A DNA stretch of 64,000 nt from Macrostomum lignano (Eukaryota): contig NIVC01000260.1 in the NCBI GenBank assembly GCA_002269645.1, forward strand, positions 588,461-652,460. The letters are read 5' to 3'. The notes beneath the pieces are model-generated. The model was given only the letters and a program-made list of their open reading frames with translations, was not told the DNA's origin and made no database searches. Numbering within the stretch: position 1 is the first letter of the stretch; each line of letters starts with the position of its first letter. Below are positions 1 to 64,000 of the stretch, one piece after another. The translations under genes and the position numbers were made by a program.

Positions 1-776
1 GTGATTGGCTGGTGGGTGCCTGAGCCACCCAAGTTGGGGTTGGGGCTGGTTTAATCCGGTTGGTTGGGGTGGGGCTCTGAGCCTGCCCTTCCCCTTGCGT
101 TCCGTGGCAAGGGGGAATCTTTAAGCCCAGTGTCGCTTGTCCCACCCTCCGCGGGCCCCGCCGTGTTTGAGAGATTGTTCCATTCGTAGTGCGCGTCAGA
201 GGGTGCGTCCCAGACTCCCGAGATATTGTTAGCACTTTACTGTACTGTACTCTGCAATGACCCACTCCACTGCCTATAGGCCGGGAATTCTGGGATACGA
301 CAATCGCAACTGAGCGTCTCTTAAATCTGTGGATGGATTGCGGAACCTTCCTTTCTAATCTCTCTCAATCTCGATGCAGTAAATCAAGCATTATTGGCGA
401 TTCCGACTTATAGTCGTGCATGCAACCCGTCTCCACCTCTTCAATGTCAATACTGCCGCTTTAACAAATATTTGCGATGCTTTTAAAATGCGTTTTACTT
501 GGGAGTTTGCTGGTTTGCCTTGGACGCGCTTTCTCTCTGAGTTGTCTTCCTTACCTGCTAAACTGCAACACCAATTACCGCAGCATTATGCGTTCGAGCC
601 AAATCTATAAACTAGCTCCTGACTACGAACAAAGCAAGACTTACAAATTTTATTTCTAGGCTAAGAATATTGTCCCTAACAAAATAAAATTGGAGTTAGA
701 AACTTTAGCGTAACCTTTCTTTCATTTGAAATCAGACTTTAAAAAATAGTCTTTTAGAAAAATCTTTTCGTTCGAA

Positions 777-1430
777 TCAGACCAGGCGGAACTTGACCCA
801 GTCGGCGTTCGTCTCGATCTCCGCCTCCACCTGAGCGTCGGTGAACAGCAGCAGGCGGCAGACTCTCAGCTTGCTGTTGTACAGCACGTGTCTGCAGCTG
901 GCGTCACTTATGCCAGCAGCTGTACACTCGATGGCACTTCTCACATTCGGCCGCCTTCCGGTCGCCGGTACTGGGTTTAGAGTTTGTCAGAATCCCGAAC
1001 TCGCAGATGAAGCCGAGCTGACAGCCGCAGTCCCTGTCGGATAGCTTTCTGTCGGGTTTCTACCGAAGGCAGTATTCAATTGGCTCGCCAAGCTGACTGA
1101 AGAGAGTGCTGTCCTCGGGAAATACCCTGCTGCTGACTGAAGAGAGTGCTGTCCTCGGGAAATACCCTGCTGCTGACTGAAGAGAGTGCTGTCCTCGGGA
1201 AATACCCTGCTGCTGACTGAAGAGAGTGCTGTCCTCGGGAAATACCCTGCTGCTGACTGAAGAGAGTGCTGTCCTCGGGAAATACTCTGCTGCCGTTGAC
1301 CCTCTGCCAGCCGGCCCTGCTGCAGCCTCTCATCAGCCAGGTCGCTCACTCCGATCCACAGGTCGCAGCCGCAGTCCGCAGTTGAAATTTCTCCGTCAAC
1401 AATCAAATTCGCTTGATCGAGTCGCACGAT
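777..1430 (-). pseudogene. C-type lectin + PAN/apple gene copy 1, disrupted
   Basis: 777-955 is near-identical to the PAN-encoding 3' end of the intact copies (starts tcagaccaggcggaacttgacccagtcggcg). 1290-1430 encodes CGCDLWIGVSDLADER and AGWQRVNG. The middle is replaced by a 5x40-bp tandem repeat and a deletion. Confidence 0.85.
1092..1291. repeat. 5 x 40-bp tandem repeat inside lectin pseudogene
   Basis: Unit gctgactgaagagagtgctgtcctcgggaaataccctgct, five copies, contiguous with lectin coding sequence at 1292. Confidence 0.95.
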
Positions 1431-2379
1431 TGCTGCTTAAATGAGTACCAGTCGCTTGTCTGAGCAGTGCTCAGAAACAGGTGCACTTTCCGGCCTAGAG
1501 TCGGATGGGACCTGGGCACATCAGAGGTAGCAGAAGCAACAGCAGAATCGTGTACAATGATTTAGTGGCCATCGGGTGCACACAACCTAAGCATAAAAAC
1601 CGCGAATTAGTCTCATTAATATGCGATCCTGTTTTTGCATGTCTTTGGTCCGTTCGTGTGCAACTTAAACTGTACACTGTGTGCCCCTCTTATGACTCTA
1701 CCGATTCATCCCAACCGACCCCCTGCTTCCCTTCTCGTATCTCTCCTTTTCCCCCTCATTATTTATTATTCTTATTGCTGCGATGTCAAGGCTTACTGGG
1801 GTGGGGAGAATTGTTAAGCTATCAAGGCTGAAATGTCAGAAGCTACATGTATAGTTTATTCAGAAAAAATTATTTTATTCTTTGAACTATTTTACTCGAA
1901 TAGGGTGATTTACTAAACGGAAAAAGAAATGATTTTAAGAAAATATGTTTTCTTTTTACAGGATTTTCATAAATAATTTCCGTCACTTGCTTATTGGCCT
2001 CTCCGAAGGGGGCACTAGATTTCTAGATTTCCTTATCTCTACTATCGTCTCTCTCCATTCTTCTCTCTCACTGTCTCCCTCCTACCCCCATCATCTCTAA
2101 TCTTTGACTCTTGGCTGACTTACTAAATGATAAAAACTAGGATCTCGAAAAAATCTAAAAAATCTGTTTCCACGGCTTGGGAGGCTGTAAAAATCGCTTT
2201 GCTTTAAATTAGGAATCTGCAAACTCCGACCTGAGCACGTGCGGCTCGCGAAGCCTCTCAATCCGGCCCTCGCGGGTCCTTTGAAACTTGAAACAGCAAC
2301 CCGGCCCGCTCAAGGCTTGCGTCTCTTCTCAGCACTCTTCTCTCTCGTCTCTCCCCTCTTCTCTCCCTTCTCGTCTCTT

Positions 2380-2650
2380 CATCTCTTCTCCCCTCTTTTT
2401 CCCTCCTTCTCCTCTCCCCTTCTCCTCTCCCCCCTTCTCCTCTCCCCTTCTCCTCTCTCCCCTTCTCCTCTCTCCCCTTCTCCTCTCCCCCCTTCTCCTC
2501 TCCCCTTCTCCTCTCTCCCCTTCTCCTCTCTCCCCTTCTCCTCTCTCCCCTTCTCCTCTCTCCCCTTCTCCTCTCTCCCCTTCTCCTCTCCCGCCTTCTC
2601 TTCTCTTCCCTTTTCTCCACTCCCCTCTCCCCTTCTCTTATCTCCTCTCT
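2380..2650. repeat. CT-rich minisatellite (~15-bp unit CCCTTCTCCTCTCTC)
   Basis: Read directly from the sequence. Confidence 0.9.
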
Positions 2651-3186
2651 TCTCTACTTTCTTCTCTCGTGTTTTATCTTCTCTCATCTGGCCAGCGGCA
2701 ATGAGCTGGATTTTTTATCTGGCCGTTGAGGTAAAAAAAGTTTGTCAACTCCTGCTTTTAAACAATAATTTTTAATTTAAAATAACCGCGCGCTGTATTT
2801 ACGAAGTTCTCGCGCCTGCCGCCAATCTGACGTGTTAGCGCGTATCTTCGCTTTCTTCGATTCCAAAACTGCGTGGACTCGACTTTGGGTGCCGGTTAAC
2901 GAAGCTCTCACATGAAGCTGCTCTCGTAGCATTAAACCTGCTATATCGCGCTTTTATTTGCGACTTCATGCATTGGCGACAAACGTGTCACATTTCCTAT
3001 CAGTGGTGTCTCAGCTTCTCAGCACCTGGCTCAGCTGGCTCAGCAGAAGCGTCAGGGGTCTGTTGATGCTGACGGAGAAGTCAACCTGTCTGAGGTCGAT
3101 TTTGATTTACGATCGCCCTACCTGTCACTTTGTCTTGTCGCTTGCCCCAATCTGTTTTTTCTTCCATTTTCTTAATTTTCGGCAAC

Positions 3187-3290
3187 CGCCCTGATGTCCC
3201 AGCTCAACCGCAGGGACATCAGGGCTGTGACCATGGCCCTCTCGGGTCATGGCTGTTTTGCCAGGCATCGTACAGGAATGTACATAGGCA
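3187..3290 (+). mobile_element. ~100-bp fragment of an RNase-H LINE 3' region
   Basis: Translates LNRRDIRAVTMALSGHGCFARHRY, matching LSRRDIRAATMTLSGHGCFSRHQY in the full-length LINE at 23.7-29.6 kb. Confidence 0.8.
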
Positions 3291-3750
3291 TGTGTACATG
3301 GCGTGTAACTAGACATGTACTTATACACTTTTTGTGCCTTGGGAGTTGGCCCTCTTGAATAAAAATCTCGCGACAGAATCACGGTCGATTGAGCCATCAA
3401 TACATATACATGCAATGCGCAAGAGTCTACTGAGCAAGAATGATTCGTTTAAACGATATTGACTAAAGATTTTCAGATTCGGTGGAATAGATGAATCCAT
3501 TGATATTTCAGTTAACGACTGTGCGCATGAAATCAAAGTGTGAACAAAGATGACAAAATATAAATCTGCTTTTTGAGATGCCATTGTTTATTAAACTTGT
3601 GGGTGGGGTATTTTGCTCATTTAAAAAGCAGCTCTTAGTTCTTGGTTTTTATTAAATTTGATATTTTATGTTAGTTATTCGAACGAAAGGGACATAGGGA
3701 GTACAATTGAACCACGATCTGCTCTTTAGTGCGTTTTTATTCCGTTCGAA

Positions 3751-4470
3751 TCAGACCAGGCGGAACTTGACCCAGTCGGCGCTCGTCTCGATCTCCGCCT
3801 CCACCTGAGCGTCGGTGAACAGCAGCAGGCGGCAGGCTCGCAGCTTGTTGTTGTACAGCACGTGTCTGCAGCTGGCGTCACTCATGGCGGCTGCAACGCA
3901 CTCAACAGCGCTGCTCACATGCGGCACTTCGGTGAAGCAGTACTCGGTGTTGTAGGTGGCTCTCTTGAACGACACCTTCTTCCAATTGGCGAGCTTCCGG
4001 TAAGCAGAGGGGTCCTTGTACTCGCAAGCGAATCCATAGTTACGGTTGCAATAGACGTCTCTGAGCAATCCGAGTTCGTTCATCCGAATGCAGTTTTCAT
4101 CAGCACCTCCGGATGGTTCGCTTGTGTAAAACAGACTTTCAGGACTGGCGAAGCCGTTTCCGTTGACCCTCTGCCAGCCGGCTCTCTTCTTGCCTCTCTC
4201 ATCGGCCAGGTCGCTCAGTCCGAGCCACAGCTGGCAGCTGCAGGATGAGCTGATGCCGCTGCGATTCAGTGCCAGGATGGAGCTGTGCGAGTTGAGCAGC
4301 TCGCCTCCGATCGATGCGCACTGCCGATTAGCTGAGCACCAGCTGTGGCTGTGAGCTGTGCTCACGAACAGGCACAGACCGGCCTGCATGGTGAACGGTG
4401 CGGGACACAGCAGGGCCTGCGACTGCAGCAGCTGGCAGCTCAGCAGCAGCAGCAGCAGCAGCGCAAGCAT
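3751..4470 (-). CDS. Secreted C-type lectin (CTLD) + PAN/apple protein, copy 2, intact (239 aa from ATG 4470)
   Basis: Signal peptide MLALLLLLLLSCQLLQSQA. CTLD motifs CP..F, WCSANRQCASIGGEL, LWLGLSD, EPS..ENC, C...YGFACE. PAN-like C-x8-C-x3-C-x5-C-x9-C pattern. Confidence 0.85.
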   Translation of the reverse strand: MLALLLLLLLSCQLLQSQALLCPAPFTMQAGLCLFVSTAHSHSWCSANRQCASIGGELLNSHSSILALNRSGISSSCSCQLWLGLSDLADERGKKRAGWQRVNGNGFASPESLFYTSEPSGGADENCIRMNELGLLRDVYCNRNYGFACEYKDPSAYRKLANWKKVSFKRATYNTEYCFTEVPHVSSAVECVAAAMSDASCRHVLYNNKLRACRLLLFTDAQVEAEIETSADWVKFRLV

Positions 4471-5269
4471 CGGGCGATGCTCTCTGAACCTAAAAAGCGT
4501 AAATTTCGGGCCACGAGAATTCGTAGGAATGCTCATCATTTCTATATGATTTAATGGCAGTTTGATTCTTGCCTTTTTGTTGTTCGATTCTTTGCTCCAA
4601 GAATTTGATTCCGCCTGCAGTCACTTGTCGCTTTCTTCTACTGTTGGCTGCCTCGATCTGACTGTCTCAATGTCTGTGAAAATCCGTTGACGATGCAGAT
4701 ACAATTTTCTCTCCTCTCTTTTTTTAGTTTCTTCTTAATTTTGCAAAGTCGATTTAGGGGAACAGTTTTATTTCCACATTTGTGTAGGAAGACGCCACAT
4801 CCGGGGTTTATTGACAGTCGTGAGCTGGCAAGAGTTGCATTTTCTGTGTCCATTATCCGCTGTGGAAGGGTAACTTTACCAAAACTTTTGGCCACCTGAT
4901 GCATCCGAGGCTGAACTTGGTATGGTTGGCTTTGAGACTTCAATTAGCAGCAATATCCCTTTTTTGACTTTCTTGTCCAGCAGTTCTTTTGCTGTTGTGC
5001 CGGGCACTCTTGCAGTGCTAGCGCACCGCGTCCTCCAGTGCGTTTGAGTCATACCCATGCCCCCATTGTTCCCCGTTTGATGATTACGAGAATCACCCCT
5101 ATACATGTGTGCGAGGAAACTGCCTTGTCCACCAGTTCTATTGAAAATCAGCGTCTTGAAAATGTGGATTGCGGAACCTTCCTTTCTAATTTCTCTCAAG
5201 CTCGCAGTAAATCGAACATTATTGGCGATTCTGATTTAGTTGTGCATGCAACGCGTTTTTACCTCTCAT

Positions 5270-8200
5270 CCCGGTGTGAAAAGATGAGTCCGGAAGACCC
5301 AGATAGGACTCTGACAAGTCTTTTTCCCAGCAGACAATCAATATTGTTTATTATTTTTCTAAAACCAGAAATTCTGACTGTAAATGTACAGTTTGCACTC
5401 TTAAAACCATCAAAAGAACTCCTGCAGGTGTTGTTTTTGTGGGTCCGCCTTCGGTCCTCTTGGAACAGATTTTTTTACTCCGTTGCCAGTCCTTTCTCAT
5501 GGGATTATTTTTTTCTAAAATTGAAGATCCATAAACAGCAGCTATATCCAAAACGACATGTAAAAGCTGCTGGCATTCCATTCCATTGTTTAAAAGTCTG
5601 CTTATATAATTGCTATCAGTCCTATCTGAGTCCCCAGCCACCCTATGCATCAATCAGCCCTCACATTTCCTGTCTTGAAGAAGACTTAAGGCGCTATTAT
5701 AAGTAACATAAGGGGCAAGAATTATACCTATTTTAATACAACATAAATTGTTAGTTTACAATGTATTACATACGAGAAAAAAGCATCATAATACTTTTTA
5801 ATACCTTTCTCACTAGAGTCTAGAGAATGTACACTAGAGAGGCGCCATAATATGTACACTCGTACTCAAGATGACAAGAAAGACACCAACAACGAATGCT
5901 TGCAGAAGCGGAGACAAGGAGACAAGGAAGTCTGTTGTTCGACTGACAAGGCCTGTGCGGTTAAGGCACGTCAGTCCCGAGTCGCTGTCGTTTGGCGACT
6001 TTATCGACTTGGGGGCACAGGACTCGAAGTCCTCCGCCGGGTCACCATGTGCCCCCACGGAGGAACTTCCCTAAAGGGGCCCGAGCTCAACGGAATTGCC
6101 AAGCGACCTTGTCTTTGTGGTTTGACGGGAAGAGCTGGCTGGGACCGAGATGCCGAAGGACCGAGTCAGGTTCGTGCTCGATGGTGTAAAGAACAGCTTC
6201 AGAAGTACACGGCAATTCAAAGTGATGGATTTTAAGAAGCACACGGCAAATCACAGATCGGCTACTGTTCTGTGCAGATTCTGTGCACCTGTATGCTCTT
6301 TTGGGCTTCGGCTTCCGTTTTGTACTGTCATGAGCTGAGTCAAACTGTGCGTTTTATGATGTTGAAACATGGTTTCGACGCCATAGAGACCTACATGGAT
6401 GACTTCGTCTTTTGTGGAGATCTGGAGAGTGCTGCTGGAAGTTCTACAATCATCTCATCGATCTGCTGGAGCGGCTGGTATTCACTGAATCGTAGCAAGT
6501 GTTGTTCCACCGACAACGCGGATGACCTTTCTGGGAATTTTATTCGATAGCGTGGCTGGCGGTCAGATGTCTTCCTGTCGACAAGGTCCAAAGTTTTTTG
6601 CACGTTTTATCTCTCTGCTCTTCGAAGAAAAGGCTGTCAAAGTCAAGTTTACAAAAGCTGATTGGCATGTTAAACTGGGCGTCGCAAGTTGTTCGGCACG
6701 GGAGAGTTTTCCTCCGACCTCTAATCGACATTTTCGACAAACTGAATCGGCCTCATGACAGGATTCTTGTTGGCCCCTCCGTGGTGCACCACCTCTCCTG
6801 GTGGCGTTTGGCTTTGCAGCATTGCATCGGTATTGGTCTGTAGACTTCGCGGAGGGCTTGTGTTACCATGGAGACCGACTCGTCGTCTTCAGGTGCTGCG
6901 GCTGTGCTCTGTGACGTTGATAGAATTCGCGATTGGTGCTTCATTGTCTGGCAGACTGGCGCGAATGGTGTTTATCAGCATTACTGCATCGATTTCAAGG
7001 AGGCTGTGGTTATCTTGCCGGCTGTTTTGAGATCGGGCCAATCCTTGGCCGGGGTCAGGTGCGACAATGATAGGGCGTGTTGGATTCTGAGACGAGGCGT
7101 CTCCAAGGACTCGCGGCTTATGTGGTTGCTGTAGTTTGTTGCGTTGCTCTGTCCGTGTTTTGACGTAAAATTTTTACGGTGTTTCCCGTTCCAGGGTGTC
7201 TATCAGCTGTTTGCCGATGCTGCTAATGAGTTGCTCATTTTTTTCAGTTTTTATGTCTCTGTGCAAATTTTCCCTGCAGAATTTTCGGATCACCCTCGGC
7301 ACCGCCGCCTCCGGCCTCCTCGCCGCAGCAGACCGTACGCACCGCAGTCGCGTAGGGCCGATCTCAGCGGCCGTCCGGTCCTGGCGCAGTTACTGCAGCG
7401 AGAACGGGACCAACCCGGTTCGATCCGACTGGTCGGTGCTTACCCAACTACCTGGCTCACCTGGTTGAATGCCGCCTGAGATCGTTTAACAGTCAGCGTG
7501 TCCACGTCAGTGCACTGTCCAGCTAAGTCAAAGCCTGTGGTGCTGAGGACCTAACAAAACAGAATGGGCCAGCGGCCAAGACGGAATCTGCAGATGTCTG
7601 TGAGGATCCAGCTTAATTTGAGCAGTAACCTGGTAGAGTCTGCTGGCTTGTGAGCCTGATTGCTAGGTGGGGGGTGTTTCGGCGGTCCAGTCTCCGCTTT
7701 ATCGATCTCCATCTCAGCCTTTCAACGCCACTTTCGGTTGTGCTCTCCGTCAGTTATGGCAAGACGAACCAGTTTGTCGCGATGCTGCAGCGAGTGTTGC
7801 TTCCAAGGCTAAAAGTCGGACACCCGCTTTGCCCGGTGGCCGTGCTAGAGAATCACCTCTGCATCAGCAAGCTTGGCGACAGGCAGCCTGTTTTCTCCTA
7901 CCAGTTGGCGAGCGGATCCTACCTGCGATGGGAGCTGGCAAATGGACCACCTGGTCAGGCCTTGTGCCTCAGTAGCTGCATCCAAAAAAGGGCCACCTGG
8001 AAGGCATGAGCCCCAGAAGTTGGTACCCCGCCATGGCGAAACTGACCTGGCCCGATGGGTATAGGTTACGCCTGTGGTTGGTCTCTGAGGAGATCGAAGC
8101 AGGTCCACAAGGTGGGTTGGCGGTGCCAAGCCTTGCAAATCATAAACAGCTTCGCAGTCAGGACCCCCAACATTTTCGCCTTTGAACCCCGCCGTATGGG

Positions 8201-8895
8201 TCTGCCATCTTTGTGAGGCAACCCATAGGAATTCAATGTTGAGATGGCCCCAGCTAGCATACGCTTCTGACCTACCCCTATTACGCTCTCGTATCATCGG
8301 TAGATCGGTAGGTCCACGCCGCATGGCACCCCGTTTAACAACAACAATATTATAACGCTTGGATGACTACTGAATTCTTGAGAGACTGGCTGAGGATGTC
8401 CAGCAGTTGATTTTTGCCCAGTGGCTTGATCAGCGAAACCAGAGAAATTCGCAACAGGGTGTCCATAGTCACCTGGTGCCACCTGCTGAAGGTCCAGAAG
8501 CTCCGACCAACGAAGCCAGAGCTGATGCAGGCACGTAGCTTATATGGTCAACGTGCTGATAAAATTTGGAGGCTTGGCAAGGCTGCACTGAGGCCACGCA
8601 GTACTGATTGGCGCACAGGGGTGTACTGAATACACTGGCGCCTATGGGAGAAACCCGACCTTCTGGCAGAATCGTTGAATATCTCGACGGTGCATGGGTT
8701 TGCGACTTGATTCTTGCTTTAGGTGTGTGTGTGCCGGCGCAGTCTCTCTTGCTAGTTCTACTGTTTATTAGTTGCAACAATAAACGATGGAAGAACGTCG
8801 ACCGATCTGGGGGCGCCTTTCGTTGCTGCGCCTCACTCGACTGTCTTTGCCTCTTCATTGCTAAATCTTTGCTACATGTATATCTATATATAATC
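5270..8895 (+). mobile_element. Degenerate DIRS/Ngaro-type tyrosine-recombinase retrotransposon remnant (inserted block)
   Basis: RT ETYMDDFVFCG (~6390), TFLGILFDS, LQKLIGMLNWASQVVRHGRVFLR. DIRS-type RNase H CDNDRACWILRRGVSKDSRLMWLL (~7060). YR-like GKTNQF...LCPVAVLENHL (~7760-7860). Many stops and frameshifts. Boundaries inferred from the interrupted lectin 3' flank, so the block may contain more than one element. Confidence 0.7.
8340..8717. repeat. Diverged solo arm of the foldback element at 10.2-11.4 kb
   Basis: Colinear with 10960-11320 (cagggtgtccatagtcacctggtgcc, ggcaaggctgcactgagg, gaatatctcgacggt). Confidence 0.8.
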
Positions 8896-9356
8896 GTTTT
8901 AACAATTTTTATGCGATGCTTTTAAGATGCGATGCGTTTTACTTGGAGTTGGCTGGTTTGCCTCACCGCTTTCTCCCTGAGCTGTGCCCCCTTACCTGCT
9001 AAACTGCAGCTCGTTACCGTAGCATTATGGATTCGAAAAAATCTATAAACCAGATCGTAACTACTAGCAAAGCAAGTCTGGGCAACTTGCAAATTTTATT
9101 TCTAGGCTATGATTATTGTTCCTAGCAAAAATGAATTTATCAACGCTAAAAAATATGCATTTTTGGAATGCCATTGTGTATTTAGATGTTCGAAATTTAC
9201 TCAATTGTTTCTCAAGTTTTGCAGAAATAGTTTATAAAGCTCAGATTCCATTCAAAGCGAATTCCTTCTGGATAAAAATTGCGACAACAGAGTTAGAAAC
9301 TTTAGCGTAACTTTTCTTTCATTTTCTTAAAATCTGTGTTATTCTTTCCATTCGAA

Positions 9357-10073
9357 TCAGAGCAGTCGGAACTTGACCCAGTCGGCGCTCGTCTCGATCT
9401 CCGCCTCCACCTGAGCGTCGGTGAACAGCAGCAGGCGGCAGGCTCTCAGCTTGCTGTTGTACAGCACGTGTCTGCAGCTGGCGTCACTCATAGCGGCTGC
9501 AATGCACCTCATGGCGCTGCTCACATTCGGCACATCGGTGAAGCAGTACTCGGTGTTGTAGGTGGCTCTCTTGAACGACACCTTCTTCCAATTGGCAAGC
9601 TTCCGGTAAGCAGAGGGGTCCTTGTACTCGCAAGCGAATCCATAGTTATGGCTGCAGTTGGCGTCTCTGAGCAGCCCCAGATGGTCCATTCGAATGCAGT
9701 TTTCGTCATATCCTGACGGCTCGTATTCGTAAAACAGATCAAAGGGAGGGTCAGCGAAGCCGTTTCCGTTGACCCTCTGCCAGCCGGCTCTCTTGTTGCC
9801 TCTCTCATCGGCCAGGTCGCTCAGTCCGATCCACAGCTGGCAGCTGCAGGATGAGCTGATGCCGCTGCGATTCAGTGTCAGGATGGAGCTGTGCGAGTTA
9901 ACGAGCTCGCCTCCGATCGATGCGCACTGCCGATTGGCTGAGCACCAGCTGTGGCTGTGAGCTGTGCTCACGAACAGGCACAGACCGGCCTGCATGGTGA
10001 ACGGTGCGGGACACGGCAGGGCCTGCGACTGCAGCAGCTGGCAGCTCAGCAGCAGCAGCAGCAGCACAAGCAT
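9357..10073 (-). CDS. Secreted C-type lectin + PAN/apple protein, copy 3, intact (238 aa)
   Basis: Same architecture as copy 2 and highly similar to it; EPSGYDENC loop. Confidence 0.85.
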   Translation of the reverse strand: MLVLLLLLLSCQLLQSQALPCPAPFTMQAGLCLFVSTAHSHSWCSANRQCASIGGELVNSHSSILTLNRSGISSSCSCQLWIGLSDLADERGNKRAGWQRVNGNGFADPPFDLFYEYEPSGYDENCIRMDHLGLLRDANCSHNYGFACEYKDPSAYRKLANWKKVSFKRATYNTEYCFTDVPNVSSAMRCIAAAMSDASCRHVLYNSKLRACRLLLFTDAQVEAEIETSADWVKFRLL

Positions 10074-10171
10074 TTGGCGATGCTTTGAGTCTAAAATAAT
10101 TGTCTCTGGAATATTATCTTCATATATAGAACCGACTGAATCACCTTAGAGCACATTAACAGTAGCTCGTA

Positions 10172-11422
10172 GAACTACCAAGGGGGTGGGGAAATTCCCC
10201 CCCCTGACAATTTTTTTTGCTGCGCCGGAACGGAGCAACGCAGGCACACGAAATTCAAGAACACGGGCTAACTTTTTGTTGCGCACCTTCTCAAACAAGA
10301 ATCAAGTCACCAGCCCTCCGGACCGTCGAGATATTCGACGATTCTGCCAGAAGGTCGGATTTTTCCCATAAGCGCCAGTGTATTCAGTACACCCCTGTGC
10401 GCCAATTAGCACTGCGCCTCAGTGCAGCCTTGCCCAGTCTCCAAATTTCATCAGCACGTCGACCACATGTGTCTGCATCAGTTCTGACTTCGTTGGTCAC
10501 TGGCCTGCACCCAGGTGGAGCTTCTGGACCCTCAACAGCTGTGGCACCAGGTGACTATGGACACCCTGATGCGGATTTCTCTACGAGCTAGTTTCGCCGA
10601 TCAAGCCTTGACAGTGGGCAAAAATTAACTGCTGGACATCCTCAGCTAGTCAGTTAAGCATTCAGCCATCACCCCGACGCCGTCGGCACCTTCAACAGGT
10701 GACACCAGGTGAGTAAGGACACCTGAGCGTGATTTTTCATAATGCGCTTAACATTTCTGAAGCTCCACAGCTGTTGAAGGTGCCGATGGCGTCGGGGTGA
10801 TGACGGAATGCTCGAGAGACTAGCTGAGGATGTCCAGCAGTTGAGGCTTGCCCACTGTCGAGGCTTGATCGGCGAAACTAGAGAAATCAGCATCAGGGTG
10901 CCCATAGTCATCTGGTGTAATTTGTTGAAGGTGCCGACGGCATCAAGGTGATGACGAAATGCTCGAGAGACTAGCTGAGAATGTCTGACGGTTGATTCTT
11001 GCCCACTGTCGAGGCTTGATCGGCGAAACTAGCTCGTAGAGAAATCCGCATCAGGGTGTCCATAGTCACCTGGTGCCACAGCTGTTGAGGGTCCAGAAGC
11101 TCCACCTGGGTGCAGGCCAGTGACCAACAAAGTCAGAACTGATGCAGACACATGTGGTCGACGTGCTGATGAAATTTGGAGACTGGGCAAGGCTGCACTG
11201 AGGCGCAGTGCTAATTGGCGCACAGGGGTGTACTGAATACACTAGCACTTATGGGAAAAATCCGACCTTCTGGCAGAATCGTCGAATATCTCGACGGTCC
11301 GGAGGGCTGGCGACTTGATTCATGTTTGAGAAGGTGCGCAACAAAAAGTTAGCCCGTGTTCTTGAATTTCGTGTGCCTGCGTTGCTCTGTTTAGGGGAAA
11401 TTCCCCCCCCCCTTGGTAGTTC
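10172..11422. mobile_element. Non-autonomous foldback-type element with ~450-bp inverted arms
   Basis: 10172-10625 is the near-perfect reverse complement of ~11000-11422 (ends gaactaccaagg / ccttggtagttc). The core consists of subrepeats in both orientations. No credible ORF and no clear TSD. Confidence 0.8.
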
Positions 11423-11441
11423 GACGGGCGGAATAATGGCT

Positions 11442-14400
11442 CACGGTGCTTCCCACGTGGCAAAATGACTTAAAAAATTGCCCAAGAAAACGGTTACTAA
11501 TGTTGCAAACTAGGGTGCCTCAGCTGTCTAAAACATATTTTAAAAGAATCGTAAGTGCTTGTCTTGTCATGATATAGTAATTTTTATTCTAACGGCCTTT
11601 TCTATTAAGCAGAGCCAACTAAGAGCAATATATATTAAATTAACATTAAGCAGAAAAAATGTAAGAAAAAATTAATGCGAATTTAAACAAAATAAAGCTG
11701 AAATTTAGGCCACAAATTTTTAAGAAATAGTAGAAGAATAAGCAATACTAAATGAAATTCAACAAAGAACAAGTTAAGTTCGTACAGTAAAGACAAAAGG
11801 AATTTGAAACTAAGCTACAAGTAAATTGTCAAATGTGAAAGCTGTTGTATGCAATGACAGCTGAGAGCAACGCGTCTGGGAATTTGCTGTGCTGCGTGGG
11901 CACAGCAAATCTCTGCCAAGTTTGAGCGAAATCGCGGTGCACGCTCTCAAAGGATTGTTCGCTAAACAGGCCGAGTGCGCTACCAGTGGCGCTACAGAAG
12001 GTTCCTACGTGGTGCAGCAGCACGTGCACTTTCGGGAAAATTGGCAGACCAAGCAGCTCAAATGCAGTCTTGAACTGCAAAATGTGCTGCTGGAAATCTG
12101 CATGCAGCTGGGAACCGAAGCAGCTACTGACGACGGAATCTAAACGCATCAAACAAGAACCGTAGGGCTTCAGGTTCTGCGGCAGATACTCATGAAGCTC
12201 TGCAGATTTGCGAAGCAGAGTGCGGCAGGCGTTTCCCTCCATGCTGCCGCCACGGTATCCAACGCGCACAATGCTGCGGTCATGGGCCCACTGATACGCG
12301 CAGTCGTTGCCCCACGCCGAGTTCAATGCGTCGAAGATGCGATTCGTGATGCCAAGCATCAGATGCAGCTCCGGTGGAGGCAGAACGAACAGAATCTCGG
12401 CTTCATCGTCTGCCTGAAGCAGAGGGGCCTCAACGCAGTTGTAGAAATCCTTTGCACTGCTTCTCTCTTTGCCGCTGCTGGCGAAGTCCACGGCCATCTG
12501 TCGTATTCTTCCAACAGTTCTCATCGGGCCACAGGTGTTCAGTGGCACAGGAGCCTCGCAATAGCAGCATGGATGCCTGGATGCATGTGACTGGAGGCCA
12601 CAGATGAGGTTCGCAACCTTCATGTCAGCTGCTACTGCATTCACCGTTACTCCTCCAAGGCTCAAATGCTGAAAGAGAACTTTGATGCTATTGTAGCACT
12701 CGCTCATGTCTGGCACAGCTGCTAGCAGCAACAGCTTTTTTACTCCAGAATCGGCAAACAGCTGGTCCTTTGTCGACTGACTTTCTTGGCTATCACCTCG
12801 ATGCAGCAGGCTGGCACAAATTTTAAAAAATCCACCGCCTCCGTCAAGACCAAGCTTTACGTCGACATCCGTGTAGCCCCTCTCAGAAGCGACCTTCTCA
12901 ATCAGGCCTTGCACATCACTGCAGATCACGGCGTTTTTTGCGGTAGCCACTTTGCTGTCGACTTCAAGCAGCTTGCTCACAAAAAAGTCTTTCAGATGCC
13001 GGCTTCTGGCAGTGAGGCTTGCACCCAAGTTCGACTGCACAGCCTTCCCTGAGCCGGCTCCTTTTCGCAAAATGCTGGCCGCTTGCAGAGTTTGCCGGTT
13101 GCTGAGATTTAATGCAACTTTCAGCCGAAGCATCGTGTTAGCTGTTGTTGGAGCCAGCTGTCGTGTGCTGCAGGCTGTGTTGGCCACAGTGACAGCTAGA
13201 GGTCTGCCTCCTTGCGCTCTTTTCAGTGCAACGGTGCTTGCCCCGGTGGCCTGCAGCTTGGCAGCAACTGTAGTGCTAGCGACTTGCTCTGCTGTTCCAG
13301 GGCTGATCAAGCTGCTCAGATTTGCTAGCCGGGTTGCTTTGTTGCAGCGATGCGGCTTGCCCTTGCCGATGGGCGAGTGGCAGCCAGAGCAGAGCCGCAA
13401 AGGAGCCTGGGCTGCATCTGCACTAGTTGAAGGACGGCCTCTGGCGCAGTTAAGTGTACCAGTTGCATAGGTGCTGTGTGGATCTGCATTTTTGCGCAGG
13501 TTGCTGCGGGCAATCTTGCAGATCTCGCAATGGCAGTTTGGTTGCGATCTTCGACTCACAGGAATGCTGCTCAGATCTGCTAGCATTTGCTCGTAGTTGA
13601 GTCTGGGCGGCAAAGGCCGAGGTGCTGGGCCTCCAAGCGAAGAAATAATTCGACGGCAGCCCTCGCAGACTCCAACAGGCAGAAGATGCCGCACAGACGA
13701 ATAATTCGGAAGGACGTACTGCTCAACAGTTGTGATGTCATTCAGGCGGCGCTCAGCCTTTCGCAGACAAAGTAGACATACACTCTGCTGGCACTGGTCA
13801 TGGGACTTCAAGCTGTTGGGCATTGCTTAATCAACTATCTTTTCTAGAAGATAGGTCGTAGAGTTTAGCTAGAATTCAGGAGTATGAGCTGATTTTCTTG
13901 ACCTTTGTCACACTAACAATATTTAACCCAATGCTTCTCTAACTCACCTTATCAACTCATTTTAAAGCCAATCCAATATACTAAAAATGAAAATCAATAA
14001 ACTGAAAGTAAAATTTATTGATTAGGGCTAAAGCACTATGCAAGAGCACTCATTTAGAACCACTACTAGGATAGACGCAGTTGCACCTGGAGAGGTGAAC
14101 ATTGCACGAATGTACTCCTGTTCACCCCACCCCTCTGACACTTTTCCAATATAAGCTCTTCATACAATTAGGGGCATATTGCGTGATTTGAGGCAGTGAC
14201 TTGAGTTCAACCACTCCCTCACTTTAAAATTATTGATTGTACTTGTCTCATAAATGATTAAACTTGAAGTTCTACACTTTACAATGTATTAAAGACACTT
14301 GAAATAGTATAAGTGTTTAATTGGCTTTATCATGACAAGACAAGCACTTATGATTCTTTTAAAATATGTTTTAGACAGCTGAGGCACCCTAGTCTGCAAC

Positions 14401-14460
14401 ATTAGTAACCGTTTTCTTGGGCAATTTTTTAAGTCATTTTGCCACGTGGGAAGCACCGTG
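11442..14460 (-). mobile_element. Chapaev (CMC) DNA transposon, apparently intact
   Basis: 133-bp TIRs (11442-11574 and 14328-14460, 2 mismatches) starting CACGGTG. 4-bp TSD GGCT (11438-11441 and 14461-14464). Single long ORF. Confidence 0.88.
11829..13823 (-). CDS. Chapaev transposase (664 aa)
   Basis: N-terminal Chapa-like Zn finger H-x7-C-x2-C...LPVGVCEGC. Core LGLDGGGG (D), AADMK (D), HPCCYC, PPPELHLMLG, KVHVLLHH, SEQSFESVH (E). Confidence 0.85.
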   Translation of the reverse strand: MPNSLKSHDQCQQSVCLLCLRKAERRLNDITTVEQYVLPNYSSVRHLLPVGVCEGCRRIISSLGGPAPRPLPPRLNYEQMLADLSSIPVSRRSQPNCHCEICKIARSNLRKNADPHSTYATGTLNCARGRPSTSADAAQAPLRLCSGCHSPIGKGKPHRCNKATRLANLSSLISPGTAEQVASTTVAAKLQATGASTVALKRAQGGRPLAVTVANTACSTRQLAPTTANTMLRLKVALNLSNRQTLQAASILRKGAGSGKAVQSNLGASLTARSRHLKDFFVSKLLEVDSKVATAKNAVICSDVQGLIEKVASERGYTDVDVKLGLDGGGGFFKICASLLHRGDSQESQSTKDQLFADSGVKKLLLLAAVPDMSECYNSIKVLFQHLSLGGVTVNAVAADMKVANLICGLQSHASRHPCCYCEAPVPLNTCGPMRTVGRIRQMAVDFASSGKERSSAKDFYNCVEAPLLQADDEAEILFVLPPPELHLMLGITNRIFDALNSAWGNDCAYQWAHDRSIVRVGYRGGSMEGNACRTLLRKSAELHEYLPQNLKPYGSCLMRLDSVVSSCFGSQLHADFQQHILQFKTAFELLGLPIFPKVHVLLHHVGTFCSATGSALGLFSEQSFESVHRDFAQTWQRFAVPTQHSKFPDALLSAVIAYNSFHI

Positions 14461-15724
14461 GGCTTGGTATTCCTACTGTTAACAGGTTGAGCATTGAATT
14501 TGATAGCACTGAATCAGCAATTTCAAACTGCAGAATTTCTAGCCAAGTAAGCGTCCTTTTTTCGAGAAAATTTTTGTGAAAAAGTATCTTCGAGAGCGGC
14601 AACCCCCGGCAACTTTACGACTGACAAAGGGGTATTTTTATATTCACCTACATATACGTTCGGCTGACGTATGTGGATTATGTTATAGATAACCCTCTTG
14701 CCAGTCGGATGGAGAGAGGGTGAGATATTGATAAATGCAAAGAAACCTCAAAATTACGAGTGCAGAGTCCTTAGACAGTTGTTTATGATTACGCTTTAAA
14801 CTGAAAATCATGTATCTCATTAATTCTTGCCTTCTCTGTTGTTCGTTGCTTTCCTGTCTGTAAGTCGCTAGCGATTCCACTGCAGTGATGTCTGGTAAAT
14901 TCAGGTGACGATGCTTTCTGCTTCTCTCGACTTTGCTGCATTCATTTTATTTCGATATTTTGGATGGCAACGCTGGAAAACTATCTTAATTGCTCTGGAA
15001 CTGAGCTCTGGAAGAGAGTTGCGTGTGCAATGTCAATAAGCCGCTGTTAATAGGTTTGATTTTACATTTATTTGACTACCTAATGCATCCAAGCATGAAG
15101 TTTTATTTTTATTGACTTTTTTTAAAGCCGATCAAGTCTATCGCAGTTTCAGGTCGACGCCAGAGTCCACAGCAGGGTTTAAACTCTAGCATATTGACGG
15201 TCAACACACATCCGTCAGTGGGCTGCTGTTTGTCTACAATGCTATTTGGATTGGCAATGCGTCCATTTTACTCGTAGTGGGCTGAAAATCCTGCAGCTCA
15301 AGTAAATTTCTCTGGCTATTAAATCAAATCAACAACTCTTCGAATTCGAAACACTGTCTCCATCCTTGTCTCTATCACTCTCCGATCTCTCCTCTCCCCT
15401 CTCCTCTCCTTCCCGTAGCCTGCGTGGTAAAGGCTCTCACGAACGGACCGCGTTTTCTAAACTCTCTGTGGTGAAGAGACCTGATGGCTCGGTTCTTATC
15501 CGCGACCGAGAGAAGTTTCTTATCTGAATGTCATCTTTGAGGCCTTTGGCAGAGCACTGGATTCCAAAGCCACTCACCCTCACCTTGTGGATGATGTTCA
15601 TGGCCCGGAACCGCACTGTCAAACTTCGCCTGTCCAGAAAAGGGGCCCTCAGGGCGGGGTTCATACCCCGGTCTCTGGAACATGGTCATGAGTTGCTTTG
15701 CAGCGACCTTTCGTGATCTCATTC

Positions 15725-16755
15725 TCAAGTTGGGCTAGCCGCCTGAGGGTCAAGAGTAACCTCGACGCTCTCTACAAAATCCAGGGCAGAGCCTGCCAAA
15801 TGACTATGGGCGCTCCACCCTCTGCTCCTTTTGAGTGCATGAATGCCTTCCTCTGTGCCCCTCCTCTGGATATTTATATCAAAGAAGAAGTGGGTGAAGA
15901 GCACCCGGCGCCTTCTGTATGTCGGGAAGGCGTTAAAAAAGGTGCGGGTCTTTAAGAAACGGTCCCTTATCCCGCACTCTGACCTCTGCCTTAAGACTCT
16001 CGAGGAGTGTGGCGGGCTCAACATTCTCATGGAGTCGATCCCAGCCGCCCTTCTCCTGAGCCAGCTCCTGTTCGGCAGAGCTGCGCCGAAGGCAGCTCAG
16101 CGCTCAGCGGAACATCAAAGATTTTTCACTCTGACAGCCAAGCAGCCCTTCGGGCCCTCTGCCGCAGCACCACCAACCCAAAATCTGTCCTGGACTACAA
16201 TGCCCAGTTCAATGGGCTGGCGCTTGGCAATCAGATGGGGCTCAGATGGATCCCGGGTCACGCTGGTTTCCTCGGCAACGAGCGCGCTGACTTGCTGGCC
16301 AAGGCTGGCTCCGCCGGCGCGTTGCTGGGGCCGGGGCCCAGGGACCCCATCCCCGCCTCGGTGATCAACTCTCGCGTTAAGCGCTGGGATGTCTGCTGCC
16401 GGGATGTCCCTCCCCCCTCCTGCGCAGAGCCCTCCTTAGGCTTGACCGCAGGGACCTCAGAGCAGTTAGCATTTCCCTCTCAGGGCATGGCTGCTTCTCT
16501 CGCCACCGCTTCATTCAGGGCCAGGTACCTGAGGACTGGTGCCCTTTCTGCCGCTCAGGCAATGAAACTTTATCTGCTCACTCACCTCGGCCCGAAACCC
16601 TGGTTCTCCCCGACGTTTGCAGGCCCGAAAGCATCCCGTTGCTCGCCCGGTACCTCGGGGACACGGGACGAGCTGAGATCTTCCTCATCGCCGGTGAGGA
16701 GAACCGCGCTGCAGGCGAGGCCGTCGGGTTCCCCTGAGCGACATCGCTTTGATTG
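15725..16755 (+). mobile_element. Truncated, internally deleted RNase-H LINE (same clade as the 23.7-29.6 kb element)
   Basis: KIQGRACQMTMGAPPSAPFECMNAFLCAPPLDIYI, SLIPHSDLCL and FHSDSQAAL...WIPGHAGFLGNERADLLAKAG align by eye to ORF2 of the full-length LINE. The YTDGS segment is missing. Confidence 0.85.
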
Positions 16756-18174
16756 AAGTCCTTGGTCGCCAGGGGCCAGCGGAATGGGGGTGTCAATCAG
16801 TGCCTATTAGCTCGTAGTGTTACGAATTGCTGTCTAAATCTATTAGTGTCAAGTGAACTGCGGGAAATCGTATCATTTGAATCAATGAGTAAAATAATCA
16901 GTACTTATGTGCGATATATCTCAAACCTTATGTGCGATCGTATTCAACACATTGTTTGTTTAATTATGCTTCATCCTCCTTTATTCTTGCATGATATCAC
17001 CAGCGGCTGCAATTGGAGAAAGTCTAGTTTGCTATTTTTCTTTTTGCAAAGTATTTCAAACTCTCTCTTCAGCCTCCAATAACCACACTAAACTATCGCA
17101 CCTGTTGATTGTTAGTTTTACACAAGCATTTCTCGTCTCAAGAAGCTAGCTGCTAGCGTTTCTCATCTGCAATGCTTAGCCTTGTTCAAATAAGGAGCAG
17201 CTGCAATCGAGGAGCAATAAGTATAGCTCGTATTGCTTATATCTGACTGTTCATGAGGGGAGCAAAATGTATTAGCCACTTTTTGAATAGGAAAAATGTC
17301 AGCCCAACTCTAACCATTAAGCTGTCTCACACAGGCATAGGTATTCGGGCTGTAGCAGTGCAAAGTGGGAGTTGAACTCCTCTTGGTAAGTATTGCTTGG
17401 CAAAATGCTGCTCGGCAGTGAATCGAAGGTATAAAAAACAGTCCGAGATGTAGCAGCTTCATTCAAAATACATTTGGCCCTTTTCTCTCGAATCACATCT
17501 TTCATGGTCAAATCATAGAAAGGACATTCCTGACTGAGGCATCGCTGCGTTGTTTGAGCAGCCAAAGTAGAGCAGCAAAAACTGCTATGATTTTCTCTTC
17601 TTTTTTGGTATTTTAAAAGATTCAGATTGTTCTTCCTTTTCTCTGTGAGCTGCTAACATTTAGAGTGGAACATCAAAGCAAAGGCCAGTCCTGACAAGCA
17701 CTACGAGCGTAGACCAGACCCAGACATGTTCGTCGGCTATTCGCGGGTATTTACACTGGAAAGACAACTGCATTGCTTGGTGGATATTGAAGCAAGAGTC
17801 GGATAAATATTGAATCGCTGATGAACAGATGCTTGCTAAGCTTTGCAATTCTTCCAATTCGTGAATCGAGCCTGGGCCGCTGGCATATCAGAGCGTCCAG
17901 ATGACTGAAACGGCCTTACAAAAAGCAATGAAAAATGCGTTTTACTCCAACGAAGATTCAGACCTTTAAAAACAGGCTTCGCCAACGGATACTGTCTCAG
18001 CTCTTAAGCACTCGTAAATGATTGACCTTAGCCTACAAACAATAAATTAAGAAGATCAGGCACTGCTCCACTACTAACTCAGATATCAATTGTTTATCAA
18101 TTTGCTTTTTAAAATTTCCTGTGTCCTTCATTGCTGAGATCAGCCATCAGTACTCAGAAGTGACTCATGACTGC

Positions 18175-18868
18175 TCAGTGCAAGCCGAACTTGACCCAGT
18201 CGGCGCTCGTCTCGATATCCGCCTCCACCTGAGTGTCGGTGAACAGCAGCAGGCGGCAGGCTCTCAGCTTGCTGTTGTACAGCACGTGTCTGCAGCTGGC
18301 CGCACGCATGCCAGCTGTCACGCAGTGCATTGCGTTCTTCACCTGCAGCAGGTCAGCGTGGCAGAACTCGGAGCTGGGGTTACGCTGCGCTTGAACGGAG
18401 TCCGCTGCCACAGTTGGCCTGACGGAGACCTCAGTGTTGCTTTATCGACAAACTCTCAGACTAACCCAGCCAGATTCAGAACTTGAAGAAGACAACACAG
18501 CAACGCAGTCCTGGTTGCCGTCTTGGTTATCAGGCTCAGCCGATGCCCACAGCGAATTGTCCAGCGGCAGGATGCCGTTGAAACTGGCCAGCTGCCAGTC
18601 CGACCTGCTCGTGTTTCGCTCATCGGCCAGGTCGGACACTCCGAGCCAGACCCAGCAGTCGCAGGCGAGTGTCGGCAGTAGCAGAGCCAGCTAGCTGTGC
18701 GAGTTGAGCAGCTCGCCACCGATCGATGCGCATCGCCGATTCTCTGTGCTCAAGAACACGGCATTGGCCAAACTCGATGCTGAATGGGCTGGGGCAGGAC
18801 TGGGTCCGCACCAACAGCAACTCGCAACTGCTCAAGCAGCCCAGAAGCAGCAATACCAGAGGGCACAA
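18175..18868 (-). pseudogene. C-type lectin + PAN gene copy 4, with deletions/frameshifts
   Basis: Signal peptide and CPSPFSIEFGQC, then SDLADER...WASAEPDNQDGNQDCVAVL, then PAN KNAMHCVTAGMRAASCRHVLYNSKLRAC, spread over different frames. Confidence 0.85.
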
Positions 18869-19014
18869 AGCTCTGATTCATGCTGCTAGCAATTCTTTTC
18901 ACCATATCCTATTGGCTCTCCTTTGTTTAGAGCCTGAGGACTAAATTATAAATTCAGTGACTATTAACAGTAGCTAAGATGGAATAATCATCTAGAATGT
19001 CATGTCGAAAAAAA

Positions 19015-19228
19015 TCACTTGTTCCCGTGGGGACAGAGCACAACTTCGCTGCGTAGAAGGCGCCAGCTGAGGACCAATTCTTTGCACAAGATGCTCCGCA
19101 GTAGCTGGACTCAGTCGGAATCTTTGTGTGAATTCAGCACTGACAGCGAAATTCCGTCTATCGAGGTAAACTCGTGGCTCCCGATGCGGACCGTCTTGTT
19201 GGAGGTTATGAAGATAGAGGAAATTCAT
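19015..19228 (-). mobile_element. PIF/Harbinger-like transposase N-terminal fragment
   Basis: REPRVYLDRR...EFTQRFRLSPATAEHLVQRIGPQLAPSTQRSCALSPREQ resembles Harbinger transposase N-termini (F..RFR.S...L...I...L...T.RS.AL...Q). It is followed by a GT donor; the rest of the gene was not found. Confidence 0.55.
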
Positions 19229-20296
19229 TGACTAACCAGGGTTGAGGCTGGCTGAAAAACAGCTGCTAGTTTAGCCTTGCTAGTCGACGTCTGCTAGCTT
19301 CGTGAAATCAACTCTCCCACCCTCGGCACCCAATCTGACCTGCTAGCCATAGACAGCTAGACGCTGCTACTGGCTTGGGAGCCAGTCGCTTTGAAAATTA
19401 TCGAAGAGGCCCCAAACGCTTTAGATTTCGAGACCCGGATGTTTCTAGGGCTATATTTTATTCTAGATCCCGATACCAGACTGTACAGATGCGAGCCGAG
19501 CAGAAAAACAAGCGCACAGACAATTAGAAACTGAACAGCCTTTGTGTGCCCCATCATCACCTGCAGTGTTGATGGGCTTGTTCAGTAATATTTCTGTGTG
19601 GCTAAACTTATTCGCAAGCTGTTCAATATAAATTTGACAGTCAGAGTTACTGTACATTTGCAGATTGCCTGTAAACGCTACTACTCACCAAGCTGAGATG
19701 CATGATCTGAACATTGTTCAATAGTTTAAGGCCGGAAGTTCAACAGTTGAATTCGAGGTCTGTCGCAGCTTGAGGAGTTACTAGTAAATTCTGGTGCTCC
19801 CACAAGCAAGCAAGTTTCAGAAGCTTTTGCTTCACTTGATCTGCGAACTGCTTGGCTTGTTTTTCTGAGAATTGATAATAACTACTAGTAAAAAGTGTCT
19901 GAAAGAAAATAAAAAACTGAAGATTGCCGTGCCTGCTTTCGGCCAATGGCGTCCAACCTCCCAAGGCACGTAGAGTGAGTGAGCAGCATGCTCAGTTTTC
20001 CATTTGCATTTAGAGCTGAACTGGGGCGGTCCTGCTTGCCTGCTCAGAATTCCGAAGGCGATTTGTTTGTCTATGCAGATGGACTGATGGGAGAAATACG
20101 CTCGTACAATGCGAATGTTATTAACTTATTTCAGGTTCATATATTGACATTTAAGCTCCGGTTTCAGCTGCCTATTTTCATGCAGCCTGACCAGGGTTTT
20201 CCGCTCCAGGATTAATAGCATTCGCTCAAATTTTAGCAATAAAGGCTGCGAATATTTCCATGTCGGTTTTTGCAGTCAGTCCATCTTACATGTATC

Positions 20297-22152
<1,856 letters not shown>

Positions 22153-22232
22153 GCGTACTGGAGGGAGTCGTGCCAGAGTTACGACGCAGGATGGAGAAAT
22201 TTAAAGTTGTTTAAACTGGAATAGAATATGTC

Positions 22233-22390
22233 GAGTCGCCACACACACCCTCAATAACCCGAGCTAATGGGTGAACTGAAGCAATGCAGAGTTAAGTGTC
22301 TTGCTCAAGGACGCAAATTGTTCCAGTGGAGTCGGGAATCGAACCCTCGACCTTCAAGTTGTTGAGTCCGACGCTCTAACCACTAGTATA
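22233..22390 (-). mobile_element. tRNA-derived SINE
   Basis: Minus strand reads tagtggttagagcgtcggact...gagggttcgattccc (A and B boxes), followed by ccttgagcaagacacttaac, a typical SINE core motif. A related copy lies at 49.9 kb. Confidence 0.75.
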
Positions 22391-23118
22391 ACTCGCACAA
22401 CCTAAGAAGACGGTAAAGCAAACTTAAATTACAAAGTTGGAAACAATTGAAATGGTTTTAATTTTTTTGAAAAATATGCTATATAACTTTGGAGTTGTTT
22501 TGGTCTCAGTTGGATCGGTGAAAACTGCTTAGAGACGACTGCAGAAGTGCTCGGAGATTAGGGGTCATCTGCTCAGGGATTACGCAAAAAAGTGCTGGTG
22601 AACCATTGCTAAACTGTAGAAACCAAGGGCTGTCAATGGCGAGCTTAAACAAAAAAACAGTAGACACTAGACATCCAGACCAGCCAGACTATTGGAAACT
22701 CGTCGACTGGGTATTTAAGTTTCAGTTTTTTCATACATATAAAAATCAACAGAAAATGATCAACTCTTTAGGACTGCTAGACAGCTCACGGAGTACTGCA
22801 GAATCGCATTCTCTTCATGACAAATGCACTGAGAGCTTTAGCAACAACAGAAAGGTAAATAAAAAGGAAGAAAAGCGCTTTGAGCGTCTTTACTTGTTTT
22901 GCAAGCATCGATATTTGCGTAGGAATTTATTTGTTCGCTGGCTTCTGCTTACTCACCTGTAAGTGGCTTTTAAAAGGCTGATGTAACAAAACTTTTATGC
23001 CATAGCAACGCGGACTGGTCGCAAATCAGATACTCGTAAATTCCCGACTGTCTACAATGGAAGAGTTTTTTGGTAACTGCGTGCTCTTTGTCTGTGCTCA
23101 ACATTTAGCGACAATATA

Positions 23119-23691
23119 ATGCAAGTGCTTCTGATTTTAAGTGCTCAACTGCTCTGGGCTTCAGCTCAGCCGTGCCCCGCTCCGTTCCACCTCGAGGCCG
23201 GCAAGTGCCTATTCGTGAGCACAGTTCAGAGCCGCACCTGGTGCTCAGCAAATGAGCAGTGCAAATCTATCGGAGGCGAGCTCGTCAACTCGCACGACTC
23301 CATCAAGCTGCTACTCGGTCGAAATATTTCCAGTGCCAACTGCGGCTGCGACCTGTGGATCGGAGTGAGCGACCTGGCCGATGAGAGAGGCGGCAGCAGG
23401 GCCGGCTGGCAGAGGGTCAACGGCAACGGCCTGCTCCCGGATGACAACTCCATGTACTTATCATACAATCCTACTGGCTCAACAGGAGAAAACTGCCTGC
23501 GCATCAGGAGGGATGTCACTCTTGGTGACAAAAGGTGCCACTCTGTTCTCGGCTTCGTGTGCGAGTTTGTGAGTGAGACAGCCCGGCACCCTGCTACCGG
23601 AGTTTGGAAGGCCGCTGACTTCAAGCGAGAGCTGCACCACTCTGTGTACTGCTTCAGCGATGTGCCGAATGTGAGCAGCGCCATGAGGTGC
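23119..23691 (+). pseudogene. C-type lectin + PAN gene copy 5, 5' part (split by LINE; 3' part at 29589-29700)
   Basis: MQVLLILSAQLLWASAQPCPAPF...SSAMRC. The reading frame resumes after the LINE as TAAGMRAASCRHMLYNSKLRACR. Confidence 0.9.
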
Positions 23692-23788
23692 TTGACTTAC
23701 TTGACTTAGCTGCAGGGCTGTCCCGGAGGGGACACAGCGGGAAGGCGCGGGCGCCCATTCCGCTAGTCCCTGAACGGCCGACGCGTCG

Positions 23789-26700
23789 CTATGGACGGAG
23801 GGTTGGCGCCGCCCAGGGAGGTCCCCCAGTGTCGCCAGCAGCTATGGTGCTCTCTGGAAAGGAGAGTTCAGCCCTGCGGGTGGCCCGAAGGTAGCGCATG
23901 AGCTGATTAAAGTTTTCGGGTTTGCACGCTTCAGTAATAGATGTGTGTGGCCCGAGGTAAGTGAGTCTGGCCCGCGTGAAGGCGGGACAGATGCTGACGA
24001 AATGCTCAGCGGTTTCGTCACCTGAGTTGCAGAAACTACAGGTGGCGTTGGTGGCGTTGCCCTGCAGGTACTGGTGCCTGGAGAAGCAGCCGTGACCAGA
24101 GAGGGTCATGGTGGCAGCCCGGATGTCTCTGCGCGAGAGGCGCAAGAGGAGCTTCCGGAGCTGGTGAGAGGGCTGAGGGACAGCGCCTCTGGATTGCCTG
24201 CAGTTCGTGCGGTTCGCCCAAGTCGAGCGGTGCTGAGTCCTGATCCACGCTTTGATGCGCGAGTCGATGACACAGCCAGGAATCGGGACAAGAGGTTCGG
24301 GGCCGAGAGAGGAGCCGGAGGCACCAACTTTTGCAAGGGTGTCAGCGAACTCATTTCCTCGGATCCCCACATGCCCCGGAACCCACTTAAGGGTAATTTT
24401 GTTGGCGGAACCCAACACATTGAGGAGTTTGATACAGTCAAGGACTGTAGCAGAGTTGGTGCTGCAGCCACTGATGGCGTGCAAGGCAGCTTGGCTGTCC
24501 GAATGGAAAATGATGTTCTTACCAGTAACGCCAGTGGCGAGAAGCTCTGCAGTGCAGGAGCTGATGGCCAGAACTTCATTTTGAAAACACTGGAGTTGAC
24601 CCCAGTGTATTGAGCGTGGGTAGCGATGACCCTCCCGTTCAGAAAGATTCCAACACCAAAGCCGGTGTTGGCTGACTGCTTAGAACCGTCGGTGTAGCAA
24701 TGAAGCTCACCAGGGTTCCAATGGTCATTGATGTTATCGCGCGAGTCGATAGCTACGGAGTAGCGCTGTCTCAGGTTGAGCGTTGAGGCAATGCCATCGG
24801 TGAAGACGCGATTGGCCTGACACTCGTTGAGAAAGTTGAGGCACAGATCGCTATGCGGGACAAGGTTCCGCTTAGCAGGTGCTCTCATGTAAATGAATTT
24901 GACGCCGGCATCAATTAGACGCCGCGTCGTTCTAGCCGCCTCACCCCTGATGAAGAGGTCAAGAGGCGGAAGATTAAGAAAGGCCCCCATGCCAGCAAAG
25001 GGCGTGGACCTGGTGGCGTTGCAGATGAGCCTACACGCTCTGCCTTGGATCGTGTTGAGCAGGTCTGCATGGCTTTTGACCTGGGTAGCGCTAACCCAGA
25101 CAACAGAGGCGTACGTAATGGCAGGTCTAACTACGGAAGTATAGATCCACCAAAGCCGCTTTGGGGATAGACCCCAAGAAGTGCCAAGTGCTCGTCGGAG
25201 CTGGGCCAGGATGGCTGAGGCACGCTTAGCTTTTGCTTTCACGTGGAAGGACCAGTTGAGCCGGTGGTCAAGTGTGACCCCGAGACATCTGGTCTGGTGC
25301 GCGAAGGCAATATCTCTGCCGTAGAGCTGCAGAGGACGTATGTTCCAGCGTAGTCTGCTGGTAAACATAATGGCAACGGTTTTGGGCTCAGAGAGTTCCA
25401 AACCATTGTCATTGGCCCAGGATTCTGCTTTGCGGATAAAGCTCTGCATCAGATCCCTGAGCGTGCTGGGAGACGGTCCTGCCACAATGGCCGTGACGTC
25501 ATCAGCATACCCGACTTTGAAGACGGGGTCAGGTCGGGAGTCACTCAGAAGAGCGTCCATGACCAGGTTCCAGAGCGTCGGGGTGAGGACTCCGCCTTGG
25601 GGTCCACCCTTACAGACTCTGGTGGAGGCAGTTTGCCCAAGAAGTTGGGCAGTGACCGTACGGTTGGAGATCATGTACATGATCCACCGTATGAGGGTAG
25701 CATGAGCTTTGCGATTTTGAAGGGCCCTCTGAAACGCTTCAAAGATAACGTTGTCGAAGGCGCCAACAATGTCAAGAAAGAGAGCCAGGGCGTAACCGTC
25801 ACCCAGTACCGCCCGTTCAATCTTTTCGACAATCGCATGCAGGGCGCTGTCAGTCGACCTCCCGGTACGGAAGGCGTGCTGATTATTGCTGAGGGGCATC
25901 GCTGTCAGCTCGCAGGAGAGCAGCCGCCAGAGAATAAGCCTCTCAGTGAGCTTAAGCATTGCTGACGTTAAGCTAATTGGCCGGAAGGCCTTGACGCTTT
26001 GGTAGTCACCCTTCCCAGGTTTGGGAATAAAGACTACTCGAGCTTCAGTCCAGCTTTTGGGAACGTATCCCAGCTGGATAGAGGCCCGCATAAGATTGCG
26101 GGTGAGTCTCAGGAACGAGGGTATCTTGGCTGCTTCACGAAGGAGAACAGGGTAGATACCATCAGGTCCAGGAGATTTGAAGGGTTTGAAGGTTCTGACC
26201 GCACGAGCGATTAGGTCTTCAGTGACAATGCCCGCCGCTAGGGTGGCTCCATCCATCGAATGGTTGGGCTCCGGTCTAGCAGTAGGTACCCTCGGGAAGA
26301 ATGTGCTAAGCATATGCTGAAGCACTTCTTCAGGGTCTTTAGTAAGAGAGCCATCATCTTTTTTGATCATGGCTAATTTGGACATTTTGTCCATTGTAAG
26401 GGCCTTGACAAGCCTAGAAGTAGGTCTGTCTTGATCCAATTCATTGCAGAATTGGCGCCACTTACATTCCTTGGCCTTGCGCACTTCAGATTTGAAATTG
26501 CGGGAGGCTTGCCGGAAAAGCTCCATGTCCTCCGGGTTTCCGGTCTTCATGGCACGGCGATGAAGGCTTTTGGCCTTCCGCCTGAGTTTCCCCAGCTCCG
26601 GGTTCCACCACGGCGCCGAGGTCTTGCCTCTGTAGGCGCGAGCAGGACAAGCCGCTTCGTAGGCTGCAATAATGCAACCTGTCAGCGTCTCAGCCATATG

Positions 26701-27528
26701 ATCCACATCCTCGCAGGTCTCAATCGGACGTAAGTCCGTGAGTTCCTGCAGGTGCAGATCAAGGGCAGCCTTGTAGGCCGCCCAATCAGTGTTGCGGATA
26801 TTGCGTCTCCAAGTGATCGGAGACTGGGTTTTAGTGTCCGCGATATTAAAGGCAATAAAGCAGTGGTCAGACAGGGAGGGCTCCTCAGACCAGACTCTCC
26901 ACTCCTTGACTCTGTCAAAGAGTCTTGGGGTAACGAGTGTGGCGTCGAGGACCTCGGTCCATCTGCCATTATTAAAGGTAGGAGTGCTGCCGCGGTTGCA
27001 GAGCATGAGGTTTGTGTTAGAGATGAGGGCCAGAAGCTCCTCTCCTCTAGTGTTGGTATCTTTGCTGCCCCAGTGCTTGTGGTGCGCGTTGAGGTCGCCC
27101 CCTAAGCACAGCTCAGCGTTCTGGGACTCGCAGTACTGCGCAAGGCGCAGTAAACTCTCGGGAGCAGGGTCTCTGTCGCCTGGGATATAAACCGAGGCAA
27201 CAAGACACGTACGCGGAGAGAAATGATTAGATTGGATGACGCAAAGGTCTCCATCAGAGAGATCAGTCCTCAGCCAAGCCTGGAGATGGCTAGCAGCGAG
27301 GATAGCCGCTCTAGGGCGGCTGTTCCCCGGGCCACACACATAAAAATCAGAGTAGCCAGAGGGAATGTTGGGCAACTTACCGTTGCGCATCCAGGGTTCC
27401 TGGATCAGGATGAGGCCTGGCCTGTACAGCTCAGCAATCTTCATCAGATTTACTGACGCAGATACGCAATGCTGTAAATTTATTTGCAGACAGAATGTCG
27501 CTCCTTTGGCAGCGTGGAGCTTAGTCAT
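23789..27528 (-). CDS. LINE ORF2: AP endonuclease + reverse transcriptase + RNase H + C-terminal CCHC; one 1-nt frameshift near 24585
   Basis: QINLQH, IQEPW, GGDLNAHH, SLSDH (APE). KSPGPDG, FRPISL, QGGVLTP, YADD (RT). YTDGS, SDSQAAL, WVPGH.G..GNE.AD (RNase H). CSFC...ETAEHF..IC. Confidence 0.92.
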
Positions 27529-27551
27529 ACTGTATTAAATGCAATATCTGG

Positions 27552-29071
27552 CTAGAGCCCAGGGTCATCAAGGAGACTTGGACAACAGATCGTCCTCGTC
27601 CCAGGCCGCTGGGGCTTGACTGGGAGATGGGAGTTGGTCGACGTCCATGGCCTCCTCACCCCCACCGGCCCCCCAGCAGACTCCTCAGGCTCCGATGACA
27701 GGATGGAGGAAGCTTCCTCACCTGCATCTTTACCTTCAGACCCCACCAAGGTGGCCGAGGAGAGCTCGGATTCCGAAGACCCGGCCTCGTCCTCAACTCC
27801 TTCTCCGACTGGCAGGTTTGGTTCCCGGGGCTCGGCCGGAGCCGTTACCGCGGTCGCCGAACTGCTGCTAGCAGAGGGGCGAGATGCAGCTTTGGCTTTG
27901 GGATCGGCTTGCGCCTTTCCTTGGGCCTTAGACTGCGCCCCGCTCTTGCCGGAGATGCCGGGGTTGGCAGTAGCCTTCCCTTTGGCAGACTTTCCTCGGC
28001 GCAACTTGAGCTTGAGGGCACCCAGCTGGAAAGAGGATCCATTAGGGTACCGACTCGCCCAAGTGCTGGAAAGGCCGAGGACAATTGAGTTGCCCGTCTC
28101 CCCCCTGCGGACTTTACGGTGATACACCAGTCCACTAGCAGGGAGGTCGGGGTTCAGACGCAGTAGGACCCGGCGAATAACGTCTGGTCCAGCTGCGGTG
28201 CTCTTAGCAGGGACGAAAACCACATAGGGTATCGTCTTTGGACGCTGGCCCTCGCGAAGAAAAAGAGCTCCACCAAGGTCAGCATCCAAGGAGACCGTCG
28301 GTAGCCGCTGGAGCAGCCGCCGAGCGTCCTCCTCGCTGCTAGGAGCAATAAGAACGAATGTGCTTCGCAGCACCATCCGCTCAACGCCGATGGAGATTCC
28401 CTCCTCGACAGTCAGCTCAACAGATAGGAGTCAACAGCACTCCACACTTTTTGAAGCTGATCAGTGGTCCAGTCCTGGTCGCGACCTTGGATGATCACTC
28501 CCGGGATTTTGGCCTTGGCCTTCGCCGCAAAGGTAGCTCCCGAAGGAACCTCCTTGTTGGCAGTGGCCATTTGTTGCGCCGTGGTTTCGGCCTCAGCAGC
28601 CGCGGCAGCAGCTCCAGGGAGCGCCGCCGCTGAACTACTGGAGCTTCCACCGGCCGGCCCGCCTGGTTGCCTTGGGACTCCAGTCGCTTCAGCATCCATG
28701 GTGGACGCCGCCGCTTTGGCCCCCGCAGCTCCCTTCTTGGCCTGCCTTTTGGCGCGTTGTTTAGCGCGTTTGCGCTCAAGCCGAGCCCGCTGAGCTTCAT
28801 CGGATCTGCCAGATTTGGCCGGTCCTTTAGGCTCAGAGCTCGCGGTTCCCTTAGATCCACCAGCGGAGCTGGCAGGTCTTAGGGTGTTTTGAGTTTGGTA
28901 GCTCTGGTCGGATCTGCCAGCAGAGCCAGCCGGTCCTTCCTTTGCCACAGTTGAATCAGTCGGTTGGGATCTGCCAGCAGGGCCGGCCGGTCCTTCGGAC
29001 TGAGGTTGGGGTTTAGAAGGGTCCCCATCCCTAGAAATAGCTTGTTTATCCATAGTCGGCTCGAAGGCCAT
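27552..29071 (-). CDS. LINE ORF1 (basic, low-complexity); one 1-nt frameshift near 28417
   Basis: The ORFs at 28412-29128 and 27552-28376 join as ...DSYLLELTVEEGISIGVERMVLRS if one G is restored. Position upstream of ORF2 fits ORF1. Confidence 0.75.
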
Positions 29072-29588
29072 GATAGAAGGTTGGTGGGCTACCCTCAAAG
29101 GGGCGCGGTACCCACCCGGCCGCTCCACCTGACCGGGCAGTAGGCCAATAGCACCCTCAAGGCTGGCCCGACACCAGGAGGGGGACCGCTTGCGACCGGA
29201 CTACTCCCCGGCCTTCCAGCCCATCGGCACGGTCAACACCTTAGGCATTAGAGAGTACGTTGAGCAGTACCACGGCCTGCAGGTTGGCGAGCCAGACCCG
29301 CATACCCAAATTCGGCCGAAGCCACTGGATAGGGTCGCCAGCGCCGGAGCCCAGTCTGTCCAGCAGCCCTAGGGACTGCCTTGAACACACGCGGGGACGA
29401 GTACCCTGGGTCGACTTGCGAGACAGCGTGGGGGGGGGGTCTGCGGCTGCCAGAGGCAAATAGAGGGTGCAGACCTCCCACCAGCCTTGACCTGCTGAAG
29501 ATAGGGGCAGGCGTGAAGCATCGCAGACCTTAGCCCATGGGCCTAGTCTGTCTCATACTTCACTGGCATGCTGAATACGCCTTCGCGT

Positions 29589-29702
29589 GCGCCATGAGGT
29601 GCACTGCAGCCGGCATGCGTGCGGCCAGCTGCAGACACATGCTGTACAACAGCAAGCTGAGAGCCTGCCGCCATGAAGCATATGAAGCACATGAGGCATA
29701 AG
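29589..29702 (+). pseudogene. 3' remnant of lectin copy 5, with terminal deletion
   Basis: Encodes AMRCTAAGMRAASCRHMLYNSKLRACR, then jumps to atgaagcata, which resembles the 3' flank of copy 6 at ~30989. Confidence 0.85.
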
Positions 29703-30102
29703 AGGGCTTAGCTCTATTAATATCAGGTGTCATCCATGTCTTGCTGGTATTTGAAATCAAGTTCCTAGGCCTCATGTTACTTTTTTAGTGCACGATCCCT
29801 TGTTAGACATCGGGTATGTTTCCCGTGACAACTACTACTATAGACAGCGACTGTCACCTTCAGAAATTCCAGTCGTCACGTACTGACGTACTGACGAACT
29901 CACGTACTGTATGCGAACCAAGGCAATGACTGAATGGTTCCTGGTCAATAACAGTTGGTTTGAAACTATTGATATTAATTGCTCCGAATTTTGGAAACGT
30001 GGCAATTAACCTAAACCGCTTCACTTGAAAACTACGTTCATGTAGACCAGCTAAGTGCCTACTTTATAACCGTAATACTAGGTAATTTATTGTTAGAATC
30101 AA

Positions 30103-30835
30103 ATGAAGTCTCTGCTGCTCCTCTGCATCCTGAGTTGTCAGCTGCTCTGGGCGTCAGCTCAGCCGTGCCCCGCTCCGTTCCGCCTTGAGGCCGGCAAATG
30201 CGTGTTCGTGAGCACAGTTCGAAACTATAGCTGGTGCTCAGCGAATCGGCAGTGCGCATCGATCGGAGGCGAGCTGCTCAACTCGCACAGCTCATTGAAG
30301 CTGCTAAGCAGCATGCCGAGTGTCAACTGCGGCTATTTGCTTTGGCTCGGCCTGACAGACCTGGCCGAGGAGAGAGGCAGGAGCAGGAGGGGCTGGCAGA
30401 GTCAACAGCAACGGAATCCTGCCACTGGACAATGCCCTGTGGGCTTCGGACGACCCTAACAACGAAGGCGGCAATCAGAACTGCATTACTCTGTCAGCTT
30501 CAGGCTTTCGAATGTTTTATCTGCACTGCTCAGGCCTGGCTGGATTTACCTGCGAGTTTGTCGGCGGACTGATATCGCAACCTCTGTCAAGCAGCTCATG
30601 GCGGTGGACTCCGTTCAAGCGCACCAGCTACAACCCCAGCTCCAAGTTCTGCCACGCTGACCTGCTGCAGGTGAAGAACGCCATGCACTGCGTGGCAGCC
30701 GGCATGCGTGCGGCCAGCTGCAGACACGTGCTGTACAACAGCAAGTTGAGAGCCTGCCGCCTGCTGTTGTTCACCGACGCTCAGGTGGAGGAGATGATCG
30801 AGACGAGAGCCGACTGGGTCAAGTTCAGCGTGTAG
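30103..30835 (+). CDS. C-type lectin + PAN gene copy 6; one frameshift near 30400 (pseudogene or assembly error)
   Basis: Signal peptide and CTLD in the first frame, then VNSNGILPLDNALWASDDPNNEGGNQNC...PAN in a second frame. cagagtcaac here versus cagagggtcaac in paralogs indicates a 2-nt deletion. Confidence 0.8.
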
Positions 30836-33196
30836 TGCAGACTCCCGATCACTATTTGGCCCATATAATCTCAATCTCGCCAATATGCTGAGAAAGCTGA
30901 GAAACACACTGCTACTGTCAAACAAGAACCCAGAGAATACAGTGGAAGAATTCTGTAGCAAATTTTTAGTTGCTGTGAAAACCGCGTATGAAGCATACAT
31001 ATATGCACATGCCTGCCAGGCAGCTGTTCAAACGTTCATCGCTAGATTGGTACCGGAAAGAAGCAGCTGTTGAGGAAAATGAGATGTCAGTCTACTGCAA
31101 AACTGAATACAGTGTAACTGACAAGCACTCACAGCTGAAGAGATGTAATAGGAGCGCTTTCGGCTGCATAGCAACTAAGTTTCACATTCGACAAAAAGTG
31201 ACAAATGACAATGAGAATGAGCAGATGGTAGAGCTAAAGGATAAATTCGCGTCAATTAAATGCGACCTATTTATATCCGTACTACTATCTGCTTCTATTG
31301 ATACATTTCATGAAATTTTCGTTAGAAAACGTGACGTCATACGTCTGTTGATTAACTTCGATTTTTCTGGGGCTAAATATATGAAATAAAAAGAAATCAA
31401 TATTTCTGTGAAAAGTAAAACTTCCACTGCATAAAAACTATATAAAATATAACAGTGTAACATGTTGACGTGCATGCTAAATTAAAGTAATGGTAATATT
31501 CACTGCGCCAGATCAAATGCAATCATTGATTTTGTGATGAAAAATGATTTTTCCCCTTCTCCCCACTGTATTTTTTTCAGGAAATCGACCAAAAAATTTA
31601 CACGATCTTTGAGTTTTACGTCCAAGGACTACACAAAATACTAGTTGTTTACGTCCTGTTATACTAAAGTGGTCCTTGTGACACATACGAGTGCGCAAAC
31701 ATATGTGACAGTGTAGTTCGTAGAAGTATGTGTACCGTATTTCCTTATCTCGCATTCATACCATACTACTTGTATTCTTTAATTTATTTTAACAATATTC
31801 TATACGTATTATTATCGCACTTATGTTACTGTAAAGTGCTTTGTTTTTGTTGTGGATGTTGGTCTTGTAGGTGTTTTTGTCGCCTCGTATATGTATTTAT
31901 TTTATTATTTGTATTTCATACATACCGTAATTTTTCTCGTAAAGTAGTTCTATCTATGTACATGTACTGACGTTATGGTATTCTTGCACGATACTCATTA
32001 ATTTGTACATGTACGTTGCGCATGGGGGGCTTGTCTGGCTTTTGGATTAGGGGTGTTGTTATCTTATTTGTTTACCTACCAATTAAATATACACTTGCAG
32101 TCAGCGGCCGCTCTCTCCCTTCGCACCCTCTGCTTCGCTTCTCGCTCTAGGCTCGCGAACCCCTTAGCTATCCGGCCTCCTTGCCTCAACTCTCCCGCCG
32201 CCTACCTCGGCCCACCAGCCAATGAATCCCGATCTTTGCAAGGCATAACGATTCAAAGTAACGCTAAGGGTGAAAGCGGCTTGCCGATCTGCTAAATCTA
32301 AATCGTGAACTATCCAATTAACCGCTACACAAATGGTCTTCCCGCCTTTATTCGTCACACATAATACACTAAGCCTCGTCAAAAATTAAAACGGGATCAC
32401 AGCTGATTGCTAAAACAAGGCTAAGACTACGTATCGCGCCGTTAAGTGTTGATTTTCAGAATTCTGACGCAAAAAACGCAAATTATACTACTATCTGAAA
32501 ATGAAGTAAGTAGTATACGAAAACGGTATCCTAAGCGTGATATGCGTATATGTAGTCATATATGTACATTAATCTCACATATGTACATTAATTCCATGTA
32601 CATTAATCCCTATCTATCTCAAATTGGATATGTACATTAATTCCATGTACATTAATCCCTATCTCAAATGTCCATGTCTATCCCCAATTCTATATGTACA
32701 CTTACATTAATCTACAGTGTCATCCCCAGCGCGCGCCGCCCAAAATTACATGTACAATACTACATGTACGCAGAGGCGAGAATTACTAATCTCATCTACT
32801 ACCAAATGAGTCAACTAACCGTGTAGCGTACATCATGTATAAGTATTTACAATGAAGATATATTTACATTTAATCAGTAGCATATTACAGGAATCAAGAC
32901 ATGTACAGCATCACCAGCAAATAGAATATACAGAAAATTTTACATTGTTTTTCAATAATTTTCTCTTCATAAATGATTTTAAACAGGTCTGACATGCAAA
33001 ATATGTACAATAGATTTTTACATTGGCAATTTCGCCACACACAATACAAAAATGCTCTATGTACATTGAATTATATACAGCAAATAGATTCTGATAAATA
33101 CAGTAGTATTACAATGCAAATTATGTACAATAAATAGATTTTACTAATTTAATATTGCAAAATGTACATTGAATTGTCAGTCACAACTAGAATACA

Positions 33197-36100
33197 TTAT
33201 TTATAGCCATAAGGCCTGCTGCAGGTCCCGTACACGCGTTTCGTCAGGACGCGCTGAAACGTCTTGTCCATACCAACAGTGTGTATGGTGCAAGACGCCT
33301 TGTCGCGCCTGAACTGAAACTGCGGCAGCTGCAGAGAACCGCCGTGTAGCAGGGCGTTGCGCAGGTCGTCGCTGCGTTCCCGAATCTCCGGAGTCAGGCG
33401 AATGCCCTTGCATTTCAGGACCTGGCTCCCGACACCGGCCGCATCCTCGACAATGTAAGTGTAGAGCTTGGGCCCTCCACTTACAAAGTCGGTCATCCGG
33501 CTGCCTGCGGACACCTCGTCGGTCCACATTCCGAGGCTCGTGCCATGGGGCGGCTCCCATTGGCCCTCGGAATGCCGGTAAACGACCCTGGGTATGGGGA
33601 GAGAGATAATTAGTTCCACATGCCAACTATTCAATTCTAAAAGAATTTTTCCAATGCAATACTTACGAGTCAGTGTCGCAGTAAATGGCCCGTTCGCCGA
33701 GCCCCTCCAAGGCCTCGTACAGGCGCAGCCGGGCCTGCGTGGTTGTAAAAACCCCGATTGGCACATTAGAGTAGCGAAACGGCCGCTGATTAAAGTAGCG
33801 GTGCCGGTACTCTAGCAGCATAAACTCGCTGCCAATCGGTTCGCAGGCCTTGACTTTGAGGTTGGGGTCTGTCAGCCGGGCGAGCCAGTCCTCGTAGCTG
33901 GATACTATTTCTGTCGATGTCAGGTCGTCACGCTGACAAAATTTACCCCAGAGCCTGTGTGTTGTGAAAAGAAGTGCTACTGTTAGTAGAAGAAAATCAT
34001 TTAAAAAAACAGAATTTATAATTACTTACGAATTCAAAAAGATTTTCGCTACAAAGCGAAGTCCTGGGTTGGGCTCGACCTTGTCCAGCGTGACGCCCTC
34101 CTTTGCAAAGAAATCGGCAATGTAGGCGGCCTTGTCTTCATCCGACATGCCGGGGGAGCCGCTCGACTCAGCCTTCAGCTTGAGGAAGGTGCTAACATAG
34201 TCACTGAACAGGCCGGTCCGCTTCTCTGTCCAGTAGGCTAGCGCGTGCACCATCTGCAGCCGGTAGCCCAACTGGAAGGCCTTCCGCAGCTCCGGCGTGG
34301 CCCAGGTACCAGTCAGTGCCCGCTGCTCGTCTGAGTGGTCGCAGCACTCGTCGCCGCACTGCTGCTCCATACAGGTGCGGCAAAGCCCAAAAAAAAGCTT
34401 CTTTTGCACTCTGTACGGCAGCAGCGGAATGTGCAAATTTGACGGCGGCAACACAGTCACCTTGGCAATACCAAAGTAACTAGCCAGCGCGTCAGAATCG
34501 AGCACTTGCGGCGTCGGATGCTGCACCGGGTGGCCAATCGGGTACGGGTCCTTTGACTGCACCGTCGGGTACAGAGAGACCTGCCAGTTGAAATAAAACA
34601 TTATTTTCATAAACTGTATTTTTGCAAAATATTCTACTATATTAGTAGTATCACTACTCACCACATCCCGATATTTGAGAGTCTCAGTCTCGCTGGCCAC
34701 AGCATGCGGGATAAAACACTCTACGCGGCCGCCATAGAGAGCATCTTCCATCTTGAGCGGAGCGCGCAGATGTGCAGTTGCGGCAATGAAATCGGCCTGC
34801 GACGCCAATACAGTGTCGTATTCGTGCTCCCAAATGACTCGAACACTGTAATTGTGCCGCTCCAACTCGCGAGTAAACCACTCGGTTTCGTGGCGAATGT
34901 GGCTCAGAGGCTGCCGTTTCAGTGGGTGGACAGCATCCTGATCGGCATGCACTGCTCGCAGCCATGGTAGAAACAGCCATGAAACTGCAAGACAGTGTTG
35001 CTCGCCTCATCAAAACCATCCACCTTGCGGCCAAGAATGACAGCCTCGCCGTCAGTCGAGTCGCAGGTGCGCAGCCGCCCGCCAAATTCGGTGGCATTCA
35101 AATAGGTCAGCCACTTGCGCGCCTTGAACGATTGCTGGTCGGCCTGCCGGGCAATCACGCCGACCGAGTTGGGCTCCATAAATCGGGTGGTGAAAACGGC
35201 CATTGCCAAACTGGCAATCGTATTGGCCTGTACAAATGGTTCCAGGCCGTCGCAAATGTCTCCAATTATTGCCCTGTACTTGATACAGCCCTCGCGAAGC
35301 AGGACTGTGTCGCTCAAACAATAATCGAGATATTCCCGATTAAAGTTGAACAACTCGCCCTGTCGCGAGGCTAGCCAAGCACAGATTGAGTCATAGTCCT
35401 TGTTTGCTTTGCCGCCATAATATTCAATAGCCGGGTAGGAGCCCACGTAGTTCCAATTAGCCGGCTTGTTAAACTCGTGGGGAAACGTCCCCTTGGCCAG
35501 CTTTGTGTCAGCGAGCCCCAGCGCTTTTGGGAATTGCGCAAGCGGGATTGGTATGAAATTTAACGAATCTTTGAATACCAATTTATCCACCGTCATGCTC
35601 ATTAGCCGGCTGCCCTGGAACAGTACTTGTGGCCGCTTCTTGGCCAGGCCGTTGAGTAGAGCGCCAAGCAGTAGAAACGAATCGTAGCCTGATGCATTGT
35701 GCGCTACAACAATGGCGCCGCCTCGGAAAGCTGTGCTCAGCCAGGCGAAAAATGCATTTAGCGAGGCCGGGCCCACAGACACAAAATCGGCCATTTGGCA
35801 GGCGCAGTCTGAGTGGCTGACGCAATTGGAGAATTCCTCCCCCAGATCGCGGCCAGTCAGACAATTGGCGGCGCTATGCAGGCCATTGCAGAGGCGGCAA
35901 GTCTCGCGCGGAAACGCCCGGCCGGAGCAGGTCTCGCAGCACGTGACGGCAGTCACCAGGTGCACGTGATGCTGCTTCTCATCGTCCGTGTATGTTTCCG
36001 TATCGTAGAACACGTACGGCATAGTCGAAGCTTTCACTTTGGGAGCCTTGACGAAGCACAAATGCGAGCCGGCCTCGTCGTACTGTTTACACAGTGGGCA

Positions 36101-38698
36101 CTTGACATGGCCGCACTTGTGCTCCGGCTCCTTTTGACCGGCTTTCAGGTCTTCGCAATACCCGCAATTGGGGCAGACACGGGTTGAGCTGCAGCGTGAC
36201 CGCCCCGCCCGGTTCTTTCGGCGGTGGTTGTCGAAGCACTGCTGATTGTAGCACTTGAGGCCACAATCAGCACAGCGTTTGTAGTCACGCTGCAGGCTCT
36301 TGCAGTCGGTGCCGGGCACTTTGCATTGAGGGCAGGTGTTGGCACACTTGTGCTCTCTAGACTTGCAGTCGTACGGCTGCTGGCACCGGTCACAATAGCG
36401 GCGGGCACCAAAAAATGGCGGCACCTTGCACACTGCGTTAAAGTGCTCGCCAATTAGGTGCAAATTCAGCACTTCGCGGCCGGGCAGGGCATACACACAT
36501 GTATTGCCCTCCTCAGCACTGTATACCCGGACGCCGAAACCCCGGCCGGGTGACTGGGCGTTCAGGGCCGCGAGCAGTTGGGGAAGCACATCAACCCCGA
36601 ATGGCCCGTCCTGTGCAATGGTTGATAAAGACTAAAACATTTGTATATTAATAAAAATGCAAATTAAAATGTGTAAGATTATTTTTTACTCACCGAATAC
36701 AATTTGGCGGCAATCTGAAGTTCCCCAGTCAGCTTCGTCTGCAGTGGGGAGTCGGCCTTGATGGTCTGCCAAGTTTGCTTAGTGATGGCTTTGGCCTGCA
36801 GATCGGCAAAGGCCTTGGCCACCACCAGCGCTCGAATTAGACAGCGCTTGTCGCTGTTGGCGATGATGACATAATTGCGTCCCCCAATTGAATGCCGGGC
36901 CTGGATGTGACGCTCCGCCGCATCTAGGCTGCCGCAGCCGCCCCGCGGGACCCAGGCCTTGAGCAAAAACAATTTAAAGTTGTTGCCCAAGACACTGGAG
37001 TCCGACTGCAGCACCTTGTTTATATGCTTGAAGACAAGCTCTGCAGTGAAGCGGCTGCGGCGGACGGGCGGGACATTGATGGCGAGCATCATATTGTCCG
37101 CCGTCAGCTTAGATGCGACGAAGTCGTCGACATTCAGGTCGGCGCAGAGGGTTGCTATTACTTTCTCGAATGTGGCTCTAATATCGGTGAGTGCTGTGAA
37201 TGAGACTTCATACTCGTAGCCCTTGGCTCTAAATTTAGGCAGGGCTTTCGCCCCGCCAAGACGCGCAATGAAGCCTGAAAAAATGGAGGGTTTGAAATTA
37301 GAATTGCGAGTGAATGACTCATGAAATAAAATCAACTCCTTACCCTCGCCTTCGACAGTGTCGGGCTGGGGCGGGGGTTGAAATTGAGCCAAATCTGCAA
37401 TAAAATGCGCATGGTGACTAAAATTCTGACCGCTTGGAATTTTACAACTGTCAAAAATTTTTGATTGATTGCCTGCAGCAGCAGCAATTTTATCGCCCCA
37501 CCCCAAGCAACAAAAATCGGTGAGTTGTAAAAACCCCAACTCGGCACGTTCCGACACGTAGCAACAAAAGAAATGTGGGGTTGATTGACCCCCGCTTCGA
37601 ATTTTAGGCTGTCAAAAATGTTTGATTGATGACCCTGATAACACAGATCCTGCTGCAGCAGCCATTGTAAAATTTAAGAAAACCCCTATCAGCACGTGCC
37701 TCCATTGTGCCTCCTTGACACCTAGCAACAATACCGCGCGGCCGCTTTTGGATTTTTAAAGCTGTCTGATTAATAACCCTCACTGTAGCAGCCATTGCTG
37801 CCAAAACCCCTACAATTGCAGCGGTGATTACATCATCATGTCCAAAAATCGGGGGTTGATTTTATCACTGCCGCCTGCCCGCCCCCCCGCTGAGTCACGC
37901 GCGCGCTGCAGGATTGCTGTTTTTGCTTCTCTAGTTCAAGGATTAGTCACATAACCCCTGAAATTTTATGACTATCCTCTACAGGCATTATCTAGCTATA
38001 CTGCTGCTGCTGATATTCTCTAAAACTCTGTTATTTCAACAGGCCTGAATTTGAGAAATCCAGTTTCCTCCTTTTACTTCAACATCTATGTCAAGAAGAA
38101 ATTCAGAAATTTTAACCCAAAATGGATGCTAAAGATGAAAAGCAGCTGTGGTTTCAAAGAAAGCCCATATTTCAACAAGCGAAAAGTTTGCAAATCACAC
38201 TAATGCTAAAGCTGAAAAGCGCAGTTATACAACCCTATTTTTCTAATTTTAGATTTTGCAAATGCTAAAGATGAAAATAATTGAGGCTAATGAATAAAAA
38301 GCAGTTTTTCAGAGAGTCCTATTATTTCAATAAGCTGAATTTACAGTTTGCAAAGCAACTCTGAATGCAAAGGGTGAAAAGCAGTTTTACAGTGGGGCCT
38401 CCTATTATTTCAATAAGCCTTATTTTGAGTTTGCGAAAGCCAAATGAATGCCAAAGATGAAAAAGCAGTTTTTACAGAGAACAGCCCTATTTTATTCAAT
38501 AATCCCGAATTTGGAGTTTCGTAAAAGACAAAGACGAAAAAGAAATTTTTACACAGACTTGCAATACTCACCTAGCGGGCGTCCTCTCTTTGTGGCCGGA
38601 GGCTGATGCTGTTGTTGCTGCTGCTGCTGTTGTGAGGGGCCTGCTCGCCCCCACAGGGCTGAAATGGCGGCTTCAGCGGCTGAACGCTTCGATGCCAT
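33197..38698 (-). CDS. Protein-primed family B DNA polymerase, 7 exons, ~1319 aa, one 1-nt frameshift near 34945
   Basis: Exons 38698-38572, 37394-37344, 37274-36694, 36631-34662, 34580-34030, 33954-33667, 33587-33197. All introns are GT-AG and phases are consistent. Motifs: Exo YDTETY, AHNASGYD, FKDSLNF, YCLSDT; Pol LYGGRVE, DVVSLYP, KIFLNSLWGKF, YCDTDSVVY, KR...PYGY. Confidence 0.9.
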
Positions 38699-38834
38699 TG
38701 TGATGCTGCTGATGCTGCTGATGCTGGTGTGATTGTGGCTGCTGCTGCTGCTGCTGTTGTTGCTGATGCTTCTGTTGTGGCTTCTGCTGCTGCTGGCTGC
38801 TTCTGCGGATGCGGCTGCAGCAGCTCTCACCCGT

Positions 38835-38842
38835 TTTATATA
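38835..38842 (-). promoter_or_regulatory. TATA box of the pPolB gene
   Basis: TATATAAA on the minus strand ~140 nt upstream of the ATG, followed by a CAG-rich leader. Confidence 0.55.
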
Positions 38843-41800
38843 CCCCGCAAGAGGGAGGGTGGGGTAGGGGCACGAGAATTGTGCGTGATTTTCTTTCCCG
38901 GGTCTATATTCTCCAGATTAGTGTACGATTGAACACTCGGTTCCACATTTGGTATAGAAAATTTGGGGGTCGAAAATAAAATACCCCACCAATTCTTTTC
39001 TCATGCGGTATTTTATTGGATCTGAGCGTAGCCAGCCAACCGGCACTCTCGCAGGAGTGAAAATTGCTACAGAGTACAGTCTCTCAAAGAAGAAGACCGC
39101 TTCCTCTTGCAGCATGTCTTTTCGACTTGAATCGGATAGAAAACGGTGTTTACCCAGAAAATAATTGGCAGAAGTTGACCAATAATAGCTGAATACAGAT
39201 GAAAAATATGAAAGATGACTTCTGTGTTTTTTAAGGCCCGCAGGTCTCTGCGAGAAAATGGTTGTTAAAAATCGCTGTATCAATTTAATAACCTGGGAGA
39301 AATGGGGTTTGTGTGCAAAGCATCTGATTAACAGAGGCTCGGGGAAGAGTAATAGTCGATGAAAAGCTCTTGCCATCATCTAAAATATCCATCAAAGAGT
39401 AATAAAGGTGACAGCCCCTGTCTCGAGCCAAATCAGACAGACAGAGTTTTCTACTTCTGTTTACGTAATGTTTAGGGATGGACCTGGGGTTATAGGGACA
39501 GAGAATCAGTTATGGAATTTACGCGGTAGTAAAGAATTGCCTTGGTGTGGCTGGGGTAGGTGTTGTTCTCTCCATATTGGCGAACATTAATTGTCCTGGG
39601 TTGAATTTTGAATATGGCTAGAATGTATAGCGGAGAATCGTTGAATTGAGTGATTCAACATGCAAAGTATTCAACAAAACCGATTCAGTGCATCAAAGAG
39701 GCTGTTGTGAGCTTCAGAACAGAGAATAACGTTTAAAATAGCATCAATGGCATGATTTAGTAATCGAAATCAATTGAATGCCGAAAACTTTAAGTTTAAT
39801 AGCAGACTGTGTTTTTAGCCCCAATTTTTACAGTGTCTATAGAATATTTCCCCAGCTTCTTGGGCAATATACATGCCTATTTGAATGACGAAACAGCATT
39901 TGTGATGCTTTATTAGCTAAAATTATTATTTGGGGTCAGTCAGTTATATTGAAAAAATGACAGATTTCGATTCATAAAGTAAGCATTTTAACGTTAAGAA
40001 TCGAAAAATGAGAAAACTCGTGTTTTTCATTAAAAAGTTTGCATTTCTATTTTTTTTACCATTCATCAACTATTTCTTGGGCTGGGCTGGCTTGTGGACT
40101 TCCGTGTGGGATTCATTCCTGCTTCGAAGCCGTCTCAAGTAAAGTTGAAACGGCATTTGGACAAATTAGCTGTTGAAATGATGGTTTCCAGTGATGAAAT
40201 TACTGATTTTGATCAACAAAGTCTAACTTGAAACGGTAAAATTAAAGAAACTGGAGAAAACTCGCCTTTTATGAAATGTGCTTTTTACGAGCTAGTAATT
40301 TAGCTTTTAATAAACTTGGACGGAATTCCAACTTGGAGAGGTCAGTGGGTGATTCATTCCTGCTTCGAGAGATCGAACTTTCATAGAGTCTGAAAGCTTG
40401 AAGTGAGAGGGCAGGGGAAGCGATAGAATTGACATAGCCGCACGTTTTTGGGCGGGTGGACTTCACTACTTCTAGTATACCGCATTGGTTATAGTGCCAA
40501 AGTATTTCTGTGACAAAACACATCTATAGAATTCAGTCTCGGAATTGTATGCAGAGGAGACACTGATTCATAGGCTGTGTACATTGACAGATGCAGCTGG
40601 GGTTTGTCAATGCAGGTGGAGGTTGACTCGGATTTGCCCAGATTCGTGGGGTTGATATGTGCATTAAAGTTAGTTTCTTGCTAACTGGGGGCGGCATGGA
40701 TGACGTAATTGGATAAGAGGGGTTTTGCTGAATGAGGTTTAATTTAAGGTCCGTGCTGTCAAAAGATCTGTTTGTACACTGAAATGGAGAGAGGGGTTGG
40801 AATTCCTTGGCATTTAGAAGGGTGACAGAGAGAACAGGGGCGAGTGGTTCAATTCGATTTGCTATAGGGGTCTGCACTGTGTCTGGTAAACATCGGAGGG
40901 GTGGCTGTTTTCGAACAGGGTTGAATTTTGAATATGGCCAGAGATAAAGGGTGATTCAACATGCAACATAATTAATTCCATAGTGTACACCAGCGTCAGT
41001 GGCACATTTTGCGGATTACAGCGCGACAAGGGGTCTTGTATCATCTGCACTATCAATAGATATATAAAACATTGCTTTCACAGTCTTGATTTAGAGGCCA
41101 ACTAAATAAATATATACGTATCAAAGCTCGGCCGGCTTTTTGTGTAAATATATATACGTCTTTTGACAACTTATTTGACTCGGGTAGAGGCATTGGGAAT
41201 GACGTAATTGTCTCGGAGTGGTGACGAGGGCTGAATTCTAGAGGTATGAAGTATAAAACAAGTGGAAATAACAGTGTGGACCGCGATTTTTGGCTGACTC
41301 ATGCCTCCTCTGCCAATTTTGGGGGATGGGCGGCGGTTTCTGCGTACACTGTTTGCTTTCTGTGGATCAGCAGATCATGAAGAGTTAATTCTTGGATGTG
41401 CGGCCACTTTGCAAATTTTGGGTATAATATCAATATGGGTGGGTGGGCGCTTCTGCATGCTGTTTCAACTATTGAAAACTCATTTGGTAATAGTAGATGA
41501 GATTGTACAGCGCGCGCGTACACCAATTCTCACCTCTGCGCACAACTGTACACACGTAGTAGGGTTTCGAGTTGTACATGTAGTCTTGGTGATTCATACG
41601 CAGAGCGCGCGGGCCGTCTGGGGATTAATGTATGACACTGTACATGTAGAAGTGGATTAATGCACATGTATGTACTGTGTACATATAGAATTGGGGATAG
41701 ACATGGACATTTGAGATAGATAGGGATTAATGTACATGGGATTAATTTACATATCCATTTTGAGATAGATAGGATTAATGTACATATGTGAGATTAATGT

Positions 41801-42620
41801 ACATATACGACTACATATACGCATATCACGCTTAGGATAGCGTTTTCATATACTACTTACTTCATTTTCAGATAGTAGTATAATTTGCGTTTTTTGCGTC
41901 AGAATTCTGAAAATCAACACTTAACGGCGCGATACGTAGTGCTAAGATACATATTTATAGAAAAAAACATTGGCTCCAGCTGAGAGGGACATAACCCCCT
42001 TGTCCTCCCCCTGGATTGGCCACTGGGTAGTAAGTCACGGGCCGGGCTAAAATATTCTATTTTGATGTGCTGGTTAGGCCGGAAAAATTGGAAGCATTTA
42101 GTTTTTATTATTATATTTTTCGACCTTTCTTACAAATATGTAACAAGAATAAAACAATTTTTATTTTATTACAGTTTCACAAAAGCTTAACAAAATCAAC
42201 TTTGTTAGGTTACAACAAAATAGTAAACATGCTTAGTTTAAACTTTAAGTCTGTCGTTTCGCGGAAATGTCGTTAAAAGTTTTTTTTGACAGCCTTACGT
42301 TCTAGCTCGCTTTAGTGTCATATGAGTGTAGTTTAGTGTTAAAAATTGTGCAACTTTTATTAGCTATTAGATTCAAAATGTTTTAAACCAGAATTACCTC
42401 TCTCAGGGTTTAAAGGGCTCCAATATACAAGAAGTTACAATGCCTCGTTTCCAAAAATTTGAATACTAACTAGATGCATTGTGTAGAATTTTAGGTGCAA
42501 TTGCACCTAAAATATTATCCTGGGTGCAAATTTAGTTTTTTGTACTGTAATTTGTAAAGCTTCAACCTATTTTTTTTAATTTGCAGCCTAAACTTGAATT
42601 CTATGCCTATTTATTTTTAA

Positions 42621-43039
42621 GGCGCATGACCAAGACCGCCACATACCAAGACCGCCACAGCTCTTACTGACTATTGGAATTGAGGGGAAGCTACCAATCT
42701 TTCAGCATTGCTATTGGTTATGATGAGTTGTGGAGTTAGATGAGGAGGAAGTGTCCTAAGATTGGTCACTAATAAGATGAATAAGTGGCCCAAAATGATT
42801 GCAAGTCAACCAGGGCAATTTTAACAATTTAAATTAAATGAAAAAAACAAGGAACCTGGCTCACCACCTACCTGGCCAGGCTGGCCTGCTCACCAGTTCC
42901 TCTCTCGTGGCCTTGTCTTGCTGGCTCTCCCCATCTCACCCCTCCTCAGCACCATCCAATAACATGGCAAGCCAAATTCCTCCCTCTTAGCTCCCCCAAG
43001 TGTGGCGGTCTTGGTGTGTGGCGGTCTTGGTCCTACACC
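42621..43039. mobile_element. MITE (419 bp), GG-initiated TIRs, 8-bp TSD
   Basis: TIR GGCGCATGACCAAGACCGCCAC / GTGGCGGTCTTGGTCCTACACC, with an internally duplicated CCAAGACCGCCACA. TSD ATTTTTAA at 42613-42620 and 43040-43047. Confidence 0.8.
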
Positions 43040-43819
43040 ATTTTTAAGCATTAGAACAGGGTAGAGACTAAAATTAAAAACATCCTAAGTTTTGCCAATC
43101 CCGGGATTCCTAGACTTAAAAAATCCTAGGATTCTTGAGATTGGGATATCCTAGACTTTGCCAATCTTGGGATCTCAACAAATTAGGCTAGGATTCTATG
43201 ATTAAAAAGTTTTAATCTTTTTTTAATGAAATTTCAATTTATGATATGAAGCTATCTAATCTGATTTTAAAGGGCTTTTAATTATAAAATTAAAGTAGGC
43301 CTAGAATAAAATACTTTGCTAACAAAAAGCTTTGAATTAGTGTGATATTTAGACTAATATAATAGATGTACTTTTTATATGCTAGGCCCTAGTCAGCTTA
43401 GGAAAATCATATTTTATTATAATGTAACCTAGAGAATAATACCTTACAGAGGCAGAGCTAAGGCCTATCTATAGCCTAAGGTACTGATAGGCCTATCCAG
43501 TGATACTTATCATACTAAGGTAATAGAGGATTAGACTTCTCCTTCCTAAGGGCATTGGCTGTTGGCTCTAGTCCTAGATAGAGAAATAAAAGCTTGGTTA
43601 GGTTATAGTCTAAGACTAATAGCAAGGTCCCACTGTTCTAACCCCAACTATACTCTATAGCCAAGGAGTTTTGAAGGTTAGGACTGCATAAAGTATATAT
43701 AGTTCTGCCATTACTCCTATGCTAGGCATCTAAAAGGTATCTTGATAGGCCTATTGAGTGTTGAGTTGATAATGAGTATTGAGAATAAGGTCTTTTATAT
43801 AGAAGGGCTTTTGATAATA

Positions 43820-44490
43820 ACAGTCTACTTCAGTAATAGCCATTTTGGTAACAGCCACTTTGGTAACAAGTGAGAATAATATAAATTATAATATGTATTA
43901 ATTGATATGCTCCGAAAGGATGTGCAAATAAGCTTTAAAGAAATAACAACAAAACACATATATATCTGCATGTTTTTAACTTGTTTTAAAGTGTTTTAAC
44001 TGATCTATTTTAATTTCTAGATGAGTCAGATTATGTGCACCCAAGACATCCTATAGGGGTCTAATTGACCAAATTTTATGACCATGTTGTGTACATTGGA
44101 ATCTCTGATCTAGTTAGCAAATAGTGACTTAAAATTATAGAATCTACTTTTTTCTTCATTAATTGTTTTAAAAAGTTTCAATTTCAATGAATGTATGGGA
44201 GCTATATAGCTTGCTTTGCTTAATTTTCTTTGCCTTTAAATGTTTCACAAAGTTACCACGCAAGTTTAAACAAAGTATAATACAGTGTAACTAGAAAGTT
44301 TAATGATACATACAATAAGACATTTAAAATGTTAATTATTAAACTAATTATTTCCAAACCTAATTGTCATAAAAATATAGTCTTAACAGTTGTAAATCTG
44401 CTTTGTTACCAAAGTGGCAATTACCAAAGTATTCATTTTTTGTTACCAAAGTGGCTGCTACTGAAATGGCTGTTACCAAAGTGGATTGTA
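43820..44490. mobile_element. Degenerate MITE with subterminal CCACTTTGGTAAC repeats
   Basis: cagccactttggtaac units at 43830-43870; inverted gttaccaaagtggc units at 44400-44485. Confidence 0.55.
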
Positions 44491-45844
44491 TTCCTTTTGA
44501 TCTATGCAAGGTCAAGACTCTTTGATTTTAGCTAGAGTAGGCCTAAAGATAGAGGGAGAATTCAAATAAACAATGATTTGACTCCTATCTAGCTAACAGC
44601 TTAGTTTTGTATCACTGCAGCTCTAGCCTTCTCATTAGCCTGCATATTTAATATCAATAAATCAAAGCAGGACAACTAGGTTATGATTTTTATTTGATAA
44701 GTAGCTCAGCTACAAACACTATTACTCAAGAATAAATGATTGAATTATTGAAAACTGGGATCAAACCCTATTTTCAAATCCTCAACAAGTATGATCCCAG
44801 GATTTAGAATCCTAAGCTTTAGGCATAATCAAATCCTGGGATTGTATTCCCTAGAATGGGGGGCCAAAGGGGCCATAGCCCTCACTTTTAAACTTTTAAA
44901 ATGCAATATATTATGGTATCCAGGTAGTTTTTCTATTAGGCCCTAATATTACCAATTTTTTTAATGCCAAAGCTAATGATACACATTTTGTCTATTATGG
45001 AGCCTCTTTGATTATGGTTAATTGTATTATATAATCAAAGTAATTAAGAAACTTTTAATAATTGCACTAGCAATTGTTTTAATTGGCTCATATTTAAGAA
45101 ACAGACATATTGTTTAGCATAGGCATATCTAAACACTGACATATCTAAACACTGAGCATATCTATCTACTATTTATACTTATGCATTTTTTGAATGCCTT
45201 AATAAGTTAACATTATTTTGACTTTAGCACTGTCTTCTATATAATAAATAATACTCAGCCTATTCAAAATAAAATATCTGTTTATTCTCATTGCCAATAT
45301 ACTCGTAGATAAAAATTCTTTCAATATTATAAATCATATGGTTAATATTAAGGTATATAAAGTGTTTGACTAACAATAGAAAAAACAATAAACAATTTTC
45401 TAGGCTACTACAAAGGCTAAAAGCTAAATACTTTATTTGCCTAAATGCTCTCTGTATTTTTCCTCTATGTAAGGACTTAAACTATCTCCCATGACTAAAG
45501 GTTCCAAAATCCTAAAATCCAAAGATTAAAATTACTTAAAACTCTCACTTTAAAGTTCTAGGCTTTTATTAGCTAAGATGACAGAAAAAAGTATGAAGTC
45601 ATCTATCCCATAAAGAAAATTATTATTAGTTTCTTGTCAACAGTTTTTATCAACTTGTACGAGTGTATTATAATTTAAATTGACTTTGAATTTATTGCAT
45701 GCTTTTATAAACTAAATCATGTAAGTATTTTAGCCAAATTTATCTAAAAGACAAATTTATAGTAGAATTCAGTTGTGTATCTTATCTAACTTATTGTTAT
45801 ACACAATTGTTTTCATATATAGTTGTCATTGAAATGAATACATT

Positions 45845-46290
45845 GACCTAAACCACTAAAATAACTAGATGGGCCACTCAGGCATATATACTTAGCAAAA
45901 CAGCTTTCTACTTTCAGTTCAGTAGCAAAGAAGAATACATAAGCTATTTTATAAAAATAAAGGCAGCTGAAATGACTTTGATAAGTTTAGAAGCCCAAGC
46001 TTGCAGGCGTAAACAGCTTGCTTATTGGTTCAGCAATAATGTACATTAGCCAGTCCACTGAAATGTACATGGCAGATTTTGGGTGGAATTCCAAGAAAGG
46101 CAATAAAAATTGGGGTGTGCAGGGGGGGTAGTGTAGAAAGGTGCAGTTGGAGGGTTTTTAAGCTGGGGGATAAGATCCAATAAATGCATTAAAATGCTTC
46201 AGTTTAACTTACTACTGAGCTGAAAGTAGCTTACATGCAAATGTGCTGAGTGGCCCATCTAGTTATTCTAGTATCTGTGGCTTCAACTAG
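45845..46290. repeat. Degenerate inverted-repeat pair (probable MITE)
   Basis: aataactagatgggccactcag...ctactttcagttcagtag at 45860-45925 versus its reverse complement at 46210-46270. Confidence 0.55.
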
Positions 46291-46706
46291 ACCAACCAAG
46301 TTCTATTGATTATAATTTTTGCAGCAAACTATAATGAATAAAATCTTTATGGAAATAAAATAAGGCTTCTAAGTAGAAGAAGGACAGCATCTTAATGCTG
46401 CCTAACTGATCCCAAAAAATTTGATCTCAACCAATCTCTAGTTCTATTGTAACTTTATTTACTTAGCTTTGACTGGTATAAAGTTGTGGTGTACTTCTGT
46501 ACAAAATCACAATCTTTTTAATTTCGATTTTTGGTTAGTCTCAATTGTGGTTGACTAATCAGCTAATGAATAATTCATTAGGTATTCTTTAATATTCTGT
46601 GCCATTTTTTCAACTAGCAAAGGTTTCCAGTCCAGGTGCTTGAAATCGCACTTATATAATATAGCAGTCCATGAACGGAACCCGACTTTACTGCTGAAGC
46701 CTGTCA

Positions 46707-48739
46707 ATGGAGGACTCGAACGATAGCGCCAGCAGCGAGGGCAGCAGCAATTCCTCGTCAAATGTTGGCCTCGTCATGCACGGAGCCGGAGGAGCCACCG
46801 GCTGTGCACCGGGTGGTCGTGGCGGCGGCGGCGGGCCTCGGGACCAGGAGACGCTGGACAAGGAGCGCTACGCTCGCGAGAGTCACTGCGAGATCGAGCG
46901 CCGCAGGCGCAACAAAATGTCGGCGTACATTGGCGAACTGTGCGACATGGTGCCCAGTTGCGCGAACTTGGCGCGCAAGCCGGACAAGCTGACCATTCTG
47001 CGCATGGCTGTGGCGCATATGCGCGGCCTGCGGGGCACCGGCAACACTGGAGTGGACGGCACCTATAAGCCGTCATTTCTAAGCGATTTGGAATTGAAGC
47101 ATCTTGTGTTGGAAGCCGCAGACGGGTTCCTGTTCGTGTGCCAGTGCGACACGGGCAGGCTGGTCTACGTCAGCGACTCCGTTAGTCTCGTGCTCGGCCT
47201 CAGCCAGGCTGAATGCTATCAGCGACCGCTGTACGACCTGCTGCACCCGGACGACAGGGAGAAAGTTCGTGACCAGCTGGCCTCGGCTGATCCGGCCGCT
47301 GCTAGGGTGCTGGATCTGAAAACTGGCACGGTGAAGAAGGATGGCTACCATGGTGAGGGCTGTTGGAAGTGCAGATTTTTTAATTTCGATACATATCGGT
47401 AGCTTTGTTATTCCATAAAAATCGATACATATCGGCAAACATATTATTTTATAAAAATCGATACATATCGGTAAATATAATATTTTATAAAAATCTATAC
47501 ATATCGGTAAATCTATTATTTTATAAAAATCAATACATACCGGTAGTTTTATTATTCCATAAAAATCGATACATAATCAGTTAGCTTTTTTATTCCATAA
47601 AGTTGTTTTCGATACATATCGGTAGTTCCTTATGTGATGTGTATCAAACGTAATTTTACGGAATTGGTTAGTTTTTTGTTTTTAGTCCACTGTATTAAAA
47701 GTCATACGGTATGGAGAGCAAAATTACTTAGTTATGATAAATGTAAATTTCTATACATATCGGCAAATGCTCACGATTTTAGCCCACATGCGCAGCACTA
47801 TGGGCGCCAGGCGCTCATTTATGTGCCGGATGCGAATTTGCCCGCCGGATGCGCAACATCCGCAGCAGCCGCCTCATCAGCGCCAGCGCCAGCGGACTAT
47901 GCTGGCCCCATCAGCTGACGGTCAGCAATACGTGATCGCCCACGTGTCCGGCTATTTGAAACAGTGGCCAGCCTCTCAGCAGCATCATCATCAGCAATCG
48001 GACGATATTGTCGGAGACGCTTCCGGCGCGTCGGTGCCGCACTGCCTGGTGGCTCTGGCCAGGCTGCAGCCGACCGCGCTGCCTCCGGATCTGCCGCATC
48101 AGCAGCCGCAGTCGCAGCAGCAGCAGCAACAGCAGCAGCTCATGCTCATGATGGGCGCTCTCGGCCAGTCTCAGTCCGAGTTCGTTCTGCGAATCGGCCC
48201 GCCCGCTGGCCAGCCTGCTGAGGGCGCCGATAGCGGCGAAGGTCCCGATCCCACCGTGGTGACGTTCTGCGATCAGCGCGTCACAGCTGTTCTCGGCCAC
48301 CGGCCGGCGGATCTGGTTGGCCGGCCACTGTCCGAGCTGGCCGCTCCCGGGGACCGGGCCAGGCTCCGGGCGGCCGCTGTGGCTGCTGCAGCCAGCCGAG
48401 GGCAGGTGAGGCATCTGCGTTTGTTGCTACTCTTCCTAGCTGATGGCGCCAGCATCCGATAAGTTAAGCAGAGCTGGCAGCGGTTAGTGCAGGCACGCAC
48501 TCATACACGCTCACACAGGGTGTACAGCGGCCCTGACTGTCTAATCGTCAGGCATGTGCACTCTCTGTGCCTTTGCTGGTCGGCCCTCTTGGTTGTGAAT
48601 CCCGGCACAGCCCCTGATGAATGCGGCCGCGCACAGGCAGCCATTGTGAGCGAGTAGCAAATGTTAGCTCAACTCTGTAGTAGAGCTGTGCCGGGATGTA
48701 AATATGCAGGCAGACAGACACGCAGACAGACAGACACGC

Positions 48740-48776
<37 letters not shown>

Positions 48777-48833
48777 CACAGACAGACAGACACACAGACA
48801 GACAGACACACAGACAGACAGACAGACAGACAC

Positions 48834-48864
<31 letters not shown>

Positions 48865-48899
48865 CAGACAGACAGACAGACACACAGACAGACAGACAC

Positions 48900-48930
<31 letters not shown>

Positions 48931-49590
48931 CACAGACAGACAGACACTGACATCAAGTCCCCATCAATTTCCCAGGCTCAATGCGCCGCTGCCTGCCGGT
49001 TGCGCACCGCCGCTGCAGCCAGCTCGGACGCCGCTGCCGAGTACCGGCAGGTGCACTGCAGCCTGGCCGCTTTTCACAACCCCTGCTCCGACGAGCTGGA
49101 GTTCCTGCTGTGCACCTGCGCCAGTGCGGTGCCAACAACGCCGCAGCAGCAGCCTCCGCAGCCGCACGCAATGATGGAGCACCCGCATCAGGCTCTGGAC
49201 AGCTGCTGGCAGCAAACTACTGCTGCCTACGATTATTGCTGGCAGCCTCAGCAGCCCCAGCCTCTCATGCCCGACCAACTGCAGCATCCGATGCAGCCGC
49301 ATCTCCAGCATCATCCTGGGCAGCAGCCGCCGCCGCAGCTGCACCACCAGCAGCTCGCCCAGCATCACGGGTTGCCCTGGCAACAGCACCAGCATCAGCA
49401 AGATTATTCATCTTCGCCGTTGCAGCACCAGCCGGAGCTGGCAGCTGGTGCCGCCGGTGTGTCGCCGGATTCTGACGCCGCCGCTGCCGCCGCCGCCGCT
49501 GCTGCCGCCGCCGCAGCAGCCGATGTTGTATCCTGCCTGTACCAGCAGCAGCAGCAGCAGTACCACTCAGCTGACTCCGCTCTGCCCTAG
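46707..49590 (+). CDS. arnt: ARNT/tango-like bHLH-PAS transcription factor, 3 exons (46707-47352, 47783-48405, 48976-49590), ~627 aa
   Basis: b[30 protein letters not shown]...[32 protein letters not shown]...DLKTGTVKK...[16 protein letters not shown] ...[16 protein letters not shown]-rich tail. Intron phases consistent. Confidence 0.9.
47388..47765. repeat. Imperfect tandem repeat (aaaatcgatacatatcggta) in ARNT intron 1
   Basis: Read directly from the sequence. Confidence 0.8.
48711..48948. repeat. (GACA)n microsatellite in ARNT intron 2
   Basis: Read directly from the sequence. Confidence 0.95.
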
Positions 49591-49839
49591 GACTAATCCT
49601 TATTGATTTTTGAGTTATTGTTGAATATGTCAGATTAATTATGTATTCCTGTGCTGATTGTGTCTCTGTCTGTTAGGCCCTACTGGAAACTGTAGTGTAC
49701 ATGTGGCCGGTCAAGAGAGCTCAAAAGCTGTGTGAAGTGTTTATTAAAGGCCTGAAATTCAACAAGTTAGGAGGAGTCATTGGAAAGCGGAGAGTCTCAT
49801 CTCTCATATACAATAGTTACATTCATAATAATGTTTGAT

Positions 49840-50073
49840 TACACCTGTCGAATTGGGCCAGATGTGCAACCGACAGCTCAGCCATCTGAAGGCTGCGTCC
49901 GGCTGTTCAGTCCAAGGACTGGAGGGGAGTCGCCACACACCCTCAATTACCCCAGCTAATGCTGGCACCCATTTTACAGCTGTCCTGCTCAAGTACACAA
50001 GTTGTTCTTCATGGGTCAAGAATCGAACCCCCGACCTTCCAGTCGTGAGTCCGACGCTCTGACCACTAGGCTA
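49840..50073 (-). mobile_element. tRNA-derived SINE, same family as 22233-22390
   Basis: tagtggtcagagcgtcggact...ggttcgattc head; shared gagggtgtgtggcgactc. Confidence 0.75.
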
Positions 50074-50756
50074 GAATCCCTACAAGTGACAAGGCACTGA
50101 TTACAGGTTCCTCTACAACCGTTTGTCTTTTAACGCTGAAACTGAGATTTCGGCCATAGACAGTTGCAGGACAGGCACTTGTAGACTTTGCAAAACTTGT
50201 TTAAATTACTCCTTGAATATTATAATAATCTAACTGGCCTGCTTAAACATTTCACAACAATATTGTTGCTTTGTTTGCGTTAGCTGAATTGGTGTGTTTT
50301 TATTACCAATCTGTTATATTATTACCGTTAATTGTTGTTTGCAGCTGTAAACTTTGACATTTTTAGGTTACTACTGATTCACGCCAGTAGTAAGTAGTGT
50401 AGTTGGAGCGGAAATTTTTCTTTTAATTTTTTTCAAAAGCGAACGTTTTTGGAACAGACGTGTCTGTTTTTTACTGTTTTTCTGTTTCTGTCTAATTGTG
50501 TTTATAAATTTGTAGGTATTGTTTAATGATTTGCTGCGGTTTATAGTAAAGTTTTTGGCACACCGAGTGTCAATGGTTTGCAAAGTTATTTATTATTGTG
50601 TGTGTTTGCTATTTATTGTCTTTATCGTCAAATAAACTGTATTAAAATCATATTAATATTATATATATGCTAGTGTCTGCTTGCACTTGTGAATAGTTGC
50701 TGAGGACATCGTTAAAATAACCGAGTCTTACATTTGTCTTGTTAAATTTCCACCGG

Positions 50757-51329
50757 TGTGACTGAGATATACCTGTTATTTATACTCACTGAGCACAGGT
50801 GTGACTGAGATATACCTGTTATTTATACTCACTGAGCACAGGTGTGACTGAGCTGAGATATACCTGTTATTTATACTCACTGAGCACAGGTGTGACTGAG
50901 ATATACCTGTTATTTATACTCACTGAGCACAGGTGTGACTGAGATATACCTGTTATTTATACTCACTGAGCACAGGTGTGACTGAGATATACCTGTTATT
51001 TATACTCACTGAGCACAGGTGTGACTGAGATATACCTGTTATTTATACTCACTGAGCACAGGTGTGACTGAGATATACCTGTTATTTATACTCACTGAGC
51101 ACAGGTGTGACTGAGATATACCTGTTATCTATACTCACTGAGCACAGGTGTGACTGATATATATACCTGTTATTTATACTCACTGAGCACAGGTGTGACT
51201 GAGATATACCTGTTATTTATACTCACTGAGCACAGGTGTGACTGAGATATACCTGTTATTTATACTCACTGAGCACAGGTGTGACTGAGATATACCTGTT
51301 ATTTATACTCACTAAGCACAGGTGTGACT
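50757..51329. repeat. 43-bp minisatellite, ~13 copies
   Basis: Unit tgtgactgagatatacctgttatttatactcactgagcacagg, head-to-tail with no spacers. Confidence 0.95.
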
Positions 51330-51829
51330 GAAGTTGCAAGCAAAAGTTTGTCGTCTTTAAAAATTGCAAAAAAGTTATCCACAATAAAAGTTGAATTCTA
51401 ATTTGAATTTGCAAAGAAGCAATGGGTCTTAGAATCCAATGCATAATTTACTGAATTGAATACATTATGCGCACATAGAGTTCGGTAAGTCAATTTTAGA
51501 GGCAAGCATGGCTGGGCAGACAGTTAAACAAAGGGCATGGAGTATTTTAATATATTTTAACGCTTTGATACACAGATTAAAACAGTTCTGATACTGGGGT
51601 GAATGTACAATTCCTAGCATTTGTTGCACGTAGAATACAAGCCAAGTAAGTTGGCTGTGTGTAAGTTGTAAAAAATGCACACCGATCCTGCTCTACTATG
51701 TACTGTGCCGCAATTGTATGTCAAATACGAGCGTAGCTGCGTGTGCATGGATCAACACCTGTGCAAAATGTTCAAATACTGTAACTTTGCTCATGCGGAC
51801 AGGCGGGAGAGTGGAAGATGGAGAGAGGA

Positions 51830-52215
51830 AAGCAGAGAAGAGGGAGATAGGAAGAGAGGGAGCCACGAGAAAGTAGATAGAGGAGAGTAGATGCTAGATA
51901 CTAGATAAGAGAGGGTACATAGAGAAGAATAGATGCTAGATAAGAGATCGAGTAGATAGAGGAGAGTAGATGCTAGATGATAGATAAGACAGGGTAGATA
52001 GAGATTAGTAGATGCTAGATAAGAGCGGGTAGATAGAGGAGACTCGATGTTAGATAAGAGAGGGTAGATAAAGGAGAGTCGACGATAGATAAAAAAGGTG
52101 ATAGAGGAGAGTAGAGGGTAGATAGAGGAGGGTAGATGCTAGATGCTAGATAAGAGAGGGTAGATAGAGGAGAGTAGACGATAGATAAAAAAGGGAGATA
52201 GAGGTGGAGAGACTA
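51830..52215. repeat. GA/GATA-rich low-complexity repeat
   Basis: gatagaggagagtagatgcta variants. Confidence 0.8.
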
Positions 52216-52470
52216 AGGAAGAGTCCACACTCGGACGGGGGGGTGCCGCAGGGACGCTCGGGTCAAGTATTTAAACACAGTTGGCTCTCATTCACGAGCC
52301 TGTAAGTCTTCCCTACTAGAAGCAGTAGGGATAACAGGTAGATAATGTAGATATCAGTAATAGAAAATAAAGCAATACAATCGTGCTGGACTACTTGAGA
52401 CTAAGAGAGCAGGGTGTGGCTGGCTGGAATTCCCAGGTTCCGAGGGACTGGTGGGGCTGCGCGGGTCAAT

Positions 52471-55400
52471 TCACACGAACGGACTGCGGCAGGGCAGCTG
52501 CTGCTGAGGCATCGGGTTCTGCTGACTGAACTGCTGCTCAAAGAACATCGACTGTTGGGCGGCTGCAGCTGCGGACTCTGCGACGCCTCCGCCGTGGAAT
52601 CCAATGCCAGACTGCTGCTGAAGCATCTGCTGATGCTGATGGTGCTGAGGATGCTGCTGATGGAGCAGCTGCTCTGTCTGCACGGGAATGCCGCTGATGC
52701 TGTGGAGGCTGTTGAACTTTTCCCTGCGGGGGATGGAGTGAATTGAAGAATTTGAATGAGCCTTGGCATCTTAGTTAATTCCCCATGAGCCTTGACATCT
52801 TAGTTAATTCCCTATGAGCCTTAGCATCTTAGTTAATTCCCTATGAGCCTTGGCATCTTAGTTAATTCCCTATGAGCCTCAGCATCTTAGTTAATTCCCC
52901 ATGAGCCTTGGCATCTTAGTTAATTCCCTATGAGCCTCAGCATCTTAGTTAATTCCCTATGAGCCTTGGCATCTTAGTTAATTCCCCATGAGCCTTGGCA
53001 TCTTAATTATTCATTTCCTAACAGCATTGATGCTTAAGAGCGATTCCCCATGAACATTTACGCCTGAGAGCGATTCCCCATGAACCTTGGCGCCTGAGAG
53101 AAATTCCCCATGAACCTTGGCGCCTGAGAGCAATTCCCCATGAACCTAGGCGCCTGAAAACAATTCCCCATGAACCTAGGCGCCTGAAAACAATTCCCCA
53201 AGAACCTTGGCACCTGAGAGCAATTCCCCATGATCATTAGCGCCTGAGAGCAATTCCCATGAACCTTGGCGCCTGAAAACAATTCCCCATGAACCTAGGC
53301 GCCTGAAAACAATTCCCCATGAACCTTGGCACCTGAGAGCAATTCCCCATGATCATTAGCGCCTGAGAGCAATTCCCCATGAACCTAGGCGCCTGAGAGC
53401 AATTCCCCATGAACCTAGGCGCCTGAGAGCAATTCCCCATGAACCTAGGCGCCTGAGAGCAATTCCCCATGAACCTAGGCGCCTGAGAGCAATTCCCCAT
53501 GAACCTAGGCGCCTGAGATCAATTCCCCATGAACCTAGGGCCGCCCAGCCACTCACTCCTTAATCAAATCGGATCCCATCGCCATCCGCCTCGCCTGCAG
53601 CTCCGTGTCTCGAACTTTCTGATCCTTCTTGAACTTCATTCGCCGATTTTGGAACCAAATTTTGATTTGCCGCTCCGTGAGATTCAGCGAACTTGCCAGC
53701 TCGATGCGGCGTGGCCGGCACAGGTAGCGGTTGAAGTGGAACTCCTTCTCCAGCTCCACCAGCTGCGCGTTCGTGTAGGCCGTGCGAACTCGCTTTGATG
53801 CGCCCAAGTCGTCTGCGGGGTAGGGGCGGGGCGTTGGGGCTTGTGAATCTCCCCTCAGTAGAATCTCCCCTCAGTAGAATCTCCCTTCAGTAGAATCTCC
53901 CCTCAATAGAATCTCCCCTCGGTAGTATCTCCCCTCAGTAGAATCTCCCCTCAGTAGAATCTCCCCTCAGTAGAATCTCCCCTCAGTAGAATCTCCCCTC
54001 AGTAGAATCTCCCATCAGTAGAATCTCCCCTCAGTAGAATCTCCCCTCAGTAGAATCTCCCCTCAGTAGAATCTCCCCTCAGTAGAATCTCCCCTCAGTA
54101 GAATCTCCCCTCAATAGAATCTACCCTTAGTAGAATCTCCCCTCAGTAGAATCTTCCCTCAGAAGAATCTCCCCTTAGTAGAATCTCCGCTTTTAGCAAA
54201 GCAAGGCTTGTGTTGTGAATAGAAGTGCAGGTTGTTAAATTTTGTAATTACATTCCTTTTAAAAGCCTTATAAAGAGCAGGAAAGATTCCAAAAAAGTTT
54301 CAGTTGTAAAAAAGCGTATTAATCGAAATACTCTGTTTCTTTGTCACCGTAATCTTCTTTAAAAGAATGGATTCACGCGGCTGTCACAGGCAGTTCAGCC
54401 AAAAAAATAACTTTTTTGTTGCTTTGGAATGGACTTGGCTGAAAGCATGGCGCCCATTTGCAACATGGTGAAACGTTTTCAGTGTTTGGCTTCACTGCAG
54501 ACAGTCAGTCATCGGGCAGGGAGGCCGGAACATGGCGTTCAAGACTGTGCCGCAGGAGGTAGACTTCGCTGTGGAAATACATCGCCTTGCTCGCGAGGGT
54601 GTCAGGATTGGCGCTACTTTTAGTGTCAGGATTGGCGCCAGATTTAGTGTGAGGATTGGCGCAACTTTCTAGTGTCAGGACTGGCGCCACTTTTAGTTTC
54701 AGAACTGGCGCCACATTTAGTGTGAGGATTGGCGCCACTTTTAGTATCAGGACTGGTGCCACTTTAGGTGTCAGCATTGGTGCCACATTTGGTGTAAGGA
54801 TTGGCGCCTCTTTTGGTGTCAGGCTTGGCGCCATTTTTCGTATCAGTATTGGCGTCATTTTTGTGTCAGTATTGGCGCCACTTTTAGTGACAGGATTGGC
54901 GCCACTTTTGGTGTCAGGATTGGCGCCACTTTTAATGACAGGATTGGCGCCACTTTTGGTGTCAGTATTGGCGCCACTTTTAGTGACAGGATTGGCGCCA
55001 CTTTTGGTGTCAGGATTGGCGCCACTTTTAATGACAGGATTGGCGCCACTTTTAGTGACAGTATTGGCGCCACTTTTTGTGTCAGAATTGGCGCCACTTT
55101 TGGTGTGAGGATTGGCGCCACTTTTGGTGTCAGGATTGGTGCCACTTTTGGTGACATGATTGGCGCCACTTTTTGTGTCAGAATTGGCGCCACTTTTGGT
55201 GTGAGGATTGGCGCCACTTTTGGTGTCAGGATTGGTGCCACTTTTGGTGACATGATTGGCGCCACTTTTGGTGTGAGGATTGGCGCCACTTTTGGTGTCA
55301 GGATTGGTGCCACTTTTGGTGTCAGAATTGGCGCCACTTTTGGTGTGAGGATTGGCGCCATTTTTGGTGTGAGGATTGGCGCCTCTTTTGGTGTGAGCAG

Positions 55401-58400
55401 AGGCGCCATCAAGAGTTACACGCAGACGGTTGCAGAGGGTGCTTCCAACTCCATAGTCAAGAAGATGTTGAGCGCCCTGGTCGGGAAGCTGGGCTCTGCC
55501 TCATATTATATTTTATTCTGTAAACTTCCGTGAGGGTGGCGGGCCACTTTTTCTATGAAACAGCGTCTGGGCCTTGTTTTTTATCAGTTTTCATTTAAGC
55601 GAAAGACTTATTTGACTGGCAATAAATATAAATCTCGTCTAGAAAGTGGATGGTTATTTCGTAGATAAGTCTGCTTTCCTCTGCGCGTTGTCAAAGAAAG
55701 AAGTTGCTTGTCTCAAATTTGGGTTTGTGTGGTTGCATAGCGCTGACGTCATCATAATATTTATGGCGCTTGTTTTACGAGCTATAGCTGCTTTGTTTAA
55801 TTCTTCAAGATATTTTTCTGGCGTTTCTCTGAGTTTAGTTGCTAAGCGTGGCTGCAGAGTCTACCGCTGACAAGAAGAATGCCACAGTCACCTCACTCGC
55901 GTCTTGTGTGCACAGAAATTGGTCAGCCAGTGGGTTGTCATGACGATTGGAAAGCCAAAGAGCCGCTGTACACCCCGTGTGAGCATGGGTATGAGTGCAT
56001 TCCTGCGTGTACATTATCAAGCAGGCAACAATTGCAGACCAAAAACCTGCAAACAATTGCTGTCAACACAGTCCAGCACAGGACACAGTGCTTGCTTATA
56101 TCAATGTAGCATGCAGGTGCAGCATTTACCCACAGATCAAAGGGGCCGCACTCCAAGTTGAGTATAGGAGCGGCAGTGTGCAATAGTCACCATGCGATAC
56201 GGGGATTCAGTCAGTTCTCAGAGGGAATTGTCTGGGGCTGGGTTTAATTCCGTATGGGAAGAATCGATAGGGGACTTGGGTTGCGCATTAACGCTAGTGG
56301 AGAAGGCAGTGCCATTGTGTGGCAATCAATGTGCGGGGTCAGTGTGTGTGTGTGTGTGTGTGTGTGCAGCATAGTATTTCTACTGCCATTCATAAGCTAT
56401 TTCGGAACTCCAATAGCTCGACTTTACAGGCCACAGCTTAAAAAATAGCAAAATGTAATAATGAGATTCATTTGGACTGTTTCTTGAGTCCTAATTTGAC
56501 AATTAGCCACCTCGGACGCAGTGGCCATAAGGAGTAGGCATGGCGGCCAACTAATTTAATTTGTCAACTAAACTGGTGAGTGTGAGAACACAACTTAAAA
56601 ACAAAAAATATAGTCTGTGGCGCTAAATTGGCGCTAAAATCCCAACAGTGGCGCTAAATTGGCGCTAAAATCTCAACAGTGGCGCTAAATTGGCGCTAAA
56701 ATCTCGGCTGTATCGCTAACTTGGCGCAAAAATCCTAACAGTGGCGCTAAATTGGCGCTAAAATCTAGTTGAGAGAGCGGGCCAGTGTTTGAGACAGGAA
56801 AGGAGAGGGAATAGAGAAGAGAGAAAACGACAGAGCTGAGAAGAGACACAAGCCTTGAGCGGGCCGGATTGCTATTGTGAAGTTTCAAAGGACCCGAGGG
56901 CCGGATAGAGAGACTTTGCGGACCGGAGGTTGCTATCTCTAGCGACTGAAGATCATGAAGAGCATGTCCTAAAGAATGGCAAATTTGGCACCATTTTTCC
57001 TATGATCTGTATGAAATAGAAATTCTGCAACAAAAAATTGTAATGATAAAATTAATCTAATATGGTCCCGGCTGACACCTCAATTACAAAATTCTTGACA
57101 CTGTATTTGGGGAATTCTCTCTTGAAAGGAGACACTGTGCATGCTCGGGGGGGTTCGGCAGGGTGGGTCATCAATCTTGGAAGCTGGGCGGGCAGCCAAC
57201 TATTATAAAGATGAAGAGCCGTAGCCAATGCACCCGACATTTATGCCTCGGTAGATCGCTTTGGAAAGGATATCCCATCTCCATCATTTTGAGGATTTTG
57301 AGCACAACCAAGCCCTACTCAAGCCTACACTAGCCACATAGGTGCTCTCCCGCCTTCCAGCTCTAGCGCTCATTCTTCATGCAAATTCCTTGGCCAAGCA
57401 GCGGGGGGTATTTACGAAAATTATGCAAAACTGGAGCATCATCTATCATTTGTCCTTGGGAAGATTAATAGACTTTCTCTCCTGCATTCCTTCGGGTTCG
57501 AGCGGATCCAACGATTTCAGACAAAATCTGAGGGATCTCAATCATTTTGTGGAGCGTCCCGTAGTTTTTGCGCTGGCCGTTCTACGCTTTTCTATTTGAA
57601 TATTGTTATTAGTGTTGGTATTATTATTATTATTGTTTAAGCGCCGGTTAAGCGCCAAATTTTAGCGCCAATTGAGCGCCAAATATTAGCGCCGGTTAAG
57701 CGCCAAATTTTAGCGCCGGTAAGGGGTCCCTGGCCATTTTTACCTCCCCTAGATGGGTCCCCCATTGTAGTTGAGCCCCCAGCTAAAAATAATTAATTAT
57801 TAATTCCTTACCTAATATATTATAAAACATAAAGTTTAGAGTACGGGAGATAAAGATTCTCAAAACAAACAATACAAACTATCATACTGTATTAGAATTT
57901 AATTAACAAAATAATACATAAATTTGCGTCCCGACTAGGATACAATCCTTGTTCTGGCGCTCCCTAATCCTTGTTCTGGCACTCCCTAATCCTTGTTCTG
58001 GCGCTCTCTAATCCTGGTTCTGCGCTCCCTAATCCTTGTTCTGACACTCTCTAATCCTTGTTCTGGCGCTCTCTAATCCTTATTCTGGCGCTCTCTAATC
58101 CTTGTTCTGGCGCTCTCTAATCAACCAACAAGCTTTGAAATAGATTCATTATTTGCTTAAAAAGATTCCAAATTACAGTTTTGTACAAAGCAGAATCAGT
58201 CTATTTATGCTAAGAAATAATTGCCCCTGGCTTAGTCTCTCATTGTTTGGGAAGAATTGGGAAGCTGCCGCCGCCACAGCAGCTCCAAGCCCCGAAACCC
58301 GGCCCGGGGGAAGCGGCACCCCCTGTTCGGGGCAGTGTGTGCGGAAGCGTTGTTCATAGTGAAAATTTATGACCCTGTGTTATACCAACTCCTGGCTGCT

Positions 58401-60440
58401 GGAGCCTTGTTGTCGTTGCGGACTTGACAGAGAGAATAAGGTGGCCGACCCCACCCCCCCCCCCGATGAGGGATTGTGCGCTGCCCGCCGGGGGTAACCA
58501 GCTGCAGGTTATAAATTATTGCTGCCCAAATACTCCTGGACCCTAGAGCTCCGGGATTTTCTGCTTGGAATTGCATTGGGTTTCTGCTTGTTTGGGGTGG
58601 GGGGGGCAAGGGGATCTGGAAATACTTTGTGCTGGGGATATAATGAGCGGCTTTGGTTGTCTCTCTTGGAGGGTGCGGTGCAGGGAGTGCAACTGTTCGC
58701 GCTTCGAAAGCTTAACTGAGCACACGGAGTCGCCGCCCTCCGCTGAGGAGCTGATGCGGCAGAGAGACTGACGAGAGTTACTTGTTCTATGCTATATGGA
58801 AGAACAACTCAGAGAATCACTCCTAGGGAAGAATGTCCAACTCGGAGAATCACTCCTAGGGAAGAATGTCCAACTCGGAGAATCACTCCTAGGGAAGAAT
58901 GTCCAACTCGGAGAATCACTCCTAGGGAAGAATGTCCAACTCAGAGAATCACTCCTGGGGAAGAATGTCCAACTCAGAGAATCACTCCTAGGGAAGAATG
59001 TCCAACTCAGAGAATCACTCCTAGGGAAGAATGTCCAACTCGGAGAATCACTCCTAGGGAAGAATGTCCAACTCGGAGAATCACTCCTAGGTAAGAATGT
59101 CACTCAGAGAATCACTCTAAGTAAACAATGTCACTCGGAGAATCACTCCTAGGGAAGAATGTCACTCGGAGATTCACTCCTAGGGAAGAATGTCACTCAG
59201 AGAATCACTCCTAGAGAAAAATGTCCAACTCGGAGATTCACTCCTAGGGAAGAATGTCACTCAGAGAATCACTCCTAGAGAAAAATGTCCAACTCGGAGA
59301 ATCACTCCTAGGAAAGAATGTCACTAAGAGAATCACTCCTAGTTAACAATGTCACTCAGAGAATCACTCCTAGTTAACAATGTCACTCGGAGAATCACTC
59401 CTAGAGAAAAATGTCCAACTCGGAGAATCACTCCTAGAGAAAAATGTCCAACTCGGAGAATCACTCCTAGAGAAAAATGTCCAACTCGGAGAATCACTCC
59501 TAGAGAAAAATGTCCAACTCGGAGAATCACTCCTAGAGAAAAATGTCCAACTCGGAGAATCACTCCTAGGGAAGAATGTCACTCAGAGAATCATTCTAAG
59601 TAAACAATGTCACTCGGAGAATCACTCCTAGTAAAAAATGTCACTCGGAGAATCACTCCTAGGGAAGAATGTCACTGGGAGATTCACTCCTAGTGAAGAA
59701 TGTCACTCAGAGAATCACTCCAAGTAAACAATGTCATCAGAGAATCACTCCAAGTAAAAAATGTCACTCGGAGAATCACTCCTAGTAAAAAATGTCACTC
59801 GGAGAATCACTCATCGCTGCATCAATTCCATTCATTTTGCATCAACCAATCAGCTGTAGATTATTGAAAAAAAGGATAATATATATTTTAGAGTCCGATT
59901 GCACACGACACGGCTGCAGTTGCTATGGTAAGGGAGCTGTGCATCGAAGCTTTATGCATGGATATATATAAATGTATGTTTATTTGTTAGTCCATATATA
60001 TATAGTTCAGTGGCGTCGATCTATAAAGTAATTTCGTATATAGGTGGAGCAATGCCATAAATTCACTGCCCCTCGTGTTAGGCAGATAGCAATAACCAAG
60101 TTATAGTTATGATGATGAAGCCAGACTCACCTCCGCTTGCAGACGCTGTTCCGCAGTCCAGCTGCCCAACCAGGTGCTGGTGACTCGCGTCGCTGGCGAC
60201 TGCTGCAGCAGTGGAAGCGGCAGCGGTGGCTGCAGTGACAGCTGGAGCAGCCTTGCCAGACTGTCCAGCAGCTCTGGACAGTGCAGCAGCGGTGGACTTG
60301 TTCGTGGCGGAGTTGTGCCGAGTCTCCAGCATCCATGGATAGATCGGGTGATGCAGCATTCCAACTCCGCCTCCGTTCTGTTGTCTGACTCCGTGATGCT
60401 GGTGATGATGCTGCTGTTGGTGTCCGTGGACATTTGTCAT
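52471..60440 (-). CDS. hox3: Hox paralog group 3-like homeodomain protein, 3 exons (60440-60131, 53812-53557, 52723-52471), ~272 aa
   Basis: Hexapeptide HPIYPWM in exon 1. Homeodomain [61 protein letters not shown] carries PG3-type residues ([31 protein letters not shown]). GT-AG introns with consistent phases. An additional upstream exon is not excluded. Confidence 0.88.
52758..53539. repeat. Two related minisatellites (29 bp and 30 bp) filling Hox3 intron 2
   Basis: catcttagttaattccctatgagccttgg (52758-53003); caattccccatgaacctaggcgcctgagag (53035-53539). Confidence 0.92.
53847..54188. repeat. 16-bp minisatellite (agtagaatctcccctc)
   Basis: Read directly; Hox3 intron 1. Confidence 0.95.
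54600..55400. repeat. 24-bp minisatellite (ggattggcgccacttttggtgtca)
   Basis: Read directly; Hox3 intron 1. Confidence 0.95.
56618..57722. repeat. Inverted pair of GGCGCTAAA(T) repeat clusters (possible MITE ends)
   Basis: gtggcgctaaattggcgctaaa repeats at 56618-56765; tttagcgcc repeats at 57640-57722. Confidence 0.6.
57948..58121. repeat. 22-bp minisatellite (ctaatccttgttctggcgctct)
   Basis: Read directly from the sequence. Confidence 0.9.
58805..59815. repeat. 33/30-bp minisatellite (ggagaatcactcctagggaagaatgtccaactc)
   Basis: Read directly; Hox3 intron 1. Confidence 0.95.
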
Positions 60441-61574
60441 GATGTCTGACTTGGACGCAATAAAACTCGAGACTTTGACGATGAAATGTTCGCAGTTGCA
60501 GAATTCGGAGTTGCAGAGCCGCCGCCACTATTTTGGCAATTAGACCTCTAGAGATTGGGGAGTTTCTCCTCTTCGCCCCAGGGCTAATGCGGCGGTGGGA
60601 TCTGTGGGGTGGCGGGCAATGGGGAGGGGAGAGCGGCGCTTTGGTTGGCTGGGATGTGGAGCCTCTCCGAAATATCCCCTTTCCCTCGCTGCATATGGGT
60701 CCAGTCCAGGCTTAGCCAACAACACTCTGTCAGAAGCGGGCGGCGGCGGCGTGTCCAGAAGAGAAAAAGAGAGAGAGGGAGACAAGGAAAAATAATACGG
60801 CTTATTTTTGTCGGGCCGCTTCTAACTGGCCTTTGATCTCTGTGCGTGTGTCTGTTGTGTGTGTCTGCATTTCTGATCCGATCTGAGCTTCAGAAGTTTA
60901 ACTACCGCCAGCCCCAAGCTGCACCACCCGAAGCAAAGTGGCTGGCGGACCCCCCCCCCGCCTCCCCCCCTCTCTCTCCCTATGCGGAAGTAGTAGTTTT
61001 TTTCGACTCGGCATTTCTGTAACAGACACCCCGTTGTGGTGCAATGTTAGATTGTGCGCAACTGCCCCAGCAAGCTGACTGTAGCGGCACTGCTAGATGT
61101 AGGTGTCCATCGAACCCATCTTTTTCCGATTGGATGCTCACAACAGAGGAAGGATGTGCTGGTTGGCTACTGGAAGAGATTAAGAAGTGTTTAGAAGTGT
61201 TGCGGAGAGAACATTCGGATCTGCATTCGATGGGGAGGGGTTTAGGGACGGCGGAGCGGGGGGAGAGAGAAGGGGAGACTTGGTTGGGGATAACAGCGGG
61301 GTTCAGAGGAAGCGGCGGTCCCCCGCTGTTGCGACGCCAAAAGCACAAAGTGGCCGCCACTCTTCCAGCTGACTTCGCTTGTCCAAATTATAATGTAATT
61401 TTGCATGCATAGCAGCTTTTACATGTAACTGACAACTGCAGGATGGGTGAGCCTTTTTTTCCCAATGCCTTGTTCATATCGGGTTTAATTTTGCCTGTGC
61501 CTATGACAATCACACCTGTTTTTGTGTCCTCCACTGTTGAAAAAGGCTTTTGAAGCTGCTATATGAGTCTTGGA

Positions 61575-63115
61575 GATGACCTGAGTCTTGAATATGACCT
61601 CTGAATCTTGAATATGACCGCTGAATCTTGAATATGTCCTCTGAGTCTTGAATATGACCTCTGAGTCTTGAATATGACCTCTGAATCTTGAATATGACCT
61701 CTGAGTCTTGAATATGATCCCTGAGTCTTGAATATGACCTCTGAGTCTTGAATATGACCTCTGAGTCTTGAATATGACCTCTGAGTCTTGAATATGATCC
61801 CTGAGTCTTGAATATGACCTCTGAGTCTTGAATATGACCTCTGAGTCTTGAATATGACCTCTGAGTCTTGAATATGACCTCTGAGTCTTGAATATGACCT
61901 CTGAGTCTTGAATGTGACCTCTGAGTCTTGAATATGACCTCTGGTCTTGAATATGACCTCTGAGTCTTGAATATGACCTCTGAGTCTTGAATATGACCTC
62001 TGAGTCTTGAATATGACCTCTGAGTCTTGAATATGACCTCTGAGTCTTGAATATGTCCTCTGAGTCTTGAATATGACCTCTGAGTCTTGAATATGACCTC
62101 TGAATCTTGAATATGACCTCTGAGTCTTGAATATGACCTCTGAGTCTTGAATATGACCTCTGAGTCTTGAATATGACCTCTGAGTCTTGAATATGACCTC
62201 TGAGTCTTGAATATGATCCCTGAGTCTTGAATATGACCTCTGAGTCTTGAATATGACCTCTGGTCTTGAATATGACCTCTGAGTCTTGAATATGACCTCT
62301 GAGTCTTGAATATGACCTCTGAGTCTTGAATATGACCTCTGAGTCTTGAATATGACCTCTGAGTCTTGAATATGTCCTCTGAGTCTTGAATATGACCTCT
62401 GAGTCTGATTGAATCTGAATCTTGAATATGACCTCTGAGTCTTGAATATGATCCCTGAGTCTTGAATATGACCTCTGAGTCTTGAATATGACCTCTGAGT
62501 CTTGAATATGATCCCTGAGTCTTGAATGTGACCTCTGAGTCTTGAATATGACCTCTGGGTCTTGAATATGACCTCTGAGTCTTGAATATGACCTCTGAGT
62601 CTTGAATATGACCTCTGAGTCTTGAATATGACCTCTGAGTCTTGAATATGACCTCTGAGTCTTGAATATGTCCTCTGAGTCTTGAATATGACCTCTGAGT
62701 CTTGAATATGACCTCTGAATCTTGAATATGACCTCTGAGTCTCTTGAATATGATCCCTGAGTCTTGAATATGACCTCTGAGTCTTGAATATGACCTCTGA
62801 GTCTTGAATATGACCTCTGAGTCTTGATATGATGATCCCTGAGTCTTGAATATGACCTCTGAGTCTTGAATATGACCTCTGAGTCTTGAATATGACCTCT
62901 GAGTCTTGAATATGACCTCTGAGTCTTGAATATGACCTCTGAGTCTTGATATGACCTCTGAGTCTTGAATATGACCTCTGAGTCTTGAATATGACCTCTG
63001 AGTCTTGAATATGATCCCTGAGTCTTGAATATGACCTCTGGTCTTGAATATGACCTCTGAGTCTTGAATATGACCCCTGAGTCTTGAATATGATCCTTGA
63101 GTCCTGAATAAGATT
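61575..63115. repeat. 20-bp minisatellite (gagtcttgaatatgacctct), ~75 copies
   Basis: Read directly; it produces the spurious 562-aa ORF. Confidence 0.97.
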
Positions 63116-63661
63116 TCTGATTATTTAATATTATCCTAAACTGAAATCCCCATTTGCAAACAACTAATCCCATAGTTCAAATTAGAAACCATTTCCTGAA
63201 ATCAGAACCGTTGCCATATCGTATATACAAACTAGCTCGTAAATGAAGCTGCACTCCTTGAGCAAGTTCCTTTGCTTTCCTTTGCTTTACTTGACTTTCA
63301 CCAAGATTTATAGTTGAATAAAAGAGGCCAAGTTGCCCAACCCCCATGATTCCCCATCAAAGCCTAAATTTTTCTGACAAGGCAAAGGTGTCGGAGAGCA
63401 ACTCTCAGTTCTAGTAGTGGGAAATCTATTTTGAATTCAAGTGGAAGTGATGGAGGTGTCAGAGCGGCTGAAGTGGTCTGCATTCACGCTCACAGTTCCA
63501 CTTAAGTAAGTCTGTCTTGACTTCTTCCACGACTGACTATAGCGGAGACCTTGCGCAAGGACCTCAGATAACTGGACTGTGGAAGCCAGTGCGGTAAAAC
63601 AATCGAACCTCTTTATTGAGGTGCGAAATCCGGATTGGCTTCCAAACCCTACATTGTGAGA

Positions 63662-63880
63662 TTGTATAGTTTGTGAATATTGTACAGTTTGTGAAGATTC
63701 TAATTGTGAAGATTGTACAGTTTGTGAAGATTCTATAGTTTGTGAATATTGTACAGTTTGTGAAGATTCTATAGTTTGTGGATAAGATTGTACAGTTTGT
63801 GAGGATTCTATATTTGTGAATATTGTACAGTTTGTGAAGATTCTATAGTTTGTGAAGATTGTACAGTTTGTGAAGATTCT
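63662..63880. repeat. 18-bp minisatellite (tttgtgaagattgtacag variants)
   Basis: Read directly from the sequence. Confidence 0.9.
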
Positions 63881-64000
63881 CATTTTTGTATTTGGATTTA
63901 ATTCAAAATATAACTCACATTCGATCCTGTGCCTTTTAAAACAACCGTTCGGATTGCTATCATATTAGTTTAAGTGACTTACGAGTGACTTGCAACATTC

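Follow-up and report, generated by a model that had tools for sequence, protein, structure and literature searches.

The window, a 64,000-nt stretch of the Macrostomum lignano genome, contains a 9,515-bp element with terminal inverted repeats (TIRs), an exact 6-bp target-site duplication (TSD) and a single intron-split gene, that of a protein-primed DNA polymerase (pPolB). This element is likely the polymerase-only half of a pair of segments, P and S, which have common 27-nt tips and together form one bipartite Polinton complementing in trans. Such a two-segment Polinton arrangement was not found in the literature searched. A sequence-only reading of the window had described the 9.5-kb unit, its TIRs, its GCTAAG duplication and pPolB as its only recognizable gene, and had proposed that it inserted with these ends. 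This description stands: sister copies are not full-size Polintons but the same 9.5-kb unit with TSDs of their own. Features are listed in Table 1.

Table 1. Features of the element, in window coordinates.
Feature	Position	Strand	Basis or remark
Left TSD copy, 6 bp, GCTAAG	32420..32425	.	sequence; empty paralogous sites
Left TIR	32426..32701	+	outer 175 nt (32426-32600 vs 41766-41940) 97% complementary; full length 276/264 nt at 91%
Hypervariable terminal cassette (nt 6-27)	32431..32452	+	from pool common to S1 integrase/capsid segment
pPolB predicted exon 7, incl. stop codon	33197..33587	-	
pPolB predicted exon 6 (polymerase motif C, YCDTD)	33667..33954	-	
pPolB predicted exon 5 (SLYP half of motif A; KIFLNS of motif B)	34030..34580	-	
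pPolB predicted exon 4 (putative vOTU His, Cys-rich region, exonuclease motifs, inserted nuclease-like domain; frameshifted)	34662..36631	-	
pPolB predicted exon 3 (N-terminal region at terminal-protein position; putative vOTU Cys)	36694..37274	-	
pPolB predicted exon 2	37344..37394	-	gene model
Predicted intron 1 with degenerate ∼80-bp repeats	37395..38571	-	gene model, sister comparison
pPolB predicted exon 1 (start codon, poly-Q, basic motifs)	38572..38698	-	gene model
TATA-like run, candidate, near pPolB exon 1	38834-38842		by eye
Right arm, non-coding	38900..41676	.	∼75% like arms of gene-less palindromic satellites
207-bp block	41102..41308	+	82% identical to block adjoining right TIR of S1 segment
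Right TIR	41677..41940	-	inverted match to left TIR
Right TSD copy, 6 bp, GCTAAG	41941..41946	.	sequence

The element ends in 5'-ACTAC, versus the 5'-AG of vertebrate Mavericks, and the first 16-19 nt of its cassette are those of C1313, a copy of segment S1. The empty target site that the earlier reading had suggested seeking exists in two paralogous forms (L102 and L103, flanks ∼91% identical), in which the flanks are joined with one target hexamer; the same junction occurs in one contig of public run X3. Three of four public runs cover all 30 bins of the element. In exon 4, at ∼34.9-35.0 kb, the window copy carries a frameshift that 18/18 compared copies lack; private to this copy, it may be a sequencing error. 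This frameshift, like the perfect palindromes among related elements, is what an assembly artefact could leave behind; that the element is such an artefact, or a one-off deletion within a single canonical element, is nevertheless highly improbable; for the unit as a whole this is refuted by the presence of the 9.5-9.7-kb polymerase unit in six unrelated insertions. The empty sites and the coverage in public runs argue in the same direction, as do the TSDs of 56 family elements, 53 of them distinct and 55 perfect over 6 bp in a screen that tolerated one mismatch. The window copy itself would be a dead or mis-assembled member of the PC4-less subfamily of P1, the lineage-1 polymerase segment.

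Within the element, a PF03175 match on two frames identifies pPolB, the only gene detected. The gene model comprises seven predicted exons and six GT-AG introns, running from 38698 to 33197 on the minus strand. The exonuclease and motif A residues are conserved in an alignment of 70 pPolB sequences, and Cys232 and His315 are invariant in 70/70 rows; this pair is a putative vOTU Cys/His, by its motif and the description in PMC11161782. Exon 3 is homologous to the N-termini of other pPolBs and has a predicted fold with pLDDT 80-90, for which neither sequence search nor the predicted fold gave a PDB match. Structure prediction for a sister gene model returned phi29 polymerase as the best fold match. 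The exon-4 insert resembles in its motif, and may correspond to, the VSR endonuclease domain of pPolB2 (Jeong et al., 10.1101/2023.08.22.554363). No splice joint was present among the 15 of 52 joints listed from contigs of the four public runs, a result neutral on expression.

Probes from Polintons of the same genome detected no integrase, major capsid protein (MCP), minor capsid protein (mCP), protease, ATPase, PC4 or TBP gene in the element, nor any integrase or capsid remnant in the right arm, where the earlier reading had proposed to look for them. This arm occupies the place of a PC4-like gene in other polymerase segments. Against ten sisters it carries 13.1 gaps/kb, of which 40/266 are multiples of three, compared with 0-3 gaps/kb in exons 3-7; by this gap density and scarcity of in-frame gaps, it behaves as non-coding. 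Its open reading frames were rejected as genes, since more than 90% of their length is open in only 0-3 of 6-10 matching sisters.

All genome counts derive from one M. lignano assembly. In it, sister pPolB loci number about 40, and a complementary ∼10-kb element lacking a polymerase occupies about 60 loci. Segment P (9-10.5 kb) carries pPolB, with a PC4-like gene added in most lineage-2 and some lineage-1 copies. Segment S (10-10.5 kb) carries an rve integrase (PF00665), minor and major capsid proteins, a protease, an ATPase, a TBP-like gene and small core-type ORFs; no helicase or other replicase gene was detected on it. The MCP has database matches named F54H12.2-like and a predicted double-jelly-roll structure, and mCP, ATPase and protease are assigned by motifs and likeness to the monopartite Polintons of the same genome. 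The two segments insert separately, each with its own 6-bp TSD. Among 56 TSD-bounded elements with family ends, drawn from 92 loci chosen from matches and thus a non-random sample, pPolB is present in 18, the integrase/capsid set in 20 and neither in 16; no element combines the two family sets, and the remaining two, apparent exceptions, are hosts of nested foreign Polintons. MCP, mCP, ATPase and protease are present in 20/20 S and 0/18 P elements. Conversely, an unfiltered 70-sequence pPolB profile, which detects the distant pPolBs of C2529, C1680 and C106, finds none in the 20 S elements. Genome-wide, at least 64 S loci and 107 P loci have only three contigs in common, with spacings of 49, 165 and 468 kb. 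In a comparison family defined by another MCP, 4/4 loci carry pPolB and capsid genes together.

The split is present in two lineages, P1/S1 and P2/S2. Within lineages, dN/dS is 0.13 (P1) and 0.13 (P2) for pPolB, 0.20/0.06 for MCP and 0.19/0.14 for the integrase; between lineages it is 0.03-0.11 with pS of 0.66-0.82 on both segments. Judged by these ratios, both gene sets are under purifying selection. The S1 ATPase value of 0.71 is probably due to frameshifted copies. Synonymous sites are saturated between the lineages, and the two lineages are old.

These data bear on whether a full-length Polinton outside the assembly (exogenous, lost or collapsed) gave rise to P and S as two families of defective elements and mobilizes each of them as a helper. 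The family clearly generates non-autonomous and palindromic derivatives, Polintons without polB occur beside complete ones in Pieris (10.1101/2025.02.07.637071), and two of the genome-wide locus searches covered 97 of 533 candidates in one case and 121 of 1613 in the other. We nonetheless consider this explanation unlikely: scoring of the full set of 138 pPolB candidates placed none close to an S locus, the same clean split recurs in two lineages saturated at synonymous sites, purifying selection on both halves is unexpected for passengers of a helper, and the P and S TIR bodies differ, which derivatives of one parent would have in common. The earlier suggestion of a deletion derivative likewise finds no full-size parent. 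Four candidates (C2285, C485, C583 and C1945) owe their size to inserts with reverse transcriptase or unrelated ORFs, the Polintons nested in C271 and C106 end in AGTAGT and are bounded by TIRs and TSDs of their own, and C56 has no Polinton gene. An rve match near C471 was rejected as a family integrase, having a retroelement-type frame only 28% like the S integrase.

The tips connect the two segments. All family ends start with ACTAC among the ends listed (45 and 121 further ends lie outside this set), and in the same set nt 6-27 differ at 8.2 of 22 positions between P1 and S1, 8.3 within P1 and 8.2 within S1; the lineage-2 values are 8.5 (P2-S2), 8.6 and 8.5. Both ends of C513 are classed as P1 in this comparison, though that element is gene-less. 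Across lineages the mismatches rise to 14.6-16.3, with a minimum of 9-12, again among the ends listed, which also include identical 27-mers in both segments. Four-gamete pairs (99/153 and 89/136) mark the tips as mosaic. Within a lineage, one hypervariable and mosaic pool thus supplies the terminal 27 nt of both P and S. Hybrids occur as well: C1438 combines a P1-type end with an S1-type end within a single TSD, and C356, C816, C1588 and C1705 have S1 TIRs on P1-like arms. Beyond 31 nt, the P and S bodies are almost without common sequence, amounting to the 207-bp block in lineage 1 and to no block found in lineage 2, and TIR nt 28-50 group S1 with P2, not P1. From these two observations, tip pairing is not the sole signal and partners may be reshuffled. 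Gene-less palindromic satellites occur with the same family ends; perfect palindromes such as C301 are possible long-read artefacts.

The earlier reading had also proposed that the polymerase-only element takes its integrase in trans, which agrees with its lack of one and with the integrase on S beside the same terminal 27 nt. Its further proposal of a satellite or capsid-less lineage fits less well, as the element that would supply the integrase is itself incomplete: it has the full set of virion genes but lacks a polymerase. The dependence is probably mutual. One-way dependence would instead make S an autonomous capsid-coding integrator copied by a host or other Polinton polymerase, and P a selfish satellite, similar to a linear plasmid, that borrows tips to exploit the S integrase and capsid. 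The abundance of S despite the lack of a detected replication gene, the unrelated bodies, the S1-P2 tie at nt 28-50, which implies that tips can be captured, and a quick tip turnover suited to a helper-parasite race are all compatible with it. Yet the only Polinton genes missing from S are pPolB and PC4, exactly the two that P holds; PC4-like genes adjoin the integrase in other Polinton families of this assembly, as expected if P and S had one ancestor. Moreover, linear TIR-bounded DNA without a replicase needs a protein-primed polymerase reading its ends, and the monopartite Polintons seen in the assembly end in AGTAGT. We therefore hold one-way dependence to be quite improbable.

Under the bipartite reading, pPolB with its N-terminal terminal-protein/vOTU region would prime and copy linear DNA ending in the origin of its lineage; since any DNA with that origin would serve, both segments would be copied. 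The S integrase would recognize the common ends and insert both P and S. During strand-displacement replication, single strands could pair via their TIRs and switch templates, which would homogenize both ends of a molecule, swap tip blocks between segments, and yield hybrids and palindromic gene-less satellites. P, S and many satellites are of similar size, which suggests a packaging limit near 10 kb with one segment per particle. Complementation, virions and expression are all inferences. A broader proposal, to which we give even chances, is a bipartite or multipartite double-jelly-roll dsDNA animal virus with separately packaged, separately integrating ∼10-kb segments, in which a 27-nt tip code, diversifying through the shuffling of blocks and parasitized by gene-less satellites, keeps the two lineages separate.

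Polintons/Mavericks (Polintoviricetes; adintoviruses) are described in the available parts of PMC11161782 and PMC8097293 as having pPolB with vOTU, rve integrase, double-jelly-roll MCP, mCP, protease, ATPase, TIRs and a 6-bp TSD. P and S jointly hold this complement, including a putative vOTU Cys/His of pPolB. Unlike in Polintons/Mavericks, the set is divided between two separately inserting elements, with no integrase or virion genes beside pPolB, the ends are 5'-ACTAC instead of 5'-(AG)3 or (AGT)2, pPolB has six introns, the tips are hypervariable and S carries a TBP-like gene. The TIR-bounded, amplifying Polintons without polB of Pieris mannii and other insects (10.1101/2025.02.07.637071) resemble segment S; however, closely similar complete Polintons there keep polB, the loss coincides with a LINE or LTR insert, and the available text describes no complementary polymerase-only element. 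Bidnaviruses and Drosophila Vesanto virus, as presented in the accessible parts of PMC8502044 and PMC8363768, have segmented genomes, a Polinton-derived pPolB and matching segment termini. The P/S pair, known here from assembled sequence, is similar in these respects, but those viruses are described as having ssDNA, a parvovirus-type capsid and no integrase, whereas P/S keeps the Polinton virion module, with its modeled double-jelly-roll MCP, and an integrase on S, with both segments integrating. Fungal and plant linear plasmids are, in the portion of PMC11161782 at hand, TIR-bounded and capsid-less with pPolB as the main gene, as is segment P; they are cytoplasmic or mitochondrial, whereas P is nuclear, with spliceosomal introns, 6-bp TSDs and a capsid-coding partner. 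The same portion of that source describes Tlr1 elements, with an rve integrase, and Polinton-like viruses as having a capsid module without pPolB. According to it, a helicase or other replicase takes the place of pPolB in these, in contrast to S. Complementary gene sets on separate elements with common termini are a trait of multipartite viruses, and P/S has it.

Many eukaryotic dsDNA viruses trace back to Polintons, which are treated as single molecules and defined by the presence of pPolB together with an integrase. To our knowledge, a segmented form in this group has been seen only after the shift to ssDNA in bidnaviruses. A stable two-segment form would mean that the step from monopartite to segmented is possible inside Polintons with the virion module kept. 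One survey kept only integrase-linked pPolBs (10.1101/2023.08.22.554363), and surveys so restricted would miss split systems of this kind; 'fragmentary' Polintons known from elsewhere may likewise be segments. With its two matched lineages, whose tips are distinct and vary naturally, this laboratory flatworm makes several questions testable: the nature of the Polinton origin and of the integrase site, the need of particles for selection on capsid genes, and the distinction between segments and satellites.

Database searches returned few relatives. No relative was found among viral contigs, the S ORF o268 had no match in Atlas, the S protease none in a PDB sequence search, and a PHROGs search gave nothing beyond Fic-like matches. 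Metagenome contigs yielded one 7.2-kb relative at 28%, with MCP and protease only, and three MCPs matched at 78-81%, all on contigs shorter than 4 kb that offer no gene context.

The window element is a real feature, the polymerase (P) segment of a likely bipartite Polinton. Its TIRs are 97% identical over 175 nt (91% over 276/264 nt), GCTAAG flanks it on either side, and PF03175 is matched in two frames, which bears out the sequence-only reading of a TIR-bounded unit with a 6-bp TSD and a pPolB gene. At two paralogous sites elsewhere both flanks are joined directly, with no element between them. The gene, as predicted from splice-site motifs, comprises seven exons and six GT-AG introns, with exon phases in agreement except at exon 4, which is frameshifted. 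Because this frameshift is private to the window copy (absent from 18/18 copies compared), the copy is dead or mis-assembled. Its right arm is non-coding, judged by gap pattern, and a probe search there matched no integrase, capsid, protease, ATPase, PC4 or TBP, in line with the claimed lack of integrase and virion genes. The closest database proteins are Macrostomum lignano entries; the next relatives, sharing 30-43% identity, form a large pPolB family.

Searching the genome with the window TIR gave 217 candidate matches, of which 40 were scored. Five pPolB sisters (contigs C566, C1159, C1485, C1300 and C2757) are collinear with the window element, span 9,486-9,698 bp and each have their own TSD; this polymerase-only layout (family P1) is therefore the transposing unit. 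The pPolB sisters share the layout and are not full-size Polintons, the extra length of longer copies being unrelated inserts. The polymerase-only unit thus stands, whereas its reading as a satellite, capsid-less lineage or deletion derivative gives way to more than was first seen, a segment of a likely bipartite Polinton. A second pPolB family, P2, is 64-72% identical to the window and forms TIR elements of 8.8-10.1 kb. A PC4-like gene lies opposite pPolB in 7/7 P2 loci examined and in five P1 loci, including the complete 10.4-kb C1263; in the window subfamily this position is taken by a satellite-like arm. PC4-like gene clusters, 76-85% like the P1 type, also occur on C1753 and C1176, contigs on which no pPolB match was found. 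P1 copy C2285 contains an insertion of an element similar to the window's LINE-type retrotransposon.

A sister pPolB gene model (pLDDT 79) has phi29 polymerase as its first structural match, and a Cys/His pair is invariant in 70/70 homologues. The invariant pair and the phi29 match are as expected for the terminal protein-vOTU-polymerase layout described in PMC11161782. The vOTU, VSR-like and catalytic motif labels for pPolB are not based on a domain match; they are general background or come from the literature, namely PMC11161782, PMC8502044, PMC8363768, PMC8097293, 10.1101/2023.08.22.554363, 10.64898/2026.10.13.758929, 10.1101/2025.04.19.649669 and 10.1101/2025.02.07.637071.

An exact search with the first 16 nt of the window element led to contig C1313, which codes for integrase, the capsid proteins, protease and ATPase but lacks a polymerase. 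Its major capsid protein (MCP) has at least about 60 close loci among the matches listed, which fall into two subfamilies at around 99% and 88%. The MCP is modeled as a double jelly roll, and its top matches are the capsids of PBCV-1, iridovirus and virophage. These integrase/capsid (S) elements are TIR-bounded, 10-10.5 kb long, with 6-bp TSDs and a single gene order. All 20 examined carry a TBP-like ORF (Atlas 0.95; PF00352 in a 63% homologue), for which 20/21 PDB matches are TBP (best E 0.017); no paper with both Polinton and TATA-binding protein was among the matches listed. A Fic-domain ORF (PF02661, E 7e-14) adjoins the left TIR in S2 and was not found in S1 copies.

The two gene sets are strictly partitioned in the elements surveyed. 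At the 92 loci examined, 56 elements are bounded by family ends and a TSD. Lineage 1 contributes 12 P, 12 S and 14 gene-less elements; lineage 2 contributes 6 P and 8 S elements, 2 without genes and 2 apparently mixed. Loci were picked from search matches, and since the 56 elements show 53 distinct TSDs, haplotype duplicates may account for some copies. The apparently mixed elements were rejected as such: each hosts a nested foreign Polinton that has AGTAGT ends and a TSD of its own (32 kb in C271, L111-L115; 12 kb in C106, L108-L110); the 32-kb one has an integrase with a PLA2-like match and an Adeno_PX-like match. No family element among the 56 carries both halves; a full-length helper that has gone unseen is considered improbable. 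An unfiltered pPolB profile, which does detect the distant polymerases of C2529, C1680 and C106, found none in 20/20 S elements. Genome-wide, at least 64 S and at least 107 P loci (97/533, 121/1613, 119/156 and 138/138 candidates scored) have three contigs in common, with P and S 49 kb or more apart. A third MCP family served as control: 4/4 of its loci proved to be ordinary monopartite Polintons, whose pPolB is unrelated. C2529, C84, C424 and C1680, together with the 33-37% integrase matches, represent several further many-copy monopartite families in this genome.

All family ends begin ACTAC. Nucleotides 6-27 of the tips vary widely, yet S bodies differ by 2-6% at synonymous sites. Across 33+14+14+12 ends, mismatch in these 22 positions is 8.2/22 for P1-S1, equal to the within-class value, 8.5/22 for P2-S2, and 14.6-16.3 (minimum 9) across lineages, so the tips appear to pair P and S halves within each lineage. 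Identical 27-mers occur on P and S (e.g., S2 copy C181 and P2 loci C211 and C845), the two ends of most elements carry one and the same variant, and variants are mosaic (four-gamete site pairs 99/153 and 89/136). Counting against a simple story, TIR nt 28-50 cluster S1 with P2 across lineages (L069, L045), which suggests an old end exchange. P and S bodies have one 207-bp block in common and nothing else. C1438 combines a P1-type and an S1-type end inside one TSD, and four gene-less elements have S1 TIRs on P1-like arms; these hybrids show physical exchange between P and S. Nt 6-27 (32431-32452 in the window) differ by ~37% between copies with genes a few percent apart, and 7/18 and 9/17 variable tip sites switch between complementary bases. 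Lineage 2 elements start ACTACT and finish AGTAGT, the mirror of AGTAGT...ACTACT in other Polintons here.

Pooled pairwise NG86 dN/dS on natural open frames (pairs not independent) is 0.13 for pPolB in P1 (13 copies) and P2 (7). For lineages 1 and 2, respectively, it is 0.20 and 0.06 for MCP, 0.19 and 0.14 for integrase, and 0.33 and 0.17 for protease; S1 ATPase stands at 0.71, probably because some copies are broken. When the lineages are compared with each other, pPolB has a pS of 0.73 and the S genes have 0.66-0.82; dN/dS, where computable, is 0.03-0.11. Low dN/dS in both halves and high between-lineage pS show that both have been kept functional in parallel for a long time. One-way parasitism is rated slightly less probable still than an unseen helper. 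Two gene sets on two elements, common and exchanged tips, separate insertion and selection on both are observed, and P and S are probably two components of a bipartite Polinton. In such a system, pPolB would copy both P and S starting from the tips, the S integrase would insert both, and panhandle template switching could mix tips and yield palindromic satellites. Packaging may set a size limit near 10 kb: P needs ~4 kb of coding sequence yet is 9-10 kb long. In other Polinton families here a PC4-like gene lies ~1 kb from the integrase, which suggests a single ancestor whose replication genes and integration/virion genes came to lie on separate segments. Searches of open full-text literature turned up no account of a bipartite Polinton or of the Macrostomum elements described here. 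The nearest precedent, in 10.1101/2025.02.07.637071, is of polB-less Polintons beside complete ones; it differs in keeping those complete Polintons.

Coordinates of features in the window and in related loci
Feature	Location	Strand	Remark
Window element (P1)	window 32426-41940		
pPolB gene	window 38698 -> 33197		
LINE-type retrotransposon (endonuclease, RT)	window 24106-29200	-	
665-aa single frame, Cys-rich N-terminus	window 11829-13826	-	transposase-like by eye; no Pfam match
Three paralogous intronless C-type lectin frames	window 3751-4620, 9357-10145, 23077-23709		one with PAN match
bHLH-PAS host gene	window 46698-49590	+	ARNT-like by eye; ~5 kb from insertion
TBP-like ORF	L051:7942-8475 (S2); L021:7317-7907 (S1)		20/20 S elements
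Fic-domain ORF (S2)	L051:5603-6406		
PC4-like gene clusters	C1753:124-212 kb; C1176:223-238 kb		
C126 satellite	L015:4548-9275		

The gene-less elements are long palindromes of 4-14 kb in which no ORF is conserved, and palindromic derivatives are seen of S1 (C1313) and P1 (C3085/C4430). A near-perfect palindrome (99.7%) makes up the 9.56-kb gene-less satellite of C301 (L085), and C362 (L017-L019) has three additional right ends with a 9.86-kb period inside one TSD; these two structures could partly be assembly artefacts. The C126 satellite bears an insert that contains two frames, of 769 aa and 542 aa; a CIDE-N domain lies in the shorter one.

What the first reader, a model, noticed from the sequence alone, without database searches (positions are those of the whole stretch)
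33197..38698. Virus-type protein-primed DNA polymerase B interrupted by six spliceosomal introns
Seen: the scattered ORFs join into one ~1319-aa frame through six GT-AG introns: 38571-37395, 37343-37275 (69 nt), 36693-36632 (62), 34661-34581 (81), 34029-33955 (75), 33666-33588 (79). Three introns fall directly in the catalytic motifs: DV|VSLYP (A), LNS|LWGKF (B) and DTDS|VVY (C). Splicing restores these motifs exactly, which independently supports the model. Introns are AT-rich and exons GC-rich, and a TATA box lies upstream. Known: Polinton and adenoviral pPolB coding regions are typically uninterrupted. Inference: a mobile replicase that acquired host-like gene structure and depends on nuclear splicing; this could reflect long residence, a silencing-evasion or regulatory switch, or early domestication.
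Basis: partly seen in the sequence, partly recalled or inferred. Interest (0 to 1): 0.85.

Follow-up and report, generated by a model that had tools for sequence, protein, structure and literature searches.

The report
Split Polinton with spliced polymerase
In a flatworm genome, a virus-like jumping element carries only a DNA polymerase gene cut by six introns (three of them inside the catalytic motifs), while its integrase and capsid genes lie on a separate element with matching ends, so the two likely work together as one two-part virus-like transposon.

Summary
The six GT-AG introns are real, at the stated coordinates. Probable RNA runs of three studies skip introns 4 and 6, and two studies skip intron 5; a likely DNA run skips none. 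This copy is not one open frame: it has a private frameshift in exon 4. The gene lies in a 9,515-bp element with terminal inverted repeats and a 6-bp target duplication, at least 40 copies, dN/dS 0.12, so it is mobile, not domesticated. A second family (47-74% identical) has the same introns. Introns 4-6 sit in motifs A, B and C. New here: polymerase elements lack integrase and capsid (0 of 14). Separate 8-14-kb elements carry integrase, capsid, protease and ATPase but no polymerase (0 of 24). Their first ~31 bases match family by family. Best reading: a bipartite Polinton in Macrostomum lignano (host named by UniRef labels); complementation is inferred. This scan noted intron-split Polinton polymerases before in three other genomes. 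The split organisation was not found in my searches of papers or earlier notes.

The parts
32420..32425 (.). 6-bp target-site duplication GCTAAG, left copy
32426..32701 (+). Terminal inverted repeat (starts ACTACG); its first ~31 nt are the part shared with the family-A capsid/integrase elements
   Evidence: 91% over 280 columns to the other arm, 6 mismatches, 2 gaps
33197..33587 (-). pPolB exon 7 (end of motif C, GGPK, KCKG, stop)
33588..33666 (-). Intron 6, 79 nt, phase 2, in motif C (DTDS)
   Evidence: (skipped in X1, X5, X6)
33667..33954 (-). pPolB exon 6 (motif B second half to motif C)
33955..34029 (-). Intron 5, 75 nt, phase 2, in motif B (LNS|LWGK)
   Evidence: (skipped in X5, X6)
34030..34580 (-). 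pPolB exon 5 (SLYP of motif A to KxxLN of motif B)
34581..34661 (-). Intron 4, 81 nt, phase 0, in motif A (DV|VSLYP)
   Evidence: (skipped in X1, X5, X6)
34662..36631 (-). pPolB exon 4: cysteine-rich region, exonuclease motifs, Vsr-like FHGCFYHGC stretch, GGRVE
34941..34951 (-). Frame break private to this copy (lesion or assembly error)
   Evidence: 0 of 18 siblings share it
36632..36693 (-). Intron 3, 62 nt, phase 0, at an unconserved place; no spliced contig listed
36694..37274 (-). pPolB exon 3; inferred terminal-protein region and first half of the vOTU-like protease (domain order from PMC11161782, not tested by structure)
37275..37343 (-). Intron 2, 69 nt, phase 1
   Evidence: (net 69-nt skip in X1 only)
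37344..37394 (-). pPolB exon 2 (51 nt)
37395..38571 (-). Intron 1, 1177 nt, phase 1, repeat-rich, often holds nested insertions in siblings; no spliced contig listed
38572..38698 (-). pPolB exon 1 (ATG, Gln-rich, basic)
38834..38842 (-). TATA-like box
   Evidence: same arrangement in family B
38900..41676 (.). Upstream arm without integrase, capsid or PC4-like gene; shared with non-coding derivatives of the family
41677..41940 (-). Terminal inverted repeat, right arm (ends CGTAGT)
41941..41946 (.). 6-bp target-site duplication GCTAAG, right copy

Best explanation
The window holds one copy of a 9.5-kb element whose only recognisable gene is an intron-split protein-primed DNA polymerase; it is likely the replication half of a two-part Polinton, whose other half (separate 8-14-kb elements with the same first ~31 bases) carries integrase, capsid, protease and ATPase genes and would integrate and perhaps package both. 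Shown: the spliced gene structure, splicing of introns 4-6 in sibling copies, purifying selection, mobility (terminal repeats, 6-bp duplications), complementary gene content and family-matched ends in two pairs (A and B). Inferred: after splicing, the polymerase primes on its own terminal-protein domain at the ACTAC ends and copies both halves in trans, helped by a PC4-like DNA-binding protein where one is present. The partner's integrase makes the 6-bp duplications of both halves, and ends are exchanged while the halves replicate together. Why three introns sit in motifs A, B and C is least certain. My pick (about 0.4) is that introns gained there were kept because they break the recognition sites of endonucleases that cut conserved polymerase motifs. 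Next come survival of introns where imprecise loss is lethal (about 0.3) and a splicing switch (about 0.15).
For: No capsid-element gene in 14 of 14 polymerase elements with both ends seen, 13 of 14 with a 6-bp duplication; no Polinton integrase by tblastn or profile in 16 elements, apart from a nested retroelement in C538. No polymerase or PC4 hit in 24 of 24 capsid-element stretches; 22 have paired ACTAC ends and 20 of these a 6-bp duplication. Integrase: rve above cut-off. Capsid: Atlas 0.98 to DJR-like clusters, fold hits PBCV-1, Sputnik and mavirus capsids at E 2e-13 to 6e-10 from a pLDDT-54 model. Ends: an identical 15-nt start is shared by 15 of 25 polA ends with capA and 8 of 10 polB ends with capB, and by 0 across families or with 14 ends of ordinary Polintons. 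79 polymerase contigs and 60 capsid contigs share two, 46 and 468 kb apart. Selection: dN/dS 0.12 in the spliced frame; pN/pS 0.09-0.35 in capsid-element genes. Families A and B are sisters (SH-aLRT 100, quick tree) with identical intron positions and phases at 8/8, 8/8, 8/8 and 7/7 junctions. Introns 4, 5 and 6 lie in the top 5.8%, 0.2% and 0.8% of conserved windows. Controls: the same polymerase type is one frame in two viral contigs; ordinary Polintons of this genome have 1036-1478-aa open frames; 9 of 11 metagenome loci of 10 kb or more with a related capsid also carry a polymerase.
Against: Complementation, replication and particles are not observed. Genome searches score only the best candidates (37 of 425, 98 of 532), so a rare full-length element is not excluded. 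End similarity is short (~31 nt, plus one 180-nt patch at 78%), and ordinary Polintons in the genome could in principle lend a polymerase or integrase. The RNA label of the runs is a guess, the contigs are mostly of sibling copies, X1 also covers the introns, and introns 1 and 3 have no listed joint. For the endonuclease idea: no intein-sized insertion in 170 homologs except 49 aa near motif A in one, no intein family in 11 long homologs scanned, and no cutting enzyme was identified. Some copies are assembly duplicates (C485/C583).
Confidence: 0.68

Rival explanations
1. Both element types are non-autonomous deletion products of one ordinary full-length Polinton that is rare, collapsed in the assembly or recently lost; they are moved by that parent, not by each other.
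For: Internal deletion and nested derivatives are common in this family. Searches are capped at the best candidates. Related capsid genes elsewhere usually sit with a polymerase (9 of 11).
Against: 0 of 14 and 0 of 24 elements mix the two sets. The same split holds in two families whose capsid genes differ at pS about 0.7. Both halves are under purifying selection. Beyond ~31-50 nt the long terminal repeats of the two halves are unrelated, unlike simple deletions.
Confidence: 0.17
2. The two halves are independent parasites of the ordinary AGTAGT-ended Polintons of this genome: the capsid element borrows their polymerase, the polymerase element borrows their integrase, and the shared ends reflect recombination only.
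For: Ordinary Polintons are abundant and often intact (73 capsid matches; 111 integrase matches). The PC4-like gene of family B resembles theirs (29%, E 2e-9).
Against: Their ends share a median of 1 nt of prefix with the ACTAC ends, whereas polA/capA and polB/capB match family by family. The capsid elements have their own integrase.
Confidence: 0.1
3. The spliced polymerase is being domesticated as a host gene.
For: Host-like exon-intron structure, TATA box, spliced contigs and dN/dS 0.12.
Against: At least 40 copies at different sites with terminal repeats and their own target duplications; family-B repeats up to 99.9% identical; most copies carry lesions, with 5 of 23 free of frameshift or stop in the parts of exons 3-7 compared; the window copy is broken.
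Confidence: 0.04

Closest known systems
Polintons/Mavericks (alpha adintovirus type; pPolB with a VSR nuclease domain, Jeong et al. 10.1101/2023.08.22.554363)
   Same: pPolB of PF03175 with homologs in Nematostella, Branchiostoma and Heterodera; terminal inverted repeats; 6-bp duplications; taken together the two halves hold pPolB, rve integrase, capsid, protease and ATPase.
   Different: Published elements are 13-25 kb with all genes in one element and intronless core genes. Here the genes lie on two elements of about 9-10 kb, the polymerase has six introns, and ends are ACTAC..GTAGT, not the AGTAGT..ACTACT of this genome's ordinary Polintons.
Bidnaviruses (Bombyx mori bidensovirus; PMC4061559, PMC8502044)
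   Same: Two segments with matching termini, only one of which encodes a Polinton-derived pPolB.
   Different: Bidnaviruses are ssDNA, 6-6.5 kb, with a parvovirus capsid on the polymerase segment. Here both halves are integrated DNA with a double-jelly-roll capsid and integrase on the second half.
Cytoplasmic linear plasmids derived from Polintons (PMC11161782)
   Same: A capsid-less replicon built on a TP-vOTU-Exo-Pol protein between inverted repeats.
   Different: This one is nuclear, spliced and integrated with target duplications.
Introner-containing Polinton-like elements of dinoflagellates (10.1101/2025.03.18.643946)
   Same: Spliceosomal-type introns inside Polinton-like proviruses.
   Different: Those are young intron-making transposons, mostly inserted after integration. 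Here six fixed positions are shared by two diverged families, and three lie in catalytic motifs.
Spliceosomal introns at intein sites (Anaeramoeba PMC10710043; Bathycoccus PMC3749507)
   Same: Introns at or beside conserved motifs, including family B polymerases, proposed to block homing endonucleases.
   Different: There the intein is seen in paralogs; here none was found among homologs.

Membership tests
Polinton/Maverick | [quoted passage not shown] | tested here: met
   PF03175 above cut-off in two exon frames; motifs aligned with homologs
Polinton/Maverick | Retroviral-type integrase in the same element | tested here: not met
   None in 14 polymerase elements; present only in the partner elements
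Polinton/Maverick | Capsid, ATPase and protease genes in the same element | tested here: not met
   None in 14 polymerase elements; present in partner elements. Protease and minor capsid are named by position and motif only; ATPase by 30-32% identity to a Polinton ATPase
Polinton/Maverick | Terminal inverted repeats and 5-8-bp target duplication | tested here: met
   13 of 14 polymerase elements and 20 of 22 paired capsid elements have a 6-bp duplication
Polinton/Maverick | Length 13-25 kb | tested here: not met
   8.8-10.1 kb in 11 of 14; the other three are 10.8-21.6 kb, the two longest through nested retroelements; the two halves sum to about 20 kb
Polinton/Maverick | Intronless core genes | tested here: not met
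   Six introns in pPolB; capsid-element genes are single frames
VSR-type pPolB (pPolB2 subgroup) | VSR nuclease domain between exonuclease and palm | tested here: inconclusive
   FHGCFYHGC stretch conserved; a homolog has weak DUF559 (E 5e-4) and one is named a very-short-patch endonuclease; no direct PDB hit
pPolB with fused primer | N-terminal terminal-protein and vOTU domains | not tested
   Inferred from position and a conserved Cys and His; Atlas gave only unnamed eukaryotic clusters
Bipartite replicon (bidnavirus-like organisation) | Two segments with matching termini and complementary genes | tested here: met
Bipartite replicon (bidnavirus-like organisation) | Functional complementation in trans and separate packaging | not testable with these tools
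   Needs free DNA or particle data from the animal
Bidnaviridae | ssDNA genome with parvovirus-type capsid | tested here: not met
   Partner capsid is a double jelly roll
U2-type spliceosomal introns | GT..AG ends removed from RNA | tested here: met
   Introns 4-6 skipped in runs of two or three studies, intron 2 in one run; introns 1 and 3 by sequence and conservation only

The most novel reading that the evidence does not exclude
A segmented, integrating double-stranded DNA virus of an animal: a Polinton that split into a spliced polymerase segment and a capsid/integrase segment, persisted as two co-diverged pairs, swaps its terminal 31 bases between segments during shared replication, is packaged as separate segments, and shields its three catalytic motifs from nuclease attack with spliceosomal introns.
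Probability: 0.35. Interest if true: 0.93.

Novelty: new variant of a known kind. Interest (0 to 1): 0.82.

Why it matters
Polintons are defined by having polymerase and integrase in one element, and surveys require several core genes within about 20 kb as open frames. A split, intron-containing form fails both filters and would be filed as debris, so such lineages may be missed widely. It would show genome segmentation arising inside a host genome in a dsDNA virus lineage, a possible model for how bidnaviruses and capsid-less linear plasmids arose. It offers a laboratory animal in which free DNA and particles of an animal Polinton can be looked for, with two size classes predicted. Spliceosomal introns usually show no preference for conserved sites (PMC2814812), so one intron in each polymerase motif is a testable case of biased intron gain or survival.

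Tried and rejected
Longer polymerase-bearing copies as full-length Polintons: rejected, the extra length is nested LINE/LTR DNA. Capsid-bearing AGTAGT elements first seemed to lack a polymerase; rejected, they encode a distant endonuclease-VII-type pPolB. Pfam families 'C' and 'D' as further spliced families: rejected, they are uninterrupted ordinary Polinton polymerases. The C126 internal 769-aa frame as the mobilising transposase: rejected as a nested CAC..GTG element, EnSpm-like by recall. An intronless or processed copy of the A/B polymerase: none among 37 scored of 425 candidates. Inteins in homologs: none. Pox_A32 search of the genome gave 0 matches although ATPases are present, so such blanks are weak. 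No close relatives in viral contigs or in metagenome contigs with the exon-5 pair. No listed run is on record as RNA. Single-sequence fold of the capsid was unusable (pLDDT 31). The careful tree did not finish; the quick tree is quoted. The full spliced polymerase was not folded. The unknown frames of C538 were not searched in the genome. Kapitonov and Jurka 2006 is not held and is cited through PMC8097293; Repbase and supplements were not seen and may describe these elements.
Full report
Observation. Two exon frames pass the Pfam cut-off for DNA_pol_B_2. The claim of one open 1319-aa frame fails: exon 4 has a frame break near 34,945 and the model then meets stops. Exon pieces translated one by one are free of stops, and several database models match them at 82-100%; these proteins are labelled Macrostomum lignano, which names the host. 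None of 18 sibling copies readable at the break shares it.

Splicing. I laid 4 of the 24 listed runs at 85% likeness. Three are guessed to be RNA and come from three studies. Contigs skip exactly intron 6 in X1, X5 and X6, intron 5 in X5 and X6, and intron 4 in X1, X5 and X6; X1 has a net 69-nt skip at intron 2. X15, the deepest run and of unrecorded kind, shows none of these joints. Limits: the RNA label is a guess, X1 also covers intron sequence, most contigs differ from the window by several per cent and so stem from sibling copies, and introns 1 and 3 are not among the 15 joints shown (10 hidden). In 23 sibling copies GT..AG is kept at 12/12, 15/16, 19/19, 18/20, 21/23 and 19/21 located junctions and no intron is lost. 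Pooled dN/dS against the window copy over exons 3-7 is 0.12; 5 of 23 copies have no frameshift or stop in the parts compared.

The element. The gene lies in a 9,515-bp element (32,426-41,940) with ~275-bp terminal inverted repeats starting ACTACG and a GCTAAG duplication. The genome gives at least 40 matches to the polymerase DNA (55 candidates), some of them assembly duplicates. A second family, B, is 47-74% identical by exon piece, 8.8-10.1 kb long, has 0.9-1.4-kb repeats up to 99.9% identical and ACTACT ends. Introns 3-6 have the same position and phase at 8/8, 8/8, 8/8 and 7/7 junctions, and the one copy read in full has exons 1-2 and introns 1-2 in the same phases. A and B are sisters among animal pPolBs (SH-aLRT 100 in a quick tree of 38 rows on the exon-4 region), so the introns predate their split. 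Seven of 8 family-B stretches and 5 of 23 family-A copies, but not the window copy, carry a divergent 152-aa frame that is 29% identical (E 2e-9) to the PC4-domain gene of ordinary Polintons (its own Pfam PC4 score is below cut-off).

Position of the introns. On an alignment of 54 full-length homologs, the junctions of introns 4, 5 and 6 fall in the top 5.8%, 0.2% and 0.8% of six-column conservation windows, and intron 3 at 86%; introns 1-2 lie outside the alignable part. Three of four in the top 6% has a chance near 8e-4 (hand arithmetic, after the fact). The exonuclease motifs in the 1970-nt exon 4 have no intron. Swithers et al. [quoted passage not shown] PMC10710043 (passages) and PMC3749507 (abstract) describe spliceosomal introns at intein sites and propose that they block homing. 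I found no intein among 170 homologs or in 11 long ones scanned with Pfam, so that mechanism stays a guess. Of 85 homologs that end early, a few stop at motif B or C at other positions (P0108, P0151), which fits three earlier unchecked notes of this scan on other genomes; their DNA was not seen.

The missing genes and the partner. None of 14 polymerase elements with both ends seen has an integrase, capsid, ATPase or protease gene, yet 13 have a 6-bp duplication. Searching the genome with a Polinton integrase and reading 14 loci showed that ten are ordinary Polintons or parts of them and four are 10.2-10.9-kb elements with ACTAC ends and no polymerase. These encode an rve integrase, a 428-443-aa double-jelly-roll capsid, and frames placed as minor capsid, protease and ATPase; type B adds a Fic-domain frame. 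A capsid search gave matches on 60 contigs (98 scored of 532). Twenty more were read: in all, 13 of type A and 11 of type B, 22 with paired ends, 20 of those with a 6-bp duplication, and 0 of 24 with a polymerase or PC4 hit. Their genes are under purifying selection (pN/pS 0.09-0.35). The first ~31 bases vary in blocks and match by family: an identical 15-nt start is shared by 15 of 25 polA ends with capA and 8 of 10 polB ends with capB, with some identical 31-mers, and by none across families or with 14 ordinary Polinton ends. Further in, the repeats are largely unrelated. The contig lists of the two halves (79 and 60) share two contigs, 46 and 468 kb apart.

Controls. Ordinary Polintons in the same genome have AGTAGT ends, all core genes in one 14-18-kb element and a distant endonuclease-VII-type polymerase, in many copies as one frame of 1036-1478 aa. 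Two viral contigs carry the window's polymerase type as single frames of 1261 and 1416 aa beside an ATPase, one also beside an integrase. Nine of 11 metagenome loci of 10 kb or more with a related capsid also hit a polymerase.

How it likely works. Shown: structure, splicing of introns 4-6 in the family, selection, mobility, complementary content and matched ends. Inferred: the spliced polymerase, with the fused terminal-protein and protease domains described for Polintons (PMC11161782, passages), copies both halves from their ACTAC ends; the partner's integrase inserts both; its capsid module may package both. Confidence 0.68. Rivals: deletion products of an unseen full-length parent (0.17), independent parasites of ordinary Polintons (0.10), domestication (0.04).

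Literature. Intact vertebrate Mavericks and a nematode Maverick have intronless core genes (PMC8097293, passages; 10.1101/2022.07.12.499685, passages). Introners occur in dinoflagellate Polinton-like elements (10.1101/2025.03.18.643946, passages). Integrase-less integrated Polinton-like elements are known, with help in trans suggested (PMC11296320, passages). Bidnaviruses are bipartite with matching termini (PMC4061559 and PMC8502044, passages). Also read in passages: 10.1101/2023.08.22.554363, PMC12220804, 10.1101/2024.01.15.575659 (not informative). Ten searches (listings and starts of abstracts) showed no paper on Macrostomum Polintons, on a spliced Polinton polymerase in an animal, or on a two-part Polinton; the library lacks most subscription papers, Repbase was not searchable and supplements were not read. 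Earlier notes of this scan hold intron-split polymerases in three other genomes and nothing on a split element.

Verdict. Observation partly confirmed; first reading partly supported. It works like a Polinton but fails the single-element membership tests: a new variant of a known kind. Interest 0.82.

Noticed in passing
first 31 nt of all ACTAC-ended elements, e.g. window 32426-32456: The terminal 31 bases vary as a mosaic of ~5-nt blocks (17 variants in 26 capA ends, 15 in 25 polA ends), and left and right ends of one element often differ; unexplained.
   Followed up: partly
family-A copies vs window exons and introns: Fourfold-degenerate sites differ at about 12% (24% where the window has A/T) but short introns at 4% and other non-coding DNA at 2-7%; unexplained, perhaps GC-biased conversion in exons.
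   Followed up: partly
G000 genome-wide (L051-L078, L089-L118, L159-L192): Several families of ordinary Polintons, at least 73 capsid and 111 integrase matches; one family also has a D5-type primase-helicase, others PLA2, PC4 or dUTPase-like frames.
   Followed up: partly
L180:8921-9724 and L180:6848-7381: Type-B capsid elements carry a Fic-domain frame (E 7e-14) and a weak TBP-like frame.
   Followed up: no
G000:C106 (L176-L178): An ordinary AGTAGT Polinton of 12.1 kb nested inside a 21-kb element with family-B ends, each with its own duplication.
   Followed up: no
L047-L050 (C362, C125, C4191, C900): Non-coding, partly palindromic derivatives of 4-9 kb with family-A ends and 6-bp duplications.
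   Followed up: partly
L043:3624-L044 (C126): A nested CAC..GTG element with a 769-aa transposase-like frame and a CIDE-N frame, EnSpm-like by recall.
   Followed up: partly
L041:6489-8474 (C538): Two unknown frames (367 and 269 aa) between family-A ends; a possible third segment or a nested element.
   Followed up: no
P0204-P0206: Capsid proteins 78-80% identical to the type-A capsid in unnamed ENA/Logan assemblies, so close relatives exist outside this genome.
   Followed up: no
P0001-P0020: UniRef already holds gene models of these polymerases, mostly mis-spliced (exon 5 skipped, or fused to flanking genes such as ADAM proteases) and named only 'DNA-directed DNA polymerase'.
   Followed up: partly
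window 3751-30835: Cluster of C-type lectin/PAN genes (3751-4620, 9357-10145, 23077-23709, about 30100-30835) with a LINE (endonuclease, RT, RNase H) at 23789-27534 and a 1.9-kb TCTG array at 20297-22152.
   Followed up: no
window 46698-48462: bHLH-PAS host gene beside the element.
   Followed up: no
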